This document shows, piece after piece, positions 1 to 64,000 of a stretch of DNA of 64,000 nt. Positions within the stretch are counted from its first letter, which is position 1; every line of letters begins with the position of its first letter. The translations under genes were made by a program, and so were the position numbers. The notes under the pieces were generated by a model. The model ran no database searches and was not told the DNA's origin. It saw only the letters and a program-made list of their open reading frames with translations. Where the stretch lies: the IMG/VR virus record IMGVR_UViG_3300045988_174509. One strand, given 5' to 3'. The DNA is from a virus.

Positions 1-343
1 AAGCACTATCCGGCAAATCGGTACGTACTGCTTCAGCCTACCTCTCCCCTCCGCCAGCCGGGACTTCTCTCCCAGATTCTGAAAATCCCTCGCTCCTGTG
101 TATTCACTGCGGAGCGGGTCAAAGTAGTAGGGGTTCTGGACGGGGAGGGAACAGTGTTTCAGGGGCCCAGGGAATCAGCTTCCCGCTTCCTTTGGAGGTT
201 TGACGGGAACATGCTGACCGGGACCCGCGATTTGATAGGTCAGGGAATCCTTTTACCGGATGACGCATATCCGGTAGAGCAAAGGCTTCCCTATACTCTC
301 CAGATTGATTATCTGGAAGATTTAAACATTGTGAGAAAAATTT

Positions 344-862
344 ATGAAAGTATGTATTATTGGAAATAAGGAAAATCTTGACGAGGATTATTCTTCTCAA
401 GTAGCTTCTGCTGACATTGTGGTTCGCATCTCCAAGATGTGCAACTATGACTCCGGGCTTGTCGGGTCCCATACCGACATCCTGTACTTGGAGCCTAACT
501 GGCAGTGGGCTTGGTATTCGGAAAAACGCAGGCATATCCACCTGTTTAAAGACATCCCTGTAATCATGATCAGGGAATCCTGGTGGGCCCGAGTAGGGTG
601 CTTTCTTCTTGAGAATGGTTATGTGGAAGAAAGTCAGGTAGTAGTAATCCCGCAGGAGGTCGAATCGGCTTACCCTAATTTTTCAACCCTCGCGCTAGCA
701 GTGGCTGATATGCACCAACGCTATCCAGGTGCGCAAATCAGTCTGGTTGCCGCTGATGTGGGCGATGCCCGGCTGGAATTCCTGAAGGAGTCCCACCCCT
801 TTTCCAAGGAGGTGCAGTATATAGAAGACCTTGCTGAAAAGGGAATTCTTGAAGCCCTATGA
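344..862 (+). CDS. hypothetical protein (possible glycosyltransferase-like)
   Basis: 172-aa ORF with ATG start. It ends in an ATGA overlap with the next gene. Only weak resemblance to a nucleotide-sugar transferase fold, no firm motif. Confidence 0.4.
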   Translation: MKVCIIGNKENLDEDYSSQVASADIVVRISKMCNYDSGLVGSHTDILYLEPNWQWAWYSEKRRHIHLFKDIPVIMIRESWWARVGCFLLENGYVEESQVVVIPQEVESAYPNFSTLALAVADMHQRYPGAQISLVAADVGDARLEFLKESHPFSKEVQYIEDLAEKGILEAL

Positions 863-1182
863 TTGAAGAGGCGCATTTGTTCAATGAACTGAGAGAGAGC
901 AATCTCAATGTAAATAAGGCTTTGGTGCTTATGGCCGTAGCCGCTGGAAAGACTACGACGACAGCCATCAGGGAGGAGTTCGGTATTCTTCCCTCCAATT
1001 CCCAGTATTGGCTTAAATCCCTGGTAGGCTTGGGGCTCCTGGTCCGCCATGTGCCTCAGCTTCCTCCTGGACAATGTAATTATTTCTGGAATTATTCATT
1101 GACGAAAAAGGGTGAGAAGGTAGTAGCCCTGCTAAAGGAGCGTCTCAGAAAAATAGCACTTGACGCGATCTCCAACTCCTGA
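859..1182 (+). CDS. winged-helix DNA-binding protein (MarR/PadR-like), paralog family 1 of 3
   Basis: 107 aa. The YSLTKKGEKVVALLKERL C-terminus and the preceding helix pattern are shared with ORFs 49397..49690 and 26071..26412. Confidence 0.45.
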   Translation: MIEEAHLFNELRESNLNVNKALVLMAVAAGKTTTTAIREEFGILPSNSQYWLKSLVGLGLLVRHVPQLPPGQCNYFWNYSLTKKGEKVVALLKERLRKIALDAISNS

Positions 1183-1194
1183 TACCTTTGACGC

Positions 1195-1617
1195 ATGGCT
1201 GATGATGAAAAAATTCTTGAGAACGCCAAGGCCCTCTACGGGCTTTCCGGGCAGGCGACTGCCTGGGACAAGCTGACCAAGGCCAAGCAAACTCCCTATG
1301 TCAACATTGCCCGCGGGCTGGCCGACAATAAGGATGCTATTTTAGCTGATCTTGTTTCCGACTATGCCGGATGCTTCGGGGCCTCCACCAAGACCCAGAA
1401 GATCATTCATACGGTTATCGGGATTATCCTTGGAGCCGCGGGTGCCCTTGGGCTCATGGGCACTTCTGGTTGCGGCCACACGGTTGACGTTACGCCAGAC
1501 CAGACCACTATCTGCAAGGACGGTTCCTGCCTCGTCATTGAGCAGGGCCATGTGTCCTTCAGGCAGAACGCGCCGGAGAACACCGCGCCTCCCATTATCG
1601 TACAAGATAAGAAGTAA
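1195..1617 (+). CDS. hypothetical membrane-associated protein
   Basis: 140 aa with one hydrophobic Gly/Ala-rich segment (IIHTVIGIILGAAGALGLMG) and Cys pairs. Confidence 0.4.
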   Translation: MADDEKILENAKALYGLSGQATAWDKLTKAKQTPYVNIARGLADNKDAILADLVSDYAGCFGASTKTQKIIHTVIGIILGAAGALGLMGTSGCGHTVDVTPDQTTICKDGSCLVIEQGHVSFRQNAPENTAPPIIVQDKK

Positions 1618-1628
1618 TAGCTACGAAC

Positions 1629-2600
1629 ATGGCTGAAGGTACAGCATCAAGTCTCCCGCCGGAAATGCCTCCGCAGATGCCCTCTGGATTTGATGCCCCC
1701 GGATTTCCTGGGGGCATCTCTTCTACGGAGAATGAGATCAACCGTCTCTCTGTACAGTTCCCGGAACCCGAGATTCCGGTTCCCCAGTACCATTCATCCG
1801 TGAACCAGTTCGCCGCGGCGGAGATGGTACCCGGGGAGGACTACCTGCGCCGCCCCAATTTCGGGCGCATGTTCTCCGTGGTGTATGATGTGAATGCGCA
1901 ACGCGGGCCCGCCGTAAAATACACGGCGGGAATATTGATTGAAGGATCTACCATCCAGAATGTTCCGCCCGGCACTACTCCGGGAGAGCTTATTTCCATG
2001 ACGCCCCGCCAGTCGGCACCGCTGGACAGCGATATAACTTGGTACCTGAATGTGGAACCCGTCCGGGATCTTTCCAAGGTGTCGGCTACAAAAAGCACTA
2101 CTGCGGATTTAAGCATCCCCGTAGCCAGGATGACAAAGGGACGCAATGGATTTATCCAGCAGTTGCATAGCGGGGCAGTATTTCTGGACGGCCTCTCTTT
2201 CGGATTTGAGGTGCAGATCAAAAGGGGTCCGGACGGGAGTCAGACCGGGATCAAGGTCCGTCCCGGAATGGTCATGCTCAACGGCTCCTATGTGGGAACC
2301 TATCCTGAGCCTAATGACACTACAGGCCAATGGCATGAGGTGGCGTTCGCCCAGGACGGAGACGTGTATATCGCATTTACTTTCAATGACCATTCCGCCA
2401 TTACCCGGGCCGCTATCGAATTTGAGCCGGGCCCTGTTGAGCCTTACTTCCTGGTAAAGGCACATCCGGAACCCGGGAAAACATTTTTCTACTCTTTCAA
2501 GCTGGCAATGCTCCGGAGCGAGCGCGTCACTCAATATATTCTTGGCACCATCCAAATCCCGGTGGCGGGCGGAACCTTCTTCCCTTATGGTCCATCATGA
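1629..2600 (+). CDS. hypothetical protein
   Basis: 323-aa ORF with ATG start. It is tightly packed with its neighbours, and its stop overlaps the next start (ATGA). Confidence 0.45.
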   Translation: MAEGTASSLPPEMPPQMPSGFDAPGFPGGISSTENEINRLSVQFPEPEIPVPQYHSSVNQFAAAEMVPGEDYLRRPNFGRMFSVVYDVNAQRGPAVKYTAGILIEGSTIQNVPPGTTPGELISMTPRQSAPLDSDITWYLNVEPVRDLSKVSATKSTTADLSIPVARMTKGRNGFIQQLHSGAVFLDGLSFGFEVQIKRGPDGSQTGIKVRPGMVMLNGSYVGTYPEPNDTTGQWHEVAFAQDGDVYIAFTFNDHSAITRAAIEFEPGPVEPYFLVKAHPEPGKTFFYSFKLAMLRSERVTQYILGTIQIPVAGGTFFPYGPS

Positions 2601-3340
2601 TTAGAATTTATATTTTCACTTATGCCGGGGATCATCAGGAAGGCCTGGAATGCGTGCGCTGTGCGCGCCGGGCGTTGCCCGGGTCCCTTATCACAGTGGT
2701 GGATGACAAGCACCACCCGTGCCCGGACAATCCATGTATGCAGTTCATTGACGCCGGGGCTACGGGCTATGCTCAAAGCTCTTTTCCCCGCAATGGGAAC
2801 CTCAATGGCCGCGACTGTGTTTTAGGCGTAGTCTCAACGCTGGCGAGGAATGCAAGGAAAAACGACATTGTGGTGAAGCTGGATTCCGATACCTGCCTTC
2901 TGGATGGAGGGTGGATTAAACGGATGCAGAGGAACCATTTGGCCCTGCATGCCTCGGGCTTCAAGATTCCTTCGGGTCATCTTAGACGGCAGATGTACGG
3001 TCTTTGCTACGCCTTGAAAGGTGAAGCACTGACGGACATATACAACCGCCTCCTGTCTGATGCCCATTTGATCCCGGAGAATGCGCCGGAAGACATAGCT
3101 ATTTCCGAATGCGCCTTGGAGAATTTCCAACCCAGCTCCATTCAGCTGGACGAACCCTGGAGTAAGGAGTGCCCTTCTTCCAAGTGGACTGCCTGGAACT
3201 GGTGGAGCTGTAGAGTATCCCTGGAAAAATATAAGGATTTTTCCGTAGTCACCTTTGGCTCACCGATGCCCACCAACCTGAGCCGTAGTCTCCGTGCCCT
3301 GAAGATGAGGGAGTTAAGACTTTGTAAATTTTCCTCTTGA
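2597..3340 (+). CDS. glycosyltransferase family 2-like protein
   Basis: 247 aa. N-terminal IYIFTYAGD...VVDDKHHP and a LDSDTCL DxD-type motif are typical of the GT-A fold. Confidence 0.45.
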   Translation: MIRIYIFTYAGDHQEGLECVRCARRALPGSLITVVDDKHHPCPDNPCMQFIDAGATGYAQSSFPRNGNLNGRDCVLGVVSTLARNARKNDIVVKLDSDTCLLDGGWIKRMQRNHLALHASGFKIPSGHLRRQMYGLCYALKGEALTDIYNRLLSDAHLIPENAPEDIAISECALENFQPSSIQLDEPWSKECPSSKWTAWNWWSCRVSLEKYKDFSVVTFGSPMPTNLSRSLRALKMRELRLCKFSS

Positions 3341-3370
3341 CTTTTCCACGCCAGAGTTGAAACTACGGGC

Positions 3371-3871
3371 ATGTTTGAAGACGATGTATTAACATATCCG
3401 CCCGATGTGGACTCATGGAAGAATCGGGCTGAAGAGCTACTTGAACTCTTGTCTAGACTTCCATTGGAAGTAGAGAAAGCTAATAGGAGGTATGGAAGAG
3501 ATTCTATCAGTTTGTTATTGCGTACTGGAATTCTTATAACTACTAGAATACAAGGTACTAAGAACCTTACTTATTTTTTGTGCAGTACTGATAAAACAGC
3601 TCAACTGCTTTCTCAGCTTACCAAGGAAGTGGCAAAGATGAAGGCGGAAGAGGAGAAGCTGAAAAAAGAAATAGTGCTTGGAGAAAAGCTTAATCAGGAG
3701 CTTAGAGAATCTGAAACCCTCCAAGAGATTTATAATTTCATGAACTATCTCAAGACTTCCGGCTACCCTGTTGTAGGGGTCTCCCTTACCGAGAGAGAGA
3801 AAGAAAGCTGGAAAAACTCAGCTATGAATGGGGCTGGACTACTCGCATTAACTTTGGTAGAAGTGTTTTAA
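3371..3871 (+). CDS. hypothetical coiled-coil protein
   Basis: 166 aa with a K/E-rich heptad region (KMKAEEEKLKKEIVLGEKLNQELRE). Confidence 0.4.
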   Translation: MFEDDVLTYPPDVDSWKNRAEELLELLSRLPLEVEKANRRYGRDSISLLLRTGILITTRIQGTKNLTYFLCSTDKTAQLLSQLTKEVAKMKAEEEKLKKEIVLGEKLNQELRESETLQEIYNFMNYLKTSGYPVVGVSLTEREKESWKNSAMNGAGLLALTLVEVF

Positions 3872-3953
3872 AGAACACTGGTTACGTAGGTATTTGCATT
3901 ACCCTGCAAGGAGCCCTCATGCTTGAAAATTTTTTAAAGACGCCAGAAAATAA

Positions 3954-4658
3954 ATGAAAACAAATATCCCGCATTACTGCATTGTAGTGGCCACGGTCAA
4001 CCAGGACGGCCTTTTCCCGGACAAGACTCCGACTCTTTTTCATTATACACTGAACTACCTGAAGAATGTCGGTGTGAAAAAAGAGGACATCCTGGTTCTT
4101 GGAGACGATGTTTCCTGCATTGCCTACGCGTCCTCCCTGGGACTTGCCTGCTCTCAGGTGGAATCCAAAGACATTATCAAGAAGTGTATTGAATCCGCGA
4201 GTCAGAGACTCAAGGAATCAGGGAATCCCTTTTCCCTGGTCCTTCTTCAACTTGACAATCCTGCCCGGGAGCACGATCTGCTGGAGCAGGTCATCATTAC
4301 CTCCAAGGCCAAGCCGGAGCAGGATATTGAGGTAGCCCATAAAAATCTTTATTCCGACGGCGAGCATGCTGATTGGAGGGCCCGTACGAGCGTGTCCCTG
4401 TACGCTGTCTGGTACACTCAGGACCTGGATGAATACTACAAAACTCAAGACGAAATCATTGGCTTCCCAGCTCCTGCTTATTATGTATTTCAAAATACGT
4501 TTTGCGGAAGCTCCTACGTCCAGTCCGAGTACCATTTCAACAAGGCAGTGACGGATACGATTGTGGAAGAAGCCTACAAAATGTCCGTCGTCACCGCCCT
4601 GGGGGATGAAAAGTATCCCCGAGTTGTTTTGATTGACACGGTTGAAAAATCCAACTAA
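3954..4658 (+). CDS. hypothetical protein
   Basis: 234-aa ORF, ATG start. Confidence 0.45.
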   Translation: MKTNIPHYCIVVATVNQDGLFPDKTPTLFHYTLNYLKNVGVKKEDILVLGDDVSCIAYASSLGLACSQVESKDIIKKCIESASQRLKESGNPFSLVLLQLDNPAREHDLLEQVIITSKAKPEQDIEVAHKNLYSDGEHADWRARTSVSLYAVWYTQDLDEYYKTQDEIIGFPAPAYYVFQNTFCGSSYVQSEYHFNKAVTDTIVEEAYKMSVVTALGDEKYPRVVLIDTVEKSN

Positions 4659-4666
4659 GCTCTCTT

Positions 4667-5191
4667 ATGCTTTTTCCTGTATCGCTATCAAATTTAACCT
4701 GGGACTGCAAGCAGAACGGGTGGGTGGATTCCGGTTTGGTTTCCAGCTACGCCCAGCAGTATCCCGAAGTTCCTTTCCCCACAGCGGTTTCTTCCCTCCC
4801 CCCGGTTGTTGTTGATCCCATGTCTTCCAACCTTCTGGGGTTGACGGTATATAATCCGGATTTTGTATTCAATGACTTGGGGAAGAGTGTCTCCATTACT
4901 GCGGGAACCTACAAGCTCAATTCATTAGGGGTTCGGGGAGAAAAGCTTGCCGTGGCTCCCGGAATCACGGCGGCAGGGACTCTGGGTCAAGGGAACACCT
5001 TGAGCACAGTCTATAAGAACGTGGACATTTCTTCCGCGTTCTTCATGCGGGACTCCTCTTCCGTCAATCCGGGTCCGGGCACTACCCGGGATTTATCCCT
5101 GTATATCAGGCTTACTGAAAACTCTTCCGGCCAGCGCGTGCTGGAACTTCCACCCCTGATCTGCCGAGTTCTTTTTTCTGCCGAATTTTAA
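4667..5191 (+). CDS. hypothetical protein
   Basis: 174-aa ORF. The Ser/Gly/Asn-rich composition is reminiscent of a beta-rich structural protein. Confidence 0.4.
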   Translation: MLFPVSLSNLTWDCKQNGWVDSGLVSSYAQQYPEVPFPTAVSSLPPVVVDPMSSNLLGLTVYNPDFVFNDLGKSVSITAGTYKLNSLGVRGEKLAVAPGITAAGTLGQGNTLSTVYKNVDISSAFFMRDSSSVNPGPGTTRDLSLYIRLTENSSGQRVLELPPLICRVLFSAEF

Positions 5192-5196
5192 AAACA

Positions 5197-5571
5197 ATGA
5201 ATACATTAAATCTGATTGCACTATTGAGACCTTATGAAGTCTGCAAGCAATGCCATTATCAAACTAAACGAGGCTTCCGTCATGGGCAATATGATGTTCT
5301 TGCCAAAGTTGTTCGTAAATATGGGGATGCTTTTATTGAGACCTTTATGTATTATGAAGGAAAAACTGGGCTGGTTCCTCGTGATGTTCCCACACCTTTT
5401 CTCTATGGACAGGATGATGCCCAGGCGTGGAAAATAGCAGATGAATCTATTTCTGTAATGTACAATACAATGGCTAAGATAGCCAAAGGAAAGATTGACC
5501 TGGAAAAGCTGGTGCAGGATTTCATTCAGGAAGCCCATCAGATTCTAGCTCTCATCAAAGAATACGAATAA
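5197..5571 (+). CDS. hypothetical protein
   Basis: 124-aa ORF, ATG start. Confidence 0.4.
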   Translation: MNTLNLIALLRPYEVCKQCHYQTKRGFRHGQYDVLAKVVRKYGDAFIETFMYYEGKTGLVPRDVPTPFLYGQDDAQAWKIADESISVMYNTMAKIAKGKIDLEKLVQDFIQEAHQILALIKEYE

Positions 5572-5575
5572 AGCC

Positions 5576-6034
5576 ATGCCACTCGCCTATCAAGAACCTC
5601 ATTTCTTTTTGTGCCTGGATGAAGTTTCTCGTCATAAGAAAATTCTCCAGAATGTTTTCCCGTTCTTGGAAAAAACTTTAAAAGAATGTCCAGACCTTCA
5701 ATGGGGACAGATTGCATTTTGCAGGACCACGAAAATTCTTCCCTTCAGCAGTGCCATCGAAGCCATGCGCATAGGCGGGGCGGCCCGCTTCGTAGCCAAG
5801 GATGGCACTGCTACTCCCTGGCATGTGCTGGTGGTTACGCCGTATGATGAAACAGACCCGGAGTTGGGGATGGAATTTTCTTTTCACCATTTGGTCCCCC
5901 AGCTTCACCCTACCGAAGATTCTACCCAGATTATGGGAGTCCCCTATGTTTTAGAGGAGTCCCCCGTAACTATCCCAACCGACCTGATTGCTGGCTTTGG
6001 CTGGCAAGTATGGCTACCAAAAAATGAAAAGTAA
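5576..6034 (+). CDS. hypothetical protein
   Basis: 152-aa ORF. Its stop overlaps the next gene's start (ATGAAAAGTAA). Confidence 0.4.
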   Translation: MPLAYQEPHFFLCLDEVSRHKKILQNVFPFLEKTLKECPDLQWGQIAFCRTTKILPFSSAIEAMRIGGAARFVAKDGTATPWHVLVVTPYDETDPELGMEFSFHHLVPQLHPTEDSTQIMGVPYVLEESPVTIPTDLIAGFGWQVWLPKNEK

Positions 6035-6740
6035 AATTATTGAAATACAACGACTTGTAGGAGTAACGCCTGACGGTGTTATTGGAGACAAAACTCTGAA
6101 CGCTATTCTGGAAAAATTGCGCCCGGCCAGCTCTCAGGGAGAAACAGCCCCTGATCAGGTGCGTTTCGACATGATGGCAACAATGTTGAACTTTGAGGAT
6201 GACCGGATTACCGGGCCAGCTTCCCTCCGAGTGATGCGCTTGCCGGAAGGTGACGGAGGCGGGACCTACGAGATTGCTGGAATCTGTGATGGCATTGAGC
6301 CCAAGGTATTTAATTCCATCAAGGTTGAATTGGAAGCCGGGAACCGGGACAAAGCCTGGGACATGTGCATTGACTACGTGGAAAAGAAAACCCGAAACGG
6401 CCAAGTCTGGTCCCCAGAAAACCTCGCTATTGAATTCTTCTTGCGGGACATCATCTTCAATATGGGTGATGGCGGGTGCGTCAACGTGATGCAGAGGACT
6501 ATCAATTATTATGGAGAGACCAAAGTAGTTGTGGACGGAGCCTGGGGGCCTAAAACCAAGAAGGCTTGGGAAGAGCTTCTTTCTATTATCGTTCCTGTTA
6601 ATCTTCTTTTGGCTCTTGCGCGATGCCGAGACCAACGCTACAAGGCTATCGCTACTGCGAATTCCAAGAAGGAGAAATTCCTAGCTGGCTGGTATTCCCG
6701 TACTTTAAAAGCAAAAACTTACGCAAAGAAGCTACTGTAG
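6024..6740 (+). CDS. endolysin-like peptidoglycan-binding protein (GH108/PG_binding-like)
   Basis: Two DGxxGxxT peptidoglycan-binding motifs (VTPDGVIGDKTLNAI; VVDGAWGPKTKKAW) and an EGDGGGTYEIAGI segment resembling the GH108 EGGY..DPGG..YGI block. Start taken at the internal ATG 6024, because the track start lies inside the upstream gene. Confidence 0.55.
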   Translation: MKSKIIEIQRLVGVTPDGVIGDKTLNAILEKLRPASSQGETAPDQVRFDMMATMLNFEDDRITGPASLRVMRLPEGDGGGTYEIAGICDGIEPKVFNSIKVELEAGNRDKAWDMCIDYVEKKTRNGQVWSPENLAIEFFLRDIIFNMGDGGCVNVMQRTINYYGETKVVVDGAWGPKTKKAWEELLSIIVPVNLLLALARCRDQRYKAIATANSKKEKFLAGWYSRTLKAKTYAKKLL

Positions 6741-6838
6741 GATTGACAGAACTTTTGTGTTGTGATAGTATCGCCACCAGAAGGGGCTAGGGGTTTATCT
6801 CCTAGCCCTTCCTCTTTCATGCGAGATACGTTAAACCT

Positions 6839-7198
6839 ATGTTCTTTTCTTCTTTCAACATTGCCTCAATCCTGGCTAGTGTCTACGGCTGTCTCGCAGT
6901 GGTGGATTGGACACGAGCTGTGGACCGCATCATTGACGAGATGTCCCCGGCCTATCTCTTCGTCGTGCTTTTGATTGGCACCGGAGCTCGATTGGCCTAT
7001 AGATATTTTGTCAAGAAAATTGATAGCATGGCTGACAAGGATGAGGCTTTTTTGACGATCATTCAGGACTCTCTGAGCACCATTTCCCAGTTGGAGGATA
7101 TGTTCAAATCCATCAATAAAAAACTTGACAAGTTGCTCAGGGAATTGGAAACTGGAAAGGAACGGAAGAACTCAGATAAAGATGATACTAGCAATTAA
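6839..7198 (+). CDS. holin-like small membrane protein
   Basis: 119 aa with two hydrophobic helices followed by a charged coiled-coil tail. It sits directly after the endolysin-like gene. Confidence 0.4.
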   Translation: MFFSSFNIASILASVYGCLAVVDWTRAVDRIIDEMSPAYLFVVLLIGTGARLAYRYFVKKIDSMADKDEAFLTIIQDSLSTISQLEDMFKSINKKLDKLLRELETGKERKNSDKDDTSN

Positions 7199-7637
7199 AG
7201 GAAGAAATAACGCGCTCAGGGCCAAGGCTACGAGCCTTCTCACCATGATGAAGGAGGCTCAGGAGCGGCTTAAAAATGTGTATAACTTCTACACTGAAAT
7301 TCCTTTGTGGTCTCATGAGCCCCTTGAAAAACTCCCGCTCCATGAATGGTTTTATGTGCTGGATGGGAAGGTTGGAATTTATTTTCTGGGCAATACTGTA
7401 TATAGTACAATATGTCTTCTCCGTGCCGACGGGGATTTGCCTGAGAATTCCGATGCTTCCCGTTCACGGACAGTTCAAGTTTGCCAGGGCTATGTAGTAG
7501 ATAAATCCACAGGCCAGAAATATTTCTACGGCGAAAGCTTTGGAGCGCGCCCGAATGAATCCCTGTCCCTCTCCGTTCATGGGCTGGTTAAAATCTTCTG
7601 GGTTCCTTCTCTTCCGATTCAATCTTCTCTCAAATAA
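7182..7637 (+). CDS. hypothetical protein (lysis accessory?)
   Basis: The track ORF 7125..7637 begins with TTG. The first ATG is at 7182 and overlaps the holin-like gene's stop. Confidence 0.3.
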   Translation: MILAIKGRNNALRAKATSLLTMMKEAQERLKNVYNFYTEIPLWSHEPLEKLPLHEWFYVLDGKVGIYFLGNTVYSTICLLRADGDLPENSDASRSRTVQVCQGYVVDKSTGQKYFYGESFGARPNESLSLSVHGLVKIFWVPSLPIQSSLK

Positions 7638-7643
7638 TCCTTC

Positions 7644-10160
7644 ATGGCTTTTAACTTCAATTCTCCGGCAGTTAATTTCGGAGGTTCCAGCATGCCCATC
7701 GGGCAGAGCTTGAACTCCGACAGACCTTTTGATCCGGACGTTCTTCTGGGGGTTCATCCGGTACTGAACTGGGCAACCCCGATTGTGCGCAATGTCATGT
7801 TCTACATTGACCGCAGGCTCAAAGGAAACCATGAGCTGGACCAGTTTCCTATTGGTTCTCCCTGCAAATTCATTACGGGAACCCTGGTAACTGATGCCAT
7901 GAAAGAGGCGGTGCTTACCCACATTGAACCCCTGCCTCAGTACGCCAAGGACAACGTGTATCGGTTTTTCTATGTCGTGCCTCCCACGCTTCAGCACCTG
8001 TACAACATCCAGGACATGAAGAAGAATACGGACGGCTACACGCTGGAAAGCACCAAGGGTACCGGGAGGATGAATGAGCCTCCCAGTCCACCCGAGGACC
8101 GATTCAAGCAGTTCTACGAGATTCAACGGGTGTTTGTGTACCTGCGGGAGCGCGGGTATGCGCCCGCGGAAATCGGAAGCTTTGACCCCAGCAACGAGGA
8201 CGTAACACCCGTGTTTGCAGAGGACCATGCTTACACTGGCTATGATGCCCAGCTTGTCAATGAGGAGGTAGTCCCCTTTGAGGAGGACTACATGAACAAG
8301 GTTTTTGTGCGGGTCATCCGGATTTACAAGACTCTCCCCGGCCCAGTAATCAAGGAGCTTCTTACCTATAATTCCTACGTCAACGGCCAGACTGTCTGGA
8401 TTCAGGGAGCCCCGGATTCCGGGATTCAGGGAATCGCTGAAGTAGGGCAACGCTGGAGCCGTGAAGTGTGGGGGTTCCCCACCCCGACTGGGACTTCTAA
8501 TACCTCGGCCGAAATTCCTACAATGCCCAAGGAGGCTCTTGAGGCTACGAGAATAAACAAAGGCTGGGACAAGGGGAGCTTTCCCTGCTTGCAGATGTAC
8601 GTCATTACATCCATGTACAAGTCCAACAGCAATATCCCTCTGGATGAAAAAACGGACAGCCTGTCCGGGAATTGCTGTAACCCGCCCCCGGCTTTTGTCC
8701 GGTGCGTCAATACCTCAACCACCAGAAGCGAGACTATTGACTGGTCTTCTTCCAGCACCCTCCCCCCGCTCAACCCCCCAGACCCCAGTGAAAACTGTAG
8801 CCAATGGCGCGTGGATGCGAGCGTCGTCGTGCGTGAAGGATACTCTCATAAGGAAACGCGCAAAACTTGCACGACTTATGACATGGTAGAACACTACTTT
8901 GAGACTGAGATTGACAGCAAGACCGGGAATGAGATTGTGGTTCAATACACCCGGATTGACAATCCTGCCCAGGACCCGGAAGGACCGGAATGGGTTGAAG
9001 TGACCGATAGCATTACCGGAGTTAAAACCTGGGTGCGGGATAATACGGCGAGTACTAAAACAGACATTATGAATTGCGAGTCCCCGGAACTTATCCCGGG
9101 ACTAGATGATAGGCGTTTTTTTGTTTTTGCCTGGGGGGACGACTCCCTTCTCACCCGGATTCAAACTACAGACCCCAAGTTCTACTCCAAAGGTTCTTGC
9201 AGGATTACTTCCGTCACACTCTACCTTGAGGACCCCAATTGGATTACAAGCTCTCCCGACAACATTGTCCGTCTATCCATGTTTATTTACAGGGCGGATG
9301 GAACCTTTCTTAGAAATTTTACTAGCAGTGAGGTAACTGTAGCCGAGAATGGTTATGTCTCTTTTAATGGGCCTGCTAGCGGCTTTGAAGTAAATCCGGG
9401 AGAGCGAGTCTGTTTCTGTCTAATAGGGAGTACCTCGCAGGGCAGTACCAAAATCAGTAAGGGGCTTTGTGGTATTAACGGGAACCCTAATTCAGGCTGG
9501 TGTGATAGTGCCAAAGGGGCTCCAGACTATCCCAATTCTACTACAGCCCCCTACATTTTTTTTAGAGTAACAAGCACCCTGTCGGAAACTCCAATTCCAA
9601 CGGGCTACTTGAAATACAGGAAGTGGATCAATCCGTGCCATGCGGTAGAGATTCTTCGCCCGGTTCCCGGGCTTGGCTGGTACAAGAAATATACTACGGT
9701 TCAAAACTATTCCTTCCCGCCCATCCTGGGTAACTTCGGCTGGCAGGGATGGGACACGCGGCCAGACATTTCCGGGCGAGTGGGTGGACGCTACTTCCCC
9801 CAGATTTTCATGAACAAGGACGGCTACTCCGGCCCGTGCCAAGCACTCGTTGAGGAAATATTCTCACCTGACGGGACACTGCCCTCGGGCTGGAATTTGG
9901 GTGTGGACGTGCAATATGTGACAGCCTCCGCCTCTATCTCTACTCCCTTGGTCTCTTTCAACCTTCCTGCCTGCCTGCATACGTCCATAAACATTGTTGT
10001 CACGATCGGCACCAATGATGGCGTATGGCAATCGGGAAGTACTTCTTACAACCTTCCGGCTACCAAGCATACCACTTGGAAGAACGTAACGATGGTGCAT
10101 GTCTTCCCATACCAGAAAGGGGCTTACATACGCAAGACAATCATCTACCCGCCCTCGTAA
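7644..10160 (+). CDS. large virion structural protein (tail/adsorption apparatus candidate)
   Basis: 838-aa ORF in the late + operon with Ser/Thr/Gly/Asn-rich beta-like composition. The 328-aa ORF on the opposite strand here is an antisense artefact. Confidence 0.5.
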   Translation: MAFNFNSPAVNFGGSSMPIGQSLNSDRPFDPDVLLGVHPVLNWATPIVRNVMFYIDRRLKGNHELDQFPIGSPCKFITGTLVTDAMKEAVLTHIEPLPQYAKDNVYRFFYVVPPTLQHLYNIQDMKKNTDGYTLESTKGTGRMNEPPSPPEDRFKQFYEIQRVFVYLRERGYAPAEIGSFDPSNEDVTPVFAEDHAYTGYDAQLVNEEVVPFEEDYMNKVFVRVIRIYKTLPGPVIKELLTYNSYVNGQTVWIQGAPDSGIQGIAEVGQRWSREVWGFPTPTGTSNTSAEIPTMPKEALEATRINKGWDKGSFPCLQMYVITSMYKSNSNIPLDEKTDSLSGNCCNPPPAFVRCVNTSTTRSETIDWSSSSTLPPLNPPDPSENCSQWRVDASVVVREGYSHKETRKTCTTYDMVEHYFETEIDSKTGNEIVVQYTRIDNPAQDPEGPEWVEVTDSITGVKTWVRDNTASTKTDIMNCESPELIPGLDDRRFFVFAWGDDSLLTRIQTTDPKFYSKGSCRITSVTLYLEDPNWITSSPDNIVRLSMFIYRADGTFLRNFTSSEVTVAENGYVSFNGPASGFEVNPGERVCFCLIGSTSQGSTKISKGLCGINGNPNSGWCDSAKGAPDYPNSTTAPYIFFRVTSTLSETPIPTGYLKYRKWINPCHAVEILRPVPGLGWYKKYTTVQNYSFPPILGNFGWQGWDTRPDISGRVGGRYFPQIFMNKDGYSGPCQALVEEIFSPDGTLPSGWNLGVDVQYVTASASISTPLVSFNLPACLHTSINIVVTIGTNDGVWQSGSTSYNLPATKHTTWKNVTMVHVFPYQKGAYIRKTIIYPPS

Positions 10161-10208
10161 TTTCCAAGATTTATTTCCATATAATAATTTACTAATACTA
10201 AAGCTTTT

Positions 10209-10958
10209 ATGACTTTTACCACAACACCTTACCTGATCTACGGAAATCTCCGTGACGAGCTCTCCATGCTCATCATGGGCAGGCCGCCCAAGGACAACGA
10301 GCCGGAGTTCCGACGTATCCTGAAAGAGGCCATATCCCAGCTGTTGAATGAAGCCGCCGCGTCCCCTGATTCTTTGACCGCATTGCAGTACAATGACCTG
10401 GACATTGGTGCCGTCATTTCCCTGCCGCCCCAGTATGGAAGCATCATTGACGCGTGGGCCGGAAACACCAGCAGGAAATACACCATCATTGACGCCCGGA
10501 CTTTTGAAACCCTGTACCCCCGATCCCTGGATGCCACGACATACCAATTCCAGGCCCAGCCCCTTATGATTGATCTTGGCCTGAACCAGGAATCCGGGAG
10601 CCGGGAATACAAGGTAATCAGCGGGAATGGAAACCTTCCGCCCCAGGGCTCTCTTTCTCCCAAGATCACTGTGCAATGCCGGGTCAACCTTCGTCCGATC
10701 TATCAGAATATTTACGACGATGCGTCATGGCCGGACACGCTCCGCATTTATCCGGATTGCCAGCCCGCTATCAAGGAGATGATGCTCTCCATTGTCTATG
10801 GGGAGACCGGGAATACGAACGCCCAGATTGACAAGTACACGCTGGCCGTCAAATATCTCAATGACTACCTGCGCCGCTACAGGCAGGGCACCTTTACGGC
10901 TCCTAACTTCATTCATCAGGGCGGACTGAACATTGCCCCCAATCCGAACATTCTTTAA
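10209..10958 (+). CDS. hypothetical virion protein
   Basis: 249-aa ORF, ATG start, in the late operon. Confidence 0.45.
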   Translation: MTFTTTPYLIYGNLRDELSMLIMGRPPKDNEPEFRRILKEAISQLLNEAAASPDSLTALQYNDLDIGAVISLPPQYGSIIDAWAGNTSRKYTIIDARTFETLYPRSLDATTYQFQAQPLMIDLGLNQESGSREYKVISGNGNLPPQGSLSPKITVQCRVNLRPIYQNIYDDASWPDTLRIYPDCQPAIKEMMLSIVYGETGNTNAQIDKYTLAVKYLNDYLRRYRQGTFTAPNFIHQGGLNIAPNPNIL

Positions 10959-10961
10959 TAC

Positions 10962-12224
10962 ATGGCACAAAAACCTATTGACAAAGCAAGGAACCAGGGA
11001 ACCGAGCGGGGGACAGCCCAGCAGAAAGTCCTGGATGAATTGAACACGGGGACCCCGGCGGGGATTCCCCAGCGCGTGGCCACCAATACTGACCCGACCA
11101 AGCCCGTTACCCCCCAGCAACTGGAACCGATTGCGGCGGCCAACAGCAATGAAGCCGTGAAGCCCCTGAACCAGGGAGCCCCAGCTACCCCCGCCAGCCA
11201 GCCCCAGGGCCTGCCCAACATTGCCGCAGGGAGGGTTGCTGATGGAGTAGTAGCCGCAACCTTCGATACGGCTGTAGCTCCTAATCCGGCAGAGATGACG
11301 AGAAGCGAGCTTGACGCCTACCGCCAGCAAAGAGGATTGACTCCCGAGCAGAAGAAGGAAGCGGATGCCATCGCCTTTAAATGGATGGAAGGAAGCATGC
11401 CCCAGCAGAAGGGGCAGTTCCCCGGAGCCGTGGACCCGAACAGCGCGCAGTACGCCCAGAACCAGCAGAGCACCTATCAAGCTCTTACCCAGCGGGCCGC
11501 AACCCAGGGGCTGACCACCTCGGAAAAAGCCAGCATGCTTGGGGGAGACTTTGCCTACAGGATCAGCCAGGGTACCCCCGGAATGCCTGGAGCAGTAGCT
11601 CCTGGGGCGTCTATCGCCTCCCGGCTGGCGGCCAGCTCTGCGGGTGCGGGGACCAAGGCGGCCACGGCCCTGGATACTCAGTTTCAAGAATACCTGGGGA
11701 ACAACCTGGAAAAATTCAACCAGCTACCAGCGGAGAAACAGCAGGCTCTCAAATCCGCCTGGATGAAATCCGCAACCCAAGCCGGACTCCTGAATCAGGG
11801 AGCCCCGGATTCGGCTCCAGCCGTCGGTGGTTCCGGGCTTCAGGGACTCCCGGGATCAGGGGCTCCTGCTCCGGCCAAAACCGTAAGTGGCGCGGCGGCG
11901 CGAGATGAGCAAATGCTGAAGCTTGCCCAGGATACCACAGCCTCCCCTCAAGCCAGGGAGCAGGCGGCGGCCTACGTCAATGTGAAGAGAATGTACGCCA
12001 ATCCCAAATTCGCTGACGAAAGGAAAGCCTTCCAGCAAGCTGAACGGAACTGGGTTAAATCGGAAGCCAACTTCTTTAAAAATCATTTGAACAGGAAAGA
12101 CCCCCGCTACAAGGATCGCTACCGGGACTACAAGAACTTCCAGAAGGGAGATGCCCGCACCAAGCTGATGGTCTATACCGAACTGCTGAAGCATCCGCGC
12201 TTCGCTTCTCTCGGGTACAAATAA
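10962..12224 (+). CDS. low-complexity Ala/Gln/Pro-rich protein (internal virion/ejection protein candidate)
   Basis: 420 aa, extremely A/Q/P/G-rich, with a C-terminal basic region. It lies immediately upstream of the giant gene. Confidence 0.45.
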   Translation: MAQKPIDKARNQGTERGTAQQKVLDELNTGTPAGIPQRVATNTDPTKPVTPQQLEPIAAANSNEAVKPLNQGAPATPASQPQGLPNIAAGRVADGVVAATFDTAVAPNPAEMTRSELDAYRQQRGLTPEQKKEADAIAFKWMEGSMPQQKGQFPGAVDPNSAQYAQNQQSTYQALTQRAATQGLTTSEKASMLGGDFAYRISQGTPGMPGAVAPGASIASRLAASSAGAGTKAATALDTQFQEYLGNNLEKFNQLPAEKQQALKSAWMKSATQAGLLNQGAPDSAPAVGGSGLQGLPGSGAPAPAKTVSGAAARDEQMLKLAQDTTASPQAREQAAAYVNVKRMYANPKFADERKAFQQAERNWVKSEANFFKNHLNRKDPRYKDRYRDYKNFQKGDARTKLMVYTELLKHPRFASLGYK

Positions 12225-12246
12225 AAAAGCTTGAGAATTTACTCTT

Positions 12247-12283
12247 GCCTACCATGCCTCGGTGTGGTAGGCTTTCTTGTATT
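12247..12283 (+). terminator. hairpin (GCCTACCA/TGGTAGGC) followed by TTTCTTGTATT
   Basis: 8-bp stem with a 10-nt loop and a U-rich tail, between 10962..12224 and the giant gene. Confidence 0.4.
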
Positions 12284-12330
12284 CGGAGCGCAACACAGCT
12301 CCAACCTGTTTACATACCTCATATTACATT

Positions 12331-15300
12331 ATGGCTATTGATTTTTCAACCTTGGGACCCATCCAGCCTGGGCTGGATGCGCGGCAGGAAAGCCAAGCAC
12401 GAGCCCGTACCAATTTCGCCCAGCGTCAGGAAGACCGCGGCAGGACAAAAGCTGTAGAGCCTTTGAAAGCGATGGCGGATTTTGATTCCCTTCTTGCCAA
12501 GGAGCTTGGCTCTCTGGAAAAAACCCAGAAGACTGAAGCCCGGCAGGAGAAAACCGAAGCCCGGGCTGAGCGAAGCGAGGCTCGTGCCGAGCGGAGTGCC
12601 GAACGTGCGGAAACCTCCTTTGAGCAGGGACAGAAGAAATGGGACTGGGCACTGAATGACCGTGCCCGGGAAGAAGCCAACCGCGATCTTGCCAAGATTA
12701 CCAAGAGTTCTACCTCAGGCATTAACGCTCAAAGCATTGAGGAGCTGGAGGATTGGGTGAAAACCCCGGAGACCGAGCTCTATGATCTGAAGACGGCAAG
12801 CTCCGATGAGAATGCACTGGGGATTATTGCCAGCCGCCTGGGGGTTGAAAAAATTGAAGGAGCTCTCCCGACCCCGACCACCAGTGAGGATGTTGAAACT
12901 CCTCCCTACTTCCTTTCCCGGCAGGGTCTGGCCCTGCGGCCCGATGGTTCCTACATTGTCACCAACAAATTCATTGATTCGGTAGCCCGGAGCAAAGCCG
13001 ATTCTTCCAAGCTTGCCTCTGCCGTTTCCAAGCAGTTGAATGCTGGCGTCAAAGCCTCCAACCGTGATGGCCTGTCCTCTACTCCCATTACCGCCACGGC
13101 TACAGAAGAAGAAATTAAGGAGATGATCGACACTATTCGTAGTGGTGACAAGAAGGTCCATGCGGCAGTAAAAGCTATCTATGATAAGCACATACCAGAA
13201 GACAAGAAGACTCAAGCGTCTGAAGCTCAAACAGAGACTGAAACCCCTGAAGCCCAGGAAGGAAAGACCCCGGTGGGGGAGCCTGGAAGTGGCGGTTCCT
13301 CAGCCGATGAAACCCCTGGTAATTTTACCTCTACGGTTTTAGATGAAGCTGAGTGGCTTGCCACGAACCCGGCCAAGTTTACCGAGCTGACCCAGCAATA
13401 TCTGAACTCCCTGGTAGAGCAGGGCATGAACGCCCCGGAAGTCCAGCGGGCCGAGCTTGCAGGCCAGCGGGCGGTAGCCAGGGAGAACTATATCCGTGGC
13501 GTTGAGACTCTGCTGGAGCGCACCTTCCAGGATGTGGACCCAAAGGAAGCAGGGGAAGCTCTCCGAAATGAGGCCCGCGTGGCTGAGAAAGTGCTTGACA
13601 TGTACGGCGGCGCACCCGCAGAGGCTCTGGCCCAGATTGAACGCAGGACCGAGGAGCTGGCCAAGGCACACCCCGGCAATGAAAGCCTAAGAAATCAGGA
13701 CAAGGCCAAGGCTATTTACGAATACCTTGACTCCGTGATTCCCGGATTCAATGCTTCAGGGGCAGAGGCCGACGCGCTTCAGCAAATCGTGGAGGAGAAT
13801 ATCGTCGGGGCTACGAAAACCCCCAGCCTTAACGATGCCGCGACGGCGGCCATGCGCCACTACCGCAGTAGCCTGGGGCAGGTATCCGACATGACGGGCA
13901 CCGTGATGGAAGGAGCCACGCGCTTCAACATCCCCGGGCTCCGCTATGAAAACAAATCCGATGACGAAGCTACCCGGAATCCCCTGGAAAAAATGACCTG
14001 GGAACCCGGGAAGGGGGGCTGGAAGTTTGGCTTCAAGCGCAGTAACGGGAGCATGGAGGATTCTTTTTCCATCAGCTATGAAGGCCTGCGCTCCTACATG
14101 GCCGAGCACAAGCTCAACCAGCAGGACGCACTGAACTCCATTGCCTTCCCCACTACCCTGGGGGATGTGGCCTACGCCAAGGACGGGCTCCTCTTTGCCA
14201 GGAACCCCTACACCGGGGAGGTGGAAGAGAATGCCACGCTGGCGATGAACCCGACGGCTCTGTATGATAACTCCCTGTACCAGAAAAGCCTGGAGGGCCT
14301 GCGCTCTTCGGGAATGAGCGATGAAGAGATCGCGGCTGTTGACAAGAAGTATCAGGATGCCAAGGCGCGATCCGCCGCTGAGACCGTACAGGGCCTGCTC
14401 CAGACCTATTCTGAAATGCAGAGCATGGCGGAACTGACTGGCAGTGAAACGCTTGGAAAGATTCTGGAACCTGATTCCAGCGTGGACTTCCGCATTTTCC
14501 ATGCCCGCATGAAGCGGGACAGGATGAGCGACACTTTTATCCTGGAGCAATGGAACGACAAGGAAGAGCAATGGGACAGACAGGTCCAGCGTGTCATCCA
14601 GGGAACCCAGCGCAAGGCCGTTGACATGGGGGTCACTGCCGGGCTGGCGATTGCCCAGCAACTCAATGGGGTTCTGGGCCCCAGGGATTCCGCCGCGACT
14701 CTGAGCAACCAATGGAAGATTGTAAATGAATCGCGCGAAGCCGCAACCCGGGTAACGCAAAGCAACCTGTTTACCGAATGGGGTACCGAGCTGGCATTCC
14801 TGGCTGTCCAAATGGCGGGCACCGGAGCGGCGGGTATTGCTGGCCGCACCGCAGGGGAGGCTCTTGCTACCCAGGGAATCCGCCGGGTAGCCGCGGGGAT
14901 GGCCCTGCGCTCCCAGGCCGCCGCTACAGTAGCCCGCCCCGGCATTGCGCAAAGTGCGGAAGTTGCTTTCTCCCGCACGATGGAGGGGATTGTCCATGGG
15001 GCCACGCGCTCCTGGGGTGCCACTGCCGGGACCCAGGCGGCTATCTTTTCCCAGGTAGCCCCCTATGCCTATGGTGATATTTTCTCCACCCAGCTGGACC
15101 GGGCTATCAAGCACGCGGAAACCCTGCCACAAGATCAACGCGGCGCATACCTCAGTGATGCCCAGAACCTTGCCAACCTTCGCGCCACGGCGGGTGCCGT
15201 CATCGTAGGGATGGCCTCTATGGCAATCAACTCCCGCGCTGGTATGAACACATTCATTACCAAGAGCGTAGGAGGTAAGACCTGGGTGCCTGAAAGCATT

Positions 15301-18300
15301 AAGAAATTCCGGCAGGGGAGCTCCACGATTGCCAGCAAGGTGACGGGGAACACCACGCGGGAAAGGCTTTCCAGTTTTGGCGCGCTCTCTACCAAGGAGA
15401 AAGTGCTCTACATGGGCAACAAGCTCTACCAGGGCGGGAAGCTGGCCGTGGAAGGCGCGGCTGAAGAACTGACGGATGAATTTTCCGAATGGCTCTGGAC
15501 CTCGCTGGTGAAGGATGGCTACATTGCCGAGGACCAGATCGGGACTACTGCCGAGATTGCCGCCGCCGCCGTCAAGATTGCCGTGCTTGGTGCCATCGGT
15601 GAAGTCACGGCATCCCGGCTTCCGGGAGCCAGGGAATCCGTGCCTCCGGAAATCCTGGCACAGGCACAGCGGGCGGATGTAGGCATCAAGCCCGAAGAAA
15701 CCCTGCATGCGCTCAATGCAATCTCCATAGACATGCGGACGGAACTGGAAACCAAGCAGGGTACGCTGGCCCAGACCATCGCCACTGCGGGGGACAGCGC
15801 AGTAGAAGTGCTCAATACCAACCTCTCCGAGCCAGTGAAAGCTGAATACGTGGAGGGCAACAAAGCCGTAGCCGCCAAGGCCGGGGAGATCGTGGACAAC
15901 ATCAGCAATGCTCCGGTTTATGTCAACGAGCTGGCCGCTGAGGTGGGAGGGGAAGCCCTGACTCCCGGAGTCCTGGAAGCATGGACTCAAAACAGCATCG
16001 TCCTCGGAGCCCAGAACGTAACCCTGCTGAGAAGCTTTGCCCAGAATCTCAAGGAAGAGATAGCCACGGCGAGCCCGGAAGGGAGGGCCCGGCTGGTAGA
16101 GAACGCCCTCTCCAACATCACGGAGCGGATGATCAACCCCACCCCGGAGAAGAAGGAAATCATGCGAAGCATGGTGGACCAGATTGCGGAGATTTACAAC
16201 GAGGCTCCGGTAGAGCTTACGCAAGTGGATGACTCTCTTAACTTTATGCCCACTGGCAATGAGACGGTGGACGTAATTGGGGAAGTAGCCAGCATGGCTG
16301 GACCTGCCGCGGTGACTACTGGAGTAGCTACCGAAGCTCCGGCTCCTCCCATTCAGATTCCCCAGCTTCCCGGAGCTTCTGCCCTGGATACAAATGCCGA
16401 GGTAGAAGTATTGGGAACCCGGATGCCTGTGCGAGACATCGCCCCCGTCAAGCCGGAGCCCCTGGAATCTCCTACGGCTCCGCCTCTTGCCGAGCTGACT
16501 GATGCCTCCCTTTCCGGTCCCCTTGATTCCGCCAGCCCGGAAGCCAGGGAGTGGGCAACCCAGGTAATCACTGGCCTGGAATCCTTCGACCCGGAAACCG
16601 CGCAATGGATTACCAAGGGGCGGGAAGCCACGACCTTGACGGATGCCGAGGTTGCCCGCATGGTGACGCTGAACCAGCTTACCGGGCCTGCGGCCCCCCT
16701 TACTGTAGATGATACAGGAAGAACGCTTGTCACAGAACCTAATGCTATCCGGTATAACAATCGCGCGCCTGCCGAAATCGCAGGTGAGCTGAACGATTAC
16801 CAAAGTCAAGTTCTTTCTTTCATGCCGGAGAAATCCGGAGACGGTCTTGCCCTGGTGGATCGGTTCCTCAGCACCCAGGAAATCACGCCCCAGGAGCGCA
16901 GAGTCCTTGAGTCCGTGAGGGAGTATCTGAGAAAAAACAATCTGGGATTCGGGGTTTCACGGATTCATACCGACATGATTGAAAGCTGGAATGCTCCGGC
17001 CCTGGTTGACTTTGCCGACCCGGACTCTCCGCTCATGGTTGTCAACACTTTATTTGCCCCGGTTGCCGGGGACTTCAAAAACACCTTCATCCATGAGGCC
17101 GTGCATTTGGTGGACCAGCACCAGCGGATGACCAACCCTGACTACGGGAACCAGCTTCGCAGTATGAAGCTGGCTCTCCGGGAAAACTGGAACGAGCTGG
17201 TGGGCATCCTGGAAAAGGAAAGCCAACAGGCCCCGGATAATGAGAGCAGGCTGGCGATAGAAACAGCGATCGAAGACATGGCCTATGGCCTTGACATCAG
17301 TGAGGCCCAGGCCGTGGCGAACAACGACAATGAATTCGCCTCCGTGCTTCTGAGCAACCCGGTGTTCCGCCATCTTGCAAGTCAGATGAAAGAAGGAGGA
17401 GAATCAATTACATTTGAAGACCTTTCCTCCCCGGCTACCCTGGCGGCCCTGGCGGAGTCAGTAACCCCTCCGTCTTCTTTCCTTGGCCGGGTATTTGAAA
17501 GCCTGAAGAATGTCTTCAATAAAATCCTTGGCCGCTACAAGAACCTGGAAAAGGATAACTTCTCCCTGCTGAAAGACATGGGCGAAGAGTGGACGGCATG
17601 GAAGGAGCGGCATTCCGAGGCCGCGCGCAAGCTGGATGAGGCGGCACCCTTGGATGGGAGCCGCTGGCTGATACCGGATGATCCCACAGCCATGAAGAAC
17701 ACCGGGTATCAAGATGCCGGATTGATCCTTCGCACGCAGGGCCAGCAAATCCCCACTCCTACCGCAGACACAGGAACCGCCTTCTCCCCTACCCGCTACG
17801 GATTCATGGGGGAAGTGGGAGGCAACCTGGGTGAGAACTGGTTTAACCTCACCATGGCTGGGGCGCGGCAAGCCGCTACATGGTTCAACATGGGCGCGGC
17901 CAAGTTCGGCTATCAGAAAGCGATCAACAAGCTGGACTCCCAGCAGGTGCCTGTCTTTACTGAGCAGGATTCCCTGCGGGTGCGGGAGCAGATGACGGCC
18001 CAGGACATGGGCCAGCGTTATGTCATCCAGCAGGTGCACCAGATTGCCAACTGGGTCAATGCCATGAAGCTCAAGCCTGAAGAGCAGAAGTCCCTGGCTA
18101 TTGCTATCCGGGACTACGTGGGCAACACGGACAACCTTGCTCGGCCCAAGGAAATCCAGCGCATTTATGCGGACACCCAGACCCAGCTTCAGCAGGCCGC
18201 CGTGGACCGGGACCGGGCCGTGGCCGCCGCCAAGGAGGGGGTTGTCAGGACCAAGGCCGCCTATGAGAAAGAGCTTGCCGCCATTGTGGGGCGCATCCGT

Positions 18301-21300
18301 GAGAGCACCAGCGAAGGAGTGATCCTTGGCCTGCGCTCTGGGCTGGACACTGCGCGGAGATTCATCCGCGACAAGTCCATGCCGCCCAAGAACGATGCGC
18401 TGGCCCAGATGCAGGCTCTGATGATAGCACGCCAGCAGGAAGTGAACCAGATCAACGAGCAGGTCAAGGCATTCAAGGCCGCTTCACCCGAGTTTGCCGA
18501 TGGAGTGGACTTGCTCCGCCGCGAAGTAATTGCGAACCTTAACGAGGCTCTGGCCGGGGAGCTTGACCTTGCCGCTCGCCAGATTTCCCGTGACCTTGCC
18601 GAGGGGGAAACCTCTCCGGTAGAACTCCTGAAGGAAATCCGCAACAGCCTCGGGCTCAAGGATATAGGGAAGCTCGGAGACATGGGTTCCGCCATAGAAA
18701 AGGCCGTGAAGAATTACCGCAAGCTGGCCCTGGCCTCCGCTCCTGAAGCGGCGAATGCTTTGCACAATATAGCACTGGCCCAGGAACGCGCAGGCCGGGA
18801 GATCGCCCAGGCGAACGCCGTCTATGAGGGACGCACCCGCCGTGCTGGCTATGACAGCAAGGGGATTTACCATCCTGCCGGGACCATCTACCAGAACCGG
18901 GACTTCCGCATTGAGCAGGAACAGCGGCACATGCAGGCCGAGTACCTCAAGAGGAGGGAGCGCGCCAGCGAATTGCTGAACCAGTATCCGGCCATCAAGC
19001 AGAGGCTCACCCGCGCCCGCAAGCAGATTGCCCAGAACCAGTATGACATCTACAGCTTCCTGGGGAGCGAAGCCGGAAGGCTGAGCGCGGCGGACATGAA
19101 CTGGCTCCATCGCACCTACCTTGCCGTAGGCGCGGGGAATGCTGACGCTTACCGAAAGGCCATGATGGAAGCCCTGGAAAATCCTCAAGGCAAGAAGGTT
19201 TCCGAGTACCAGCTTGCCCGGATTTACAGTGCCACCCGTGCCTACATTGAAGAAAATAATTCCAAGGTGAACGGGTATATCAGCACCGTGGTGGACCGGA
19301 TGAAGAACTATGCCGCCCTGTATGACCGACTCACTGATTCCGGGATTCAGGTTGACGGGAAGCCCTCCACCTACTCCGACCTGTTTAAGGGAATCCCCGG
19401 CGTGGAATCCTTACAGCAGGGAATCCTGAAATTCCTGAATGAGAATTACAGTGAAATGCAAATCTTGTCGGACCTGAAGCACGGGGACAACATGGTGGAA
19501 ATCGTGGACAAAGCCCTGGCGGTATCCCGGTATCTGGGAGACCAGCATCCCGGGGAAAGAAAGAAGCTGAGGGACCAGCTCAACCAGATCAAAAGGCATC
19601 AGGCCGACTACGCCAGGGACGCCTTCCTGCTGGAGAGCATGGGGGTAGAAGAGCATGACCTCCGGGGGTTTATCACCAGTGCCGAAGACACAGCGGAGCT
19701 TGCCGCCCGGCTGGAACAAACCGGATGGGTGGATTCCCGGACGGTCAAGACAATCATGGATGCTCCCGAGGCTACCATGAGCCAGCGGGTGACAGCGTTG
19801 ATAGACTACCTTCGCGCCAAGGCGGACCTTCAGATGCAACGCCTGGGTCTTGGCTATACCATTGACCCTGAAAAGCTTACGTCGATGAACCGGACAAGCC
19901 TCCGAAAAGGGATGGTAGAACTGGCAAACCAAGCCTTCGCCTCCACCCTCAGCAAGAAGAGGAGCACGGAGAACCCGCTGGCCCTTCGGAAAAACCTGCC
20001 GCTCTCCGAGCGCATCATCCTGGGTGAGCTGGGTGATGCCAGCGTGTCGGAAGCTACCGGATTGATTGAAGCATCCCTGTCCTACCAGAAGGATACGCTG
20101 GTCAACACCGTCATGAGCGATGAAGCGGCCAACACCTTCCTGAAGCTGGGACTGGTGACGGCCCGGCCCAAAGGTGATGAGGATGTCCTTCTCTCCTTCA
20201 AGAATTCCCACAGCAAGCTCAATGGGACGTATGCCAGCCATGAACTGGCGGACTCCCTTTACCGAATCTTCAGGCCTACAGATGACGTGATGGCAAACGA
20301 AAGCACATGGCCCGGCATCAAGAAATACTGGAGCACCAACTCGGTGGGCACGATCCAGAAGCTGGGAGGCATGGCGAACATCGCCGTGCTGATCAAGTCC
20401 CCGGCTTCCACGCTTCGCAACCTCTATGGTACAGCGATGCAGGGGATCAACTCCGGCATTTGGTTCCCGGCTTATGGGCTCAAAGAGGTAAGCGGGATGG
20501 CCGTTGATCTGGTCCGCATGTGGAAACTGGAAAGGGCGGCCAAGGATAATACGCTGGCCGGAAGGGAAGCCCAGGAAAAACTCCTGGAAGCTGAAGAACG
20601 GTGGTCAAAAAAAATCAAGCACTACTATGACCTTGGCTTGCTGGACAATGATACCATGCAGGTGTTCCGCAATCTCTGGAAGAGTGAAGAATTCCAAAAG
20701 GCCATAGAAGGAAAGATTGATCTGACCCTGGATGAATCCGATGGGCTTACAGACATTGTGGTAGGGGACCGGAAAGAAAGGACGCTGGCAAACCGGACGT
20801 TCCGGTTCCTCACTACAGGGATCATGAAGGGGGCGACCGTGGCCTACAGCATCCCGGATGCCATGGCAAAGATTGCCAACTACACCCATGAGGTACGCAA
20901 CAGCAGGAACCTGATGGCCGTGCAACTTGAGCGCGCCAAGCTGACGGAAGAAAGCAAGCGCACCCCATGGCAGAAGGAGCTGGTAGAAGCCAGCGCGGAC
21001 GAGAATAAATGGAACGCACTGGTGGAACACACCGCGGCGGACCGGACGAAGAACCTGTTCCCTACGGGGACGCGCACTCCGAAATGGGTGAAGACCGTGG
21101 GGCTTGTCGCCCTTCCCTTCTTCATGTTCCAGTATCACACCGCCAACTCGGTGGCCTACAACCTGGGCTACATGGTGCAGGAATTGCAGGAAGGAACCTG
21201 GGCTCTCCGAAATGGGATGACCAAGGAGGGGAGCAAGCTGATGGCCAAGGCTTTGAGCCGGGCGGCGGGGACTGCCGCCGCCGTGGTAGCCCAGGAAGAA

Positions 21301-22500
21301 ATCCTCCGCTTCCTCTTCCAGTTCATGGCCCAGGGTGCCCTCAAGCTTCTGGATAAGGACGATCAGGTCCAGCTGATTACCAACGCAGAAGTCATGAAGA
21401 CCGCATCCAGGCTCGGACTGATCCCGGACTACGACAAGTTCGGCACCAACCTGGGGTTCTTCAACAAGGGCACGGGGCGGTGGAGCTACATGAACCTGGA
21501 GTATGCCGCTCCGTTTAAGAACGTAGCCTCCCTGGTCAGCAGTGCCTGGAAGATGGCAACGGCGGAAGATGAAGGAAAGAAAGAAGGCTGGGATGAAATG
21601 GAGAACCTGATGGAGAGCACCATAGGGAGCCCCTCCATGCTCCTGTCTCTGATGAACACCTACCTATTCGACCCGAACGACAAGTTCAACTACAAGGCCG
21701 CGCCGGAAAAATCAGGGAACATCAGCCTTGCGGATGCCGTGGGGAATGCCGCCCTGATTTCCTTCGGGTTCCAGCCAAGCCTGGGACATGGCTACACCTA
21801 CAAGCCCCTGGAGCGGATCGCTACGGCGATCAACAAGGAGACTCCCGTCTGGTCTGCGGTTTCTTCCATCCTCCACCAGAGCTTTGAGGATGATCCCAAC
21901 AACGTGTGGTATGAAACAGCCCTGAAGCATGCGGGGTTTGGCATGCGCCATGGCAAGTCCTTTGTGGATGCCGCCGCCAACGGGGTGAAGACCGCCAAGG
22001 TTTCCGACAACCACGCCAAGCGGCTCCGTGTTCTCAGTGAAAGGTATCTGGATATTCCTATTGACACCCTGAAAGAGTTCACTACCTTTGACATAGCCCA
22101 GAGGAAGGAAGCCTATGCAGACCTGGGGAGTACGCTTAACGGGATCAAGGCCCTGACTGAAACACTGTACGGAACCACCGCCGGGCGCACTGCCTTCCGG
22201 GATATTCTTGACCGGAGCAATGTCAGCCTGAAGACTGCGCGCTGGGCCATGCGCGGAGTCATGCCGGAGGTGATCACCAAGGACGCAGTAGTGAGTGCCT
22301 TTGAACGGCTGGACCGTGAAGCCCGGAAGCCGGGAACCAGTGAAGCCCGGAAGCCGGGAACCAGTGAAGCCCGGAAGCAGAGAATCCAGGAGCAGAAGAA
22401 ACTCATCCGCCGGGTTTACCGGGAACGGGGAGTCAAGGTAACAGACCAGATGGAATCTGCAAGTACGTATAAAACGTTATTTAAAAATCTGGAGCAATAA
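12331..22500 (+). CDS. giant multidomain virion protein (~3,390 aa) with HExxH zincin motif; possible ejected/virion-packaged enzyme
   Basis: A single uninterrupted 10.2 kb ORF. It has an N-terminal EARAERS-type repeat, a Gly/Ala-rich hydrophobic stretch, FIHEAVHLVDQ (HExxH), and a C-terminal 8-aa tandem repeat (EARKPGTS x2.5). Start moved to ATG 12331, because the track start 12277 lies inside the upstream terminator hairpin. Confidence 0.7.
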   Translation: MAIDFSTLGPIQPGLDARQESQARARTNFAQRQEDRGRTKAVEPLKAMADFDSLLAKELGSLEKTQKTEARQEKTEARAERSEARAERSAERAETSFEQGQKKWDWALNDRAREEANRDLAKITKSSTSGINAQSIEELEDWVKTPETELYDLKTASSDENALGIIASRLGVEKIEGALPTPTTSEDVETPPYFLSRQGLALRPDGSYIVTNKFIDSVARSKADSSKLASAVSKQLNAGVKASNRDGLSSTPITATATEEEIKEMIDTIRSGDKKVHAAVKAIYDKHIPEDKKTQASEAQTETETPEAQEGKTPVGEPGSGGSSADETPGNFTSTVLDEAEWLATNPAKFTELTQQYLNSLVEQGMNAPEVQRAELAGQRAVARENYIRGVETLLERTFQDVDPKEAGEALRNEARVAEKVLDMYGGAPAEALAQIERRTEELAKAHPGNESLRNQDKAKAIYEYLDSVIPGFNASGAEADALQQIVEENIVGATKTPSLNDAATAAMRHYRSSLGQVSDMTGTVMEGATRFNIPGLRYENKSDDEATRNPLEKMTWEPGKGGWKFGFKRSNGSMEDSFSISYEGLRSYMAEHKLNQQDALNSIAFPTTLGDVAYAKDGLLFARNPYTGEVEENATLAMNPTALYDNSLYQKSLEGLRSSGMSDEEIAAVDKKYQDAKARSAAETVQGLLQTYSEMQSMAELTGSETLGKILEPDSSVDFRIFHARMKRDRMSDTFILEQWNDKEEQWDRQVQRVIQGTQRKAVDMGVTAGLAIAQQLNGVLGPRDSAATLSNQWKIVNESREAATRVTQSNLFTEWGTELAFLAVQMAGTGAAGIAGRTAGEALATQGIRRVAAGMALRSQAAATVARPGIAQSAEVAFSRTMEGIVHGATRSWGATAGTQAAIFSQVAPYAYGDIFSTQLDRAIKHAETLPQDQRGAYLSDAQNLANLRATAGAVIVGMASMAINSRAGMNTFITKSVGGKTWVPESIKKFRQGSSTIASKVTGNTTRERLSSFGALSTKEKVLYMGNKLYQGGKLAVEGAAEELTDEFSEWLWTSLVKDGYIAEDQIGTTAEIAAAAVKIAVLGAIGEVTASRLPGARESVPPEILAQAQRADVGIKPEETLHALNAISIDMRTELETKQGTLAQTIATAGDSAVEVLNTNLSEPVKAEYVEGNKAVAAKAGEIVDNISNAPVYVNELAAEVGGEALTPGVLEAWTQNSIVLGAQNVTLLRSFAQNLKEEIATASPEGRARLVENALSNITERMINPTPEKKEIMRSMVDQIAEIYNEAPVELTQVDDSLNFMPTGNETVDVIGEVASMAGPAAVTTGVATEAPAPPIQIPQLPGASALDTNAEVEVLGTRMPVRDIAPVKPEPLESPTAPPLAELTDASLSGPLDSASPEAREWATQVITGLESFDPETAQWITKGREATTLTDAEVARMVTLNQLTGPAAPLTVDDTGRTLVTEPNAIRYNNRAPAEIAGELNDYQSQVLSFMPEKSGDGLALVDRFLSTQEITPQERRVLESVREYLRKNNLGFGVSRIHTDMIESWNAPALVDFADPDSPLMVVNTLFAPVAGDFKNTFIHEAVHLVDQHQRMTNPDYGNQLRSMKLALRENWNELVGILEKESQQAPDNESRLAIETAIEDMAYGLDISEAQAVANNDNEFASVLLSNPVFRHLASQMKEGGESITFEDLSSPATLAALAESVTPPSSFLGRVFESLKNVFNKILGRYKNLEKDNFSLLKDMGEEWTAWKERHSEAARKLDEAAPLDGSRWLIPDDPTAMKNTGYQDAGLILRTQGQQIPTPTADTGTAFSPTRYGFMGEVGGNLGENWFNLTMAGARQAATWFNMGAAKFGYQKAINKLDSQQVPVFTEQDSLRVREQMTAQDMGQRYVIQQVHQIANWVNAMKLKPEEQKSLAIAIRDYVGNTDNLARPKEIQRIYADTQTQLQQAAVDRDRAVAAAKEGVVRTKAAYEKELAAIVGRIRESTSEGVILGLRSGLDTARRFIRDKSMPPKNDALAQMQALMIARQQEVNQINEQVKAFKAASPEFADGVDLLRREVIANLNEALAGELDLAARQISRDLAEGETSPVELLKEIRNSLGLKDIGKLGDMGSAIEKAVKNYRKLALASAPEAANALHNIALAQERAGREIAQANAVYEGRTRRAGYDSKGIYHPAGTIYQNRDFRIEQEQRHMQAEYLKRRERASELLNQYPAIKQRLTRARKQIAQNQYDIYSFLGSEAGRLSAADMNWLHRTYLAVGAGNADAYRKAMMEALENPQGKKVSEYQLARIYSATRAYIEENNSKVNGYISTVVDRMKNYAALYDRLTDSGIQVDGKPSTYSDLFKGIPGVESLQQGILKFLNENYSEMQILSDLKHGDNMVEIVDKALAVSRYLGDQHPGERKKLRDQLNQIKRHQADYARDAFLLESMGVEEHDLRGFITSAEDTAELAARLEQTGWVDSRTVKTIMDAPEATMSQRVTALIDYLRAKADLQMQRLGLGYTIDPEKLTSMNRTSLRKGMVELANQAFASTLSKKRSTENPLALRKNLPLSERIILGELGDASVSEATGLIEASLSYQKDTLVNTVMSDEAANTFLKLGLVTARPKGDEDVLLSFKNSHSKLNGTYASHELADSLYRIFRPTDDVMANESTWPGIKKYWSTNSVGTIQKLGGMANIAVLIKSPASTLRNLYGTAMQGINSGIWFPAYGLKEVSGMAVDLVRMWKLERAAKDNTLAGREAQEKLLEAEERWSKKIKHYYDLGLLDNDTMQVFRNLWKSEEFQKAIEGKIDLTLDESDGLTDIVVGDRKERTLANRTFRFLTTGIMKGATVAYSIPDAMAKIANYTHEVRNSRNLMAVQLERAKLTEESKRTPWQKELVEASADENKWNALVEHTAADRTKNLFPTGTRTPKWVKTVGLVALPFFMFQYHTANSVAYNLGYMVQELQEGTWALRNGMTKEGSKLMAKALSRAAGTAAAVVAQEEILRFLFQFMAQGALKLLDKDDQVQLITNAEVMKTASRLGLIPDYDKFGTNLGFFNKGTGRWSYMNLEYAAPFKNVASLVSSAWKMATAEDEGKKEGWDEMENLMESTIGSPSMLLSLMNTYLFDPNDKFNYKAAPEKSGNISLADAVGNAALISFGFQPSLGHGYTYKPLERIATAINKETPVWSAVSSILHQSFEDDPNNVWYETALKHAGFGMRHGKSFVDAAANGVKTAKVSDNHAKRLRVLSERYLDIPIDTLKEFTTFDIAQRKEAYADLGSTLNGIKALTETLYGTTAGRTAFRDILDRSNVSLKTARWAMRGVMPEVITKDAVVSAFERLDREARKPGTSEARKPGTSEARKQRIQEQKKLIRRVYRERGVKVTDQMESASTYKTLFKNLEQ
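22318..22380 (+). repeat. 24-bp tandem repeat x2.6 inside the giant ORF C-terminus (EARKPGTS)
   Basis: gaagcccggaagccgggaaccagt repeated, in frame. Confidence 0.7.
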
Positions 22501-22518
22501 ATCCTTTACAAGGACAGG

Positions 22519-22556
22519 CGGCTTGGTATCCTTCGGGGTATCAAGCCGTTTTTATT
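22519..22556 (+). terminator. rho-independent terminator, 13-bp stem with UUCG tetraloop and T5
   Basis: cggcttggtatcc-ttcg-gggtatcaagccg, then ttttt, immediately after the giant ORF stop. Confidence 0.6.
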
Positions 22557-23072
22557 ATGCACGAACGAGAAGTAATCCAGGAAATTGTTGAGGCACAGAA
22601 CCGACCAGGGTTCAGGGACGTGGAAAGCATCCTGAGTCAGGAAGAAAAAAAAACCGAGGATGTAGTCAACCATCCTTCCCACTACACCAGCCATCCCTCT
22701 GGCATTGAATGCCTGGAGATTACCCGGCACCTTCCCTTCTCTCTGGGAAATGCCGTCAAGTATTTATGGCGCGCGGGATTAAAAGGGGGAGAGGAAAAAA
22801 GAATAGAGGACTGGAAGAAAGCCGGATTCTATTTGCAGGATCATCAGAATAATATCGGCAAGGTCTTTGAAACATTCAACCTGCACCTGATCATAGCCCG
22901 CTTTCATTCCTGGGTGAAGACCGCAAGGGAGGGAGTAACCTGGGAGGATCGCGTTATCGACTTGGTTCTCTCCCTCTATGATGGAAGTGATCTGGTAACC
23001 ATTCGCAGAGACCTGATCCTCATCAAGGCAATTGGAATTGTCAACGAAAAAATTGTTGACGCTGAGAAATAA
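22557..23072 (+). CDS. DUF3310-like phage protein
   Basis: 171 aa. The NHPSHY...GIECLEI...GNAVKYLWRAGLKG...IEDWKKAGFYL pattern matches my recollection of the DUF3310 family common in phages. Confidence 0.4.
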   Translation: MHEREVIQEIVEAQNRPGFRDVESILSQEEKKTEDVVNHPSHYTSHPSGIECLEITRHLPFSLGNAVKYLWRAGLKGGEEKRIEDWKKAGFYLQDHQNNIGKVFETFNLHLIIARFHSWVKTAREGVTWEDRVIDLVLSLYDGSDLVTIRRDLILIKAIGIVNEKIVDAEK

Positions 23073-23164
23073 ATAAGGTATATACAATGCAGGGAGACCT
23101 AAAGCCTCCCTGATGAAAGAAAAGGTATGAGGGCCGGGAAGAATTTCTTCCTGGCTCTCCCTTT

Positions 23165-23641
23165 TTACAGGAATGATCCCTCAGCAAAAAGCTGGTAGGC
23201 CCGGGCATACTTCCCGCCCCACCCAATTTCGATATGGGATTTCCCATATCGGTAGAGCTCTTCCTTCTCCATGCCAGTGAAAAGGATTTTATATTTCAGC
23301 AGGTCATCCCGAAGATAAAGCTTGACAGGCTTCCCATTGGCCGGGGAAATTCCCGGGAGGTGGAAGGAACCAATGGGGCTCCGGGCAATGAGCCTGCGCC
23401 AGAGCTGGCGGTCAATGCCGGATTGAAGAAAATCTTCCTCATGCTCCATGAAAAAAGTGTAAAGGGAAACATGGGTTCCCTCATAGTCCCCGCAATACCT
23501 GGGCTTATAGGAAAAAATTCTTGCATGAATTGATCCGCGTTTGCAGGGAATGCACTGAGCGCGGGCTATGCGATAGACCTGGGAGCGGGAAAGCTTCAGC
23601 CGGGAGGCCGCTTCAGATACCAACACAAATTCTTCCTTCAT
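23165..23641 (-). CDS. HTH DNA-binding protein (Xis/AlpA-like N-terminus)
   Basis: VSEAASRLKLSRSQVYRIARAQ helix-turn-helix motif. The track start is GTG at 23650; the first ATG is at 23641. Confidence 0.4.
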   Translation of the reverse strand: MKEEFVLVSEAASRLKLSRSQVYRIARAQCIPCKRGSIHARIFSYKPRYCGDYEGTHVSLYTFFMEHEEDFLQSGIDRQLWRRLIARSPIGSFHLPGISPANGKPVKLYLRDDLLKYKILFTGMEKEELYRYGKSHIEIGWGGKYARAYQLFAEGSFL

Positions 23642-24237
23642 TTCCAGCACGCGGATTTAATATCAAAGTGGCACTTGACGGAGAGATCACATCCGCATAA
23701 TGTGCAATACAAAACAGGGCGACCTTCAGCCAGACTTCCCCGTTCCTTCACCAGCTCATGCAAAAACTTGCGGGCCGAGCCCCCGGCTCCGCATGATTCG
23801 CATCCCTCCTTCTCCATGTCCGGCGGAGGTACAGGCGTGGACTTGGGGCACCGGGAGCAAATCTCATAGCGGCGGCGGGCTTCGGATATATCTACGAACC
23901 TGTGCCCTCTGCGGTACCAAAGGATCATGGTGAGAAAAAAGCCCAGCACTTTCCTGGCTGTCATCGGCTGGTGCTCCGGCCAGGAGATTCCTTCATCCCC
24001 GCAGGATTCACAGTATCCTTCCGGGAGCTGGAGACACAGGGCCTGATGGAAAGCATCTTCGTCATAGGTCTCATCGTTGTTGCGGAGAATGGAAGCCATT
24101 TGATTCCGCAGTTCCACCAGCGTGGGTGCCGTAATCAAGGTTCCCTGGAGTCTGGGGCTCAGGGCTTCAGGGATTCGGAACTTCCACCCGCCCGGGGGCG
24201 TGACATGCAGATTGGGATGAGCTAAAATTTTAGGCAT
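23638..24237 (-). CDS. Cys-rich zinc-finger protein
   Basis: 199 aa with several CxxC pairs (CESCGDEG, CSRCPK, CESCGAGG, CTLCGC). Confidence 0.45.
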   Translation of the reverse strand: MPKILAHPNLHVTPPGGWKFRIPEALSPRLQGTLITAPTLVELRNQMASILRNNDETYDEDAFHQALCLQLPEGYCESCGDEGISWPEHQPMTARKVLGFFLTMILWYRRGHRFVDISEARRRYEICSRCPKSTPVPPPDMEKEGCESCGAGGSARKFLHELVKERGSLAEGRPVLYCTLCGCDLSVKCHFDIKSACWK

Positions 24238-24292
24238 GCCCTGATGATAGAGGCATGCCTAAAGAAAAGCAAGACGGAAAATGGGAAGCCTT

Positions 24293-24571
24293 CTACTTCA
24301 GATAAAGATCAGCATCCTTTTCCGAGATGGGGTAAGCACAGGCATCATTCAGACCAGCACTTATATCATAGAGACAGGAAGTCAGCTCCTGGTTTTCAGC
24401 GGCAACAATGCCCAGCCTGTATTGTATAAATTCCTTTTTTTTCTGAAGAGTCTTGAACCAGTTGCGCCATGCCTCCAACTCCTTTGCTACTGCATAAGAA
24501 TCAGAAAGCAAGGTATCCAAAGAAGGAGGGGTGTCCTCTAAATTTTTTATGTACTTTTCTAATGTTGACAT
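24293..24571 (-). CDS. hypothetical protein
   Basis: 92-aa ORF with ATG start, overlapping the upstream gene's end by 13 nt. Confidence 0.35.
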   Translation of the reverse strand: MSTLEKYIKNLEDTPPSLDTLLSDSYAVAKELEAWRNWFKTLQKKKEFIQYRLGIVAAENQELTSCLYDISAGLNDACAYPISEKDADLYLK

Positions 24572-25110
24572 GTTTTTGAACGGTAAACTTGAGCCCAGTA
24601 GAACCGGGCTATTTTGTTTTTAATATCCACCACAACAAATTCAGAAAGGGTGAAGGGAGAATTCCATCGGAAGAAAAACCGAAGACATCTTATCGTGTAT
24701 TGGGCCACCTTCAAGGCAACCTGATAGGCTTCCTCCGGGGAACGGAAGTCTTGAATGTATATGGTTCTGTAAAACGTCTGGGACTTTAAGGGAGTCCTAA
24801 CAAGCACATTGAAATTATTATCACTGAATGCTACCAGACTTGACGGGTCTTTAAACTTTTCCCGGTAGGATTCTTCCCGAACCCTCTTGGCATCATCCCC
24901 GAATACATATCTTGTCCTGCTTACAATAAGAGAAGCCTCCTCATAATTAAACTGGCTCTCCAGTTCAGGGTTATGCTTCTTTGGATTCTGAAGCCGGGGG
25001 ATAACTTCCCCCGGCTCTCCTCCATCCAGAGTGCTGACATCATACCGGATGCCCCTCCGTGGCATGCGGAGGCTCCGGTATGAGGGACTAAATCTTTTCT
25101 TCTTGATCAT
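24559..25110 (-). CDS. hypothetical protein
   Basis: 183-aa ORF, ATG start. Confidence 0.4.
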   Translation of the reverse strand: MIKKKRFSPSYRSLRMPRRGIRYDVSTLDGGEPGEVIPRLQNPKKHNPELESQFNYEEASLIVSRTRYVFGDDAKRVREESYREKFKDPSSLVAFSDNNFNVLVRTPLKSQTFYRTIYIQDFRSPEEAYQVALKVAQYTIRCLRFFFRWNSPFTLSEFVVVDIKNKIARFYWAQVYRSKTCQH

Positions 25111-25669
25111 CTATTTTAACAGCCTCAAAAAATTCATAGTCAAGCAGTTCAGATAGAGGAAGGCTCCCACATTCTAAAGGTTCGTCAAATCCATTGATAT
25201 TCTTCCAGTAATAGTGGCCTGAAACTTTTAGAAGTTTAAGAAGCGAAGTAGTTCCAGTCTGGGGGTTTTTTAGTTTGACAAACTTGCCAGACATCATCAA
25301 GTCAATAGCTTTTCCTATTGTGATGGACCTCTCATATTGAATCTCTGCTTTTAAATGGAATCCATTTTTAATAGTTTCAGGAGCCCAGTTAAGAAAGGTT
25401 TGTAATTCTGAAAAATATACTGGGTTTTCCTCTGAATCTTTCATGACGCTGACTATGACCTGTACAAACTGGTTCTTACAGTTGCGTTTTATTTTTCTTA
25501 GCTTCCCATTAAAGAACTGATACAGAAATTGATCCCCAGGCTTATGAGTAAACAGGATTTCCAGACCCTCCTTAAATGAAACAGGGTTGGACAAGTAAAC
25601 TCCAAAATTTTTACATTGAAAATATTCTTTAAGAGAATTCATAAAAATTATAGTTGTTAAATTTCTCAC
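25088..25669 (-). CDS. hypothetical protein
   Basis: 193-aa ORF. The track start is GTG; an in-frame ATG lies at 25642. Confidence 0.35.
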   Translation of the reverse strand: MRNLTTIIFMNSLKEYFQCKNFGVYLSNPVSFKEGLEILFTHKPGDQFLYQFFNGKLRKIKRNCKNQFVQVIVSVMKDSEENPVYFSELQTFLNWAPETIKNGFHLKAEIQYERSITIGKAIDLMMSGKFVKLKNPQTGTTSLLKLLKVSGHYYWKNINGFDEPLECGSLPLSELLDYEFFEAVKIDDQEEKI

Positions 25670-26081
25670 GAGTTGCCATTATATCATAGGAGTCAGTTTC
25701 TATAATGAGTCCTTTCAAGGCATCACAAATTCTAATATCTTTGAACCTATGAGAATAGATTGCCAGCCTCTTCCCTGTCACTAGCTTTTCAACAGCCGCG
25801 TCAAAGGCAAGAGCCTTGGCCAATGGAAGGACAGTATCCAAAACAAATCCTTCTTCCTTTAGTTGAGGATCAAACTTGGCCGGGGCTACCTGAGAATAGA
25901 GAACCGAACCATTAGGGAGTCTTGCACACTTTCTTTCCATGAGGGCCCCTTCATCGTAATCAAAAATGTAGCGGACCGCATAGGAATCTTTTTCCGCGAC
26001 ATGTCGATAAAGGCAATGCACGCCGTTCGGGTTAGTCAGGGCGCAAAGACCCTCTTTAAATGTATAATGTTTAGTGTCCAT
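25629..26081 (-). CDS. hypothetical protein
   Basis: 150-aa ORF, ATG start. Confidence 0.4.
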   Translation of the reverse strand: MDTKHYTFKEGLCALTNPNGVHCLYRHVAEKDSYAVRYIFDYDEGALMERKCARLPNGSVLYSQVAPAKFDPQLKEEGFVLDTVLPLAKALAFDAAVEKLVTGKRLAIYSHRFKDIRICDALKGLIIETDSYDIMATREKFNNYNFYEFS

Positions 26082-26412
26082 CAGGGTTACGGGTTAGGTT
26101 GTCAAAGTATTTTATTCCATCATCAGAAATTATGTAGGCTTTAGGAAAGGTATCAGGAACTAAAAGGACAAGACCAATGCGCCTCAATGAGCTCAGATAC
26201 TTTCCAATGCTTGCCCGGTCAACCAGATTGGCCGCGGCAATTTCTTTTACAGTCACAGCGGCAGGCTGGAGAAGGATAAAGCAAAGCAGTTTCACTTCCT
26301 TGTGCCGGAGTATGCAGTTACGGTCGTAATGGGCAAAGTAATTAAACAGCAGGCGAGCCTTCGGTTTCACCCGCTCCATTAGGTCCTTCTTTTTTCTCTT
26401 CCAGTTTAGCAT
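26071..26412 (-). CDS. winged-helix DNA-binding protein, paralog family 3 of 3
   Basis: The helix pattern LLCFILLQPAAVTVKEIAAANLVDRASIGKYLSSLRRIGLV...DDGIKYF is shared with 859..1182 and 49397..49690. The track start is TTG 26421; the ATG is at 26412. Confidence 0.4.
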   Translation of the reverse strand: MLNWKRKKKDLMERVKPKARLLFNYFAHYDRNCILRHKEVKLLCFILLQPAAVTVKEIAAANLVDRASIGKYLSSLRRIGLVLLVPDTFPKAYIISDDGIKYFDNLTRNPDGH

Positions 26413-26899
26413 ATGTTTCAATAATTTTTTGTTTAGATATGACCCCCTTCATCAGCAGGAGAGGAATGGCGTAATTTGTGCATTCAGTAATGTGCTTCTT
26501 CTTCTCTTCCGGATTCCCGGTCAGCTTGTATAGCTGACATCCGAGGAGCAGAACGATTGCGTTGACGAGGATATTAGGGGGACAGATTAAATCAGTTTTC
26601 CCCCAGTCCTCTTCCAGCACCTTGACAGATTGCTCTACCAAATCACACCCGGCATTCAGGCAGGCATTCAGGAGTCCGTTCACTTCCTCCTCATGGAAGA
26701 CTTCCCCCTCCCCAAAACTGTAGAGAGCCATGGCATTTTTCTTAATGCCCTCTATGTCCTCGGGCCCCTGGATAGGAGGAAGGGAGTTGACCAGGGTGCT
26801 GAGGAGCAGAGCCTGATCATTCACTTTCTTTTTTCTGTCCGCTTCCATTTTTTCACAGGTGTGATCCAACTTCTTCTGGAGTTTTGTTTTCTTTTTCAT
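26342..26899 (-). CDS. hypothetical protein
   Basis: 185-aa ORF, ATG start. Confidence 0.4.
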   Translation of the reverse strand: MKKKTKLQKKLDHTCEKMEADRKKKVNDQALLLSTLVNSLPPIQGPEDIEGIKKNAMALYSFGEGEVFHEEEVNGLLNACLNAGCDLVEQSVKVLEEDWGKTDLICPPNILVNAIVLLLGCQLYKLTGNPEEKKKHITECTNYAIPLLLMKGVISKQKIIETYAKLEEKKEGPNGAGETEGSPAV

Positions 26900-27540
26900 T
26901 TAATAGGTCTTTGAAAATGAGCGCATAGACGTTCCGCCAGGAACATGGGGATTCTAAAAAGAACCTCCACCAAACCTTTGGTAAATTCCTTAACCCTTTC
27001 TTCCTTTCCTTCCTGGTCATTGCCCTCCGTATCAAACAAATTTTCGACATGGCAGGTATTAACAAAACCAACATGGATCAAATAAATTGAAAGAAGAAGA
27101 GTCATCTTTATCACTTTGGGAGGTATTGAACCCTCCCCTCTACTCATGGTCTGATGAAGTTCAATAAGAGACATAAGCTGGGAAATTTTAGGAAGCCTGA
27201 GAATAAACTCAAGCAAATCTATGCTCGCCATGAAAACTTTTTCCCTCATGTAATCAGGTCCGAGAACCTTGACTTCAAGATCGTATTCCTCAAGGATCGA
27301 ATTCAAAGTAGAACACCAGACTTCCTCTATCTTGATCTGGTTTTCTTTGACCCTTAGATCAAAGTCCTTCTCAGTGCAATTCTCTTTTGACTCCCTTAAA
27401 GATTTTATATCTTTGAAAAACTTTCCGAATCCGGAATTAAAATCTTCCATGCTGAAAGCCAGACCTTTACGGAAGACCAGATTAAGCAGATCATCATTGA
27501 TCTCGCCCCATGTAATAGCAGTTTTTTCTGTTGTATTCAT
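26896..27540 (-). CDS. hypothetical protein
   Basis: 214-aa ORF, ATG start. A possible 31-aa upstream ORF (27642..27547) lies between the conserved motif and this gene. Confidence 0.4.
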   Translation of the reverse strand: MNTTEKTAITWGEINDDLLNLVFRKGLAFSMEDFNSGFGKFFKDIKSLRESKENCTEKDFDLRVKENQIKIEEVWCSTLNSILEEYDLEVKVLGPDYMREKVFMASIDLLEFILRLPKISQLMSLIELHQTMSRGEGSIPPKVIKMTLLLSIYLIHVGFVNTCHVENLFDTEGNDQEGKEERVKEFTKGLVEVLFRIPMFLAERLCAHFQRPIK

Positions 27541-27653
27541 ATTGTACTAATGGTTAATAACGTCAAGGAATCCGGGAATCTGGAATTCACGGAACCAGGA
27601 GGTCAAAAACTCCTTGGCTTGCATTAAGGTAAGTAACTTCATGATGATTTATG

Positions 27654-27666
27654 TTGAGGTTCTAAC
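27654..27666 (-). promoter_or_regulatory. conserved leftward motif instance (GTTAGAACCTCAA)
   Basis: Member of the recurring motif with consensus TTTAGAATCTCAAC (minus-strand sense). It lies 11 nt upstream of a possible 31-aa ORF start at 27642. Confidence 0.4.
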
Positions 27667-27679
27667 AAGTTCTAGTGGT

Positions 27680-28252
27680 TTATCGCAAGAAGTAGATAGT
27701 ACATGGGGAACCCGGAATCAGGGAATCAGGGCGCGTCCAGACCTTCAAAGGCTTTAATACCGAATAGGCGGACCGGACATCGTAAAGCATTTGAGAAAGA
27801 TACAGGAGCACCTTTTCAAAACTGCTCACTTGAGCGGCCCCGATTACAACATTGCGGTTCTGGCTTGAGACTTCAATGAAATAACATCCCCGCTCTTCCA
27901 TCTTGTACACGTCCGCTTTGATCACTTCCTTGAGAGGGAGAGCCAGCTCATTCTTCTGGGGCTTCCCCGCCCATCTAAGGCCAAGGATATGGGAGGCATG
28001 CGGACCAAGAACCTTATCAACCTCCTTCTTTATAAGCTTTGACACTGCATCCATCACGATCGTAAGGTCTTCATCCGTGTCAGATGGGGCCGGAGTAATG
28101 AATTGATCTATGGCAAGATAATTGGTAGGGGCCTGAAAGGTGCCGGAGAAATGAATCCTCGCTTCATATCCCGGCAGGTCTTTGGTGATCTTCTTCCATG
28201 CCCCCAAAGCTGCCCGAAGGAATTTCCAATCGGCATCATTAAATTTAATCAT
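27680..28252 (-). CDS. hypothetical protein
   Basis: 190-aa ORF with ATG start, overlapping the upstream gene in ATGATTAA. Confidence 0.45.
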   Translation of the reverse strand: MIKFNDADWKFLRAALGAWKKITKDLPGYEARIHFSGTFQAPTNYLAIDQFITPAPSDTDEDLTIVMDAVSKLIKKEVDKVLGPHASHILGLRWAGKPQKNELALPLKEVIKADVYKMEERGCYFIEVSSQNRNVVIGAAQVSSFEKVLLYLSQMLYDVRSAYSVLKPLKVWTRPDSLIPGSPCTIYFLR

Positions 28253-28643
28253 GATTTTTAATGGCTGTTTTACGTTGAGATTCTAAAGACAGCATTTCTT
28301 TTACAAGTTGCCAGCAAGAAAACAGGTATTGAACTACCCTGTCCATCATCTTGACTGCTGATAAAAGAAGATGGCTTACAGATACATAAACGAAGAACAC
28401 GGCAAGCACATTTAAAAGCAGGGCCATTAGCTTGTCTTCGTTGATCAGGTGATGAATGCTAAACCCAAAAACACTTCCTTCAATGGCGGCTAGAATCCAG
28501 CACCATGATATCCATAATTCAAGAGTCTTGTGAAGGAAATCTCTGAGTTTCCCTGCCTTCAGGTACAGGCCAAGACAAGCGTTCGCCCGTTCGGGCAATG
28601 GAAATCTCAGAAGATACTTGCTCAGAAGTTTATGCGGTTTCAT
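28245..28643 (-). CDS. hypothetical membrane protein
   Basis: 132 aa with 2-3 hydrophobic helices. Its ATG is directly abutted by the conserved TTTAGAATCTCAAC motif. Confidence 0.4.
   Translation of the reverse strand: MKPHKLLSKYLLRFPLPERANACLGLYLKAGKLRDFLHKTLELWISWCWILAAIEGSVFGFSIHHLINEDKLMALLLNVLAVFFVYVSVSHLLLSAVKMMDRVVQYLFSCWQLVKEMLSLESQRKTAIKNHD
28275..28288 (-). promoter_or_regulatory. conserved leftward motif instance (CTTTAGAATCTCAA)
   Basis: Inside the 3' end of 28245..28643, 22 nt upstream of the ATG of 27680..28252. Confidence 0.4.
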
Positions 28644-28905
28644 GTTGAGATTCTAAAGGGGTTAAGCACACGTGGATATGCCGGGCGGTTCCCGGGGCTT
28701 TGAGCTCCAGCTCAAAGCCCCCTGCCAGTAGCTTGCGGTTTGCTTTCCGCAAGTCGGCAAGAAGGAACCTGCTGTTTTCTACCAGGATTTTTCTTCTCCC
28801 ATCAGAAAAAATTTCAATGGCCCCCATGGTGTGATGCGCCTGAAAGAATTCGTTTAGGATTTCTTTCACTTCCTGTTCTGTCAGTTTATTTGAATGGTAA
28901 AGCAT
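28630..28905 (-). CDS. hypothetical protein
   Basis: 91-aa ORF, ATG start. Confidence 0.35.
   Translation of the reverse strand: MLYHSNKLTEQEVKEILNEFFQAHHTMGAIEIFSDGRRKILVENSRFLLADLRKANRKLLAGGFELELKAPGTARHIHVCLTPLESQHETA
28645..28659 (-). promoter_or_regulatory. conserved leftward motif instance (CCTTTAGAATCTCAA-C-ATG)
   Basis: It abuts the ATG of 28245..28643. Confidence 0.45.
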
Positions 28906-29240
28906 GACTCTTTGATCATCTGTAGGGTTGGAATAATTTACAGGGGCTCATAGTGGTCCCTAAAATAGAACCGCCTGCCCTGAAAGAATCATTCAAAAGA
29001 TTATCCATGATCTGCTGGCTCTTGATAAAATTGATATGACTCCTTATCAACTTTTGGGACTCCATTGAAAGGATTCTTGAGCGTAGAATGTGGAAGTTCC
29101 CGGCTTAAATGGGTTTTTGGTATTCATGATTATGATTTCTTTCTATTTAGTATTGGTTAGCGCGGCGATCTTGCCGCATGTCTTCACTGTAGTAAACTGA
29201 TCTGTTTTTACAAGATATTTTTCAAAAAAATTTTCTTACG

Positions 29241-29255
29241 TTGAGCTTCTATAAG
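29241..29255 (-). promoter_or_regulatory. conserved leftward motif instance (CTTATAGAAGCTCAA)
   Basis: It lies 10 nt after the stop of 29266..30252, and begins a ~330 nt stretch containing only very small ORFs. Confidence 0.35.
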
Positions 29256-29265
29256 TTATGCAATT

Positions 29266-30252
29266 CTATTTCATGTAGAATTTGAATTTTGTCTCACCCT
29301 TTTCAGAATCTTCCGTCACTCGGATGCGCTTCAGAAGGAACGGGAAAACTTCGTTGCACTTGGCTTCCACCTTGTCGAGAATTTCCGTTGGAACTTCAGG
29401 CATTTCAGGACTGGGAGATTTCCAGACAAGATAGCCGTAATATTGTGTGAAGGGAACAAAGGAAGCACTTGCTCCAACTTCCTTTCCGAGCTCCTCGAAT
29501 ATTGCATTCACGTCCTGACTAAGCACAGAATAAAATTCCTGCATTTTTTCAAGGGCGTCATCCAAGCAAAGATTCTCTACTTTATGGAACACGTACTGGG
29601 AAAGGTTCCCCTTCTCATTTACCACAAGATTTTTATTCAGGGATCGCCACACACACACCTTATATTTTCCCGGTGCACTGTCTTCCATGTGCTGAACCGT
29701 AAGGAAGAAGGGAGCGGAAGGAATCCTGATTGCCAAGTCACTTTCCAGAATCCGGGAAGCATGAAGCCTTTCAATGGGAATCCGGGGAACAGAAGTCAGG
29801 GGACCAAGGGAGAGAACAATAGAAAGGTTCCGTTTATAATTGTTAAACTTCTCTCTTGGAGAATTTTCTTGGTAGAACTCTTCTATTTTTTCAATCTCTC
29901 CTTCCCGGGAGAAGAACGCAAGCACTCTTTCATGGTCATTTGTTATTTGAGCATGCGCCTTGCGTGTCTCGAGAGTTGGATTGAAACAATGCGATTCAAC
30001 CCATACCGAATATTCTCTTGGCTTTTTTAGCCGGAGAATGAGACGGATAGCTCTTTCATTAGGTTCAAACAAGCCATAGTAGCGAAGTGACAAGGTTTTC
30101 ATTTCTCCTTCCCGCGGATTTTTCCGCTTAAAGGTGACGCGGAACAACTTTCTAGGATTGGCTTCAGGGATTCCATAAGGCTTTACGCCGTTCTTCTCCC
30201 ATTTAACGCTGAAAGAAATATCCATGCCTTCGAGTAATGATTCAGTTTCCAT
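29266..30252 (-). CDS. hypothetical protein
   Basis: 328-aa ORF, ATG start. Confidence 0.45.
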   Translation of the reverse strand: METESLLEGMDISFSVKWEKNGVKPYGIPEANPRKLFRVTFKRKNPREGEMKTLSLRYYGLFEPNERAIRLILRLKKPREYSVWVESHCFNPTLETRKAHAQITNDHERVLAFFSREGEIEKIEEFYQENSPREKFNNYKRNLSIVLSLGPLTSVPRIPIERLHASRILESDLAIRIPSAPFFLTVQHMEDSAPGKYKVCVWRSLNKNLVVNEKGNLSQYVFHKVENLCLDDALEKMQEFYSVLSQDVNAIFEELGKEVGASASFVPFTQYYGYLVWKSPSPEMPEVPTEILDKVEAKCNEVFPFLLKRIRVTEDSEKGETKFKFYMK

Positions 30253-30292
30253 ATTATTTTTAGGTTCTATATATTAGAGGTTCTTTTATTTA

Positions 30293-30742
30293 TTAGCGTT
30301 CTTCTCTTTCAGTTTTGATCTTTATGCTACCTTCGGAAGGAATTTTAGCGATTCTAAACGCAAAATAATAGCCTTTATCCGCATCATGGTAAGAAAAGTA
30401 ATCCTCCAAGCTACTGGTGAAGACCTTTTCCATATTCTCCGTATGTAGCAGGGGGAGAATGCCCTCTCCTATATAAAACTGAAGAGATTGAACGCCTGCC
30501 ATTAAATCCGTTTCAGCTATCACCTGATCTTCAATCACTTTCCCGGTTCGTTCTTCAACAATTTTCCTTAAATTGCATTCAAGAAGATAGCCAAACCATT
30601 CCAAAGGATCAGTAAAATATTCATCCGTAGCCGTTTCATTGGCAAGCTTCAAGCAATAATCTCTTACATGCTCCGATTTGCTTTGCCTTGCCATGTCAAT
30701 CAGCTTCCTAATGGCGGCAAGCCTGTATTCATTTATGTTCAT
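30293..30742 (-). CDS. hypothetical protein
   Basis: 149-aa ORF with ATG start. It is preceded by the conserved leader and a 24-bp perfect palindrome. Confidence 0.4.
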   Translation of the reverse strand: MNINEYRLAAIRKLIDMARQSKSEHVRDYCLKLANETATDEYFTDPLEWFGYLLECNLRKIVEERTGKVIEDQVIAETDLMAGVQSLQFYIGEGILPLLHTENMEKVFTSSLEDYFSYHDADKGYYFAFRIAKIPSEGSIKIKTEREER

Positions 30743-30778
30743 TATATTTAGTCCCTTTCTACTTGTTTTTTGATTCCG

Positions 30779-30802
30779 GCGGGCAGGAAATTTCCTGCCC
30801 GC
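30779..30802. promoter_or_regulatory. 24-bp perfect palindrome GCGGGCAGGAAATTTCCTGCCCGC in 5' region of 30293..30742
   Basis: Seen directly in the sequence. It is flanked (minus sense) by the conserved leader ATCAAAAAACAAGTAGAAAG. Confidence 0.5.
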
Positions 30803-30804
30803 AT

Positions 30805-30819
30805 AGAGATTCTAAAAGG
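30805..30819 (-). promoter_or_regulatory. conserved leftward motif instance (CCTTTTAGAATCTCT)
   Basis: Immediately followed (minus sense) by the 24-bp palindrome 30779-30802, then the conserved leader and the ATG at 30742. Confidence 0.4.
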
Positions 30820-30856
30820 AAATGCGTGAGAAAATGCACTGAACTTAAAAACTCCT

Positions 30857-31036
30857 TCACAAAAGGCGGGCGTTATGCTCTACATACCATTCGGCAGGAT
30901 AAAGGTCCACACCTCCCCTGACTCCCGGATTCTGTGACTCCCGGAATCCCTGAAGCAGGGATACAAACATTTCTGGATCACTCATTTCGTGAGTCAATAC
31001 GGCGGGCGCGGCTTTTTCTTCTATACTAGTGTTCAT
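30857..31036 (-). CDS. hypothetical small protein
   Basis: The track ORF runs to 31081. The internal ATG 31036 reproduces the leader architecture (GTAGAAAG-N12-ATG) seen upstream of 30293..30742. Confidence 0.3.
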   Translation of the reverse strand: MNTSIEEKAAPAVLTHEMSDPEMFVSLLQGFRESQNPGVRGGVDLYPAEWYVEHNARLL

Positions 31037-31073
31037 TTTATGTCTTCTTTCTACTTGTTTTTTGTTTTTTGAT

Positions 31074-31089
31074 CCGCCCATGGGGGCGG
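31074..31089. promoter_or_regulatory. GC hairpin CCGCCC-ATGG-GGGCGG with the same conserved downstream leader
   Basis: Second copy of the hairpin plus (A)TCAAAAAACAAGTAGAAAG module, upstream of ATG 31036. Confidence 0.45.
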
Positions 31090-31160
31090 GGGCATGAATT
31101 TAGATTAGCTTAGTGATTGTATTGTACAATAAAAATAGTAAAGATTTTTGTCATACACGT

Positions 31161-31622
31161 TTACAAGTCATCGAACATGGCGGAAAGGCAGGCGTAATTC
31201 CTTGAGGGATAAAGGCATTCAAACCCTTGCAAGGGGTAGGTGATTTTGATTCCTTTGCAATATATGTTTGCACTGCACGACGGAATGTTCAGCATGCGCA
31301 ACTCCGAAAGAACGGAATTTTTAGCTTGCCTTGCGGCCATTTGCAAGGATGAATCTGAAAAACTGAAAGGGAACTCCCTGATAAATGACGTTTTGTATCC
31401 GGAGTTCTCCAATTCAATGATGATCACCAGCCGGAATTGCGCGCCTTTGGCGTCATGATACTCTAGCGGAAGAAACTCCCGGCAATTTTGTGTCATGTTC
31501 CACACGTCCAATGCTCCTCTATTCATAAGACTTTGAATCACGGAGGAAGGGGAACAGGAAGCAGGGAAAGACTTGGAACGGTGCTTTTCCTTTGTAATGT
31601 ATGCGTATTCAATAAGTTCCAT
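31161..31622 (-). CDS. hypothetical protein
   Basis: The track start is TTG 31643. The ATG at 31622 is directly abutted by the conserved motif. Confidence 0.4.
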   Translation of the reverse strand: MELIEYAYITKEKHRSKSFPASCSPSSVIQSLMNRGALDVWNMTQNCREFLPLEYHDAKGAQFRLVIIIELENSGYKTSFIREFPFSFSDSSLQMAARQAKNSVLSELRMLNIPSCSANIYCKGIKITYPLQGFECLYPSRNYACLSAMFDDL

Positions 31623-31625
31623 ATA

Positions 31626-31640
31626 TTGAGATTCTATAAT
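31626..31640 (-). promoter_or_regulatory. conserved leftward motif instance (ATTATAGAATCTCAA-TAT-ATG)
   Basis: It abuts ATG 31622 of 31161..31622. Confidence 0.45.
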
Positions 31641-32935
31641 CAAGATTGTTTCTTTGTAGACCGCCCCCTTGTATCAAACGCCGGGATATTTAATTTTCTC
31701 CTTGCTTTTCCGATAACTTGTATTGATTTGCCTGTTTTATTAGCGACTTCTTTATCAGTCATTGTGCCCAGCAGGGATTTAATGTATTCGTCCCCTTCTA
31801 TTGTTTCTTGCAAGCTTTTTTCCTCACGTAATGCCGGAACATTCAATTTCTGTCTAATTCTTCTTACTGCCTCGTCATCAATATTAAATTTTTCGGCTAT
31901 TACTCTATCATAAACTTTCCCAAGCATAGATAAGAGTTTTTTACGTTGGTCCGGTGAAAATCTTTCTAAAATGCTTTTACTGAAAGGCTTAATTTTGTTC
32001 TGTTCTCTAAATTTTTTAATTACATATACGCTGTACCCTGTTTTTTTTGCAATTTTTAAATCTGATACTCTTCCCAATAAATTAAGAATTATATCCTTGT
32101 CCGCATCCTTAATGGGAGCTGGAGCAATTTTTAATTTTCTACGGTTCCGCGCTACAACATTAAGCGATATTCCAAGCCTTTCAGCAATTTCGCTATCAGG
32201 AATTTTCCCAAGCATGGATAGCATTTCTTCGCGTTTCTCTTCGGGGATTTTAGTATCAGATAATGATAGAATGCCCATCTTTTTTCTAATAAGCGCAATT
32301 CCTGCCTTGGAATAACCGAATTTTTTAGCAATTTCATCATCCGGGGTCTTTCCAAGCATGTTAATTAACTCTTCGGGATACTCTTTTTTCTTGTGTGGTT
32401 TATTTGGGTCTCGTGGCTGACGGGGTTTACGCGGCCCCCTATATGACTTAATCCCTAATTTCTTTCTAAGGTAGGCTACTCTGGAATTTGAGTATCCAAA
32501 CTTCTTGGCACACTCCGAGTCAGGAATTTTTCCGAGCACTGCAATAAGCTCTTCATCGTGTTGGATGCGGATTGCTTCAGGGCTGCAATACTTTTTGATA
32601 CCTAATTTATAGCGTTCAGTCTGGACCGTGACGCGCGCTATTCCGAGTAGCTCGGCGATTTCCAGGTCAGGTTTTTTGCCCAACATGGACCGCATTTCTT
32701 CACGCTGTTCGTGAGAAAGAATGCGGTGAAACCTCTTTTCTCGGTATTTTTCATGCAATAACTCCATGAGCAATTGCATGTATTCAGGCGTGGGATGTGG
32801 TTTTTTAGTATTTAGCCACTTCCAAACAGCATCTTCCGTCACCCGCATCATCTGCGCGGCCCTTTTTACAGCTTGGGTAGGACTTGGGAGATTGTTGGCC
32901 GTTTGAAGCCAGTCGATAAATTCTTGTGCGGTCAT
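31640..32935 (-). CDS. tandem helix-turn-helix repeat DNA-binding protein (8 sigma-70 region 4/LuxR-like HTH modules)
   Basis: 431 aa. About 8 repeats of ~36-40 aa fit the pattern LxxLGKxPDxEIAxKxGxSxxxVxxxRxKLGI. Confidence 0.55.
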   Translation of the reverse strand: MTAQEFIDWLQTANNLPSPTQAVKRAAQMMRVTEDAVWKWLNTKKPHPTPEYMQLLMELLHEKYREKRFHRILSHEQREEMRSMLGKKPDLEIAELLGIARVTVQTERYKLGIKKYCSPEAIRIQHDEELIAVLGKIPDSECAKKFGYSNSRVAYLRKKLGIKSYRGPRKPRQPRDPNKPHKKKEYPEELINMLGKTPDDEIAKKFGYSKAGIALIRKKMGILSLSDTKIPEEKREEMLSMLGKIPDSEIAERLGISLNVVARNRRKLKIAPAPIKDADKDIILNLLGRVSDLKIAKKTGYSVYVIKKFREQNKIKPFSKSILERFSPDQRKKLLSMLGKVYDRVIAEKFNIDDEAVRRIRQKLNVPALREEKSLQETIEGDEYIKSLLGTMTDKEVANKTGKSIQVIGKARRKLNIPAFDTRGRSTKKQS

Positions 32936-32947
32936 GGTGAGAAAGGA

Positions 32948-32966
32948 GGGGCGGCAATGCCGCCCC
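32948..32966. promoter_or_regulatory. GC-rich 9-bp stem/3-nt loop hairpin between the acidic gene and the multi-HTH gene
   Basis: ggggcggca-atg-ccgcccc, 12 nt upstream of ATG 32935 on the minus strand. Confidence 0.4.
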
Positions 32967-32976
32967 TGGGGGTTAT

Positions 32977-33303
32977 TTAGTGAGCTTCAACGCGGGAAGC
33001 GTCCTGCGTCCAGTTGAGGTTTTCTCCTTCAATTTCTTCGCCCGTCATTTGTTCAAAGACCATGTAGATTTCAACCTTGTTCCCTTCTGCATCATAGCCG
33101 GGAGCAGACCATTCTTCCATATAACTGCCGTCTTCGTATTTGTCCGCATAGGAGCCAGGGAAAACCCTGTTGGTGTATTCCATCTGGCGCGCTGCATAGT
33201 AGGTCTTGCCTTCGAACTTGTAGCTGCCAAATTCACGTTCAAGAGCGGTCAGGTTGATTTCTTCTCCGTCTTCCGTGGTGATGATTTTGTTATCGTTCAT
33301 CAT
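32977..33303 (-). CDS. highly acidic small protein (first gene of leftward block)
   Basis: 108 aa with ~24 Asp/Glu against ~9 Lys/Arg. It is the first ORF after the origin-like region. Confidence 0.4.
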   Translation of the reverse strand: MMNDNKIITTEDGEEINLTALEREFGSYKFEGKTYYAARQMEYTNRVFPGSYADKYEDGSYMEEWSAPGYDAEGNKVEIYMVFEQMTGEEIEGENLNWTQDASRVEAH

Positions 33304-33339
33304 TTTTGTAATTCCTTTCTTTCAGGTTTTATTCTTGGC

Positions 33340-33356
33340 AGGGCGTTGCGCCCTTG
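33340..33356. promoter_or_regulatory. 6-bp stem/3-nt loop hairpin AGGGCG-TTG-CGCCCT upstream of first leftward gene
   Basis: It lies ~40 nt upstream of ATG 33303 and is followed (minus sense) by GAAAGAAAGG-N13-ATG. Confidence 0.35.
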
Positions 33357-34377
33357 CATGATTTTTTGATAGCATTACGGAGGGTTCCGTTCAACCGATT
33401 TTTTGCAGGGAGCCGGCAAGTGATTTAAAATGAAAGGATTATAATTGTGTCATACAAGGTGTAAAAAAGTGTGAAAAGGTGCTTGCAATGTAAAAATCCG
33501 GCATTTGCGGCACAAAAATCCAGCGTCAAAATCAGGCATGGGGGAGTATCGTAAAAAGTACAATAAGCCATGAAGCCGGGAAACCCGGGTTCCGGGTTCC
33601 GGGTTTGGAGGATTAGGCAATAATTGAGGCAGGTGCAAAAGCAGGAATGATTCATAAAATTTTATGGCTGGTGTCCCATATTTGAGCCGGATTCCATAAA
33701 ATTTTATGGAACTTTGGACAGTTTCAGGGTGTCAGGTATAAAATTTTGTAAAAGCAGGGAGAGGCGGGTGCAGGGCGTCAGGGTAACTTAGAATCAGGGA
33801 GTCAGGGGATCAGTTTGGAGGATTAGGCAAGAATTTGAGAAGAAAGGAAGGCCCTTCTTTTCTTCTCATATCATCAACGTATCATGATATGTTGATATGT
33901 TATGATTCACAAGCAAGCCCGCAATTTATACAGGCGTATAAATATGCACCCCTGAACCCCTGATTCCGCCCTTCCCTGCACCCCGCTTCACACGTCAAAA
34001 AATACAATAACCCCCCTATTTCCGGCTATGGAAAAATTCAAACGTAACATAATGGATTGAATCTTAACGTCTAGCACGTTCATACTTCGCATAATATGTG
34101 TAATGCAAAATCGGAAGCACGATTCAGGCATAACAAGAAAATACATAAGAAGTTATGAAGGAAATTACCCTGAAATTGGAAGCCGATTTCCGCCATACGG
34201 GAGGTTTACAGGGCCAGGGGTTCAAGGTTAGAGTGGCTCAAAGGTTCAGGGTTCGAGCAACTCTAACCCGGAATCAGGAAACATACCACCACGGTTGAGG
34301 GGGCTCACGGGTTCAGCGAGTGGAGGTATAAATCTTTGGGTCGGGAATGCCCTGGAGGAACCATTTTTGGAGAAAGG

Positions 34378-34510
34378 GGGATGTATGGACCTAGAAGGCG
34401 GGTTTACCCCCAGTTGGGTACTCTGTACCGGACCTACCCCAAAACACAGTTTTAGGCGACCACCCTACATGAAAAAACCGTATTCTGGCATGAGCATGGT
34501 TCCCAGGCAT
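34378..34510. repeat. ~130-bp direct repeat, copy 1
   Basis: The last ~85 bp are near-identical to 34666-34750. Each copy contains AAAACaCAGTTTT and begins with ATGGACCTAGAAGGCGGGTTTACCC. Confidence 0.6.
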
Positions 34511-34617
34511 GCGTAAAGGGCGGATACCACCACGGGGGAAGGGGTGGAACTTGGGAACCGGAAAGGGCGGGATCAGGGGTTCAGGGGGTCGGAAAAAATC
34601 GGTGAAAACGGAAAAAT

Positions 34618-34750
34618 GGGAGGTATGGACCTAGAAGGCGGGTTTACCCTCTTTCCGCTACAGAGTACTGGACCGACCCCAAAACGCAGTTTTAGGCGAC
34701 CACCCTACATGAAAAAACCGTATTCTGGCATGAGCATGGTTCCCAGGCAT
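34618..34750. repeat. ~130-bp direct repeat, copy 2
   Basis: As copy 1. The middle ~30 bp segment is replaced while the flanks are identical. Confidence 0.6.
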
Positions 34751-34839
34751 CCTCGCGTGCGCATGCGCGTAGGCATGGGCATGGGCTGGCAGGGGTCGGC
34801 ATACATGTCGGAAGAAAGGTCGGAAAAAGGGTCGGCATG

Positions 34840-34930
34840 AGCGGGGCTCGCCTACGCATACGCGTACGTACGCGCACATGGCCCGCGTCACCCGCGCATG
34901 TGTGGGCATGTGCAGGCGTATGCGCTCGCC
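34840..34930. repeat. GC-rich alternating purine/pyrimidine tract (CGCATACGCGTACGTACGCGCACATG...)
   Basis: Seen directly in the sequence: CG/CA/TG dinucleotide alternation with imperfect inverted repeats. It immediately precedes the AT-rich block. Confidence 0.5.
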
Positions 34931-34959
34931 CGCCTCAGCGCGCCCAGGAAACTTTTATA

Positions 34960-35050
34960 ATTCAATATTATAATAAAACCCATATATATATATATAGTAT
35001 TTTTTAACTTTTTTATTTTTAGGGTTCTTGTATTGATTTTTAACGAGTTA
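34960..35050. repeat. AT-rich block with (AT)7 at 34982-34996 (DNA-unwinding-element-like)
   Basis: Seen directly in the sequence. Confidence 0.5.
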
Positions 35051-35152
35051 TGAAGACGGATTTTGTGAAGTGAAAAGTCAGAGCCCCTTTTCACATGCCT
35101 TGACAAAAATGGAAATATGTATGAATTTGGTCTTTTTTATACTTTAGAAATT

Positions 35153-35168
35153 AGAATGATTCTAAAAA
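35153..35168 (-). promoter_or_regulatory. degenerate motif instance (GTTTTTAGAATCATTC) pointing leftward into the origin-like region
   Basis: No convincing downstream ORF. It would direct transcription into the AT-rich/(AT)7 tract. Confidence 0.25.
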
Positions 35169-35187
35169 CTTTTACATACTTTTTTTA

Positions 35188-35324
35188 TCGACATTTTTAC
35201 GACATTTTTACGACGTTTTTTTGACCCCATTTTTGACCCCATTTTTGACCCCATTTTTGACCCCATTTTTGACCCCATTTTTGACCCCATTTTTGACCCC
35301 ATTTTTGACCCCATTTTTGACCCC
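35188..35324. repeat. phased A/T-tract tandem repeats: CGACATTTTTA x3 (11 bp) then TTGACCCCATTT x8.7 (12 bp)
   Basis: Perfect copies counted in sequence from 35221. The antisense 82-aa MGSK-repeat ORF is an artefact of this array. Confidence 0.7.
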
Positions 35325-35388
35325 CTGAATCCGTGATTCCGCCCTCCCGTTCCACCTCCATTTTTGACCCCCTGAATCCGTGATTCCG
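35314..35388. repeat. direct repeat TTTGACCCCCTGAATCCGTGATTCCG x2
   Basis: Two copies ~48 bp apart, just upstream of the primase-helicase start. Confidence 0.5.
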
Positions 35389-35483
35389 GATACCTCCGGA
35401 CCCCCGTCACCGGAAACCCCTTTTTATTTTTCTCTTGACAGGATTTCCGTCCGGATTATCCTGGCTCCACATTAATACATCCC

Positions 35484-38400
35484 ATGACACCCCTATATAT
35501 CGACGACATTCATATCTCTATTGCCGCCCCATCCGCCCCGCAGTGGCTCACTGCCATGGACGTAAACAAAAGGTTCTACCATGTCGGTCATTGCAATAAT
35601 GCCTTTAATGCGGGGCTGAAGGCTATTGCCCTTGGCTGGATGAAATTTGAGGACGCAGAAGGCTTTCCGCTCACTCCCGATTTGCGCAGATGCGGCTATA
35701 TGTGCGACGCCTATGCAATGGACAAGGGCGTGAAACTTCCCGCCCTCCTGCCTGATGCCTATATAGATAGTATTTCCAAATGGCGGGAAATCTCCCCCGA
35801 GGCGGGCATCCCCAAATCCGTGCTCCCAGCCTTCGTGCCGTCAGTCTCCTTCAATTACAAGTTCATTCGCAAATGGCAGAAGGACAACCAGGATGACCGG
35901 AAGAAGTACCTGAGCGCGAAAGCCTTGGCCGGACGCGATCCCCGGGCGTGGAGCCATACGGGCCTGTTCTGCATTGACATTGACGCCGGGCACGACGGAA
36001 ACCCTGAAGCCCCTGACGCCCTGTACGCCCAGGCCCATGCCAATGGCGCCTTCTCCCTGATGCCCGGATTCCTTTTTTCCTTTGCATCCCCGAATCAGGG
36101 AATCAAGCTGATGTTTAAAGTGGACCCGGTTCTGCTCGCGCTTCTCAATACCCCGGAAGGATGCGGAGATGCGGACCTGGAATCCCCGGAAGTATCGGGG
36201 GAAGCCCTCGCCCGGGTGCAGTCTTTGCGCGAGAAGAACCACGCCATATGCTTTTACGCTATCGCCGCGATGGTTTCCCGCCATACCGGGCTTGCCGTGG
36301 ATTTATCCTGCTCCGATCCCTGCCGCCTCCAGTTCATGTTCCGGGCCCATGCCTCCCGGTATGAGCTCAATCCCTGTCTCCTTGATTCCGAAGTCCCGGA
36401 TTCCCTGCTTCCTGGGTTCAGCATCGACGGAGCCGATGCATGGAGGGAGTATGAGGAGACAGCCGCCCGCCGCGGAGCCGGAGGCTCCGCTGTGCAACCC
36501 CGGAATTTTGAGCCCGGAAAAGACAATAAGCCCGACAGTATTTTGAGGTTTGCCGACTGGCTCAAATCCAGGGGGTGGCTGAAGGAAGCCCAGCACGTTT
36601 TGGACATGACTCCCGGACCCCGGGGCTATTATTCGTTCTGCCTCCAGTGCCGGGATGTAAGCAGTACGCCTTCCGGACCTCGTGACTTGCTCCTGTGGCT
36701 TGACAGGGATTCCCCCGGGAGGTTCGGCTTCAAGTGCCTGCATGAATCCTGCCAGAGCCGGGCCAAGGTCAAGTACCCGTTCTGGTATCTGGCAAAGCTC
36801 TACCATGAGGAGCAGGAGGCGTTGAAGATTGCCCATGAGGCATCCAATTCCTATCAGGTGCCTGAGCCCATCCGCAAGTTCATCCGCACCAGAAGCGAGC
36901 TCTCCGAGCACAAGATCATCATTGGGAACATCGGGATGGTCCAGTCCTCCTTCAAGACTCCCGATGCCCTGCCGAACCTGTTCGAGTGGGATGAGAAGAC
37001 CGGAGCCCTGCTTACTACGGCCCTGAATGTGTCGGGCTATGTGCGCCACTGCATGGGATTGTATCCCGTATATAACAAGGACCTGTGCTGTAACGAGTTC
37101 ATTTCTCCGGATACGGGCATGTGCTTCCCGTTTGACGCGGTGCGCAAGGCCGTCCTCGGCTACTTCATGACCCGGTGCAACAAGGACGTGTCCAAGCAGT
37201 TTCTTTTTACCTCCCTGCATGAGGCCCAGGGCCTTTCCTATTCGCCGCTGTTTGCGCTGGGGTACTGGGAGGAGTGGGACGGAGTTCCCCGGGTGGACCA
37301 GTATATCGACCTGCTGGAGTGGGACCCGGCCCACCAGCCGCCTAAAATCTTAAAGGAGGATGGCACGCCCATGTCGGGGCAGGAGTGGAAGCGGCATGCC
37401 CTGCGCTCCTGGCTGGTGAATTGCTGGGAGCGCACCGTCTGCTCGGTGATCGGCTCGGACAAGGTGCCGACCTTCGGTGGCCGCCCCTCGCACCTGATGC
37501 CGGAAAACAAGATGATCATCCTCTGCTCGGAGACCCAGGGGGTGGGCAAGACCCAGTGGGTGAAGGGGCTGGTGGGGAGCAAGGCCCAGGAGTCGCTGGT
37601 CATTGCCGATAAGCTGGAGCAGAGCAAGGACCATGACAAGATTTCGGCCATCAAGCCGATCTTTTTCCTTGACGAGATGGAGAAGACTACGAAGAACGAG
37701 GAGATGAACTCGCATCTCAAGATGGTGCTGACCCGGAGCCACATTGACATTCGTGATCCCTATGAGAAGGACATCATGCACAGGAAGGTGGTGACTTCCT
37801 TCATCGGGGCGACCAACGAGCCAAAGCCTTTGAGTGATGCCGATGGAAGCCGCAGGCTTGTGTTGCTTTATGTGAGGAGGCCCGCCGATAAGATGGGCAG
37901 TGTAGGCAATTGCCCCGAGCATGTGAAGGAGATGCAGTCGCTCAATGTCGCCCAGTTCTGGGCCGAGATCAAGTACCTGTCCGAAACGGCCAAGCCCGGG
38001 GAGTATGCGCTGACGCCCCAGGAGACCAATCTTGTGCATTACAACCAGACCACGGCTTTGGAGAACGGGGAGTTCAACCACCTCGTATCCTACCTCCGCT
38101 TCATTCCCTCAAACTACCCGGCGGCGGACGGGAAACAGCTCCGCAAGATGATCAACGGGGCGTACAACGATCCGGCCAATATCATCAATTCGGTCCGCAG
38201 GTATCTCGGGGAGCGGGAGATCAAGGTCTCCTGGCGCGGGAGCAAGCAGTTCCGCCAGCATCTTCTGGCCCAGGTGCCCGAGGGGTGCTCTCCCACCTAC
38301 TATACAGGCAAGCGCGGGTCTCCCCGTGTCGCCCTGTACCCGGTTATGCTTGAATCCGAGTTCGAGCTTCTGGCCTCCGATACAGCCAGGAAATCCTGGG

Positions 38401-38570
38401 CTCGGGACAACCCGGAGGAGGCGGCGAAGTATTACAAGCGGATCAAGTTCGGCCTGGGAGATGGTTCCCTGGTTGACGTGGACCCGGCGCAGGCCGAGAA
38501 GCTGGACATCTACAAGCCCTACTATGACCAGTATATGGAGGACAGTCTGGAAAATGAGGACGAGGAGTAA
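35484..38570 (+). CDS. primase-helicase (AEP-type primase/polymerase fused to D5-like SF3 helicase)
   Basis: N-terminal LFCIDIDAGHDG (AEP hhhDhD motif), Cys/His cluster CLQCRD...CLHESC, Walker A ETQGVGKT and Walker B-like VTSFIGATNE. 1,028 aa. Confidence 0.7.
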   Translation: MTPLYIDDIHISIAAPSAPQWLTAMDVNKRFYHVGHCNNAFNAGLKAIALGWMKFEDAEGFPLTPDLRRCGYMCDAYAMDKGVKLPALLPDAYIDSISKWREISPEAGIPKSVLPAFVPSVSFNYKFIRKWQKDNQDDRKKYLSAKALAGRDPRAWSHTGLFCIDIDAGHDGNPEAPDALYAQAHANGAFSLMPGFLFSFASPNQGIKLMFKVDPVLLALLNTPEGCGDADLESPEVSGEALARVQSLREKNHAICFYAIAAMVSRHTGLAVDLSCSDPCRLQFMFRAHASRYELNPCLLDSEVPDSLLPGFSIDGADAWREYEETAARRGAGGSAVQPRNFEPGKDNKPDSILRFADWLKSRGWLKEAQHVLDMTPGPRGYYSFCLQCRDVSSTPSGPRDLLLWLDRDSPGRFGFKCLHESCQSRAKVKYPFWYLAKLYHEEQEALKIAHEASNSYQVPEPIRKFIRTRSELSEHKIIIGNIGMVQSSFKTPDALPNLFEWDEKTGALLTTALNVSGYVRHCMGLYPVYNKDLCCNEFISPDTGMCFPFDAVRKAVLGYFMTRCNKDVSKQFLFTSLHEAQGLSYSPLFALGYWEEWDGVPRVDQYIDLLEWDPAHQPPKILKEDGTPMSGQEWKRHALRSWLVNCWERTVCSVIGSDKVPTFGGRPSHLMPENKMIILCSETQGVGKTQWVKGLVGSKAQESLVIADKLEQSKDHDKISAIKPIFFLDEMEKTTKNEEMNSHLKMVLTRSHIDIRDPYEKDIMHRKVVTSFIGATNEPKPLSDADGSRRLVLLYVRRPADKMGSVGNCPEHVKEMQSLNVAQFWAEIKYLSETAKPGEYALTPQETNLVHYNQTTALENGEFNHLVSYLRFIPSNYPAADGKQLRKMINGAYNDPANIINSVRRYLGEREIKVSWRGSKQFRQHLLAQVPEGCSPTYYTGKRGSPRVALYPVMLESEFELLASDTARKSWARDNPEEAAKYYKRIKFGLGDGSLVDVDPAQAEKLDIYKPYYDQYMEDSLENEDEE

Positions 38571-38578
38571 AAAATCTC

Positions 38579-38606
38579 TTGACATTTTCCCCTGATATTG
38601 TAGGAT
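38579..38606 (+). promoter_or_regulatory. sigma70-like promoter TTGACA-N16-TAGGAT
   Basis: It starts 9 nt after the primase-helicase stop. It drives a short ORF-less transcript that ends at terminator 38666-38706. Confidence 0.4.
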
Positions 38607-38611
38607 TCTCC

Positions 38612-38706
38612 TGATTTGAGGCTTTTCGGTGTCGGCTTCATGTCTTCATTCTATGTATTGGGAAAGCCCCGGAGCAGAAAGATTTGCTCCGGGGCTTTTT
38701 TTTTTT
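38612..38706 (+). ncRNA. candidate small RNA 1 (promoter 38579-38606 to terminator 38666-38706), ~95 nt
   Basis: A promoter-terminator unit with no ORF of 60 aa or more. Confidence 0.3.
38666..38706 (+). terminator. rho-independent terminator (perfect 11-bp GC stem, T11)
   Basis: gccccggagca-gaaagattt-gctccggggc followed by 11 T. Confidence 0.7.
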
Positions 38707-38707
38707 G

Positions 38708-38737
38708 TTGACAATCTCCCTCCCCTGATGCTATGTT
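38708..38737 (+). promoter_or_regulatory. sigma70-like promoter TTGACA-N15-TGcTATGTT
   Basis: It starts 2 nt after the T-run of the preceding terminator. Confidence 0.45.
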
Positions 38738-38742
38738 TCACG

Positions 38743-38889
38743 TTGTCGGGGCTCCGGGATGCAGGGAATCATGGACGATGAAAGACTCGTAGGAACTTGG
38801 ATTCCCTTTCCCACCCGCCCCCAGCCCAAATCGCTCCCATGGTAGAGAACCCGCATGGTTAAACGCGCCATGCGGGTTCTTTTTATTTT
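38743..38889 (+). ncRNA. candidate small RNA 2 (~145 nt)
   Basis: Promoter 38708-38737 to terminator 38847-38889. Only a possible 24-aa micro-ORF inside. Confidence 0.3.
38847..38889 (+). terminator. rho-independent terminator (12-bp stem, T-run)
   Basis: gaacccgcatgg-ttaaacgcg-ccatgcgggttc then ttttatttt. Confidence 0.65.
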
Positions 38890-38895
38890 CTTCTC

Positions 38896-38924
38896 TTGAC
38901 ATTCCGCCCCAAATGTGATAGATA
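38896..38924 (+). promoter_or_regulatory. sigma70-like promoter TTGACA-N14-TGaTAGATA
   Basis: It follows terminator 38847-38889. Confidence 0.4.
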
Positions 38925-38930
38925 TGGCGC

Positions 38931-39147
38931 ATGCAGTTGGGGGAAGTCCTTCCCGGGCTTCCGTCCGAGCACGCCTTCAGGTGTGCCGCCCAAAGGCTAG
39001 GAACCTGATACAGTAATGGCACTGTGGATGTTTATTCATTTCAGGTTTCGTCTCCTTTCTACTCCCGACATTTGCTGTACTGCTCAATCAGTTTTTGTTG
39101 TATTAGCATAAGAATCTCCCCTGGTTCATTCCGGGGGAGATTTTTTT
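38931..39147 (+). ncRNA. candidate small RNA 3 (~215 nt)
   Basis: Promoter 38896-38924 to terminator 39115-39147. The 73-aa track ORF that crosses the terminator is unlikely to be real. Confidence 0.25.
39115..39147 (+). terminator. rho-independent terminator (7-8 bp stem, T7)
   Basis: tctcccc-tggttcattcc-ggggaga then ttttttt. Confidence 0.55.
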
Positions 39148-39183
39148 CTTTACTTATTAGCTCCATTTGGCATATTCCAGCAC

Positions 39184-39579
39184 ATGAAGTATTTAAAAAC
39201 TGGATCTACTCGCAGGGTTTTTCTCATAGGGAGGCATGCTTTTAAGGTTCCCTTTGCATGGCCTGGAACCGGGAATGCTTTTTGTGGAATCTTCAGGCGG
39301 CTTCGTGATGGCCTCTTTGCAAATTGTTGTGAGATGGTTTACTCCGGAACTAGTTTCTCAGGAAATGGCGCAGGTTTTGTTTGCAATCCCGTTGTGTTTG
39401 CTCTCCCCTGGGGCCTTCTTGTAGTTCAGCGCAGGGCATTGCCTATTGATAATGATACCTTTGATACTCTTGAGGAAGCTTGTGCGTGGAGCCCTGTGGA
39501 GTATAAGCCGGATAGTTTTGGCTTTGTGGATGGAGAGCTTGTGGCTGTAGATTATGGGGCTGGAAGTTTTTATGATTGA
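39184..39579 (+). CDS. hypothetical protein
   Basis: 131-aa ORF with ATG start, directly after terminator 39115-39147. Confidence 0.35.
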   Translation: MKYLKTGSTRRVFLIGRHAFKVPFAWPGTGNAFCGIFRRLRDGLFANCCEMVYSGTSFSGNGAGFVCNPVVFALPWGLLVVQRRALPIDNDTFDTLEEACAWSPVEYKPDSFGFVDGELVAVDYGAGSFYD

Positions 39580-39612
39580 CATCCCGCTTCCGGATGGTAG
39601 GTTTCCTTTGCT

Positions 39613-39918
39613 ATGAAGACACGCGACATACGCTGGGAAAGGACTATGGAGCGGATTATCGCCCGATGGCTTAAAAGAGCCATGCAGTCATTAACAAGCC
39701 AGAGGGGGCAAATGTATGAAACTGTTTATATTATACATGATAAAATTCCTCTTTTCATCAATGTCAACAAGTATGATTACCAAAATTCTCTTCGGTATTT
39801 CGACTTGCTTGATTCAGCATTTTTAGTGGACGGCAAGCTTGTAGCCTGCACCCACGTATCCCAGACCATACCTCAAACCATTTACATGTCATGCACCTCG
39901 AACACGATAACTCAATAG
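39613..39918 (+). CDS. hypothetical protein
   Basis: 101-aa ORF, ATG start. Confidence 0.3.
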   Translation: MKTRDIRWERTMERIIARWLKRAMQSLTSQRGQMYETVYIIHDKIPLFINVNKYDYQNSLRYFDLLDSAFLVDGKLVACTHVSQTIPQTIYMSCTSNTITQ

Positions 39919-40484
39919 CCCGGGACCCGGAAAGAGTCCAGCAGGCCAGCCTTCTGCTGAGGGAGATTCTTAAAAGGAAGCATGTCAAGATTGAAGAAGT
40001 ACCAATTTATTACGGAGAGGAGTCAAGATTTGAAATAAGGTTCGGCTGGTTTTATTCCAGGAGAATTCTCTTGAGGATAGAGAAGCGTCGGGGAACCGAA
40101 GATGGTCCCGATCTGGATCGTATCTATGCGGGAGAACCAAATGACCTTGATGTTTTTATGTACGTTGGCTGGCGGGAGGCTTTTTATTGCCGGGTTCCTA
40201 ATTTTTTGCTCCAGCGTTTCCTGAATAGGATGGCCTATGAGGCAGATAAAGGATTGAAAAAAGAGGACGAAAAAGAGATAAAGGTCGCTAAAAGGGTTTT
40301 TGGAATTTATTCCAGGAAGCTTCGCTTGCCTGATTTGTATTTTGCAGAGAACACAGAGGCCGCATGGGATTTTATTTTTAAAAATAATTACGATACCAGC
40401 AAGCTTTCCAAATGGGATATAAAAAAGATGCACCAGGAATATCTTGAATTGAAAAAATTCAAAAAAGAACATACTAATGACTAA
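39891..40484 (+). CDS. hypothetical protein
   Basis: 197-aa ORF, ATG start. It ends 8 nt into the polymerase gene. Confidence 0.4.
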   Translation: MHLEHDNSIARDPERVQQASLLLREILKRKHVKIEEVPIYYGEESRFEIRFGWFYSRRILLRIEKRRGTEDGPDLDRIYAGEPNDLDVFMYVGWREAFYCRVPNFLLQRFLNRMAYEADKGLKKEDEKEIKVAKRVFGIYSRKLRLPDLYFAENTEAAWDFIFKNNYDTSKLSKWDIKKMHQEYLELKKFKKEHTND

Positions 40485-42339
40485 TACAAGAGAGACGATT
40501 GAGACAATTCCGGGTCTCTGCATGGAGATTGTGGAAGATTGTCACGAGATTGATGGAGACGTTATTTTCTGGGACACGGAAACTTTCTACAGCAAGGAAT
40601 ATTCCGTCGAGAATACCGATGCCCGGACTTACTGTGCGGACCCCCGCGGCTATTGCTACATTATTTCCGTGACGGATGGCAAGCGGGTCTGGTCCGGAAC
40701 TCCGAAGGATTTTGACTGGGAGATTGTCCGGGGCAAGAAGCTCTGCGCCTTCAACCAGAACTTCGACGCCGCTGTTTATTACTTCATGCTGGGAGCCCCC
40801 GGGGATTCTCCCATGAGTGGCTGGCTCTGCGCCAAGGCCGCCTGCAATTACCTGGGACTTTACGGTTCCCTGGCCGAGCTCATTGAGAAATGCTTTGGAG
40901 TTCAGGTCAGCAAGGATGTCCGTGATGCCGCCGAGGGCGTGGACTTCAGCAAGCTGGACAGCATTCCGGTTGACATGATCCGCTATGTGTGCATGGACTC
41001 CTATTATGGCTGGGCTCTGTGGGACCGTTTCGGCAAGTATTGGCCGGAGGACGAGAGGGAGCTCTGGTGGGCTACGGTAGAGATGTCCTGGAAGGGCTCT
41101 CCTACCTCCCTGGAGTTCCTGGACAAGGGGCTTGCGGTGATGGAGAAGGCGCGTGATGCCTACAAGGAATCCATCCCGCTGGAGGAGACTCTTTCCCTTC
41201 CCCAGCTTAAAGCCAAGTGCGTGGAAGCTGGAGTCCCTGCTCCTGAGTCCACGGCCAAGACCAGCAAGGTCTGGCAGGATTGGCTGGATGAATATGGAGA
41301 GCAGGTTCCCTGGGTCCGCAATATTGCCCGGTACCGGAGTGCCAACCGTCTCCTTTCCCAGTTCCATCAGATTCGCCCCCGGGTGTACATGAGCGACGAA
41401 GGGTTTGAGCGGCTTCCGGCTACACTCACCTATTGTGGGGCCACTACGGGACGTTGGACGAGCGGTGGGGATCATTTCAATGTCCAGCAGTTGAACCGCA
41501 ATGAGGTTGAAGGGTTTGACATTCGCGGCATCATCCGGGCCCCGGAAGGTTATTCCCTGGTGTTCTGTGACTGGGCCCAGATTGAGGCGCGCATCATTGC
41601 GTGGTATGTGGGCCAGGACGAGATTCTGGTCCCACTTCGTGAGGGGGCTTCCGACCTCTACGCCCTGTATGCGAAAGCCTGGAACCTTCTCCCCCAGGAG
41701 GTGGAGCACTTTGAAGAGTGGTGCAAGCTTCCCGGCAATGATCCCATGCTCCGGCAAGTGGTGAAGGCTGGTGCCCTGGCTTGCGGATTCGGCCAGCGGG
41801 CTGCGGGGCTCCATGCTAAAAATCCCCATATGACCATGGAGCAGTGTGAGTTTATTGTGGATACATACCATCAGAAGAATCCCAAGGTGCTGGCTTGGTG
41901 GGAAACCCTGAAGGAAAAAATCCGCAGGGGGGCCCTCTCTTCCAGCAAGTCCTTCTCCATTCAGCTTCCCTCGGGGCGCACCCTGTATTACCGGGGCCTG
42001 TTCAAAAAGCTCTGCCAGTCCTCCAAGGGCAAGCCCTACTGGGCCTGGGCCTACAAGCCAAACAAGTTTTCTACCCGGGTTGTCAATGTCTCCCTGCTGT
42101 CAAACAATGTCGTCCAGGGCATTGCCCGCGACCTGATGAAGAATACGGTGCTTGAAATGCGCAGGCAGGGATGCCCTGCATTCGTGATCATCCATGACGA
42201 AGGCGGCTTCCTGGTGAAGGACGAAGACCTGGATCACATGGTCCCCCTGATTAAGGGAGTCATGGAATCCGTGCCTCCGTGGGCCGAAGGTCTCCCTCTT
42301 CTGGCTGAACCTAAAGTGCTCAAAGTGTACAAGAAATGA
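40477..42339 (+). CDS. DNA polymerase, family A, with 3'-5' exonuclease domain
   Basis: Exo I FWDTET, Exo II NQNFDAAVY, Exo III YVCMDSYY. Pol motif A FCDWAQIEARIIAW, motif B RQVVKAGALACGFGQ, motif C VIIHDEGGF. Confidence 0.8.
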   Translation: MTNTRETIETIPGLCMEIVEDCHEIDGDVIFWDTETFYSKEYSVENTDARTYCADPRGYCYIISVTDGKRVWSGTPKDFDWEIVRGKKLCAFNQNFDAAVYYFMLGAPGDSPMSGWLCAKAACNYLGLYGSLAELIEKCFGVQVSKDVRDAAEGVDFSKLDSIPVDMIRYVCMDSYYGWALWDRFGKYWPEDERELWWATVEMSWKGSPTSLEFLDKGLAVMEKARDAYKESIPLEETLSLPQLKAKCVEAGVPAPESTAKTSKVWQDWLDEYGEQVPWVRNIARYRSANRLLSQFHQIRPRVYMSDEGFERLPATLTYCGATTGRWTSGGDHFNVQQLNRNEVEGFDIRGIIRAPEGYSLVFCDWAQIEARIIAWYVGQDEILVPLREGASDLYALYAKAWNLLPQEVEHFEEWCKLPGNDPMLRQVVKAGALACGFGQRAAGLHAKNPHMTMEQCEFIVDTYHQKNPKVLAWWETLKEKIRRGALSSSKSFSIQLPSGRTLYYRGLFKKLCQSSKGKPYWAWAYKPNKFSTRVVNVSLLSNNVVQGIARDLMKNTVLEMRRQGCPAFVIIHDEGGFLVKDEDLDHMVPLIKGVMESVPPWAEGLPLLAEPKVLKVYKK

Positions 42340-43682
42340 GACTGGTTCCTTTCAAATCCCAGCAGGATTGCATCTCCCGGATGGTATCCGCCATCCGGGA
42401 GAACGGGGCCGTGCTGAACAATTCGGGGACCGGAGCCGGGAAAACGCTTCAGGCGATTGAGGCGTGTCGGGAGCTTGGACTACATCCCATAGTGGTCACG
42501 ACGGCTACGACCACAGTCTCTTGGACACGCGCCATGCTTCAGCAGGAGCTGGACTGGTATGATGTTTTAAGCTGGGAAAAGATCAAGAACGGCTCTACGG
42601 AGTGGTATCAGGTCCGCAAGTCCGGCAGGTATGCCTACAGGAATTGGAAGGCACCCAAGGATGCCATTCTGATTTTTGACGAGTCCCAGAAGTGCATGAA
42701 GCTGGATACTCAGAATGCCAAGATGGTCCTCCAGGCCCTCTCTCAGAAGATTCCGCTCATGTTCCTTTCCGCCACCCCCTTCATTGACCCCCTGACGATG
42801 GGAGTCTATGCCGTGGCTTTCCGGCTTATTCCCTCCTCGCTCCAGTTTATCCGCTGGGCCAAGTCCATGGGAGCCCAGAAAAACTTCTGGGGGAGCTATG
42901 AGTACAAGGATACGCCGGAGAACATGGCCCGGATTGCGGCTTTGAACGCGGCTCTGACGGAAAAGAATCTTCTGGTCAAGGCCGACCCGGTAGAGATTGC
43001 CTCCCACTTCCCGGAGAATGCCGTGCATACCAAGCTGATTGAGGTGGACAAGAAGACAGCCGCCCAGGTCAATGCCGTGGCCGCCCTGTTCGTCAAGCAG
43101 GAGGGACTGCGCGAAGACGACATCAAGCGCGCCCAGCTGAAGAAGCGCGACATCCAGGCCATCACCGACATGCTTCGGGCCCGTCAGATGGTGGAGGCCA
43201 TGAAGATTCCCTATATTGTTGAAACTGCCAGGAATATGCTTGACAGCGGCAATAGCGTGGTGGTATTCGTTTCGTTTACTGACACGATTGATGCCATCCG
43301 GGAGCTCTTTTCCGGCACTCCTTGCTGTGAAATCAGTGGGAGAGTGACTGGGAAGAAGCGGCAGGAAGCCATTGACAGGTTCCAGAATGACGAGGCCCAT
43401 CTCTGTATTGTGCAAATTGCAAGCGGAGGAGCCGGGATTTCTCTTCACGACACCCGGGGGGTCCGCCCCCGCGTAGCCTTGCTCAATGTCACCTACAGCT
43501 TTGTAGAAATGGAGCAGGCCCTGGGCCGGATTCACCGCCTGGGAGGGAAGACGCCCGCCATCCAGTACCTGCTGGTGGCCGCCAATACGATTGAGGAAAC
43601 CGTGGCGGACCAGCTCCGCAAGAAATATAAAACAGCAACCACATTATTGAACGGTGAAGAAGATACCACAAGAATACAGTAG
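42336..43682 (+). CDS. SF2 helicase (SNF2/DEAD-like)
   Basis: Walker A SGTGAGKT, DExx box ILIFDESQKC, and a C-terminal helicase block VQIASGGAGISLHD. Confidence 0.65.
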   Translation: MRLVPFKSQQDCISRMVSAIRENGAVLNNSGTGAGKTLQAIEACRELGLHPIVVTTATTTVSWTRAMLQQELDWYDVLSWEKIKNGSTEWYQVRKSGRYAYRNWKAPKDAILIFDESQKCMKLDTQNAKMVLQALSQKIPLMFLSATPFIDPLTMGVYAVAFRLIPSSLQFIRWAKSMGAQKNFWGSYEYKDTPENMARIAALNAALTEKNLLVKADPVEIASHFPENAVHTKLIEVDKKTAAQVNAVAALFVKQEGLREDDIKRAQLKKRDIQAITDMLRARQMVEAMKIPYIVETARNMLDSGNSVVVFVSFTDTIDAIRELFSGTPCCEISGRVTGKKRQEAIDRFQNDEAHLCIVQIASGGAGISLHDTRGVRPRVALLNVTYSFVEMEQALGRIHRLGGKTPAIQYLLVAANTIEETVADQLRKKYKTATTLLNGEEDTTRIQ

Positions 43683-43947
43683 GACCGGATTTGAATATAA
43701 GCTGGTGGAACGGGATGGCGATTTTGCCATTTATTCTGTCATGAAAGACTCTTTTAAGAATTATGAGCTTGTCTTGGTCCGGAGATATAAGGAGGATAAT
43801 GATTTTGTCAAGGTGAAAGCCGGGGATGAATACCTCCCGGGGTCTTCGGAATGGGGGTCCTACGGCTGGACCCTTCCCACATTGGCCGCCTGCCATTCTA
43901 AAATTAAGACCCTTAAAGAAAAATATGAAGCCCAAAACCAAAACTGA
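43654..43947 (+). CDS. hypothetical small protein
   Basis: The track ORF starts with GTG. The first ATG at 43741 would give 68 aa. Confidence 0.25.
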   Translation: MKKIPQEYSRTGFEYKLVERDGDFAIYSVMKDSFKNYELVLVRRYKEDNDFVKVKAGDEYLPGSSEWGSYGWTLPTLAACHSKIKTLKEKYEAQNQN

Positions 43948-45157
43948 CAACAGCACGGGAACTCATTCCAAGTACAGCCCTTCGGGGCTGGCAATGTTTG
44001 CAACCTGCCCCGGCTATGTAGCCGCCCAGGATCAGCAGGATGAAGAGGAAGTGGAGGATGAGTTCTCCCCCTCGTCCATTGGCACCCGGATTCACGCCGC
44101 CCTGGAAGCGGGAGACCCCCGGTCCCTGCTCTCTGCCCACGAGCTATCTATCTACGACAGTGCCCAGAAGATGCTGGATGATGCGTGGACGGAGTTTACC
44201 ATGAAGACAGAGATAGAACGAGCGTACCAGGAGTTCCTTCCAGAACACAAGTTCCGTGGGATTGTGTTTGACCCTGCTGAAGAGGCCCAGACGGGGACTG
44301 CCGACGTGCTCATCCGGGCAAATTGCTTTTCTTTGATTGCCGACTATAAGACGGGGATCAACGCTGTGACTCATCCGAAAGACAATGCCCAGTTTATTTC
44401 CTATGGGCTTCTGGAGATGGAAGAGAATCCTGATTGTGAAGCGGTTGTTTTGGTTCTTATCCAGCCAACAGTGGCCGATGGGTTCAAGATGGCGGTGATG
44501 TATCGGAACGAAAAGGCCCCTCGTTTGGACTATGCTGAGAAAGTTGAAGGTGATTTCAAGTACAATTTGAACCGGGTAGCTTCTATCATTCTTTCCCATA
44601 AAGCCAACAGGGACAATCCGTATGCCTACCATGCAAGTCCGTTTACCTGTGCTTATTGTACCAAGTCCAATAAGTGCTCACGTATTTTTGAGCTGGCCCG
44701 GACTCTTGGAAAGCGGACATTGGATGCAGACGTGTTGACAGTCAATCCGGTGAATGAAGTGATGGATGGATTTGATTCCCCGGAGACGGTTTCCCAGGTC
44801 CTTGACTTCTGTTTCATCATGGAAAAGGTCCAGGCTCGTGTGAAGGAGATTGCCAAGACAATGTTCTCAGCCGGAGTGGAAGTTCCCGGGTACAAGTTTG
44901 CTTCCCGCGGCACTACGGTCCATGTCAATGCAAGCCAGTTCCGCGAGTATATTCTCTCCCGAATGAGCCTTGAAGAGATTGTCGGTTCCCTCACGACCTT
45001 CCCTGCTTCCAAGCTTTTGAAGTTTGTCATGGCCCGAGAGACCGAGGGGATGAGCCAAGAAGAAGAAGAAGAATTCCGTTTGGGATTTTTAGAAGACCTT
45101 GAGGATATGGGGGTTATTAAAGAGGTGAAAGCCAGAGTCGCACTTTTGAAAAAATAA
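43925..45157 (+). CDS. PD-(D/E)xK exonuclease, Cas4/RecB-like
   Basis: ADVLIRANCFSLIADYKTG carries the hallmark DYKTG motif, and a C-terminal Cys cluster CAYCTKSNKC is typical of Cas4-like nucleases. Start moved to ATG 43925. Confidence 0.55.
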   Translation: MKPKTKTDNSTGTHSKYSPSGLAMFATCPGYVAAQDQQDEEEVEDEFSPSSIGTRIHAALEAGDPRSLLSAHELSIYDSAQKMLDDAWTEFTMKTEIERAYQEFLPEHKFRGIVFDPAEEAQTGTADVLIRANCFSLIADYKTGINAVTHPKDNAQFISYGLLEMEENPDCEAVVLVLIQPTVADGFKMAVMYRNEKAPRLDYAEKVEGDFKYNLNRVASIILSHKANRDNPYAYHASPFTCAYCTKSNKCSRIFELARTLGKRTLDADVLTVNPVNEVMDGFDSPETVSQVLDFCFIMEKVQARVKEIAKTMFSAGVEVPGYKFASRGTTVHVNASQFREYILSRMSLEEIVGSLTTFPASKLLKFVMARETEGMSQEEEEEFRLGFLEDLEDMGVIKEVKARVALLKK

Positions 45158-45160
45158 TGG

Positions 45161-45188
45161 TTGACGATGGCGTCTGTTTTTCTATAGT
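45161..45188 (+). promoter_or_regulatory. sigma70-like promoter TTGACG-N16-TATAGT
   Basis: Upstream of 45237..45977. Confidence 0.4.
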
Positions 45189-45236
45189 GAGGTCCACTTC
45201 GGGGGAGTAAATCCCCTTACAAACTGAATTAAGATT

Positions 45237-45977
45237 ATGGCTGAAATTGAAAAAAGTGAAGACAAGAATGTGCAAGATGATTTGCTGAATGTCGGTACTG
45301 ACCCCAATGCGCTTGCGAAACCGGACCAGTATTGCGCTGTTGACGGTGATGTTGATTCCTCTGACTTGAGGATGCCTGTCATGAACGCCTGGAGTGCTTC
45401 CAGTCAGGCATTCATCAATGACGGAGTAGGAGCCCAGGGGGATATTCTCTTCCGCGGTTTTGTTGTAGGGAACGTAAGCAATCCGGTTGAAATCATCGTG
45501 CTGAAGGTGAAGAAATACTTCAAGGAGAATCTTCCTTACGGCAGTGATGAACGTCCCCAGATTTTCAACTCTGTTCAGGAGTATGTCAATGCCGGATTTG
45601 TCAAGAAGGATATTGTCCGTGTGGCCGACATCCTGTTTTTGGCGAAGCGTCCTGAGAAACCTTGCTCTGCTTCTACGACGGATGAAGACCTGGATATGCT
45701 TTTCGGAATTGACTTCATGGGCGGCAAGTGGGCCGCTGGCAAGATTATTGCCCAGAAGTCCAATTACAATTCCTGTGCAATTCCTCTCTTTACTTTTTAT
45801 GGGATTGCCAATCCTCCTAACGGATTCCTGGAACACAGGATCAGGATTGGTTCTGATGTCCTGACGAACCAGAAGAACAAGTACACAGTCCTTAAATCCA
45901 TGGTTCAGTCCAAGAAGGTTGAAGGTCAGCTTGAAGAATTGAAGAGTTCCGGTCTTCTGAGCCTGATCCAAGGCTAA
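45237..45977 (+). CDS. hypothetical protein
   Basis: 246-aa ORF with ATG start. Promoter-like TTGACG-N16-TATAGT lies upstream. Confidence 0.45.
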   Translation: MAEIEKSEDKNVQDDLLNVGTDPNALAKPDQYCAVDGDVDSSDLRMPVMNAWSASSQAFINDGVGAQGDILFRGFVVGNVSNPVEIIVLKVKKYFKENLPYGSDERPQIFNSVQEYVNAGFVKKDIVRVADILFLAKRPEKPCSASTTDEDLDMLFGIDFMGGKWAAGKIIAQKSNYNSCAIPLFTFYGIANPPNGFLEHRIRIGSDVLTNQKNKYTVLKSMVQSKKVEGQLEELKSSGLLSLIQG

Positions 45978-45982
45978 TTTTC

Positions 45983-46011
45983 TTGACGGTATAAAACATA
46001 AACGATATAGT
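45983..46011 (+). promoter_or_regulatory. sigma70-like promoter TTGACG-N17-TATAGT
   Basis: Upstream of the RuvC-like gene. Its -10 box sits at the foot of hairpin 46014-46048. Confidence 0.4.
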
Positions 46012-46013
46012 GT

Positions 46014-46048
46014 GGGAGTCCTCTTTGGGTGAGAGGACTCCCTTTTTT
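46014..46048 (+). terminator. terminator-like hairpin ending 1 nt before the RuvC-like start codon
   Basis: gggagtcctc-tttgggt-gagaggactccc, then tttttt, then ATG. It overlaps a TTGACG-N17-TATAGT promoter. Confidence 0.5.
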
Positions 46049-46606
46049 ATGAAAAAACTGCCTGCGACTGTGATACTTGGTGTGGACCCTGGTGTGAGTG
46101 GAGGACTCGCTCTGGCGGACACAAAAAAAAAGGTGGTGTATTATACCAATATGCCTAAGAAGATGGAGAACTTCGGGTACTTTTGCAATGCGTTGTGCAC
46201 CATAAAGAACCGGAAGATGTTCATTGAGCACATGAGCTATGCTCAGGGGGGACGGAAAGATGAGTCCGGGAAGTTCATCCGCATCAGCAATCCCAGGTCC
46301 ATGGGTATTCTTGGTCAGAATGCCGGGTATTTGATGGGAAGTGCGGAAGCGATGGGGTACAAGATTGAAGAAGTCTGGCCCCAGCAATGGATGGGAAGGA
46401 TGGGAGTCCATGACACCGGGTTGTCTTGTAACGATAAAGGCTGGAAGAACAACCTCAAGCGGCTGGCTTCCGAAGCTTTCCCGAAAGCCAAAGTCACATT
46501 GAAGACGGCGGATGCCCTCCTCATTCTTCTGGATGCCTACCGCCGTCTTACGGAGGACCCGGAAGCCTCGCTGGCTGACTGGGATATGTACCAGATCAAG
46601 TTCTAA
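46049..46606 (+). CDS. RuvC-like Holliday junction resolvase
   Basis: MKKLPATVILGVDPGVSGGLAL is the classic RuvC ILGxDPG motif. The track start GTG 46010 lies inside an upstream hairpin. Confidence 0.55.
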   Translation: MKKLPATVILGVDPGVSGGLALADTKKKVVYYTNMPKKMENFGYFCNALCTIKNRKMFIEHMSYAQGGRKDESGKFIRISNPRSMGILGQNAGYLMGSAEAMGYKIEEVWPQQWMGRMGVHDTGLSCNDKGWKNNLKRLASEAFPKAKVTLKTADALLILLDAYRRLTEDPEASLADWDMYQIKF

Positions 46607-48444
46607 TGGCTGTTTCTCGACAGTTTATACGCTATGGCCGGAAGTGGCCGATGGATGCCTCAGAGATCGACATCGAACTCTGGTGCTTCAAGTATGCGTG
46701 GCCTAAGGAAAAGGGGGGCCTTGGCCGCTATGGTCATGCAGTCAAATGTATTGATCTCCTTTGGAATTATAAGGGCAGTCCCTCCCCGGTAATTTGGACT
46801 CCCTGGGTGGAGTATGGCCTGAGGCATGCCTGTGAGAACAATGTCTGCATCATGGGCGGCGGTTCTTCCTGCGGGAAGTCCATGATCATGGCCTTGATGG
46901 CCCTTCTTTTCTATTTGTCTGACCCCAGGCATACCATGTGCCTTATCACTTCGACCACGATTGAAGGTGCCAAGAAGCGTATCTTCAAGGATGTCAAGAG
47001 ATTTTGGCGTTCATATTTTCCTGGGAAGCTGGTGGATGGCCAGGGTAAGATCAAGGGTATCAATGAGGAGGATGAGATTGATGATTCCCAGGGCATTGTC
47101 ATTATTCCCTGCGCCAATGTAGGAGACCCTACAAGCCGATTCATCGGGATCAAGGCCCCCAACATGCACGTTTTCTATGATGAGCTTTCCGAGCTTCCCA
47201 TTGAGCTTGTTGATGTTTGGAGGACCAACCTGAACACGAACGCTATTGATACTCCTCCGACACTCATGGCGGCTTCCAACCCCAAGAGCCGGACTGATGC
47301 GTTCGGTATTATGGCGATGCCCAAGGACGGTTGGAATAGCGTGGACATTTTCACCGAGGAGACCTGGAGGACCCAGGATGGGATTTATATCCGGTTTGAC
47401 AATACCAAGAATCCTCGTATTGCTTTAAACCGGGAAGACTGGTCCTTCTACGTCAGCCGACCCATTATTGAAGAAGCCATTCGTCAGTATGGGGCAGACT
47501 CCGCTTTCATCCAGCGATTCCATAAAGCCACGTTTTCTGACGACATCGAAGAGGGAGCCCTGCTTTCTGAAGCCGAAATTTATGCGGCAGGGGCGGACGG
47601 CATGCCCGTATTTGGCCCCAAGCCCATCATTAAGATTGCGAGTCTTGACCCGGCCTATACCAATGGCGGGGACCAGTCTGTCGTCCGTTGCGCCAAGGTG
47701 GGCTATGATCTGAATGACAATCTGTGCATGTTCGTTTATGCACGCTTTGCTCTCAAGTCCACCAAGAACAAGGAGGATTTAAAATCACGCAACTTCGATA
47801 TTGCCAAGCAGGTTTATGATATTCTTCAGCAGGAAGAGATTTCTCCGGACAACTTTGTTGTGGATATTACTGGCGGCGCGGCGTTTGCCGACATTCTGGC
47901 CTCGTATCTAGGCCCAAAATTTGAGGCGATCAGTTTTTCCGGGAACGCCAGTAGCACGCCCATTTCAGCCTCTACTCCTGAACTGGCTTGCAAGATGTAT
48001 GCCAACAAGGTCTCCGAGCTCTGGGGCGTGATGAAGCTGGCGATTGCTTCCCAGCAGTTGTATGGCCTGGATTCCAAGGACATCCTGGAAATGAAGTCCA
48101 GGCTTTACACCTCGGAAAACGGAAAGATCAAGGTAGAGCCAAAGAGATTGATGAAGAAGAGAATTCGTCATTCTCCCGACGATGCTGACGCTATCGCTCT
48201 TCTGGTGCATATGGTGAGAAAGAAGTTCGGCATGGCTTTTGCCAGGATGCCGGACAAGGCCCCTACGGCCCAGAATAGGCCCAGATATAAATTTGAGCTT
48301 GACAGCAAAGGGAACCCCATTCTACACTCCCGGGATATTAAGGCTTACCTGCATGATCCCGATCAGGCGGCCAAACAGCCGCCGCCTGAGGTTCGTACTT
48401 TTCAACGTCAGGTACAGAAGCTGGGGTCGTTGCTCTGGAAGTAA
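46606..48444 (+). CDS. terminase large subunit
   Basis: Walker A IMGGGSSCGKS, Walker B VFYDELSEL, and C-terminal nuclease-like acidic residues (ASLDPAY, VVDITGG, SPDDADA). 612 aa. The TAATG overlap with RuvC is visible in sequence. Confidence 0.7.
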   Translation: MAVSRQFIRYGRKWPMDASEIDIELWCFKYAWPKEKGGLGRYGHAVKCIDLLWNYKGSPSPVIWTPWVEYGLRHACENNVCIMGGGSSCGKSMIMALMALLFYLSDPRHTMCLITSTTIEGAKKRIFKDVKRFWRSYFPGKLVDGQGKIKGINEEDEIDDSQGIVIIPCANVGDPTSRFIGIKAPNMHVFYDELSELPIELVDVWRTNLNTNAIDTPPTLMAASNPKSRTDAFGIMAMPKDGWNSVDIFTEETWRTQDGIYIRFDNTKNPRIALNREDWSFYVSRPIIEEAIRQYGADSAFIQRFHKATFSDDIEEGALLSEAEIYAAGADGMPVFGPKPIIKIASLDPAYTNGGDQSVVRCAKVGYDLNDNLCMFVYARFALKSTKNKEDLKSRNFDIAKQVYDILQQEEISPDNFVVDITGGAAFADILASYLGPKFEAISFSGNASSTPISASTPELACKMYANKVSELWGVMKLAIASQQLYGLDSKDILEMKSRLYTSENGKIKVEPKRLMKKRIRHSPDDADAIALLVHMVRKKFGMAFARMPDKAPTAQNRPRYKFELDSKGNPILHSRDIKAYLHDPDQAAKQPPPEVRTFQRQVQKLGSLLWK

Positions 48445-48476
48445 GAATAAAATCAGTAGCGTAACTTATTGATACT

Positions 48477-49064
48477 ATGGCATATGTGGATAAAGAGCTT
48501 GTAAAGAAAGCTATCAAGTTTTATCGGGATGGACTCCCGATTGAAGTGATTGAAAACCTCACCCGGATTCCCAAACCCCGTTTGGAATCTATTCTTGGTG
48601 AAGTAGAGCTGACGAAAGACGAACTGCTGGCCCGCAAGGAGTCTCTTGAAATTTTTTCCCAGTCCATCCAGGAGAAAGTCATTGAGAGAAGGACCAGGAG
48701 AACCGAAGTGGAATCCGAGATTCTTGGAAGCATTGAATCCAATTTTTCTACTTTCATGAAGCAATCTTTTGAGAGGCTTTGCAGGGCTTCCGGCACGTTG
48801 CCTTTGGATAGCTTCAAGGATGTCGCATCCCTTGTAGGAGCTATGGGGAAAGCCAGTGAAATCTGGGAGCGGTTCAACGATGCCGTAGCCAAGCGAGACC
48901 TCAAAGCCATGCAGGACATCATGGCAACGATGGAGCTTGAGGTGACGAATATTACAGTGCAGACAGCGGTTGATTCCGAGGGGCGTATTAAGCTTGATGC
49001 TGATGGGAAACGAGTTGTGACGGAAGAGGCCCAGGCCAGGAAAATTACTTTGAAGCCTCTTTAA
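48477..49064 (+). CDS. hypothetical coiled-coil protein (small terminase candidate?)
   Basis: 195 aa, helical and charged. It sits next to TerL, but no motif is diagnostic. Confidence 0.35.
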   Translation: MAYVDKELVKKAIKFYRDGLPIEVIENLTRIPKPRLESILGEVELTKDELLARKESLEIFSQSIQEKVIERRTRRTEVESEILGSIESNFSTFMKQSFERLCRASGTLPLDSFKDVASLVGAMGKASEIWERFNDAVAKRDLKAMQDIMATMELEVTNITVQTAVDSEGRIKLDADGKRVVTEEAQARKITLKPL

Positions 49065-49072
49065 TTTTTTCC

Positions 49073-49100
49073 TTGACGTGAACGTGCCAAATGTTATGTT
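49073..49100 (+). promoter_or_regulatory. sigma70-like promoter TTGACG-N13-TGtTATGTT
   Basis: Upstream of 49110..49400. Confidence 0.4.
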
Positions 49101-49109
49101 CATGTCGCT

Positions 49110-49400
49110 ATGAGCAACAAAGATATTATTAACTGGATTTCCCTAGAAAAGCTATCGTTGATAGTCTCTCTGGGATCAATAGGGTTCCTTTATTTAACAG
49201 CCTGTAGTCAGTTGGCCGAATTTCTTAATCAGGATCATAGGGTTCCTTTACTCATGAGCTGGGGAATTGCCCTTTTCACAGGTCTTCTTGTTTTAACAAT
49301 TCCTTTGGGAGTACTTTTTTGTTTGCTTAGAGGAACTTTCATGTACGTTTTTTATCCTTTTTATTGGATTGCGGGCCATTTTAATACCAAAAATAAATGA
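49110..49400 (+). CDS. hypothetical membrane protein
   Basis: 96 aa with 2-3 hydrophobic helices. Confidence 0.35.
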   Translation: MSNKDIINWISLEKLSLIVSLGSIGFLYLTACSQLAEFLNQDHRVPLLMSWGIALFTGLLVLTIPLGVLFCLLRGTFMYVFYPFYWIAGHFNTKNK

Positions 49401-49690
49401 AAGTCCTTGATGTTATAAGCAGATTTACGAGAAACCTTAGAGGATGCTTTCTTCATTTAAGTAGTGCTCAGGTTCTTATTTCGGTTGCAAAGGGGAAAGT
49501 ATTCCATAAGGACATTGTTGAGGACACCAATCTTCACTGCAATACTGTCACCAATATCTTGAGAGATTTGGTTGAGCAGGGATTGGTTTCCTGCACGGAG
49601 TTCAAACGTCCCAGGAAATATTCCCTCACAAAAGATGGAGAAATAGTGGTAAAGCGACTTTTAACTATGAAGGATAACGATGAGGACTGA
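49397..49690 (+). CDS. winged-helix DNA-binding protein, paralog family 2 of 3
   Basis: YSLTKDGEIVVKRLL and the preceding helices align with 859..1182. Confidence 0.45.
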   Translation: MKVLDVISRFTRNLRGCFLHLSSAQVLISVAKGKVFHKDIVEDTNLHCNTVTNILRDLVEQGLVSCTEFKRPRKYSLTKDGEIVVKRLLTMKDNDED

Positions 49691-50462
49691 AGAATGCGAA
49701 AAGTTTTTTGACCTCTTGAAGAGGTGGATGCCTGCTACCTTCACTAATTCGGAGCTTCATGAGGAATATGAATTCTCTGAGGTTTTTGTTGGACGTGAAA
49801 AGAATCCGCTTCCTGTTGGGTTCACTCATGGCGGCCTGACTATCGAAGGCTACTCAAAAGCTGTCGATGCTCCTTACATTGTCTCCTGTCTCTGCGGGCA
49901 TACGCTTCAATCCGAACGATCCCGGATTGAGAATAACATGACTTGCGGATGCTGGGACCGTGCTGTCCGGACTGCCTATCTGATTCGCATGCGAATTGAA
50001 GCTCTTCGCGTCTGGATGGGGCATATGAAGGAGTGGCTGAAGGACCTGGAAAGCATTAAGCAGTTTTCCATGGACTACCTTTCCAAGGTCGGTGCTCCGA
50101 GCACCTATGAAAAGAGCCTTGTCCAGATAGAGACCGGACCTTTCCATCCAGCATTGAAGCGGAATGGTACTCCTCCTGAGCAGTTGGAATTCCTGGACTT
50201 CTTTTATGTGGTTCTCCCCCCTCCTTTCTATATGGATTGGCTCCGGGACCTTGCAACCCATGCCCTGGAAGACCATCCCTTATGGGAGGCCATGCCGATG
50301 AATTCGCTTGCTGGCTATGAGGATGCAAAAACGGAACTGCCCGAGTTCGATGCGAATTGTTTCATTTCTCTGGTAAACTTCTTGACAGAGAATGAAAAAA
50401 GGTTTTATGATGGGAAGAACAGGCTTAAAAAGCCTCTGGATGGTGAGCCCGTTAATAGATAG
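49680..50462 (+). CDS. hypothetical protein with Cys motif
   Basis: 260 aa, with CLCGH...MTCGCWD. Confidence 0.4.
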   Translation: MRTEECEKFFDLLKRWMPATFTNSELHEEYEFSEVFVGREKNPLPVGFTHGGLTIEGYSKAVDAPYIVSCLCGHTLQSERSRIENNMTCGCWDRAVRTAYLIRMRIEALRVWMGHMKEWLKDLESIKQFSMDYLSKVGAPSTYEKSLVQIETGPFHPALKRNGTPPEQLEFLDFFYVVLPPPFYMDWLRDLATHALEDHPLWEAMPMNSLAGYEDAKTELPEFDANCFISLVNFLTENEKRFYDGKNRLKKPLDGEPVNR

Positions 50463-50464
50463 CC

Positions 50465-50929
50465 ATGTCCGTTATTCCTAAACCTCCTCGCCGTTCCAAA
50501 GCCCTTTGGGGATCGGCATTTGATTTCGGGGATGCTTTTGATTTTATTCGAGGGCATCAAAGGCCGAAGTCTTATGTTTCCCCCCTTCCGGGAGAGATAC
50601 TACGTTCAAATCCCGAGGTGAGGAACATCCGGTATTTCTTTTCACTGAAGACCCAGCACTTTCACCCCTTTGTGTATTCTTATGCTTTGCATCATACACA
50701 ACCTCATCGTCGAACAAAATCTCCTAATTTCAATTCACTGGGGGGAGTTGTTCCTATTATAACTCTTTACCATACAACGGTTTCTTCTCAATTTTTCTGG
50801 CGGTATTATATGTTTTTCTACCTAATGACCGATCGGGCTTTTTGCTTCTCCCCTTTCCAGGCGGTGTATGCAGATCAAAGATTGTACTTCAGGAATGTAG
50901 ATAAACGATATACCGGAAGACTCATATAA
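50465..50929 (+). CDS. hypothetical protein
   Basis: 154-aa ORF, ATG start. Confidence 0.3.
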   Translation: MSVIPKPPRRSKALWGSAFDFGDAFDFIRGHQRPKSYVSPLPGEILRSNPEVRNIRYFFSLKTQHFHPFVYSYALHHTQPHRRTKSPNFNSLGGVVPIITLYHTTVSSQFFWRYYMFFYLMTDRAFCFSPFQAVYADQRLYFRNVDKRYTGRLI

Positions 50930-50944
50930 CAACCAAAAAATACT

Positions 50945-52096
50945 ATGCTGTTAGTTATTCCATGTGAACCCCGAGTTCAAAAAAATGCCAGGGCTATTGC
51001 CACCTCCCTTGTAGAGAACACTGCTCCTGAAGACCTTCTGACGGTTGATCTTCTCTGCATCACTCCTTATCAAAATCTTACCGCGGCCAATGATTTCATT
51101 GAAGTCCTCAAGGGCCGTTGCAATTCGTTCAATGTCAAGTGCATTGATACTCCCTCCGCGTCTTTGTACGACATGGTGAACAAGATGTGGGCCAAGTGCC
51201 TTCAAATCCTTGCGATTGAAGCGGCTCCGAACGGTCTGGATATTCCTGTTCTCTGGTATTCAGAACGCGGGAACCAGTTCTTCAAGCAGGATGCCATTGC
51301 TACTTTGGACGGGTACTACACCAAGCGGAAGGCCAAGGTCATCTTTGGACCGCGGTTCCACATTCCGGCCCGTACTATTACGGCAGACCATGTGGACCCG
51401 GCCCGCGATACCGTCGAAGGTTCCTTCGTGTTCTCTTCTCAGATTTCTGCGGCCTATCCTCAAACGGTTCCTCTGTCTGTTTCCCTTCAGCCTGCCGACC
51501 ATTTCCGGGTATTCCTTTCTGGAGTATTCATTGGAGACCAGAGTGAAGAGTATGCCAAGTGGGACAACCTGTTTTCTACGGAGGTTGAACCCAAAGTAGA
51601 AGCGACAGTCGTCGCTACTCAGGTTTTCTCCCAGGCTGTCAATACCCCCCAGTCTCTTCCTGTGGCCGCCTTCGGGGCCTCCGGGGCCTCCCCCGATGGG
51701 CAGACCCTTGATGTGGACGGAGGAATGACGCTGGCACAGAAACGCGCAATGCTTGCCATGTGCAGTACGCGATCCCCCTTGAAGCCTGAGGAAGTCACTT
51801 ACTCTGCCCCCAGCGTTGCTGGCGTGACCAGTGAGGTCGATGTTCAGGCTCAAGTCTCGGGCTTCCATATCCAGGCCAGTGAAGGTACGGTTATGGGAAA
51901 TCCTGAGGCCATAGAGGAGCACAATAAAAGAGTGGTCGGGAAAAAGAAGAAAAAGTCCGCTCCGGAGTCCGAGGATTCAGAATTAGAAACTGCTTCGGAA
52001 ACTTTAGAGGTTGACAAAGAGCCGAAGGAAGGCGATATTGAACCAGCCTCTGGGGTTGAATTTCCGGAGGACGGCAAAGACCCTGATTTCGTATGA
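50945..52096 (+). CDS. hypothetical protein, acidic C-terminus
   Basis: 383-aa ORF with ATG start. The ATGA overlap with the portal gene is visible in sequence. Confidence 0.45.
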   Translation: MLLVIPCEPRVQKNARAIATSLVENTAPEDLLTVDLLCITPYQNLTAANDFIEVLKGRCNSFNVKCIDTPSASLYDMVNKMWAKCLQILAIEAAPNGLDIPVLWYSERGNQFFKQDAIATLDGYYTKRKAKVIFGPRFHIPARTITADHVDPARDTVEGSFVFSSQISAAYPQTVPLSVSLQPADHFRVFLSGVFIGDQSEEYAKWDNLFSTEVEPKVEATVVATQVFSQAVNTPQSLPVAAFGASGASPDGQTLDVDGGMTLAQKRAMLAMCSTRSPLKPEEVTYSAPSVAGVTSEVDVQAQVSGFHIQASEGTVMGNPEAIEEHNKRVVGKKKKKSAPESEDSELETASETLEVDKEPKEGDIEPASGVEFPEDGKDPDFV

Positions 52097-54387
52097 TTAA
52101 GACTCCTCCCAAGTCCTTTACCTCTTCTCCCAACACTACGGCAGGTTCGCTTGCCGTAGTGGACGGGGACGGAGAGTTCCTGAAAGACCGCGTGCCTGAT
52201 GTGTTCACGGCGCGCAGTCTCCTTTTTCTTGCCCTTCAAGCGGACATGGGCTCCGCTATTGCCCGTGTAGAAGCCCAGCGTGAGCTGGACGGGATTGAAC
52301 CCTTCAACCCTGATTCCCTGTCTCAGGCAGGCCAAGCTTACCGGACGAACAGCAACTTCCGTTTCATGACGGTGGCCCATCTTAAAACGATGGCGAGCCT
52401 TCGTGACGCCATTTCTTCCAATCCGTTCCTGGTCTCGGTGGAAACCAAGTATGGGTCTTCGCAACAGCAGGCTCTTTCCTCGGTTCTTCTCTCCCAGCTC
52501 ATGACGGACATGGTGAAGAGCATGCCCGGGTATCAGTCCACGATGGACGATCTCCTGCATAACTTTGCTTTCCACGGCTTTGGCCTGACCTATTTTGACG
52601 ACACGGAATCCTGGTTCTTTAATTCCGGGGGCCTGGATGACTTTGCCTTTGAACGCTATACCAAGGCGGACCCCAGGAACCTGGAGCTTGTGTTCGCTAC
52701 CCGCATGCTCCGGGCGCATGAACTCATGGCCTATATCAAGGATGAAGAGATTGCCCGGATCGCCGGATGGGATGTTGAAGCGGTAAAAGCTGTAGTGAAG
52801 TATGCGTCCTACAACATGCCTAATCCCTATAAGGCTCCGGAGAATATCACTCGGATGGAGAAGAACCATGACTTCACGATTGGTGATGTGGTTGGTACGG
52901 CCATTCCGATTTCTCACGTCTGGATCAAGCAGTTGGATGGAACGGTCTCTCATAAGATTTTCTTTGTAGATAATCAGAGCAAGACTGCCGAGGGCGGAGA
53001 TTTCCGGCTGGATAATCCGGAGTTCAACGAGTTCCTGTTTGTCAAGGAAAAAGCCTATGACTCCATGGAGCAGGCTTTCACGATGTTCCCCTTCGGGGTT
53101 TCCTCTTCCGGGGACATTCATGCCCTGCGTGGCTTTGGCAACACGTTGCTGGCCCACGTTCAGCAACTTAACCGCTTTACTAACTCGGCTCTTGACATTG
53201 CCAAAATTGGGATGTCGGTTACAGTCCAGCCTAAAAATGAAATGGACAGGCTGGAATCTTCCGTCAACCCCCTGGGCCCCTACACCATTATTGCCCCCGG
53301 GATTGATGTTACTCCGGTCAAGGTTCCTGATTTGAATGCTGTGTCCGCTCCTATCGGTGCTCTTCAGGGCATCATGAACTCGGTTCTCGGTGAGCTGGAT
53401 GTGACTACGGATGGGTCCATGGGCCGAACCCAGTTTGAAGCTGAAGTGCGCCTGAGCAATGCTTCTCGTCTTTCCACCCATGTGATTGACCGCTTGATGG
53501 AATGCCTTTCCCGTCTCTTCAAGGAGATTGTAAGGCGTGTTTCTGTCCGGAATTACGATGAGAATCTTGCAGGGTACAAGGAACGCCAGCGACTCCTGGA
53601 GAAGATGCAGGAGTACGGGATTCCGGAAGAAGCCTTGTATGAACTTGACGTGGATGCTACGGTGGCTACCCCGCCTATTGGCAATGGTTCCCCTGTGAAG
53701 AGGACGCTTGCTCTCCGGGCGTGCATGAACTACATTCAGTTCTACAGTGAAAAAGGCCAGAAGGCTCTCATACGTGCCCTCACTATCAATGAGGTAGGAA
53801 AGAAGTGGGCTGACATGTTCATCCCGGAAACCAATCAGGAGTACGCAAACGCCAATGCTCAGAGCGTTGCGGCCCTTCAGAACCTGTGGCTGATGCAGGG
53901 GATGGACGTTCCTGTTCTTCCGGATGAGGATCACCGCGCCCATGCCGAGATTCATGCCAATTACATTATCCAGCTCATTCCTTCTGAAAAGCTTGAGAAG
54001 GAGCAGATGGCCCGGCTCGCCCCTGGCTTGCAGAAGCTGGTGGCCCAGCTCGCCGGGCACCTTCAGTATCTCCAGGCCCGCAAGGAATTTATTCCTGCTT
54101 TCTCTCAATGGGAGAAGCTTATCGCCAGATGCAATGAAATTATTGTCAACGGCATGCGCGCCCTTGAAAAGATGCAACAGGAAACCCAGGCCCAGCAGGA
54201 GGCTCAAGGAGCCGCCCAAGGCGGCGAGCAGGTGGACCCTGAAGTTCTCAAGGTCCAGCAAGAGATGGCCTTGAAGGAGCAGGAAACGCAGGCCCGGATT
54301 GCTATTGAACAGCAGAAGGCGGAAGCAGAGATTGCCAGAAAGGCTCTTGAAGCTAATACAAAGGCAGTAGAAGCCGCAAACTCTTAA
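52093..54387 (+). CDS. portal protein (candidate)
   Basis: 764 aa in the terminase-scaffold-capsid syntenic position, with a C-terminal Q/E/A-rich coiled tail. Assigned by position and size only. Confidence 0.5.
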   Translation: MIKTPPKSFTSSPNTTAGSLAVVDGDGEFLKDRVPDVFTARSLLFLALQADMGSAIARVEAQRELDGIEPFNPDSLSQAGQAYRTNSNFRFMTVAHLKTMASLRDAISSNPFLVSVETKYGSSQQQALSSVLLSQLMTDMVKSMPGYQSTMDDLLHNFAFHGFGLTYFDDTESWFFNSGGLDDFAFERYTKADPRNLELVFATRMLRAHELMAYIKDEEIARIAGWDVEAVKAVVKYASYNMPNPYKAPENITRMEKNHDFTIGDVVGTAIPISHVWIKQLDGTVSHKIFFVDNQSKTAEGGDFRLDNPEFNEFLFVKEKAYDSMEQAFTMFPFGVSSSGDIHALRGFGNTLLAHVQQLNRFTNSALDIAKIGMSVTVQPKNEMDRLESSVNPLGPYTIIAPGIDVTPVKVPDLNAVSAPIGALQGIMNSVLGELDVTTDGSMGRTQFEAEVRLSNASRLSTHVIDRLMECLSRLFKEIVRRVSVRNYDENLAGYKERQRLLEKMQEYGIPEEALYELDVDATVATPPIGNGSPVKRTLALRACMNYIQFYSEKGQKALIRALTINEVGKKWADMFIPETNQEYANANAQSVAALQNLWLMQGMDVPVLPDEDHRAHAEIHANYIIQLIPSEKLEKEQMARLAPGLQKLVAQLAGHLQYLQARKEFIPAFSQWEKLIARCNEIIVNGMRALEKMQQETQAQQEAQGAAQGGEQVDPEVLKVQQEMALKEQETQARIAIEQQKAEAEIARKALEANTKAVEAANS

Positions 54388-54393
54388 TACATT

Positions 54394-54711
54394 ATGAATA
54401 AACTTACTGTTGATGAATTCATTGCTCAAGAGAGAAATCGTGTTCGTCTCTATGAAATCCTCAATGACCCCGTGTTTCAGGAAGCCGCTGAAATCGTACT
54501 CACGCCTTTGAACGCCGTGCCTCCTACGACCACTGAAGCGGCGGCGATCTCCGGAGCCTTTGCTTCCGGAGCCCGCCATTTGGTGGCTGGGCTTCACCTG
54601 CTTACCAAGGCACCCAAGAAACAGGAAATCAAAGACACCCCCAAGCCCCTTCCTTCGGCTCATGATATTTTCCTGAGCCGTCTGGACAACCCGAATAATA
54701 CAGCTATTTAA
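54394..54711 (+). CDS. hypothetical protein
   Basis: 105-aa ORF, ATG start. Confidence 0.35.
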   Translation: MNKLTVDEFIAQERNRVRLYEILNDPVFQEAAEIVLTPLNAVPPTTTEAAAISGAFASGARHLVAGLHLLTKAPKKQEIKDTPKPLPSAHDIFLSRLDNPNNTAI

Positions 54712-54714
54712 TTT

Positions 54715-55914
54715 ATGCTTAACGATATTGCGTTAACACCTACTCCTTCTGATCCGGCTATTTCTAATCTGGTCCAGGGCATCTTTACCTCTACGGAGCA
54801 AATTGTCCAGGACCAGATGCCTCAGTCTAGCGAGGTACCCCAGGGAGTGATTCCTGAAAATCAGAACTATGTCCCGAATGATTCTACTCCTAGTCCAACG
54901 CCAGTTGAAGATGAAAACTCGGAGCCCGAGAATGAAAACCCGAATCCTGATGAGGATGGAAAAAAGGATGACGAGGAGGAAACGAAGGGGGATGTAGAGA
55001 AGGAAAAAGAAAAGGAGAAGAACGACTCCGAGCAGAAGCAGACTCTGGCCATGGCCAAGAAGTTTGCCCAGATGCGGAAAGACCTCTCCTCCTACAAGAC
55101 GACTGTCAAGGAGCTCCAGGAAAAGATTGCCCAGCTGGAAGCTGATGGAGCTGGAGCCGAAGGTCTTGACGAACTGAAGGCCCAGAACGAAAAGCTCTCT
55201 GCGGTGGTCAATTCCTTTGCCTTTACCCAGACGGAAGAATACCAGAAGGAAGTAACTAACCCGTACAACAAGGCTCAGGACAAGCTGATGAAGCTGGCTG
55301 AAGCCAACGGGATGGAGCTCACCTATGACTCCCTGAACCAGATAGCCACGAATCCGGATTTCGATGAAATGGATCGCCAGGAAGCCTACGAAGACCTTGC
55401 CCGGGATGCCGGGATGGGTGATCTGGATGTCTCCCGGTTTTCCAACTACGCGATGCTTCGGGACCGCGCTGTCCAGAAGCACCTTGCCATGTCGGTCAAA
55501 GCCGAGGAGTACAAGAAGGAATTCCTGGAGAAGCTCGGTGATGGAAAAGTCAAGCCGTATGAGGTCAATCTGGATAACTACACCCAGAAGCACATCCAGG
55601 ATCGGGCAAAGGAGCTGGGACTCTCCGGCGAGGTGACGGAAGAGACGGTGAAAGCCGCCCGCCATTTGGCTCATAAGATAGACAATAGTGCGTTTATGGA
55701 CGCAGTTCTGCTGTCTAAGGCCCTGGAAGAGATGGCCGAGCTGAAGGAGCAGAACAAGAGTCTTCATGCCAAGATCACCAAGCTTCGCGGTGCCAATCCT
55801 TCTCCGGGAACGGGCAATCCGAAGGGGGCTCCTCCCCCCAGCAAGCCCAAGCTTGAAGAGACGTTGAAGACAGCTGGCGATGTCGTTGACGCTTTTCTTA
55901 GCGGGCAAATTTAA
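54715..55914 (+). CDS. scaffolding protein (candidate)
   Basis: 399 aa with an acidic N-terminal half and long K/E coiled coils. It lies immediately upstream of the capsid gene and is followed by a strong terminator. Confidence 0.5.
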   Translation: MLNDIALTPTPSDPAISNLVQGIFTSTEQIVQDQMPQSSEVPQGVIPENQNYVPNDSTPSPTPVEDENSEPENENPNPDEDGKKDDEEETKGDVEKEKEKEKNDSEQKQTLAMAKKFAQMRKDLSSYKTTVKELQEKIAQLEADGAGAEGLDELKAQNEKLSAVVNSFAFTQTEEYQKEVTNPYNKAQDKLMKLAEANGMELTYDSLNQIATNPDFDEMDRQEAYEDLARDAGMGDLDVSRFSNYAMLRDRAVQKHLAMSVKAEEYKKEFLEKLGDGKVKPYEVNLDNYTQKHIQDRAKELGLSGEVTEETVKAARHLAHKIDNSAFMDAVLLSKALEEMAELKEQNKSLHAKITKLRGANPSPGTGNPKGAPPPSKPKLEETLKTAGDVVDAFLSGQI

Positions 55915-55940
55915 AAAGTGTTGACAGCACTCTAAAAAAA

Positions 55941-55985
55941 GGGTACAACCGTTTTATCAAATAGCGGTTGTACCCTTTTGCTTTT
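55941..55985 (+). terminator. rho-independent terminator after scaffold gene
   Basis: gggtacaaccg-ttttatcaaata-gcggttgtaccc then ttttgctttt. Confidence 0.65.
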
Positions 55986-56112
55986 CCTCCGCGAGCCCCC
56001 TTTTTTATTTGGATGTGTATAGAGGTCTTCCATCCTGGCCGAAAAACCTTTTCTTTTTCTTTCCGTCGGGACCTTTTCTTTCCTCTTTAACTTTCATTTT
56101 ACATTCAAATCT

Positions 56113-57378
56113 ATGGCTCAAAATCCCAGTGAATTGGACGCAATCAATCTGCGTCTGACTACGATGACCAACCTCATCCAGGAAAAGATGTATGCGAATT
56201 TTATTCGCCGCTCTCCCTGGAACGTGGCAATGCTGAACTCCGCTGAATGGGTTGATGGTATCGGTGATACGGGGCGTACCAACGTCTTCCAGCCGACCTA
56301 CATGAACCCGGACTGGCAGAACGTCCAGCTTAGTTCTCTGTCCACCGATCCTGCCCTGAACGTCAATGCTACTGGCGGCCAGGAATATTCCTTCTCCCGC
56401 CAGATTGTCCGTCTGAGCTCCGAGCTCATTGACGTGACTCGTCTGCGTCAGGCTTGGCAGTATGGCGATCAGCTCAAGAACATTGTTGAACAGCTTATCC
56501 GCAACGTCGGCAATGTCTGGTCCGAACGGTATCGTAAGCAGTACCTTGACTGTGCTTCCTACAAGATCATCCCCACGGCTAACGGTCTCTTCGGTATGGA
56601 CCTGACCAATGGGGATATTACGACCATGCCGGAAATCCGTCCGGCGGCGGCTCTGAACTCTGCCATTATGGACCAGATGTACGAACTGCTTGAGTTTGAA
56701 TCCGCGCAGGAATCCTCCGCAGGCTCTGCCAACGGTGCTCCGGTTTACCTCTGCATTACGTCCCGCAACACGATTGACTTCATCCTTCAGGGTGATGGCA
56801 ATATCCGTCAGGACTACCGCTTCGCGGAAGCTACCTGGGGCCAGAAGGAATCCACCCTGATGAACCAGTATGGTCTTCAGAAGGTTTATCGTGGGTTCTC
56901 CTACCTGATGGACCCGATGAACCCGCGCTACGACTTTGTGGAATCCAATCCGGCAGGCCAGAAGTGGGTGCGCATCGAACCCTATATCAAACAGCCTGCG
57001 ACCACGGGCTTCCGCTATGTGCAGAATCCGGCTTACACGAACGCACCCTATGAAGATACCTATATCTTCGTCAAGGACGTGTACCGCAACTTGGTTCCCC
57101 GTCCGGTGTCTTCCGTCGGTCAGGCCAAGTTCAACCCGGAAACCTTCGGTGGTGAAGTGCGCTGGATCAACAACGCGGACATGAACGCGAACTTCCTGGG
57201 AACCCAGGGCTTCTTTGTGGCTTCCCTGTCCAACGGTGCCCAGCCCATTCAGCCCCGTCACGGTATTGTGATCCGTCACATTCGTACCCGGTTCAACGTG
57301 GCCCTGGTGGGTGCTGACGGCAAGCCTGTCGGCTCTCTGCTGACGACTCCGGCCAACGTGGCTGTTGCTGGTCTGTAA
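56113..57378 (+). CDS. major capsid protein (candidate, HK97-like size)
   Basis: 421 aa, bracketed by terminators 55941-55985 and 57400-57440, which suggests a monocistronic, highly expressed gene after the scaffold. Confidence 0.55.
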   Translation: MAQNPSELDAINLRLTTMTNLIQEKMYANFIRRSPWNVAMLNSAEWVDGIGDTGRTNVFQPTYMNPDWQNVQLSSLSTDPALNVNATGGQEYSFSRQIVRLSSELIDVTRLRQAWQYGDQLKNIVEQLIRNVGNVWSERYRKQYLDCASYKIIPTANGLFGMDLTNGDITTMPEIRPAAALNSAIMDQMYELLEFESAQESSAGSANGAPVYLCITSRNTIDFILQGDGNIRQDYRFAEATWGQKESTLMNQYGLQKVYRGFSYLMDPMNPRYDFVESNPAGQKWVRIEPYIKQPATTGFRYVQNPAYTNAPYEDTYIFVKDVYRNLVPRPVSSVGQAKFNPETFGGEVRWINNADMNANFLGTQGFFVASLSNGAQPIQPRHGIVIRHIRTRFNVALVGADGKPVGSLLTTPANVAVAGL

Positions 57379-57399
57379 CCCTCACAAACAATCAACCCA

Positions 57400-57440
57400 G
57401 GGGCAGGTAGGGCAAATCCTGCCTGCCCCATTTTTATTAT
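57400..57440 (+). terminator. rho-independent terminator after capsid gene
   Basis: ggggcagg...cctgcccc with a 14-nt loop, then atttttatt. Confidence 0.55.
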
Positions 57441-57753
57441 GAAATTTTCTATTCCATTTGATACTGAAACCTTTGGCAATGTAGCCCCTGGTGAAACCGT
57501 AACCGTGACGGGTGAAGCCGTGCTTTCTGATGACGGAAATGTTCTTGAGCTTGTCTCTGTTGAGGGAGTCCCCTTTGAGGAGGACGACCACGATGATGAC
57601 GAGGATGAGGATGATGACGAAAAGAAGAAAGAGAAAAAGAAGGAGAAGAAGGAAGAAAAGGAAGAGCGGAAAGAAGAACGCACCCTGGAAAAGGACGTAG
57701 CCAGAGCTGAAGAAGCGACGGACGCGATGGGGGTGCTTAACGCCATGCTTTAA
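57439..57753 (+). CDS. highly charged low-complexity protein (acidic DE-run followed by KE-run)
   Basis: 104 aa with a DDHDDDEDEDDDEKKKEKKKEKKEEKEERKEER segment. Confidence 0.4.
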   Translation: MKFSIPFDTETFGNVAPGETVTVTGEAVLSDDGNVLELVSVEGVPFEEDDHDDDEDEDDDEKKKEKKKEKKEEKEERKEERTLEKDVARAEEATDAMGVLNAML

Positions 57754-57759
57754 ACGACC

Positions 57760-58317
57760 ATGCCTCAGACCATTACTTTTCCCACTACTTCCCCTGTCTC
57801 CGTGATTCCCGGAGATGTTGTAACCGTATCCACGGCTACCGGGTCTTTCCTTGTGCATATCTCTTGCGACAAGCCTTCCAGTATTCTGTTCCAGGATGCT
57901 GATGCTGGTGTGCTGGCCCATGGCGATATTGCCAATGGCGACTTCATTGTCACTCTTCCCAAGGCCAACTCCAACGTGGTTGTCGATAGCTATACCTCTG
58001 CTACCATCACCCTTGCGGCAGTGGCTGTTCCGGATTCCGGGATTAAGGATGTCCCTATTTTAGGGCCTACTGGAGAATTGGGAGCCTTTTCTCCGGGTTC
58101 ACTGTATCAAGTGAACATTCAGTCCAAGTCTCCCTACACCTGCATCCTCTACAGCATGCCGAACACCGGGGATGAGCCTCTGGGTACCTTCCCCGTAGTG
58201 CATGGAGATGTTATTTCCTTGCCTGCTCCGAAAGTTACGGGCAGACTTGTTTCCGCTGATGCGGACGCTACTGTCTGTCTCCAGCTCGTTATTACCAACC
58301 CTAAAGCTGTTTCCTAA
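57760..58317 (+). CDS. hypothetical virion protein
   Basis: 185-aa ORF, beta-rich composition. Confidence 0.4.
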   Translation: MPQTITFPTTSPVSVIPGDVVTVSTATGSFLVHISCDKPSSILFQDADAGVLAHGDIANGDFIVTLPKANSNVVVDSYTSATITLAAVAVPDSGIKDVPILGPTGELGAFSPGSLYQVNIQSKSPYTCILYSMPNTGDEPLGTFPVVHGDVISLPAPKVTGRLVSADADATVCLQLVITNPKAVS

Positions 58318-58320
58318 TTT

Positions 58321-59298
58321 ATGGCTATTCAAATTCCTATTGCAACTCTTGCTAATCCGGTCCTCCTTCAAACGGACACGATCTATCAGGTCACTGACCT
58401 CACGGCTAGTACCTCCTATGACTTCGTGCTGACCGAAGACTCCGGCAAGTTCCTTCATGTCACCATCGCCAAGGAAGAAGCGATGACTACTATCCTGTTT
58501 GACCATGATCCGGCCAACGGGACTGTGCTTGACTTCCTCAATCCTGCGGGTTCCACCTCGGTCTTCCTCAAGGTCACCGCAGTAACGGGTGCCAGCCCGT
58601 ATCTAGTGATGAAGGCTACCGCCGCTGTCACGGATACTCCCCTTGTTGTCCCCGCCTTTCCGGGCAAATGGTACAAGAAGGATGGCCTGACGGCTGGCAA
58701 GGTGTACGAAGTCAAGGTTTCCTCTGAGGTTCCCGTCACGATCTTCTCCGGTTTCAGTGCGGCATTTAACCTGAATGCCCTCCAATACAATCCGGTGCAG
58801 ACCTTGCAGACTGGCTCCTTCCTGGTAACCGCTACTGCGGCCAACATGTGGCTGTACGTCGATGGTGCTGATCCTGCCAACATTTCTGTGACGGAAGCTG
58901 TCCCGGTTGTGGGTATGCAACCTGTCCAGGTTACTCTGTTCACTCAGACAGGTGCCACCGTCAACATTCCGGCAGGTTCCCCTGCGGGTATCTACCGATT
59001 GGACTTTGTGGCAAACGATCCTGCCGATGCTACTACGTTTGATGCCAAGGTAGAACTGCAAATGGTTCCTCTGATGTCAGAAGGGACTGGAAAGCTGGCC
59101 GCAGGTTTTGGGCCGGTTCAGCCTGCGAATGGTCGAATCTTTACGGGCAACAGCCTGCGAGGCATGGCCATCTTCCGAGTCCCGGATAAACAAACCTCTC
59201 CTCTTGCGGTAGCTTCCTACACCAAGGGCACTACGGGTACTGGCACTCAGATTAACGGGGCCTTTGCGGTTTCCTACATTGGTAACCTCTCCGCCTAA
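58321..59298 (+). CDS. hypothetical virion protein
   Basis: 325-aa ORF, Thr/Val/Ala-rich beta composition. Confidence 0.45.
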   Translation: MAIQIPIATLANPVLLQTDTIYQVTDLTASTSYDFVLTEDSGKFLHVTIAKEEAMTTILFDHDPANGTVLDFLNPAGSTSVFLKVTAVTGASPYLVMKATAAVTDTPLVVPAFPGKWYKKDGLTAGKVYEVKVSSEVPVTIFSGFSAAFNLNALQYNPVQTLQTGSFLVTATAANMWLYVDGADPANISVTEAVPVVGMQPVQVTLFTQTGATVNIPAGSPAGIYRLDFVANDPADATTFDAKVELQMVPLMSEGTGKLAAGFGPVQPANGRIFTGNSLRGMAIFRVPDKQTSPLAVASYTKGTTGTGTQINGAFAVSYIGNLSA

Positions 59299-59350
59299 CT
59301 TACCGGGGCCAGGGTAACTCCTGGCCCCCTATCCCTTTCCTTTACTGAAT

Positions 59351-61444
59351 ATGGCTCTTTCTTTTACAGACTATACGTTGGGGACTCCCATCACGCCTAA
59401 TGTTAATTACAAGGTGGCCCTGTCCAAAGCTGGCGACCATGCTTACCTTCTTACCAGTGCCATTGCGGAGGCTACTCTTCAACTGACGCTGACGGCTCCT
59501 ACTGATGAGGAGTGGAGCAATGTTGAAACCTATGTGGCTAATGGTCCCATTGCTGGCCGCATCTTCCCGCTCAGTGCCAATACCTATTATTTCCGTGTGG
59601 TTGGGCCACCTTCCCTGGCCTATGATTCTACGCTGGCTATTAAGGATTTGGATTTAGAATGGCCTACGGACATTACTCCGACGGCAATTCCTACGGATGG
59701 AACTCCGATTACTTCCGGTTTCTATTCTCTGGATGCTCTTTCTCTTGAGGTTGGAAAGTTCCATTCCTTTTCCATTGTCCCGGCCAAGTCGGGGAATCTG
59801 GTAGGGAAGCATGAGACCAGCGACCAGCATCGGTTTGTGGCGACGATTTTTGGCGTGGATGCCCAGGGTTTCCCGGTAAGCCACATGACCAGCTTTGCCA
59901 ATATGGAGCAGAGCATTTTCAACTTTGATACGGCCAAGGCCATTCTGCACTTGTCTGCGCCGGAGAGTGCCGAGTTCAATTATACCTGCTCTATCGCGTC
60001 TTTTAGCTCAGGCTCCGGAGATTCACTTACGCCCTCTTCGGATGCCAACATTACGGGGGCGTGGAGCTTTACCAACATCACTGTTCCCACTCCTACCCAG
60101 GCCGGGGAGGCGGCGAACAAATCGTATGTGGACAATGCGGTTTCCGGTATAGGAGCCAATTTTGTTACTCTGGATACGGAGCAAACGATTTCTGGTAACA
60201 AGACCTTTACTGGGAGAGTTATGAAAACGGGAAGCCCTTTAGTCTCTAGTGACCTTACGAACAAACTATACGTGGATGGCCAGATTGCTCCTACGGTAAA
60301 GAATGTTGGAAACCAGAATGTTGCCGGGGTTAAAACTTTTACCAACGGCGTTACCATGGCTGATGAAGCTCCGCTGACTTTTGGCGTTGGTGCCGATGCC
60401 GTTAAGTTCCATGGCACGGGTGCCGGGATGTCGGTAATTGAAGGAGGGACCGGAGCACACCTGGATGTGGCGGTTTCTACTACCTTTCAGGAGCCGACTG
60501 TGTTTCAGGATGCCACTTCTTTCTCTACAATGATTAAAGCAGAGAAAGGCATATCCTTTGGAATCACATCCGGAAGCTCAGCGATGGAAACTCTTATGGA
60601 GCAGAACCATCCGACTGTGCCCTCATATGGCTGTAAGTGGACCTATACTGCCAACAACGGTTACTACCAGCTTGTTCAGAGAAACAATATTGTTTGGGTG
60701 ACTTTTGACCCTACTGGGAATGTCTGGTTCCGAAAGAATTTTGAAGTTCAAGGACCTGCGACTTTCACTCAAGGTGTTACCATGGGTCAGACTTTGAATG
60801 TGGCAGGACTGGTTACTTTTACTGGGGACTTAGCGATGGCTGAGGATAAGCTCATTTATTTGAGTGCCCTGGTTAATATGGGAGCAATTTCTGGTGGTTC
60901 CGTATCCTTAAACGGAGGTCCTACAGGAAAGTTCAATACTAATCTGGCGATAGAAACGTCGCAGGGCATTAAAGCTTCAGGTAAAATATCCGCCAATGGA
61001 GGTCTTGAAACTACTGGGACGACTTCTCTTGGAGGCGGTTTGTCAGACCTAACTACCATAAATGGGACTTTGACGGTAACAGGAAGGATAACAGCCAGTG
61101 AGGGTATTACACTTCCTGAAGGGCTTGATATTATGTTCGGGAGTTCTGCAAGCATTTATTCGGACTCTTCTTCAAATATCATGATTGAAGGTTCTGCCGC
61201 AGGAAGAACTTTATTGAATCAAGCTCTCCGGTTTCCAACTGATTCGGTTTTTGACCCCACCACTGGGGTGAACATTGCAACGGGTGATGCAAGGTACCTG
61301 AAGTTCATCTCTACAACCAAGGCGGCTTATGACGCTTTGACTCCCAAGGATTCCGGGACTGTTTATTTCCTCTCGGATACGACTCCCCCATCCTGGGCCA
61401 TTGGAGACAAGAACATAGTAACCGCAGATTTTCCAGCCTCTTAA
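59351..61444 (+). CDS. tail fibre-like protein
   Basis: 697 aa. The C-terminal half has short repeats of GxxTFTGxxxxxG beta-helix-like segments (TFTGRVMKTG, TFTNGVTMAD, TFTQGVTMGQ, TFTGDLAMAE, TLTVTGRITA). Confidence 0.5.
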   Translation: MALSFTDYTLGTPITPNVNYKVALSKAGDHAYLLTSAIAEATLQLTLTAPTDEEWSNVETYVANGPIAGRIFPLSANTYYFRVVGPPSLAYDSTLAIKDLDLEWPTDITPTAIPTDGTPITSGFYSLDALSLEVGKFHSFSIVPAKSGNLVGKHETSDQHRFVATIFGVDAQGFPVSHMTSFANMEQSIFNFDTAKAILHLSAPESAEFNYTCSIASFSSGSGDSLTPSSDANITGAWSFTNITVPTPTQAGEAANKSYVDNAVSGIGANFVTLDTEQTISGNKTFTGRVMKTGSPLVSSDLTNKLYVDGQIAPTVKNVGNQNVAGVKTFTNGVTMADEAPLTFGVGADAVKFHGTGAGMSVIEGGTGAHLDVAVSTTFQEPTVFQDATSFSTMIKAEKGISFGITSGSSAMETLMEQNHPTVPSYGCKWTYTANNGYYQLVQRNNIVWVTFDPTGNVWFRKNFEVQGPATFTQGVTMGQTLNVAGLVTFTGDLAMAEDKLIYLSALVNMGAISGGSVSLNGGPTGKFNTNLAIETSQGIKASGKISANGGLETTGTTSLGGGLSDLTTINGTLTVTGRITASEGITLPEGLDIMFGSSASIYSDSSSNIMIEGSAAGRTLLNQALRFPTDSVFDPTTGVNIATGDARYLKFISTTKAAYDALTPKDSGTVYFLSDTTPPSWAIGDKNIVTADFPAS

Positions 61445-61535
61445 TTAGTCATGCTATCCGATGATTTATTATTGACTTTAAAAGGACTAGGCGTTAGGCT
61501 GAGTCCTATAGCCCCCCCCTGATAACGAAGAAACT

Positions 61536-61967
61536 ATGTACTTTCAAACTGCAACTTTACTAGCGGATTCCGCTAATTCCACTCCGATTCTCACCCTGCC
61601 CGCCGATGCTCCTACGGGAGTTTATGAGGTAGCTTTTGGCATGGCTAATCTGCCTGGAACCATTACGGCTTATAACCAGGGAACAGGTTCCACTAGACCG
61701 GAAACCATTCTCTTTTTAGAGCAGGCCAACATGCCTATGCTGGACCAATCCTTGGGGTTGGGCTTTGAAATAGTTCCCTGGGTTTATTCCAAGGCTACGG
61801 GAACAAGTACCTTTACTCTTGGTTCCGGAGCCAAAGTAGGCAGGCTTTCTGCATTTTTCCTCCATACCAAGGGCGAAGAAACCCAGCTTGTAAGCCGCGC
61901 TTCCAGCGCAGGACAGTTTGTTGCAGGCGGTTTAACTTCAAGAGTCGTCATCAAACAGATTGCTTGA
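61536..61967 (+). CDS. small protein, paralog A (ends VIKQIA)
   Basis: 143 aa. It is paralogous to 62326..62838: both begin MY(F/L).. and end V(V)I(K/Q)QIA. Confidence 0.45.
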   Translation: MYFQTATLLADSANSTPILTLPADAPTGVYEVAFGMANLPGTITAYNQGTGSTRPETILFLEQANMPMLDQSLGLGFEIVPWVYSKATGTSTFTLGSGAKVGRLSAFFLHTKGEETQLVSRASSAGQFVAGGLTSRVVIKQIA

Positions 61968-61969
61968 GT

Positions 61970-62329
61970 ATGTTCCTCCGTGTAGTATTTAACGACCCAG
62001 GAGATTTTACCCGGGCTTCCATTAGAGTCCTGGGTCCTAAGCCCGATAACTGGAGCAAGCCGGATGCAATAGAGGTTTCCGAGCTTACGGCCACCCAGAA
62101 GAAGGCTTTTAATTCCCTGGTGAACCTTTTCAAGGAAAAAGGAGAGCCCTGGGTAGCCTCCCAATGCTGGGTTTATCCCGCCACGGACCGTAGTGTGGAA
62201 CCCGAAGTCCCCGCTATTGAGCTCATTTTAGAAGCCAAGCATGATGAGACAGGAGCCATTACTACGTTTCCCGGAGTAATTCTGTCTGATTCAGCTTATG
62301 TCAAACTTTTCAACGCCCTCGTCAAATGA
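61970..62329 (+). CDS. hypothetical protein
   Basis: The track start is TTG 61964; the ATG is at 61970. Confidence 0.4.
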   Translation: MFLRVVFNDPGDFTRASIRVLGPKPDNWSKPDAIEVSELTATQKKAFNSLVNLFKEKGEPWVASQCWVYPATDRSVEPEVPAIELILEAKHDETGAITTFPGVILSDSAYVKLFNALVK

Positions 62330-62838
62330 ACCTGAATGAATGGATGCAAGCGCATCCTGATTTATTTTCTTCCTCCCCCCCCCCCCCCCCTTCACCTCTT
62401 CAAAATATGTACCTAATAACTAAAGATGTTATTGCAGAATCCAGTACCGCCTCTAAGAGAATTCAAATTCCCGCAGAGGCCCCCAGTGGTGTATACACTA
62501 CTTCGTTGATGTCCCTTTATAATTTAAACCCTATACAAATCCGGGCATACAACCAGGGTAAGAGTGGGACCTGGGATTTAACCCTCAGTATTTTACATCA
62601 GACCAACCTTCCAATATTACAAAGTAATGGAATGGTAAGTTTCAGTGTCTGGTTCTATGACCAGAATGATGATAGTATCTTTTTGGGCCTTGAAGGCGGC
62701 GCACAACTAGGGCGTTTCCCGATGTTTGTTAAGCATGTGACAGGAACTCCTACGGACTTCTTCAGACTCGAAAATGGGACTGAAGAATGGACACCTGAAG
62801 GAAATATTAACTCAGTTGTAATTCAACAGATTGCATAG
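62326..62838 (+). CDS. small protein, paralog B, with in-frame C16 tract encoding Pro5 near the N-terminus
   Basis: ATGA overlap with the previous gene. The C16 run at 62375-62390 is in frame (SSPPPPPSPL). The paralog-like core begins at the internal ATG 62406 (MYLITKDV). Confidence 0.45.
   Translation: MNLNEWMQAHPDLFSSSPPPPPSPLQNMYLITKDVIAESSTASKRIQIPAEAPSGVYTTSLMSLYNLNPIQIRAYNQGKSGTWDLTLSILHQTNLPILQSNGMVSFSVWFYDQNDDSIFLGLEGGAQLGRFPMFVKHVTGTPTDFFRLENGTEEWTPEGNINSVVIQQIA
62375..62390 (+). repeat. C16 homopolymer tract (in-frame Pro5 of ORF 62326..62838; 16 nt upstream of internal ATG 62406)
   Basis: Counted directly: 16 consecutive C. Confidence 0.8.
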
Positions 62839-62903
62839 ACTTATGGCTAAAAAAGGTAAAGGAAAAGGCCGCGGTTGCGGCAAGTAAGTAGGTAATCAAT
62901 TTC

Positions 62904-62942
62904 CGGAGGGCTCGCAAAAAAGTGCGGGCCCTCCGTTTTTTT
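62904..62942 (+). terminator. rho-independent terminator
   Basis: cggagggc-16 nt loop-gccctccg followed by T7. The next promoter starts 2 nt later. Confidence 0.6.
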
Positions 62943-62943
62943 G

Positions 62944-62971
62944 TTGACAATCCCGTTCAGTGTGGTCTTAT
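62944..62971 (+). promoter_or_regulatory. sigma70-like promoter TTGACA-N13-TGgTCTTAT
   Basis: Directly after terminator 62904-62942, upstream of ATG 62978. Confidence 0.4.
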
Positions 62972-62977
62972 GAGGCC

Positions 62978-63457
62978 ATGTCTGATACATGCAACAAAAA
63001 TATGACGGAATCATTTGAGTCGGTTAATATAGCAATTGCCCTTCATAAGGTATTAAGTGAAGAATGGTTGTTTGCAAAACACGTAAAAACCGGGTGGATT
63101 ATTGGGCTTAATAAATCTTTTAAGGAGATTCGGGATATGCTTTCCGATAGTCTTCCAAATAGTCTTCCAACTGGTCTTTGCGTTATGTCTAAGAGTCTAA
63201 CTGAAGGTTCTCTTAATACTGAATTTAAATTTTATCAGCAAGACTCCTGTGATGAAAACTGGGTTGGTTATAATGAGAATGTTTTCTATAGGTTGGACCC
63301 ATGTGATTGTCTCTATCTTCTTACTGCTGGTTCTGAGGTTGCTTATGAATACAAAACAGCCAATGGCGAAGTAGTCCGAGTAGATAAGAGAATTCTTGAT
63401 GAAAAGGGTCTTTCTCCTGGAGCCTTGAATACCAAATGGAGGAGAATCCAAGGATAA
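62978..63457 (+). CDS. hypothetical protein
   Basis: The track start is GTG 62960. The ATG at 62978 follows promoter 62944-62971. Confidence 0.35.
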   Translation: MSDTCNKNMTESFESVNIAIALHKVLSEEWLFAKHVKTGWIIGLNKSFKEIRDMLSDSLPNSLPTGLCVMSKSLTEGSLNTEFKFYQQDSCDENWVGYNENVFYRLDPCDCLYLLTAGSEVAYEYKTANGEVVRVDKRILDEKGLSPGALNTKWRRIQG

Positions 63458-63483
63458 GATAAAAATTTGAACCTAATACTAAT

Positions 63484-64000
63484 ATGAGCAAAACCAAAAT
63501 TAAGTTTGAGTTCACGGGAGAAACGATGGAGTTCTTTGGGCACACCCTTCGCCGCATCGTTTGTGTTACAGCCTTCGGCTCTATTGCCGCAGGACAGATT
63601 GGCGGATGGATTGAATCCGAGAAGAATTTGAAGCAGGTGTCCGGGAATGCCTGGGTGTCCGGTGATGCCAAGGTGTACGGGAATGCCAAGGTGTCCGGTG
63701 ATGCCGAGGTGTACGGTGATGCCGAGGTGTACGGGAATGCCAAGGTGTCCGGGAATGCCTGGGTGTACGGGAATGCCAAGGTGTACGGGAATGCCAAGGT
63801 GTCCGGTGATGCCGAGGTGTACGGTGATGCCGAGGTGTACGGGAATGCCAAGGTGTCCGGGAATGCCTGGGTGTACGGGAATGCCAAGGTGTACGGGAAT
63901 GCCAAGGTGTCCGGTGATGCCGAGGTGTACGGTGATGCCGAGGTGTACGGGAATGCCAAGGTGTCCGGGAATGCCTGGGTGTACGGGAATGCCAAGGTGT
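63484..64000 (+). CDS. hexapeptide-repeat (left-handed beta-helix-like) protein, 5' partial, built from perfect 108-bp tandem repeats
   Basis: ATG at 63484 with no stop before the window end (not in the track). N-terminus MSKTKIKFEFTGETMEFFGHTLRRI, then G(N/D)A(K/E/W)V(S/Y) hexapeptides. The long - strand ORF here is the antisense of the repeat. Confidence 0.5.
   Translation, partial: MSKTKIKFEFTGETMEFFGHTLRRIVCVTAFGSIAAGQIGGWIESEKNLKQVSGNAWVSGDAKVYGNAKVSGDAEVYGDAEVYGNAKVSGNAWVYGNAKVYGNAKVSGDAEVYGDAEVYGNAKVSGNAWVYGNAKVYGNAKVSGDAEVYGDAEVYGNAKVSGNAWVYGNAKV
63679..64000 (+). repeat. perfect 108-bp tandem repeat, ~3 copies to window end (each = 6 x 18-nt hexapeptide units)
   Basis: Units 63679-63786, 63787-63894, and 63895-64000 (partial) are identical. 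The unit encodes GNAKVS GDAEVY GDAEVY GNAKVS GNAWVY GNAKVY. Confidence 0.8.

Follow-up and report, generated by a model that had tools for sequence, protein, structure and literature searches.

The giant gene and its place in the late operon

The window analysed here is a 64,000-nucleotide stretch of the IMG/VR virus record IMGVR_UViG_3300045988_174509, and a rightward block of late genes within it closes with one exceptionally long open reading frame. The following features were identified at this end of the block.

7644–10160, + strand: 838-aa late gene, three upstream of the giant gene (ORF list), in the slot of N4 gp53 (tail plug, 885 aa) by size and position only
10209–10958, + strand: 249-aa late gene, two upstream of the giant gene, at the position of N4 gp52
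10962–12224, + strand: gene for a 420-aa A/Q/P-rich low-complexity protein (from its translation), directly 5′ of the giant gene, at the position of N4 gp51
12248–12271, + strand: small hairpin (CCTACCA ... TGGTAGG) followed by CTTTCTTG, read from the sequence in the gap that separates the 420-aa gene from the giant gene
12331–22500, + strand: giant gene, encoding 3,389 aa without cysteine (ORF list, translation, eight full-length homologues)
22516–22551, + strand: intrinsic terminator-like hairpin of 16 pairs with a TTCG loop and a T-run, 16 nt past the stop codon of the giant gene
22557–23072, + strand: 171-aa gene after the giant gene (ORF list)

The giant gene is a single plus-strand open reading frame (12277/12331–22500), and the 10.2 kb frame described in the original prediction was borne out. 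We place the start at the ATG at 12331, giving 3,389 aa, because the homologues share the same initial residues, MAIDFSTLGP. Eight full-length homologues were found, with identities of 26–100% and all in unannotated metagenome assemblies; since they conserve the reading frame and the full length end to end, this is not a chance frame but a real gene. The family is extremely rare, comprising only three clusters at 50% identity among the 1.84 billion representative proteins searched. Whether queried as one sequence or as a profile, the giant protein gave no match in Pfam, PHROGs, NCBIfam or PDB sequences, and tblastn against 50,697 phage records also returned none. A word-index protein search with a profile of the N-terminal 1,120 aa retrieved zero proteins, missing even the family’s own members. 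About 75% of the chain is without an assignable domain, and other activities could therefore hide there.

The giant gene is the last of the plus-strand block, with a terminator and convergent genes beyond it. The terminator agrees with the strong UUCG-loop structure noted earlier, having a 16-bp stem, a TTCG loop and a T-run. A second terminator-like hairpin lies 3′ of the 171-aa gene (23129–23159), and leftward genes come next. The counterpart of the 171-aa gene in one homologue locus (L014, protein P0003) carries DUF3310, while in loci L001 and L002 this domain is found on other nearby genes and not directly after the giant gene. The plus-strand block runs through a terminase, a 764-aa gene, a 421-aa gene and a tail-fibre-like gene (46.6–64 kb) and then through 1–22.5 kb; it may be interrupted, as the genome may extend beyond the window. 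The same layout, with the giant gene last, is repeated in three homologue loci and in all seven of the Schitoviridae checked.

An N4-like late-operon order had been proposed for this block. The terminal position of the giant gene and the pattern of gene sizes stood, whereas the portal, scaffold and capsid labels follow from size and order alone: the presumed portal, scaffold and capsid proteins have zero PHROG, Pfam, PDB or BLASTP matches, and the 764- and 421-aa proteins showed no homology to the portal and coat protein of N4. The phage lineage appears poorly charted, because the presumed portal, capsid and most tail genes match nothing known. The gene sizes at the end of the block (838/249/420/3389 aa) mirror those of N4 gp53/52/51/50 (885/150/644/3500) and of Vibrio phage phi1 (734/135/422/3240), in line with the matching sizes first remarked on, with no accompanying sequence similarity. 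The 838-aa gene is conserved as an 843-aa gene in L014, and its product matched nothing in PHROGs or Pfam and gave a negative hhalign result against gp53. For the 249-aa protein, homology to gp52 was not found and a hydropathy scan returned no segment above 1.2. The 420-aa gene, whose translation fits its earlier description as A/Q/P-rich and of low complexity, is also conserved (417 aa in L014, 356 aa in L002); similarity of its product to N4 gp51 was not found. Hydrophobic helices were found in none of these three neighbours. The small hairpin ahead of the giant gene could be a weak attenuator or terminator.

Regions of the giant protein

The giant protein can be divided into the regions below, all encoded on the same strand.

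12532–12615, + strand: charged E/A/R repeat, aa 68–95 (translation)
14620–15612, + strand: Gly/Ala-rich, moderately hydrophobic, conserved region, aa ~764–1094 (conservation, G+A content, hydropathy)
15631–16530, + strand: A/P/E-rich linker, gap-rich and poorly conserved, aa ~1101–1400 (conservation profile)
16894–17412, + strand: putative zincin-like metallopeptidase (MPTase/C1-like) domain, aa ~1520–1695 (coordinates for aa ~1522–1694; motif conservation, hhalign, HMM)
17428–19977, + strand: long helical region without a recognisable domain, aa ~1700–2549 (conservation profile, AlphaFold)
19978–21777, + strand: conserved all-alpha C-terminal module, aa ~2550–3150 (coordinates for aa ~2550–3149; hhalign, BFVD Foldseek, representative search)
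22316–22378, + strand: 24-nt unit (EARKPGTS) repeated in tandem 2.6 times, 100% matching, close to the C-terminus

Three compositional features of the original prediction were recovered here: the N-terminal charged repeat (EARAERS), the long Gly/Ala-rich hydrophobic region and the C-terminal EARKPGTS repeat. The charged repeat reads TEARQEKTEARAERSEARAERSAERAE, and homologues carry a similar charged stretch near the N-terminus; of the EARKPGTS repeat they have one copy fewer. The G+A content of the protein peaks at 45% (60-aa window, residue 817), and its top hydropathy segment spans aa 1076–1094. Near the end of this region lies an invariant acidic motif (E1041, G1042, E1045, E1046, D1049, E1050 and W1054). 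We regard aa ~764–1094 as a candidate membrane-interacting part. The N-terminal domain of N4 gp50, for which insertion into nanodiscs and predicted membrane-spanning helices are described (PMC13434306), likewise contains G/A-rich stretches, a likeness that is compositional, with homology undetected.

In the linker that follows, each 50 aa contain 0–3 invariant columns, and gaps are frequent; over the N-terminal 1,380 aa as a whole, conservation is poor and gaps abound, with some parts of low complexity or rich in G/A. Just past the end of the linker, the DDTGR segment picked out earlier is present at residue 1460, but homologues do not conserve it, and its reading as a T/DxxGR polymerase motif was rejected on this ground.

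The giant protein contains only one HExxH, the FIHEAVHLV sequence already highlighted in the original prediction (H1588 and H1592; aa 1588–1592, nt 17092–17106). H1588, H1592, D1595 and E1668 are invariant in the family, and E1589, and hence the HExxH motif, is kept in seven of the eight homologues. E1668, which lies within an invariant EF and aligns with the NEF glutamate of N4, is the candidate third zinc ligand, such that the protein combines HExxH with a downstream glutamate in the manner of a zincin. The C1 region of N4 is itself a zincin-like MPTase, a domain that forms the hub of polyvalent proteins (PMC5512222). Aligned with the C1 region of Schitoviridae virion RNA polymerases (vRNAPs) by hhalign, the zincin region gave a probability of 40%, an E-value of 3e-4 and a score of 40.6, compared with 23.9 for a reversed template and 9–18 for shuffled templates. 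A C1 HMM places its best domain at aa 1583–1694, and Pfam Peptidase_M91 matches one family member (E 0.006). AlphaFold, in a model of low overall confidence, predicted few strands around the motif (pLDDT 60–76), and Foldseek on this model of aa 1380–2560 returned zero significant matches supporting a zincin fold. Taken together, the conserved motif and an alignment that is weak yet above its controls suggest that aa ~1520–1695 form a zincin-like domain akin to N4 vRNAP C1/MPTase.

Downstream, the sequence is variable to residue ~2100 and conserved over aa ~2100–2530. AlphaFold models were made for aa 1380–2560 and 2530–3300 only, both at low confidence (pLDDT 51–52). The first consists of nearly all long helices (mean pLDDT 51), with only non-significant coiled-coil matches (SMC/MukB) in Foldseek, and the second is almost purely alpha-helical (pLDDT 52). 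Foldseek against the PDB with these low-confidence models was uninformative, and the library may predate the full-length N4 entries.

The C-terminal module reaches its conservation maximum at aa 2901–2950 (PTGTRTPKWVK...PFFMFQYHT), and conserved polar residues are present both here (aa 2550–3150) and in aa 2100–2530. A search of representative proteins led from the module to P0016 and P0018–P0020, and from these to phrog_22602. In hhalign, the module matched phrog_22602-type proteins with a probability of 99.7% (E 2.8e-26), and with proteins of cultured phages only the values were 97.7% and 2.3e-12. BFVD Foldseek matches with a probability of 1.00 included Cellulophaga phi19:3 as well as phage proteins that contain LPD or ART-PolyVal domains. 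The simpler searches were less productive: a word-index protein search with the module profile returned two proteins only, and direct PHROG hmmscan of the giant protein gave no match to the phrog_22602 model at E ≤ 0.01. As judged by these alignments, the module has its homologues at the C-terminal ends of large proteins encoded in the late operons of marine phages. Among these, gp123 of Cellulophaga phage phi18:3 is annotated as a structural protein, and its GenBank note reads ‘experimental MS/MS proteomics’.

Polymerase searches and alternative readings

The original prediction put forward an N4-like virion RNA polymerase, with an ejected polyvalent protein carrying a peptidase domain as its alternative; the searches do not support the former, and the evidence favours the latter. 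A very divergent N4-like (T7-type) enzyme, transcribing early genes after ejection, would fit the Schitoviridae in size, last-gene position and neighbour size pattern, and the giant protein and vRNAPs have a putative C1-like zincin domain in common. However, the four Pfam vRNAP models (vRNAP_dom, vRNAP_dom_2, vRNAP_plug and N4_RNAP_helical), which score N4 gp50 at 1e-22 to 1e-97, fail to match any of the eight family members at a threshold as loose as E ≤ 1. Similarly, tblastn joins all 352 Schitoviridae records, linking vRNAPs down to ~21% identity, and leaves the giant protein out. Profile–profile and HMM tests, with T7 RNAP and an alignment of seven vRNAPs as targets, were negative or positionally inconsistent; in hhalign comparisons of the family with T7 RNAP and with seven Schitoviridae vRNAPs, taken entire or domain by domain, only the C1 region rose above noise. 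These hhalign negatives are supporting but weak alone and not decisive, because in a positive control the small-alignment profiles also missed the known N4–T7 RNAP relationship (not significant). The unconserved DDTGR, the nearly all-helical character of the low-confidence models and the poor conservation of the gap-rich, partly low-complexity or G/A-rich N-terminal 1,380 aa speak further against a polymerase of this kind, with the models covering aa 1380–3300 only. No RNA polymerase signature is thus detectable in the giant protein by these sequence searches and models.

The promoters point the same way. GC hairpins with 3–4 nt loops had been reported upstream of the leftward genes; a search between 23 and 35 kb turned up no family of hairpin promoters, and the leftward cluster is headed instead by a near-consensus sigma70-type promoter (TTTACA-16-TATAAT, 33465→33438). 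Among the window proteins tested, none had an RNAP-like PHROG match, whether to phage RNAPII (gp15/gp16) or to another RNAP, in a window that may be a partial genome; the apparent want of any other phage polymerase gene is in itself a point for a polymerase within the giant protein. On balance, we consider a divergent vRNAP very improbable. In crAss-like phages, too, giant packaged proteins close the structural block, which counts in favour of a crAss-type two-barrel virion RNA polymerase resembling phi14:2 gp66. For this type, of which the phi14:2 vRNAP is mentioned in PMC13434306, the PHROG and PDB sequence searches were without a match and the low-confidence models are helical and lack barrels; the DxDxD motif was rejected as a candidate, the pattern having zero occurrences in the giant protein. 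We give this reading next to no weight.

Two further readings dispense with a polymerase. As a long, helical and Gly/Ala-rich chain, the giant protein could resemble the tail tape-measure protein of a long-tailed phage, and weak BFVD matches (probability 0.03–0.28) include tape-measure proteins. The idea was rejected on gene order, since the giant gene is the last before the terminator and distal-tail or baseplate genes do not follow it. Moreover, at ~1.5 Å per residue, a tape measure of 3,389 aa would correspond to a tail ~500 nm long; tube, sheath and chaperone-frameshift genes were not recognised; and homologues of the C-terminal module include Pachyviridae, whose member Gundel has podoviral morphology. 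A tape measure is accordingly highly improbable. A more serious candidate is a packaged multi-effector (polyvalent) protein for anti-defence or host takeover, whose main role would be enzymatic (in aa 1–760, aa 1700–2530 or the C-terminal module) and not structural in ejection. It draws on the MPTase hub domain, on the occurrence of the C-terminal module in ART-PolyVal or LPD proteins, on the conserved polar residues of aa 2100–2530 and 2550–3150 and on the general logic of polyvalent proteins (PMC5512222). Against it, searches of Pfam, NCBIfam, PHROGs and the PDB revealed no effector domain besides the zincin, and the predicted structure is extended and helical, not a string of compact enzymes. 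We judge it unlikely, although it overlaps with an ejection protein and does not exclude one.

A proposed ejection protein and its relation to known systems

The explanation that we favour, and regard as reasonably probable, is that the giant gene encodes an internal virion (ejection) protein, built on an N4-gp50-like chassis without the polymerase. The protein would be made late, from the final gene of the structural operon, and packaged in the capsid, probably via its conserved all-alpha C-terminal module, as its relative phi18:3 gp123, the only one known from virions, would suggest. At infection it would leave through a short tail, after the other ejection proteins. The Gly/Ala-rich region (aa ~764–1094) may then engage the cell envelope or inner membrane, and the remaining chain would enter the cell as loosely connected helical domains. 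The zincin-like domain (HExxH 1588–1592, E1668), if proteolytic, might cut the polyprotein into functional pieces, as has been proposed for the MPTase hubs of polyvalent proteins (PMC5512222), or cleave a host target. Without a polymerase in the giant protein, early transcription would depend on the host RNA polymerase.

Giant packaged proteins are a route by which the DNA and the first activities of short-tailed phages cross the cell envelope. The best studied of them is N4 gp50, whose full-length structure came out only in 2026. If our reading is true, a polymerase-free gp50-like layout would set the delivery function apart from that of transcription, and the giant protein would offer a natural comparison for the purpose of the conserved zincin and the huge helical C-terminus.

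The resemblance to N4 gp50 covers length (~3,400 aa compared with 3,240–3,500 aa in the Schitoviridae), the position as last late-operon gene with convergent genes beyond and a similar upstream size pattern, an N-terminal part that is G/A-rich and membrane-prone, a putative zincin-like domain whose HExxH is followed downstream by an NEF-type glutamate, and a very large, mostly alpha-helical C-terminal region without a known fold. In N4, three proteins form the ejection cassette and gp50 leaves last; its N-terminal domain inserts into membranes, and its C2 is mostly helical (PMC13434306). The giant protein differs in having no T7-like RNAP domain by the Pfam vRNAP models, tblastn or hhalign, in the position of the zincin (aa ~1590 versus ~2230 in gp50) and in the length of the helical region after it (~1,700 versus ~1,125 aa), and neither hairpin promoters nor RNAPII genes were detected here. 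Comparison of the giant family with the N4-type N-terminal domain and C2 by hhalign gave probabilities of ≤ 4% each and HMM searches were negative, and on these sequence comparisons homology to gp50 is not established. That the giant protein is nonetheless a very distant homologue of the gp50 chassis, in which the RNA polymerase was never present or was lost, is possible but rather doubtful; a smaller possibility within that reading is that aa 2100–2530 or 1–760 hold a new enzymatic activity. Were this reading true, the giant third ejection protein of N4-like cassettes would be an older delivery platform with exchangeable cargo: a polymerase in the Schitoviridae, an ART in other marine phages and further cargo here.

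The MPTase-hub polyvalent proteins (Iyer et al. 2017) are likewise giant, multi-region and late-encoded, with a mid-chain HExxH, and are presumably delivered with the DNA. They are strings of enzymes carrying at least two unrelated effector or LPD domains, whereas the zincin is the one recognisable catalytic domain in the mostly helical chain described here; the Pfam LPD, ART and MPTase-PolyVal models had no match in the giant family.

The phrog_22602-type proteins, namely Cellulophaga phi18:3 gp123 and phi19:3 gp129, Pelagibacter phage HTVC027P gp85 and an ‘ADP-ribosyltransferase’ of Pseudoalteromonas phage vB_Pun_Y3, share the homologous ~600-aa all-alpha C-terminal module, and their genes are last or near-last in the structural block. 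Among the relatives that searches of protein databases returned, some (P0020–P0022) likewise have G/A-rich N-termini. These proteins are 1,027–1,935 aa long, one-third to one-half the size of the giant protein, and instead of a zincin they carry other N-terminal cargo, such as the ART-PolyVal upstream of the shared module in the vB_Pun_Y3 homologue. T7 gp16 and other internal core proteins of podoviruses resemble the giant protein in neither sequence nor fold; the enzyme carried by gp16 is a transglycosylase and not a zincin, and the giant protein is ~2.5 times larger. Both are helical, and the role proposed for them is the same, that of the largest, last-ejected protein, reaching the inner membrane and cytoplasm.

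The giant gene and its family

An uninterrupted open reading frame runs along the + strand from 12277 (TTG) or 12331 (ATG) to 22500. Translation from the ATG yields a cysteine-free protein of 3,389 aa, whose MAIDFSTLGP start is shared with its homologues. Eight full-length homologues, which share 26–100% identity with it and all come from Logan assemblies of sequencing runs, align from end to end and, because of this, the frame is judged from sequence to be genuine and not a chance ORF. The single long ORF of the original prediction is thus upheld, the features listed with it are present, and the observation is confirmed:

aa 68-95: E/A/R charged repeat
aa ~764-1094: Gly/Ala-rich, moderately hydrophobic stretch (composition and hydropathy)
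aa 1460: DDTGR (motif scan)
aa 1588-1592: HExxH, one copy (motif scan)
22316-22378: perfect 24-nt tandem repeat, 2.6 copies
22516-22551: terminator after the giant gene, a 16-bp hairpin with TTCG (UUCG in RNA) loop and T-run
directly 5' of the giant gene: gene for a 420-aa A/Q/P-rich protein

The tandem repeat varies in copy number: the window has 2.6 copies, and the homologues P0002 (90% identity) and P0003-P0006 (~62%) have 1.6 each. P0001, almost identical to the window protein, lacks 8 aa, as expected with one copy fewer.

Pfam, PHROGs, NCBIfam and PDB sequences contain no match to the protein itself, nor does a tblastn search of 50,697 phage records give one. When 1.84 billion representative proteins were searched with a profile built on aa 2250-3300, the full-length matches fell into just three clusters at 50% identity, and the rest were fragments. 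By these searches the family is very rare, and about three quarters of the chain carries no assigned domain.

Genomic setting

The genes and sites that frame the giant gene are as follows:

replication and packaging genes: primase/helicase, family-A DNA polymerase, helicase, exonuclease, large terminase
after the large terminase: genes of 764, 105, 399 and 421 aa, then a tail-fibre-like 697-aa gene
window left end, + strand: further genes, the last four of 838, 249, 420 and 3,389 aa
3' of the giant gene: terminator, 171-aa gene (22557-23072), second terminator, leftward gene cluster
33465->33438, minus strand: near-consensus sigma70 promoter (TTTACA-16-TATAAT) heading the leftward genes

This arrangement resembles that of N4, in which the portal, gp58, gp57 and coat protein measure 763, 115, 405 and 401 aa, and the late-end cassette gp53, gp52, gp51 and gp50 measures 885, 150, 644 and 3,500 aa against 838/249/420/3,389 here; the Vibrio phage phi1 cassette (734/135/422/3,240 aa) is likewise similar. 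In 7/7 Schitoviridae inspected, the gene for the virion RNA polymerase (vRNAP) closes the late block and is met by convergent genes. The N4-like organisation originally proposed therefore stands for gene order and sizes, but the similarity is positional only; the presumed portal, coat and neighbour proteins show no similarity to N4 counterparts, PHROGs, Pfam or PDB. The order of ~840-, ~250- and ~420-aa genes, giant gene, small gene and convergent genes is kept at the P0003 locus (L014) and partly at two more distant homologue loci (L001, L002). At L014, the counterpart of 22557-23072 (20286-20819) carries DUF3310; a DUF3310 gene also lies near the giant gene in L001 (upstream) and L002 (opposite strand).

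Across the presumed structural region (50945-61444 and 1-12224), most proteins lack a PHROGs, Pfam or PDB-sequence match, including the ‘portal’ (764 aa), the ‘capsid’ (421 aa) and proteins of 383, 325, 838, 249 and 420 aa; the only matches are a weak one for the terminase and one for a tail-fibre fragment. The phage lineage appears uncharted. The 250-aa late gene at 5988-6740 has a 242-aa counterpart in L014 (3670-4398) that matches PG_binding_3, and the late block probably encodes an endolysin or peptidoglycan-binding protein here. When 10000-24000 was compared with 24000-34000, composition split strongly: the giant gene and those just before it have 55–60% GC and positive AT skew, the leftward cluster 41–44% GC.

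GC hairpins 5' of the leftward genes had been counted in favour of an N4-like organisation; no family of GC hairpin promoters was found at 23-35 kb. Three AT-rich CATAAAATTTTATG-type palindromes (33653-33666, 33692-33711 and 33737-33750; spacing ~40-45 bp) adjoin the sigma70 promoter at 33.3-35.5 kb, where an ORF-poor stretch separates the leftward cluster from the rightward replication genes, and look like candidate operator or iteron sites. A perfect 13+13 nt palindrome, GCGGGCAGGAAATTTCCTGCCCGC, lies at 30779-30802 between two leftward genes.

Search for a polymerase, predicted zincin domain and C-terminal module

That the giant protein is an N4-like vRNAP, as first hypothesised, is suggested by its size, last-late-gene position and neighbour sizes, all as in Schitoviridae. 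Searches for the enzyme itself point the other way. Four vRNAP-specific Pfam models, which match N4 gp50 at 1e-22 to 1e-97, matched 0/8 family members even at E<=1, and vRNAP domain HMMs gave scattered matches whose position differs from member to member. The N4 polymerase-plus-C1 region (C1 being the zincin-like region of gp50) found 352 phage records by tblastn, down to ~21% identity; the giant protein, used as query in turn, found no phage record. Comparison by hhalign with a seven-member vRNAP alignment, its polymerase domain alone and T7 RNAP gave probabilities <1%, although with such small alignments the known N4-T7 relationship itself reaches only 2%, yet at the right motifs. DDTGR was rejected as a T/DxxGR polymerase motif, as homologues carry TDNGES, NTGES or VRGKS in its place, and the absence of DxDxD from the giant protein argues against a crAss-type two-barrel RNA polymerase, which was likewise set aside. 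AlphaFold predicts aa 1380-2560 and 2530-3300 to be nearly all long helices (low confidence, mean pLDDT 51-52), and Foldseek against PDB returned only non-significant helical or coiled-coil matches for the two models. Conservation is lowest in aa 1-1380, a part that has many gaps and is in places of low complexity or rich in Gly/Ala, which does not resemble the core of a catalytic polymerase. The polymerase hypothesis is unsupported: on the feature that defines vRNAPs, the protein fails to qualify as a family member, and we consider this reading very improbable.

The alternative within the original prediction, that this giant protein is ejected and carries a peptidase domain, is favoured by a conserved zincin motif and a C-terminal module related to virion proteins. 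H1588, H1592, D1595 and E1668 are invariant in the family alignment, and the catalytic E1589 is kept in 7/8 members. An initial hhalign pairing placed the HExxH region on ‘ETLIHELVHA’ of N4 gp50; a region-specific alignment spans 138 columns (aa 1522-1681 against N4 ~2173-2323), downstream NEF glutamate included, and scores 40.6 (probability 40%, E 3e-4); the controls reached 23.9 with the template reversed and 9-18 with ten shuffled templates. The best domain of a C1 HMM falls at aa 1583-1694, and Peptidase_M91 (Pfam) matches one family member (E 0.006). The corresponding part of gp50 (aa 2130-2448) was identified as a zincin-like MPTase, the hub domain of ‘polyvalent’ proteins that accompany phage or plasmid DNA into the cell, and was proposed to process these proteins (Iyer et al. 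2017, PMC5512222); it is named C1 in the 2026 N4 structure paper (PMC13434306). The mid-chain domain around HExxH is thus a predicted zincin-like domain. P0003 has Lys at the catalytic position (HKAAH for HEAAH), with Glu retained in its close relatives; the change may reflect an inactive variant or an error in assembly.

The C-terminal module (aa ~2550-3150) peaks in conservation at PTGTRTPKWVK...PFFMFQYHT. The representative-protein search gave weak matches to P0016 and P0018-P0020, of which P0020 hits phrog_22602 (‘virion structural protein’, 1e-54) and, by tblastn, genes at or near the end of the late block in Cellulophaga phages phi19:3, phi13:2 and phi18:3, Pelagibacter phage HTVC027P and Pseudoalteromonas phage vB_Pun_Y3. 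Profile-profile comparison of the module gave a probability of 99.7% (E 2.8e-26), or 97.7% (E 2.3e-12) against four cultured-phage proteins alone. A BFVD search with the low-confidence model returned the same family at probability 1.00, including phi19:3, an ‘LPD-containing’ and an ‘ART-PolyVal’ protein. One module-bearing protein, phi18:3 gp123, is detected in virions, being annotated as structural ‘based on experimental MS/MS proteomics’. The vB_Pun_Y3 homologue has an ART-PolyVal domain N-terminal to the module. The module therefore recurs C-terminally in large proteins with varied N-terminal cargo. In vB_Pun_Y3 (L011 1-8300), a separate ~3,400-aa polyvalent protein, annotated ‘DdrB-like ParB’, lies immediately 5' of the 1,027-aa homologue, and cargo and module seem divided between two genes.

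Proposed ejection and comparison with N4 gp50

An ejected giant virion protein with a predicted peptidase domain is the best explanation, and one we hold with moderate confidence. In N4, gp52, gp51 and gp50 form the ejection cassette, with gp50 last out; its N-terminal domain, for which membrane-spanning helices are predicted, inserts into nanodiscs, and behind it trail, as ‘beads on a string’, the polymerase and a largely helical C-terminal domain of no known fold (PMC13434306). We infer that the giant protein fits this logic. It would be made late, packaged, probably via the C-terminal module, and ejected as the last and largest internal protein; the Gly/Ala-rich region would engage the envelope or inner membrane, and the zincin domain would either cleave its own chain into working pieces or attack a host protein. 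With no detectable polymerase, and with a near-consensus sigma70 promoter ahead of the leftward genes, early transcription is probably the work of the host enzyme.

A less likely reading is an RNAP-less gp50 chassis, which, if true, would show that the delivery platform is modular. The giant protein may be distantly related to N4 gp50, and would work like a polymerase-less version of it. Among known systems, phrog_22602-type proteins are its clear relatives over the last 600-800 residues, and it is a loose member of the phage-type polyvalent/ejection proteins.

Follow-up and report, generated by a model that had tools for sequence, protein, structure and literature searches.

A short sequence motif, T-W-TAGAA-N-CTCAAY-R-T-A, of 14-17 nt precedes seven consecutive small genes in the leftward block of an uncultured phage from the human gut, and we lean, with a little better than even confidence, toward regarding it as a compact promoter without a -35 element, one that would yield leaderless, short-leader or hairpin-capped early mRNAs. 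The window studied here is a 64,000-nt stretch of the phage genome, which is about 68 kb in total. The host is very probably Akkermansia, because the product of the phage's 431-aa gene clusters at a level of at least 90% with WP_418379105.1 of Akkermansia sp., a protein located in prophages on contigs of 550-626 kb. The phage is probably virulent, and no integrase, other site-specific recombinase or immunity repressor was recognised in the ~68-kb genome. The leftward small genes probably form an early block.

Number and placement of the motif copies

The exact core, TAGAANCTCAA, occurs five times, and a further two matches appear in the block when one mismatch is allowed; these seven sites are all minus-strand and fall between 27,654 and 31,636. 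The shorter pattern TWTAGAAYCT occurs five times against 0.41 expected, a count reached in 0 of 100 shuffles. A 17-nt matrix (~16 bits) built from the distinct copies finds exactly seven sites (19-26 bits), on the minus strand only, from 27,653 to 31,638; the best hit after these scores no more than 14.4 bits, the level of shuffles and background, a gap that is partly circular since the matrix was trained on the seven copies. No copy was found in the portion of the genome outside the window, nor elsewhere in the ~68-kb genome. The motif's existence, strand bias and clustering, all proposed in the first-pass annotation, are borne out: all seven copies lie in one 4-kb block, each in the sense of the genes. 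The six copies listed previously are genuine, with coordinates that were 1-3 nt off, and a seventh, at 30258-30271, had been overlooked. Two copies (28644 and 28274), rather than one, lie in the 3' end of a coding region, and the spacings to start codons given earlier are corrected here to 0, 2, 5, 10, 21, ~60 and ~112 nt from the end of the motif to the next ATG. Each copy occupies either the gap from a stop codon to the following start or the last 15-40 nt of the preceding ORF, and placement tracks the downstream gene.

All seven copies are described here in the direction of transcription on the minus strand. Copy A (31625-31638; TATAGAATCTCAAT; 25.1 bits; predicted +1 at 31624) starts 1 nt past the 431-aa gene's stop, and 2 nt separate its end from ATG 31622 of a 153-aa gene. 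Copy B (30803-30816; TTTAGAATCTCTAT; 19.3 bits; predicted +1 at 30802) is a hairpin-type variant, directly followed by the first base of a stem-loop at 30779-30802, GCGGGCAGGAAATTTCCTGCCCGC (-21.4 kcal/mol; z = -2.8), on whose 3' side lies AAUCAAAAAACAAG-UAGAAAG-N12-AUG (ATG 30742). Copy C (30258-30271; TATAGAACCTAAAA; 20.6 bits; predicted +1 at 30257) ends 5 nt before ATG 30252 of a 328-aa gene. Copy D (29240-29253; TATAGAAGCTCAAC; 24.2 bits; predicted +1 at 29239) starts 12 nt past the stop of that gene and is followed by a leader of ~112 nt with TAGAAAG at 29139-29145, ahead of ATG 29127. Copy E (28644-28657; TTTAGAATCTCAAC; 25.1 bits; predicted +1 at 28643) overlaps the last codons of a 91-aa ORF and adjoins ATG 28643 of a 132-aa membrane-like protein, within the 3' end of whose ORF lies copy F (28274-28287; TTTAGAATCTCAAC; 25.7 bits; predicted +1 at 28273), 21 nt before ATG 28252 of a 190-aa gene. 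Copy G (27653-27666; GTTAGAACCTCAAC; 22.9 bits; predicted +1 at 27652) is 10 nt before ATG 27642, which opens a 31-aa ORF in the window, while its orthologues in L001, L118, L119 and L121 head genes of 199 to 204 aa.

Predicted transcript ends and other promoters

The 12-nt core is directly followed by a purine, an ATG or a strong hairpin. Every canonical copy except one has A or G at the position after the core, and T and A come next; the exception is a copy in the related genome L020 with C at +1. Canonical copies match the Y(-1)R(+1) rule. Five stems unrelated to one another, of -20 to -25 kcal/mol, begin within 2 nt of the predicted start (-2 to +3) in the window, L001, L119 (two) and L121; in such hairpin-type copies the second half deviates (CTCTAT and similar) and there is no U at +2. 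Because the core directly meets a purine, an ATG or unrelated hairpins, these features point to an RNA 5' end at the base after it. In A. muciniphila, approximately 10% of transcription start sites are leaderless, -35 and -10 boxes are found, and the YR rule applies (PMC4782308).

In the model that we favor, the motif would set the transcript 5' end for individual small accessory genes of the leftward block. The element would span about -14 to +3, read as T(-14) W TAGAA(-12 to -8) N(-7) C(-6) T C A A(-2) Y(-1) R(+1) T A, with transcription starting at the purine right after the core and this end being a primary start. Copy E would then produce a truly leaderless mRNA with the A of the ATG as +1, copies A, C, F and G would give leaders of 2-21 nt, and copies B and D would give long leaders in which TAGAAAG stands 17-19 nt before the ATG, the copy B transcript opening with its strong 5'-terminal stem-loop.

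The element does not fit the definition of a sigma-A promoter, because position -7 takes all four bases (C, A, T or G among the orthologues of copy C, a single site) and no -35 or TG extension is present at the copies. Every sigma70-type promoter of the phage keeps the T at -7. Those elsewhere in the phage have the form TTGACA-N16-18-TAnnnT, and the earlier statement that the plus strand uses TTGACA-type promoters is correct; at these TTGACA promoters the ATG lies 5-9 nt past the -10 hexamer. The leftward block is not, however, served by the motif alone, since it has sigma70-type promoters as well. A near-consensus one at its head (33438-33465, minus strand; TTTACA-N16-TATAAT; 11/12 matches) is conserved in L001 and L003, and a sigma70-type 5' module, which recurs inside the block, is found at 31102-31129 (minus strand; TTGTAC-N16-TAATCT), followed by a hairpin, an A-run and TAGAAAG (31047-31053) ahead of ATG 31036. 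No convincing terminators were found within the block.

A degenerate motif copy reported at 35153-35168, beside the origin-like region, was rejected as a different element. The sequence there is a perfect 15-bp palindrome at 35151-35165, TTAGAATCATTCTAA (TTAGAAT-C-ATTCTAA), which reads on both strands and has only TTAGAAT in common with the motif; it is conserved, and a rightward TTGACA-N17-TATGAA promoter stands ~20 nt upstream of it.

Conservation and mosaicism among related phages

We compared the window with 14 related genomes, all of one lineage. The motif is kept while its flanks diverge, including in genomes whose neighboring proteins are 75-85% identical, and relatives carry 4-8 copies each in the stretches examined, every one in gene sense. 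In a comparison of the window with L003, the otherwise diverged intergenic DNA has TATAGAA-N-CTCAAC-R-TAA as its longest stretch of identity, and copy D forms a conserved island amid diverged flanks. The copies from this single lineage may resemble one another in part through recent recombinational spread rather than selection.

Several junctions coincide with the motif. At copy A, the upstream flank is wholly different in three genomes that are identical from the motif onward, and L001 and L002 become similar to the window exactly at the 5' edge of this copy. The 132-aa gene is missing in L002, L020 and L025, with copies E and F as the deletion endpoints, and inserted genes carry their own motif copy (L002 3779; L003 1079). 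Many breakpoints lie away from the motif, e.g. at 27555-27559, 30191/29432 and 28466. The 153-aa gene has the motif upstream in the window, while its L003 orthologue has the sigma70-type promoter and hairpin module, the one seen at 31102-31129, and no motif; the two modules therefore look interchangeable.

Alternative explanations

Identical 5' ends, whether leaderless AUGs, short leaders or hairpin-protected ends, would also be left if a sequence-specific endoribonuclease of phage or host cut just after ...CUCAAY in a long polycistronic RNA from the 33465 promoter. A fixed offset of ATG or hairpin from the core could mark cleavage just as well as initiation, an RNA signal is expected to be strand-specific, and the strong upstream promoter and the lack of convincing terminators inside the block are in keeping with such a transcript. 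RNase E prefers U at +2, which the canonical copies have, but the hairpin-type copies lack it. Moreover, the copies share no surrounding secondary structure and match no Rfam family, no nuclease known to us recognises a linear RNA sequence of 12-14 nt, and cuts at E and F would fall 13 and 28 nt short of the stops of the upstream ORFs and leave non-stop mRNAs. We consider processing unlikely, and action at the RNA level, raised in the first-pass annotation, loses ground on the same evidence. Reading of the motif in the initiation regions of early mRNAs by an RNA-binding repressor or activator resembling T4 RegA seems very improbable. Five of seven copies do end 0-21 nt ahead of a start codon, and the genes have no Shine-Dalgarno sequence; yet the spacing to the ATG is variable, copies B and D are ~60 and 112 nt upstream with TAGAAAG holding the ribosome-binding position, and hairpins starting right after the core would go unexplained.

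At the DNA level, the copies could be operators at which a phage protein shuts off or paces transcription through the accessory genes, a reading to which we give about the same low probability as RNA processing. Conserved wHTH and HTH proteins are encoded in the block; the candidates are a MarR/TrmB-like protein of 116 aa and an HTH_17 protein of 161 aa, both conserved in the lineage, and the same protein might act on the palindrome at 35151-35165, which has the heptamer TTAGAAT in common with the motif; half of the copies, however, have ATAGAA instead of TTAGAA. A defining trait of the Cluster A mycobacteriophage stoperators (L5 gp71 sites) is that they are asymmetric, 13-14 bp long and oriented with transcription; they likewise occupy short intergenic gaps and often touch start or stop codons. 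Stoperators are spread across whole temperate-phage genomes and bound by an immunity repressor, whereas the motif is limited to 4 kb and neither repressor nor integrase was found in the genome. An operator needs no fixed offset, but the five hairpin-type copies and the ATG-adjoining copy E show one, and L001 and L003, which both retain the motif, lack the multi-HTH 431-aa protein. The motif could also be operator and promoter at once, in which case the operator role would account for the conserved stretch from -6 to +3. That the motif is purely a cassette-boundary repeat, working in recombination as an integron attC or the end of a mobile element does and contributing nothing to expression, we think scarcely credible. 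The one-gene deletion exactly between two copies and the mosaic junctions at the motif edge speak for it, and the integron core site is GTTRRRY, with which plus-strand GTTGAGA agrees at 6/7 positions. The genome, however, has no recognisable recombinase, the copies show no paired inverted boxes or attC-like fold, many breakpoints lie elsewhere, and short-homology recombination between any repeated promoter would account for the junctions.

Recognition and comparison with known systems

Returning to the promoter model, the motif's restriction to the leftward block, in gene sense and at gene starts, with no -35 and a free -7, agrees with the separate regulatory class proposed earlier. With -7 unconstrained and a -35 lacking, plain recognition by host sigma-A is unlikely, and we infer a separate specificity factor, which might be a phage ORFan product, a virion-carried protein or a host alternative factor. 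A phage-specific factor or RNA polymerase had been suggested, but no phage RNA polymerase or sigma factor was found in the ~68-kb genome by Pfam or PHROGs matches; the DxDGD motif is absent, and T7/N4 motif B (R-x3-K-x7-YG) does not occur outside PolA. Like the promoters of the single-subunit polymerases of T7, T3, SP6 and Syn5, the element is asymmetric, phage-specific, repeated before genes in one orientation, and reaches past +1 with a purine start, but it is shorter and holds less information (~16 bits), and no T7-like or N4-like polymerase gene was detected. T4 late promoters (TATAAATA; gp55/gp33/gp45) and the extended -10 middle/late promoters of Thermus phage P23-45 (gp39/gp76) are -35-independent and phage-factor-dependent. 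The motif is similarly a single compact start-proximal element that lacks a -35 and would reuse the core RNA polymerase of the host. It differs in that its sequence is unrelated, its conserved positions continue across the discriminator as far as +3, it appears to serve early accessory genes rather than late ones, and the phage has no recognisable gp55-like sigma or appropriator.

The PeSL cassettes of T4-type phages, units of an early promoter and a stem-loop in hyperplastic regions, were reportedly described by Arbiol and colleagues in 2010. The resemblance lies in a repeated short promoter-type unit, sometimes with a stem-loop, before small, functionally uncharacterised ORFs of a hypervariable early region, and in recombination between repeats that deletes or swaps genes, as in the E-F deletion and the mosaic junctions at copy A. 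T4 early promoters, in contrast, are of the sigma70 type and carry -35, -10 and extended elements, whereas the motif lacks a -35 and leaves -7 free, and its stem-loop, present at a subset of copies only, comes after the start site and would cap the 5' end of the transcript. As a second role, the directly repeated 14-17 nt offer short homology by which a motif and its gene are added, removed or swapped as a cassette, and the motif acts as a seam for the exchange of gene cassettes among related phages.

Copies and placement of the motif

The exact core of the motif, TAGAANCTCAA, occurs five times in the 64-kb window and allowing one mismatch adds two more, and all seven sites are minus-strand ones within 27,654-31,636; two further one-mismatch matches on the plus strand are at chance level. 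The pattern TWTAGAAYCT was observed five times against an expectation of 0.41. A 17-nt matrix of about 16 bits, built from the distinct copies, scores the seven sites at 19-26 bits and everything else at no more than 14.4 bits, the level of shuffled sequence; since it was trained on the same copies this separation is partly circular, and the exact-pattern counts are independent of it. The genome-wide scan for copy number and strand bias proposed in the first-pass annotation thus returns seven sites, all on the minus strand and within one 4-kb block (27,640-31,645, minus-strand reading), and a search of about 4 kb of genome outside the window found no copy. The six copies named in that annotation, A (31625-31638), B (30803-30816), D (29240-29253), E (28644-28657), F (28274-28287) and G (27653-27666), are all real, with coordinates 1-3 nt off, and a seventh, copy C (30258-30271, TATAGAACCTAAAA), had been overlooked. 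The extended consensus is T-W-TAGAA-N-CTCAAY-R-T-A.

Every copy sits either after a stop codon and ahead of the following start or, for E and F, in the final 15-40 nt of the upstream ORF, and its position tracks the downstream gene. The gap that separates the 14-mer from the ATG measures 0 nt for E, 2 nt for A, 5 nt for C (ATG at 30252), 10 nt for G, 21 nt for F, about 60 nt for B and about 112 nt for D. In the downstream half of the block (27,540-23,165) the genes are overlapping and tightly packed, and the motif has no copy there; 26,945-26,958 shows a weak, in-frame resemblance.

Conservation and exchange among relatives

We compared 14 genomes of one closely knit lineage, drawn from the window and the fetched sequences L001-L003, L019-L027 and L118-L122. 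Identity across the lineage is 75-100% for the neighbouring 190-aa protein, and the primase of L003 is only 62% identical. Each fetched stretch carries 4-8 copies of the motif, in gene sense in all 14 genomes. Scanning IMG/VR with TNTAGAAYCTCAACRTA gave about 90 single matches, in line with a rough chance estimate, and several copies per contig were found in this lineage only, the matches in L042 falling in a repetitive coding region. The motif is specific to one phage lineage.

Several gene exchanges can be followed at the copies themselves. The sequence upstream of copy A is unrelated in three genomes, because the upstream genes differ, and is identical from the first motif base onward; BLAST similarity at this copy begins at 31,640 or 31,638. 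L002, L020 and L025 are without the 132-aa gene and have a single copy, with the flank of E upstream and that of F downstream, while genes inserted at 27,555-27,559 in relatives have their own motif copy before the second gene. At copy D, the intergenic DNA of the window and L003 is near random except for the run TATAGAA-N-CTCAAC-R-TAA. The 153-aa gene is preceded by the motif in the window and its L003 orthologue by TTGCAC-N16-TAATCT with a hairpin, an A-run and TAGAAAG, a sigma70-type module that also stands before other genes in the window, L001 and L002, suggesting that two kinds of 5' module replace one another. Some breakpoints fall away from motifs. After copy D, the window has only 26-aa and 49-aa ORFs ahead of a 91-aa gene (29126-28906, minus strand); relatives have genes of 213 to 231 aa in this stretch, so that in the window it may be a decayed gene.

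Predicted transcript starts and alternative readings

With the single exception of L020 9192, the canonical copies have A or G immediately past the 12-nt core and C or T at the base before it, following the sigma-A start rule of a pyrimidine at -1 and a purine at +1 about 7 nt past the -10; in copy E the base past the core is the A of the ATG. Hairpin-type copies, which have a stem-loop just downstream, carry CTCTAT, CCCTAT, CTCTAG, CTTCAG or CTCCAT as their second half. In the window, L001, L119 (two) and L121 the stems all differ, with energies of -20 to -25 kcal/mol, and all five start no more than 2 nt from the base after the core (range -2 to +3). A stem-loop that opens a transcript would be expected to behave in this way, being swapped wholesale with its offset kept. 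Numbering TAGAAN as -12 to -7 would place the purine at +1, a spacing typical of bacterial RNA polymerase; the phage's own TTGACA promoters 5-6 nt before an ATG have the same -10-to-start spacing. The predicted starts are seven exact minus-strand bases, 31624, 30802, 30257, 29239, 28643, 28273 and 27652, which makes the hypothesis testable.

Precise RNA cleavage just after the core would fit the ATG and hairpin offsets as well as a start site does, but it needs a nuclease reading about 12 nt of unstructured RNA, and we think it rather unlikely. The copies share no RNA structure and belong to no Rfam family (covariance models run over 23,000-36,000 gave three sub-threshold chance matches only), and cleavage at E and F would cut the upstream cistron ahead of its stop codon. 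An operator role, perhaps coexisting with promoter function, could account for the conservation from -6 to +3, and draws on a palindrome that the first-pass annotation had taken for a degenerate motif copy at 35,153-35,168. That site is actually a perfect 15-bp palindrome, TTAGAATCATTCTAA (35151-35165), with only seven bases in common with the motif. This TTAGAAT palindrome lies about 20 nt past a rightward, promoter-like TTGACA-N17-TATGAA (35100-35128, plus strand), beside iterons (8.9 tandem copies of the 12-nt unit TTTTTGACCCCA, 35218-35324, with an AT-rich stretch nearby). It is conserved in L001 and differs in L003 at the central base only, and it looks like an operator adjoining the replication origin. 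An operator role for the motif itself would nevertheless leave the fixed offsets unexplained, and we consider it improbable.

Two other readings seem to us very unlikely indeed. A RegA-like translational operator does not fit copies B and D, and an attC-like recombination site would call for a recombinase and paired inverted boxes, neither of which is present: the paired inverted core sites of an integron attC form a hairpin and are served by IntI, and here we found no shared fold and no tyrosine recombinase. A literature search for the motif returned PCR primers only.

Recognition of the motif

No hexamer is common to the upstream 30 nt of the distinct copies at any spacing, TTGACA-like sequence 16-18 nt upstream included, and -35-like matches reach 4/6 at N18 in copies A and G only; comparing the copies upstream of -14 showed nothing in common, neither a -35 nor a TG extension. 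TAGAA resembles the start of a -10 hexamer, as several of the phage's sigma70-type promoters start with TAG, and it supplies T(-12) and A(-11), but position -7 may be T, C, G or A. Across genomes this position is C, A, T or G in orthologues of copy C and G or T in copy H. The ten sigma70-type promoters that we noted all keep T(-7) (TAGGAT, TATGTT, TAGGTT, TATAGT, TATCCT, TAAGCT, TAGGCT, TACCTT, TAATCT and TATAAT). The TG at -15/-14 of an extended -10 is found in copy G and L001 copy B only, -14 being mostly T. With the -35 missing and -7 unconstrained, recognition by a plain sigma-A holoenzyme is unlikely.

A phage-specific RNA polymerase had been suggested as one possible reader, but neither the window nor the missing ~4 kb of the genome yielded a recognisable one, and the same holds for an integrase, a repressor and a sigma factor. 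Pfam and PHROGs searches for a T7/N4-like polymerase were negative for the submitted ORFs, including all of at least 323 aa, and polymerase motif B (R-x3-K-x6-8-[YF]G) was seen only in PolA and three non-candidate ORFs (one small protein and two uncalled frames). The signatures of two-barrel polymerases (YonO/crAss gp66/phiKZ), D-x-D-[GA]-D and D-[FY]-D-x-D, are absent from the six frames of the window. In N4-type early promoters a hairpin of 5-7 bp, closed by a 3-nt loop, stands upstream of +1 and is read by a virion RNA polymerase; here the hairpins come after the core, differ in sequence and are present in a subset of copies only. On the reader side, the giant virion-type protein of this phage has no RNA polymerase motifs. 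Encoded by a 3,407-aa ORF (12277-22500, plus strand), it is Ala/Glu/Leu-rich, has no cysteine and carries HExxH at residue 1606; it probably belongs to the virion or is an ejection protein. There is no support for it as an N4-like virion RNA polymerase, and it had no Pfam, PHROG, PDB, tblastn or cultured-phage match.

Three further candidates were set aside. The motif as a MotA-box-like substitute for the -35, with a -10 about 12 nt downstream, finds no TAnnnT at a consistent distance and would put the start inside ORFs whose ATG abuts the motif. The multi-helix-turn-helix 431-aa protein (31640-32935) as the binder is absent from L001 and L003, which retain the motif, and the mobile pair that it forms with a 108-aa protein is also found in unrelated Akkermansia prophages without the motif. 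A Shine-Dalgarno-like role is at odds with a spacing to the ATG of 12 to more than 100 nt.

Which genes the strong leftward promoter transcribes first varies from genome to genome, and so these genes cannot encode a conserved factor. A specificity factor, if there is one, could be a conserved ORFan, a virion-carried protein or a host protein. PHROGs and PADLOC gave no informative match for the block proteins, with weak matches only for a 116-aa protein to a transcriptional-regulator family (E = 0.006) and for the 431-aa protein to a homing-endonuclease model (E = 0.0011), and homologues of the ORFans were found in close relatives within the lineage only. It is possible, although we hold it doubtful, that the motif is the promoter of an unrecognised specificity system (sigma-like, polymerase-retargeting or an unrecognisable polymerase) encoded among the ORFans of a virulent Akkermansia phage or delivered together with its 3,407-aa virion protein.

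Genome organization, host and leaders

The genome is about 66-70 kb, most of which the window covers. Plus-strand genes, including the 3,407-aa ORF, occupy 1-23,072, and the minus-strand block follows, read from about 33,300 to 23,165. Beyond it, 2.2 kb of non-coding DNA (33,300-35,480) holds the 12-nt tandem units, the AT-rich stretch and other repeats, and from 35,484 follow primase-helicase, PolA, helicase, PD-(D/E)XK nuclease, large terminase and structural genes. Nothing similar was found among cultured phages, and the relatives come from human gut metagenomes. L003 has an IS605-family TnpB/OrfB gene (16594-17790) between the helicase and nuclease genes, seen in this one relative, whose closest genomic match is 38% identical, in a Bacillota MAG; searching 185,579 species genomes with this protein and a primase profile gave nothing useful.

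The 431-aa protein, with about eight helix-turn-helix repeats, groups at the 90% level with WP_418379105.1 (Akkermansia sp.), and from this clustering the host is very probably Akkermansia. Its gene and the preceding 108-aa gene form a two-gene unit (31640-33303, minus strand) that is shared, at 90% identity or above, with unrelated temperate prophages of Akkermansia (L013-L018; with a LexA-like repressor and RecT, or Mu-like) on contigs of 550-626 kb, and that is missing from some close relatives of the phage. The unit looks like a mobile accessory cassette.

The earlier assignment of sigma70-like promoters to the plus-strand modules was borne out, in the form T-rich-TTGACA-N16-18-TAnnnT. At 1160-1197, 4633-4669, 39576-39615 and 49073-49112 (plus strand), TTGACA-N16-17-TAnnnT promoters have the ATG 5-9 nt past the -10 hexamer, and no gene of the phage is preceded by a Shine-Dalgarno sequence; the phage seems as a rule to express its genes from leaderless or near-leaderless mRNAs. 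This arrangement fits Cappable-seq data for A. muciniphila, which show -35/-10 boxes, Y(-1)R(+1) and about 10% leaderless start sites (PMC4782308). Three strong TTGACA promoters stand in tandem at 38579, 38708 and 38896 (plus strand), within 350 nt (38579-38925), before very small ORFs. Genes with long leaders, those of copies B and D among them, have a second element, TAGAAAG, 17-19 nt 5' of the ATG (29139-29145, 30755-30761 and 31047-31053, minus strand), which recurs at five sites in L003 and near 9620 in L013, an unrelated Akkermansia prophage. This element might act in ribosome binding, perhaps by pairing with the extreme 3' end of 16S rRNA (CUUUCU).

The non-coding region also contains two 138-nt direct repeats (34373-34510 and 34613-34750; 89% identical, 240 nt apart) and 28-35-nt inverted repeats of GGGGTTCAGGGG and GGAATC-type units (33949-33983, 34553-34595 and 35311-35388), which could be origin elements or small RNAs. 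The string TGTATGACA(C/A)AA, in or next to the spacer of leftward sigma70-type promoters (33445-33455, about 31140-31150 on the minus strand, and L003 at about 4945), may be an operator.

Comparison with known systems and significance

By analogy, the motif appears to work most like the T4-type early-promoter (plus stem-loop) units, or PeSL cassettes, that flank small ORFs in hyperplastic regions. Recombination between repeated units, as in those cassettes, is seen in the E-F deletion, the copy A junctions and the inserted genes with their own copy; the T4-type unit, however, is a sigma70 early promoter, a description that the motif does not fit. It also resembles factor-dependent promoters without a -35, such as those of T4 late genes and Thermus phage P23-45. 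Like Cluster A stoperators, it is asymmetric and oriented with transcription, but stoperators are genome-wide and belong with the immunity repressor of a temperate phage, whereas the motif is confined to its 4-kb block, and no integrase or repressor family was found in the window or the missing 4 kb. The motif lacks the defining features of sigma-A, extended -10, T7-/N4-type and two-barrel promoters, of stoperators and of attC sites. On these sequence comparisons we rate it as a putative phage promoter-type repeat that would double as a recombination seam.

We know of no regulatory elements described for Akkermansia phages, in the literature that we searched or otherwise. Few genetic tools exist for Akkermansia, a gut bacterium relevant to health. 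A reader other than a plain sigma-A holoenzyme would point to an unidentified way to redirect host transcription, and the motif would then offer compact, phage-inducible expression signals. Should a specificity system of its own prove to be the reader, phages of PVC bacteria would have a new promoter class, one that needs neither a -35 nor a fixed -7, and the motif could serve as an orthogonal expression part for Akkermansia. As a concrete case of repeated promoters serving as gene-cassette exchange seams in an uncultured gut phage, it may aid the reading of mosaicism in metagenomic phage genomes.

Follow-up and report, generated by a model that had tools for sequence, protein, structure and literature searches.

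Stem-loop cassettes with a conserved leader in a variable gene cluster of an uncultured human-gut phage: candidate early-gene expression units

A leftward, variable gene cluster in the genome of an uncultured human-gut phage contains repeated cassettes of ~75-110 bp, with four lying at 29.1-33.4 kb of the 64,000-nucleotide stretch analyzed (the window) and up to six found in a single relative. From 5' to 3' each consists of a promoter-like signal, a GC-rich stem-loop, and an A-rich leader having TAGAAAG 11-14 nt upstream of an ATG. Comparison with 12 related gut-metagenome contigs revealed that the pairing of the stem-loop is conserved while its sequence is turned over, and that genes are gained and lost at the cassettes. 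These findings led to a joint interpretation, held with roughly even confidence, that these are early-gene expression cassettes in which a stem-loop transcribed at or close to the start of the mRNA, or else between two cistrons, would stabilize or insulate an unstructured A-rich start region, and that the cassettes would also serve as recombination linkers. The timing of the cluster is probably early.

Two types of cassette were distinguished (Table 1). Type I, represented in the window by C, D and B, has an A/T-rich tract upstream and a sigma-70-like -35/-10 pair that stops 8-12 nt 5' of the hairpin. In type II, represented by E, the hairpin is positioned 3' of TAGAATCyCTA and no -35 is conserved; the TAG of this motif is the stop codon of the upstream gene in those relatives that keep that gene intact. 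Cassette E comes after an upstream ORF and before the 149-aa gene (30293-30742), and is the only copy in the window found by covariance model R1 (79.6 bits). Cassette D precedes the first leftward gene (32977-33303), and the tandem site P1 upstream of it is conserved among relatives. An earlier note on this DNA had reported a 24-bp perfect palindrome upstream of the ATG at 30742, a second GC hairpin before the ORF at ~31036, and further hairpins before the acidic first gene and the multi-HTH gene, all of which are present; the loop of the second, given there as ATGG, is a plus-strand reading of the sense-strand ccat. The promoter-like hexamers, the cassette breakpoints of gene gain and loss, and the further cassette at 29128-29213 are additions to that account. 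Several small ORFs in the window are remnants of longer genes, which is useful for annotation. By alignment, the 59-codon ORF after cassette C has two internal deletions relative to the 196-aa gene that is intact in relatives, and the ORF after cassette B has 26 codons versus 213-231 aa in relatives.

Table 1. Cassettes and associated features on the minus strand of the window
Feature	Position	Strand	Composition and remarks
Cassette E (type II)	30743-30816	-	TTTAGAATCTCTAT, hairpin, CGGA-ATCAAAAAAC leader, GTAGAAAGGG, 10 nt, ATG of 149-aa gene
24-nt perfect palindrome, cassette E	30779-30802	-	GCGGGCAGGAAA/TTTCCTGCCCGC, 100% complementary, spacer 0
TAGAAAG, ribosome-binding-like motif, cassette E	30755-30761	-	ends 12 nt upstream of ATG
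Cassette C (type I)	31037-31129	-	TTGTAC 31124-31129, 16-nt spacer, TAATCT 31102-31107, 12 nt, hairpin, A-rich leader, TAGAAAG 31047-31053, ATG 31036
Hairpin CCGCCC-ccat-GGGCGG, cassette C	31074-31089	-	predicted fold -12.4 kcal/mol, z = -2.66
59-codon ORF after cassette C	30857-31036	-	truncated remnant of 196-aa gene
Cassette D (type I)	33304-33394	-	TTGAAC 33389-33394, 17-nt spacer, TGc-TATCAA 33366-33371, 8 nt, bulged hairpin, leader, ATG 33303
Bulged hairpin, cassette D	33338-33357 (core 33340-33354)	-	
AGAAAGG in cassette D leader	33314-33320	-	
P1, tandem promoter-like site upstream of cassette D	33438-33465	-	TTTACA, 16 nt, TATAAT; 11/12 consensus matches
Cassette B (type I)	29128-29213	-	TTGTAA 29208-29213, 16 nt, TACAGT 29186-29191, 8 nt, hairpin, TAGAAAG 29139-29145, ATG 29127
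Weak hairpin GCGGC-aagatc-GCCGC, cassette B	29162-29177	-	
GC hairpin between acidic 108-aa gene and multi-HTH gene	32947-32967	-	without A-rich leader; tail CCUUUCUCACC, then AUG

The leader ATCAAAAAACAAGTAGAAAG occurs exactly at 30755-30774 and again at 31047-31066 (minus strand), the second copy having an additional AAAAAC. With 1 mismatch between the copies and 0 matches expected by chance, the proposal that the same leader precedes both genes was borne out; at up to 3 mismatches no further match was found in the 64 kb, nor any in 100 dinucleotide shuffles. In correction of the proposed order, palindrome and then leader, the four bases CGGA separate the palindrome from ATCAAAAAAC. A spacing of 12 nt after GTAGAAAG is correct, but the 13 nt said to precede the ATG is not, as 10 nt lie between ...AAAGGG and the ATG of cassette E. 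TAGAAAG is kept in nearly every copy across all relatives, the variants being TAGAAAA in the F copies and TAGAGAG in one other copy. Its conservation agrees with the idea of a shared ribosome-binding region, but action as a Shine-Dalgarno element is doubtful because an SD-like word occurs in only 9 of the 63 genes in the window, under the random background of 21%.

Promoter-like hexamers accompany three of the four window cassettes (C, D and B), with TTGAAC, TTGTAC or TTGTAA separated by 16-17 nt from TAATCT, TATCAA or TACAGT. Only 6-8 of 12 positions match the E. coli consensus; TATCAA is without the usual final T, and the type-I pairs were not flagged in a promoter scan of the window. Among the eight distinct relative sequences aligned for cassette C (the ninth aligned row belongs to another cassette, A), the -10 TAATCT is invariant, the -35 is TTGTAC or TTGCAC, and the hairpin is variable. 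In cassette D of the relatives, neither TTGAAC nor TGcTATCAA varies, whereas three unrelated sequences occupy the 17-nt spacer between them, that of a fourth relative being a close variant of the spacer in the window. Small inverted repeats in this spacer are suggestive in three lineages, though without significance (p = 0.04-0.17), and L080 has none. Cassettes B and C show no variation in the -10 hexamer and a single variable position in the -35. Upstream of cassettes A, B and D is a AAAAAATC-type tract, which they share with a promoter-like site (TTGACA-16-TAGGAT) at 38579; this site belongs to the other arm, which has further TTGACA sites with A/T tracts.

The distance from the -10 to the stem is 8 nt in B (and in D, if the outer pairs are included), 12 nt in C and 6 nt in E, and ranges from 4 to 12 nt in relatives. 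With the transcript start inferred, by rule of thumb, at ~7 nt after the -10, these spacings predict an unpaired 5' tail of 0-6 nt, and a transcript made by the host polymerase would have a type-I hairpin within a few nt of its 5' end. For type II, reading TAGAAT as a sigma-70 -10 was rejected since no -35 is conserved and the final T, a key position, is replaced in TAGAAC and TAGAAG. With no conserved -35, and TAGAAC in one copy, type-II cassettes are probably not promoters, and because of that missing -35 the hairpin of E is probably intercistronic. A Bacteroidota-type promoter (TAnnTTTG), considered since the genes lack SD sequences, was also rejected, the intergenic sites being full TTGACA, 16-17 nt, TAnnnT.

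Conservation of the hairpin lies in its pairing. An alignment of eight type-II copies has 97.8% of its cells paired and both sides changed in 8 of 12 pairs, with 19 compensatory cells versus 7.1 +/- 1.8 in shuffles; slid controls pair at just 24-64%. The stems at the orthologous site before the 149-aa gene are GCGGGCAGGA, ATGTGCGCGGAG, ATGCGCGCGGAG and GGCACGCGGAAA, and the cassette C site is occupied in relatives by C9-atat-G9, C10-tataa-G5 or other stems. Stems of 5-14 bp and loops of 3-7 nt are found across the copies, with no loop base in common and, apart from two G.U pairs, only Watson-Crick pairing. Predicted folds of all cassettes give a hairpin followed by unpaired leader, TAGAAAG and AUG, at -8 to -30 kcal/mol; for the palindrome of cassette E this is a 10-bp stem with a 4-nt loop (-21.4 kcal/mol, z = -3.99). 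The folds are more stable than those of shuffles: z lies between -2.7 and -4.0 for the window, and relatives extend the range to -6.5, although three weaker type-I copies among them are near shuffle level (z -0.8 to -1.6). The conservation of the module that the earlier note had asked for in related phages is found in the 12 contigs, with flanks and TAGAAAG fixed and the hairpin kept as structure, though lost in some. Among the functions suggested there, a 5'-UTR or translation element fits best, given the structure-only conservation, the predicted unpaired leader, and a position 8-12 nt past a conserved -10-like hexamer in three of four cassettes.

Turnover of the stems also raises the reading that the hairpins have no regulatory function and are unstable GC-rich palindromes made and replaced by template switching or arm-to-arm recombination, with only promoter, leader and TAGAAAG functional. 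The hairpin before one and the same gene is deleted in L074, cleanly between GGAAA repeats, and is absent in L073 and L075-L078, where the leader is kept; with the gene retained in all of these contigs, the hairpin is, by this comparison, dispensable in nature. In L072, L074/L082 and L080, moreover, the weak cassette B stem has lost pairing with no compensating change. The perfect stems with hardly any G.U pairs, the loop inverted between L069 (aatcatc) and L083 (gatgatt), and the complete replacement of stems between phages that are 90-97% identical in flanking genes could reflect palindrome dynamics at the DNA level instead of selection on RNA. However, a GC-rich hairpin is found at the same position in five cassette families and in all lineages retaining the intergenic spacer, despite a GC content in the cluster of only 41-44%, and the point compensatory changes, T-A to C-G (L069/L083) and A-T to G-C (L072/L074), would hardly arise unless pairing were selected or one arm converted the other, and so count against a lack of function, which is considered quite unlikely.

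A second proposal affected by this turnover, that the palindromes are operators for a dimeric phage or host regulator such as the 431-aa multi-HTH protein, draws on the perfect, spacerless 24-bp palindrome in the window and on a protein with many HTH repeats being encoded close by. The operator sites put forward in the earlier note nevertheless did not gain support: the palindrome is different at every site, orthologous sites are entirely different between relatives, and one relative is without it. Other copies have non-palindromic loops of 3-7 nt, and L069, L072 and L080 have hairpins yet no multi-HTH gene, making an operator function highly improbable.

The intergenic location of the hairpins bears on an unlikely alternative, in which they are U-less terminators or attenuators damping read-through between early-gene cassettes, with the leader belonging to the next gene. 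In relatives, type-II copies begin 8-9 nt past the upstream stop codon, unlike cassette E of the window, where the upstream ORF ends ~54 nt before the hairpin. A promoter overlaps a terminator hairpin at 45985-46048 in this phage, and stem-loops of the PeSL (promoter-early stem-loop) cassettes of T4-type phages, to which such damping has been ascribed, cut lacZ read-through as strongly as the rrnB T1 terminator (PMC2839356). Against this, the RNA 3' of the hairpins is AUCAAAAAAC or GGAAAUCAAAAA, with a U-run on neither strand, whereas the evident terminators of the same phage have long U-tracts, and the cassette D hairpin is located before the first gene of its arm, where the only transcripts from upstream would be those of P1, 70 nt away. 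Canonical rho-independent termination was excluded by tails without a U-run (AUCAAAAAAC, CGGAAUCAAAAAAC, GCCAAGAAUAAAA). A minus-strand terminator scan flagged no cassette hairpin, and true U-run terminators are present elsewhere in the window; with canonical hairpin and U-run terminators found elsewhere in this phage, the U-less hairpins are a different class. The earlier statement that no hairpin has a U-run is accurate for the three with A-rich leaders; the hairpin at 32947, having a weakly U-rich tail, may be a weak attenuator and is not counted as a leader cassette. By analogy to PeSL stem-loops, which terminate transcription, some attenuator activity of the cassette hairpins is possible.

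Hairpin-type promoters, also suggested in the earlier note, would be of the N4 or LUZ7 kind, used by a virion RNA polymerase for which the 3,389-aa ORF is the candidate, with starts in the ATCAAAAA tract. An ORF of ~3,400 aa at the end of the structural arm recalls the 3,500-aa N4 vRNAP, and the cassettes resemble N4 and LUZ7 promoters in that early genes are preceded by short hairpins containing GC, the flanks being conserved; as in N4, the stem between these flanks varies (PMC4496689). In LUZ7, middle promoters take the form of GC-rich hairpins whose stem has 6 bp or more (PMC9163698). However, early promoters of N4 and LUZ7 need a conserved 3-nt loop, and N4 a stem of 5-7 bp, whereas the loops here are neither conserved nor a fixed 3 nt and stems reach 14 bp, with no stem base conserved. 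The sense sequence after the hairpin is T-rich in N4 and A-rich here. At the sequence level the 3,389-aa ORF has no PHROG, Pfam or PDB match, no vRNAP homologue was detectable by BLASTP against N4 vRNAP (best E-value 2.1), and the ORF contains an HExxH motif. With one lineage retaining gene and flanks without a hairpin, and a genome layout unlike that of N4, promoters of this kind are extremely unlikely.

Comparison of gene content provides the evidence for the linker component of the preferred reading, as gene gains and losses between relatives begin and end at cassettes. In L068, a 132-aa gene is missing exactly between two TTTAGAATCTCAAC copies, and an additional cassette with a gene fragment is present that the window does not have. 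A gene of 156-173 aa is inserted at the TAGAAAG leader in L075-L078, and four different gene sets occupy the position of the first gene after cassette D. Genes adjoining the cassettes had no Pfam or PHROG matches. Because flanks and leaders are common to different cassettes, the cassettes could act as homology patches where ORFan genes are swapped, gained and lost. For expression, we infer an effect on stability or translation: the stem-loop would be transcribed into the mRNA, could act as a 5'-terminal or intercistronic RNA cap against end-dependent decay, and might keep GC-rich pairing local, leaving the A-rich start region open to ribosomes. A more speculative proposal, judged very unlikely, is that the TAGAAnCTCAAC junction motif, with or without a hairpin, is the site of a phage-specific activity, either a sequence-specific endoribonuclease that would process the early polycistronic RNA, leaving each monocistronic unit capped by a hairpin, or an unrecognized phage polymerase or factor, possibly in the unannotated 3,389-aa protein, that would read promoters of a non-sigma-70 class; the hairpins might also be actively renewed by palindrome-generating recombination that drives cassette mobility.

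An exact 17-mer of the leader was found at 67 loci in IMG/VR, with the module in only two related contigs and the rest chance A-rich matches; a degenerate type-II pattern gave at least 120 matches there, attributable to chance, with the GC hairpin in 0 of 120 among the matches listed. A metagenome scan returned the same two lineages only. BLAST of the cassette region and 24 kb of the other arm against GenBank phages gave no match, and a genome-collection scan with the phage DNA polymerase found nothing that would point to a host. Rfam 15 gave no gathering-score matches in the window, and at permissive settings only a chance miRNA match (E = 0.39) in 28.9-33.7 kb; no tRNAs were found. The natural variants, which for the same gene include four different hairpins, an inverted loop, a deleted hairpin and a form without spacer, are ready controls for the role of a leader-proximal hairpin in an SD-poor host.

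Several known systems share features with these cassettes. 5'-terminal stem-loops stabilize mRNAs in the E. coli ompA 5' UTR, the B. subtilis aprE leader and the phage SP82 5' stabilizer; similarly, the stable hairpin here lies only a few nt from the predicted 5' end and leads into an unstructured initiation region, with the difference that the 5' ends are predicted and that type-II copies are probably inside polycistronic RNA. REP and other intercistronic hairpins, such as E. coli malE-malF, are likewise GC-rich perfect or imperfect palindromes a few nt past a stop codon within an operon, variable, dispensable and without a U-run. REPs, however, are chromosomal and have a family consensus, whereas in the phage only the flanks are common and each element goes with the leader downstream of it. 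Lambdoid 'moron' cassettes are also accessory genes with their own promoter and hairpin, but have no flanking linkers in common, and their usual end is a canonical terminator.

Among known systems, the PeSL cassettes of T4-type phages (Arbiol et al. 2010, PMC2839356; Comeau et al. 2014, PMC4122927) come closest. They combine a stem-loop, often of poly-G/poly-C, with a sigma-70 promoter whose upstream region is AT-rich and with an SD and ATG, and they flank ORFans and mediate their shuffling (PMC2839356). Common to both are repeated intergenic cassettes of ~100 bp having a GC stem-loop (often homopolymer C/G) and, at the 3' end, a ribosome-binding motif with ATG; in both they cluster in a hyperplastic ORFan region, with indel and replacement breakpoints between close relatives falling in the cassettes. 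The A/T-rich tract and sigma-70-like -35/-10 of type I would be a further likeness if these hexamers, with their 6-8 of 12 consensus matches, are promoters. Unlike the T4-type phages, this phage is ~64-67 kb with a family A DNA polymerase, and its cassettes include a second type without a -35; the stem-loop here is 3' of the -10, and so would be in the mRNA, whereas most of those of PeSL overlap the -10 or lie in the interval from -35 to -10, and no U-/T-rich tail follows it. If the present reading holds, T4-type phages are not alone in having promoter and stem-loop cassettes with shared linkers that both express and shuffle ORFan genes; such cassettes would be a solution that unrelated gut phages reached by convergence or that is widespread among them. 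The cassette itself is a tidy instance of a known design and not a new kind of element.

Two types of cassette upstream of leftward genes were defined by reading the minus strand and by comparison with relatives, contigs designated L068 to L084. Type I (cassettes B, C and D) comprises an A/T-rich tract, a -35-like hexamer, 16-17 nt, a -10-like hexamer, a gap of 8-12 nt (7-12 in relatives), a GC hairpin, an A-rich leader, TAGAAAG located 11-14 nt upstream of ATG, and the ATG itself; a fifth family, A, occurs in relatives only (L068, L072, L074). Type II (cassette E) comprises TAGAATCyCTA, a strong 9-14 bp hairpin, (CC)GGAA(A)TCAAAAA and TAGAAAG, and its TAG is the stop codon of the upstream gene wherever that gene is intact. 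Extra type II copies precede other genes in relatives (F in L072 and L074, and one in L076 and L078). A type II covariance model trained on eight copies has exactly one match in the window and also recovers L078:1842-1915, outside the training set, with 64 bits.

An earlier note on this DNA had described, by eye, a palindrome and a hairpin each followed by a common leader, and further hairpins before two other genes; all of these are present. The leader 20-mer has no third match in the window and none in 100 shuffles. The arrangement required amendment, in that CGGA intervenes between palindrome and leader, the second leader copy has an additional AAAAAC, and the spacing before ATG, given as 13 nt, is 10 bases after ...AAAGGG. 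A fourth cassette lies beyond those listed. The observation was confirmed, and its interpretation is partly supported.

Coordinates of cassettes and other features in the window
Feature	Position	Strand	Detail
Cassette D (type I) hairpin	33338-33357	-	TTGAAC, 17 nt, TGc-TATCAA
Cassette C (type I) hairpin	31074-31089	-	TTGTAC, 16 nt, TAATCT; CCGCCC-ccat-GGGCGG
Cassette B (type I) hairpin	29162-29177	-	TTGTAA, 16 nt, TACAGT
Cassette E (type II)	30743-30816	-	
Fourth cassette (B, type I)	29128-29213		
Palindrome	30779-30802		GCGGGCAGGAAA/TTTCCTGCCCGC
Leader 20-mer	30755-30774; 31047-31066		ATCAAAAAACAAGTAGAAAG; second copy with one mismatch
Other hairpins	33340-33354 (core of the cassette D hairpin); 32947-32967		
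149-aa gene	30293-30742	-	directly downstream of cassette E
P1, promoter-like	33438-33465	-	TTTACA, 16 nt, TATAAT; 11/12 matches
TTGACA, 16-17 nt, TAnnnT sites	35435; 38579; 38708; 38896; 45985; 55921		other arm, intergenic
Further TTGACA/TAnnnT site	6743		on the strand of the other-arm sites, further along
Hairpin-plus-U-run terminators	23129-23159; 46014-46042; ~38.67, 38.85, 39.13, 55.95, 57.40 kb		
Promoter/terminator overlap	45985-46048	+	TTGACG, 17 nt, TATAGT, 3 nt, 10-bp GC hairpin
TTTAGAATCTCAAC copies	31625-31638; 30803-30816; 30345-30358; 29240-29253; 28644-28657; 28274-28287; 27653-27666; 26945-26958	-	<=3 mismatches
132-aa gene	28245-28643		
Small ORFs	30857-31036; 29047-29127; 27547-27642	-	gene remnants
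431-aa protein	31640-32935	-	~8 tandem HTH units
Non-coding region	33400-35480		
Nine exact 12-mers	35218-35325		TTTTTGACCCCA
11-12-mer array	35182-35220		adjoins TTTTTGACCCCA repeats
138-nt direct repeats	34373-34510; 34613-34750		240 nt apart
Palindromes	33653-33667; 33695-33709		CATAAAATTTTATGG; third variant near 33738
VapE/D5-like primase-helicase	35484-38570		
Family A DNA polymerase	40477-42339		
3,389-3,407-aa ORF	12277-22500	+	end of structural arm
In-frame repeat	63690-64000	+	GGTGTACGGGAATGCCAAGGTGTCCGGTGATGCCGAG-like units

Ahead of the 149-aa gene, at the one orthologous site, phages whose flanking proteins share 89-97% identity (74% for that of L072) carry different stem-loops: GCGGGCAGGA-aatt in the window, L068 and L080, ATGTGCGCGGAG-aatcatc in L069, ATGCGCGCGGAG-gatgatt in L083, and GGCACGCGGAAA-gttat in L072. 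In an alignment of the eight type II copies, standard pairs fill 97.8% of cells, 8 of 12 pairs show two-sided changes, and compensatory cells number 19 vs 7.1 +/- 1.8 in shuffles; in a control with the partner slid by 1-3 columns, pairing falls to 24-64%, with 0-1 covarying pairs. Point compensations were seen between L069 and L083 (T-A to C-G) and between the F copies of L072 and L074 (A-T to G-C). Stems vary likewise in cassette C (CCGCCC/GGGCGG, C9/G9, or C10/G5) and cassette D (AGGGCG/CGCCCT, AGGCA/TGCCT, or AGGCG/TGCCT with a G.U pair), and flanks and TAGAAAG are kept in nearly every copy. These alignments show a hairpin conserved as structure, not sequence. The same sequence variability counts against the earlier proposal that the palindrome is an operator.

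Several findings temper this picture. Stems are nearly always perfect Watson-Crick; the 7-nt loop of L083 (1007-1037), gatgatt, is the reverse complement of that of L069 (3801-3831), aatcatc, with stems one compensatory pair apart, as if the hairpin arms had mediated a small inversion; in L074 the hairpin has been cleanly deleted between GGAAA repeats; L073 and L075-L078 lack any spacer before the 149-aa gene; and the 5-bp stem of cassette B is broken, uncompensated, in three lineages. The hairpin is thus helpful without being indispensable, and palindrome dynamics at the level of DNA account for part of its turnover.

Across relatives, cassette D keeps TTGAAC and (TGc)TATCAA unchanged, and the spacer between these hexamers takes three unrelated sequences, with a close variant of the window's in a fourth relative, L080; a varying spacer between fixed hexamers is what a real promoter should show. 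P1, a stronger site ~45 nt upstream, is conserved too. Type I hexamers are weak, matching the E. coli standard at 6-8/12; if transcription starts ~7 nt past the -10, 0-6 nt would separate the 5' end from the hairpin. The 17-nt cassette D spacers of the window (33372-33388), L069 and L072 each hold a short inverted repeat (5, 4 and 6 bp), not significant alone (p = 0.04-0.17) and absent in L080. Because TTGACA/TAnnnT sites recur in intergenic positions, the phage seems to rely on a sigma-70-type polymerase of its host. Several of these sites have A/T-rich upstream tracts; the AAAAAATC tract is found also at 38579, and cassettes A, B and D have the same kind. In type II there is no conservation at the -35 position, and other copies have C or G for the final T of TAGAAT; these hairpins are thus treated as intercistronic. 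The suggestion of hairpin-type promoters, as in N4 and LUZ7, fails, since the loop is not conserved and the stem geometry is wrong; nor was sequence similarity to the N4 virion polymerase found.

All predicted RNA folds present a hairpin, an unpaired leader, TAGAAAG and AUG, with energies of -8 to -30 kcal/mol and z-scores down to -6.5. As had been noted, no U-run follows the cassette hairpins in either orientation (the plus-strand T-run comes before the hairpin), and because the same phage has textbook hairpin-plus-U-run terminators, the cassette hairpins are a separate class. At the 45985-46048 overlap, the TTTTTT tail of the hairpin runs directly into ATG at 46049; transcripts begun there would miss part of the stem, so that the hairpin would stop upstream transcripts only. 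TAGAAAG is the best-conserved cassette element and could pair with a CUUUCUA 16S rRNA tail; the earlier idea of a shared ribosome-binding region is reasonable but unproven. An SD-like word at -20 to -5 precedes 9/63 predicted genes in the window, four of the nine being cassette genes. As this is below the 21% random background, the host is probably independent of SD pairing, and the A-rich leader, predicted to lack structure, may be as important as TAGAAAG. Scarce SD-like words and the TTGACA/TAnnnT sites together suggest a host that is SD-poor but sigma-70-like; Bacteroidota-type promoters were rejected, the intergenic sites being of the TTGACA/TAnnnT type instead.

The window is a phage genome, whole or nearly so, that also encodes a helicase, an exonuclease and a large terminase. 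It matched no GenBank phage; no Rfam family or tRNA was found in it, and all close relatives come from human-gut metagenomes. The genes run outward in two arms on either side of a 2-kb non-coding region (~33.4-35.5 kb), which also has an (AT)7 run and, because its counterpart is the contig start in L069, is probably a genome end, origin or control region. The arm that runs leftward (33303 to 23165) contains the cassettes and has 41-44% GC vs 52-60% in the main structural-gene block; nearly all its genes lack Pfam/PHROG matches, and from position and content it is inferred to be an "early" cluster. Its 431-aa protein, with weak matches to HTH_23 and Sigma70_r4_2, was seen in the window and L068 alone, L069, L072 and L080 being without it, and five of its HTH units (70-nt stretches) are still detectably repeated in DNA. 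The giant ORF has an HExxH motif (FIHEAVHLVD) and long predicted coiled-coil-like stretches, with no PHROG, Pfam or PDB match at sequence level and no sequence similarity to N4 virion RNA polymerase. The terminal repeat, continuing past the window edge, probably encodes a repetitive beta-helix-type fibre protein.

Comparison of gene content suggests that the cassettes are recombination joints. The 132-aa gene is missing in L068 exactly between two TTTAGAATCTCAAC copies, and L068 has an extra cassette A with a gene fragment, with none at that place in the window. L075-L078 carry an additional 156-173-aa gene, with the leader of cassette C, that enters after a type II cassette and leaves at TAGAAAG of the 149-aa gene. 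The slot downstream of cassette D is occupied in the window by the acidic and multi-HTH genes, in L069 by a 183-aa gene and in L072 by four other genes, and is empty in L080; paralogous cassettes in one genome (e.g., E and F of L072) are more alike than orthologues. The eight TTTAGAATCTCAAC copies, all on one strand in the leftward cluster (26945-31638), lie mostly 0-40 nt upstream of a start codon or ahead of a cassette (one is ~45 nt before the stop of its gene), often contain the upstream stop codon TAG, and are kept in relatives. A sigma-70 -10 was rejected, as position 6 can be T, C or G; the motif may serve in RNA processing, as a promoter specific to the phage or as a recombination joint. 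Three small ORFs are remnants of genes that relatives keep whole. In the window, a 196-aa gene has lost two internal stretches, one between GCATTTCC repeats, a 213-231-aa gene is reduced to 26 codons and a ~200-aa gene to 31 aa; in this particular phage the early region has decayed.

In summary, an RNA stem-loop that would stabilise or insulate, followed by an open leader, has about an even chance of being the mechanism. The closest match among known systems is the promoter-early stem-loop (PeSL) cassette of T4-type phages, which joins a sigma-70 promoter and AT-rich upstream tract to a stem-loop, often poly-G/poly-C, and SD and ATG; PeSLs are scattered through hyperplastic ORFan regions and mediate modular shuffling (PMC2839356, PMC4122927). 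The present cassettes, described from sequence, differ in belonging to a lineage unrelated to T4-type phages, in having the stem-loop after the -10 rather than within or before it, in lacking a T-rich tail after the stem-loop, and in including a second, promoter-less type. The inverted repeats in cassette D spacers recall PeSL stem-loops lying between -35 and -10.
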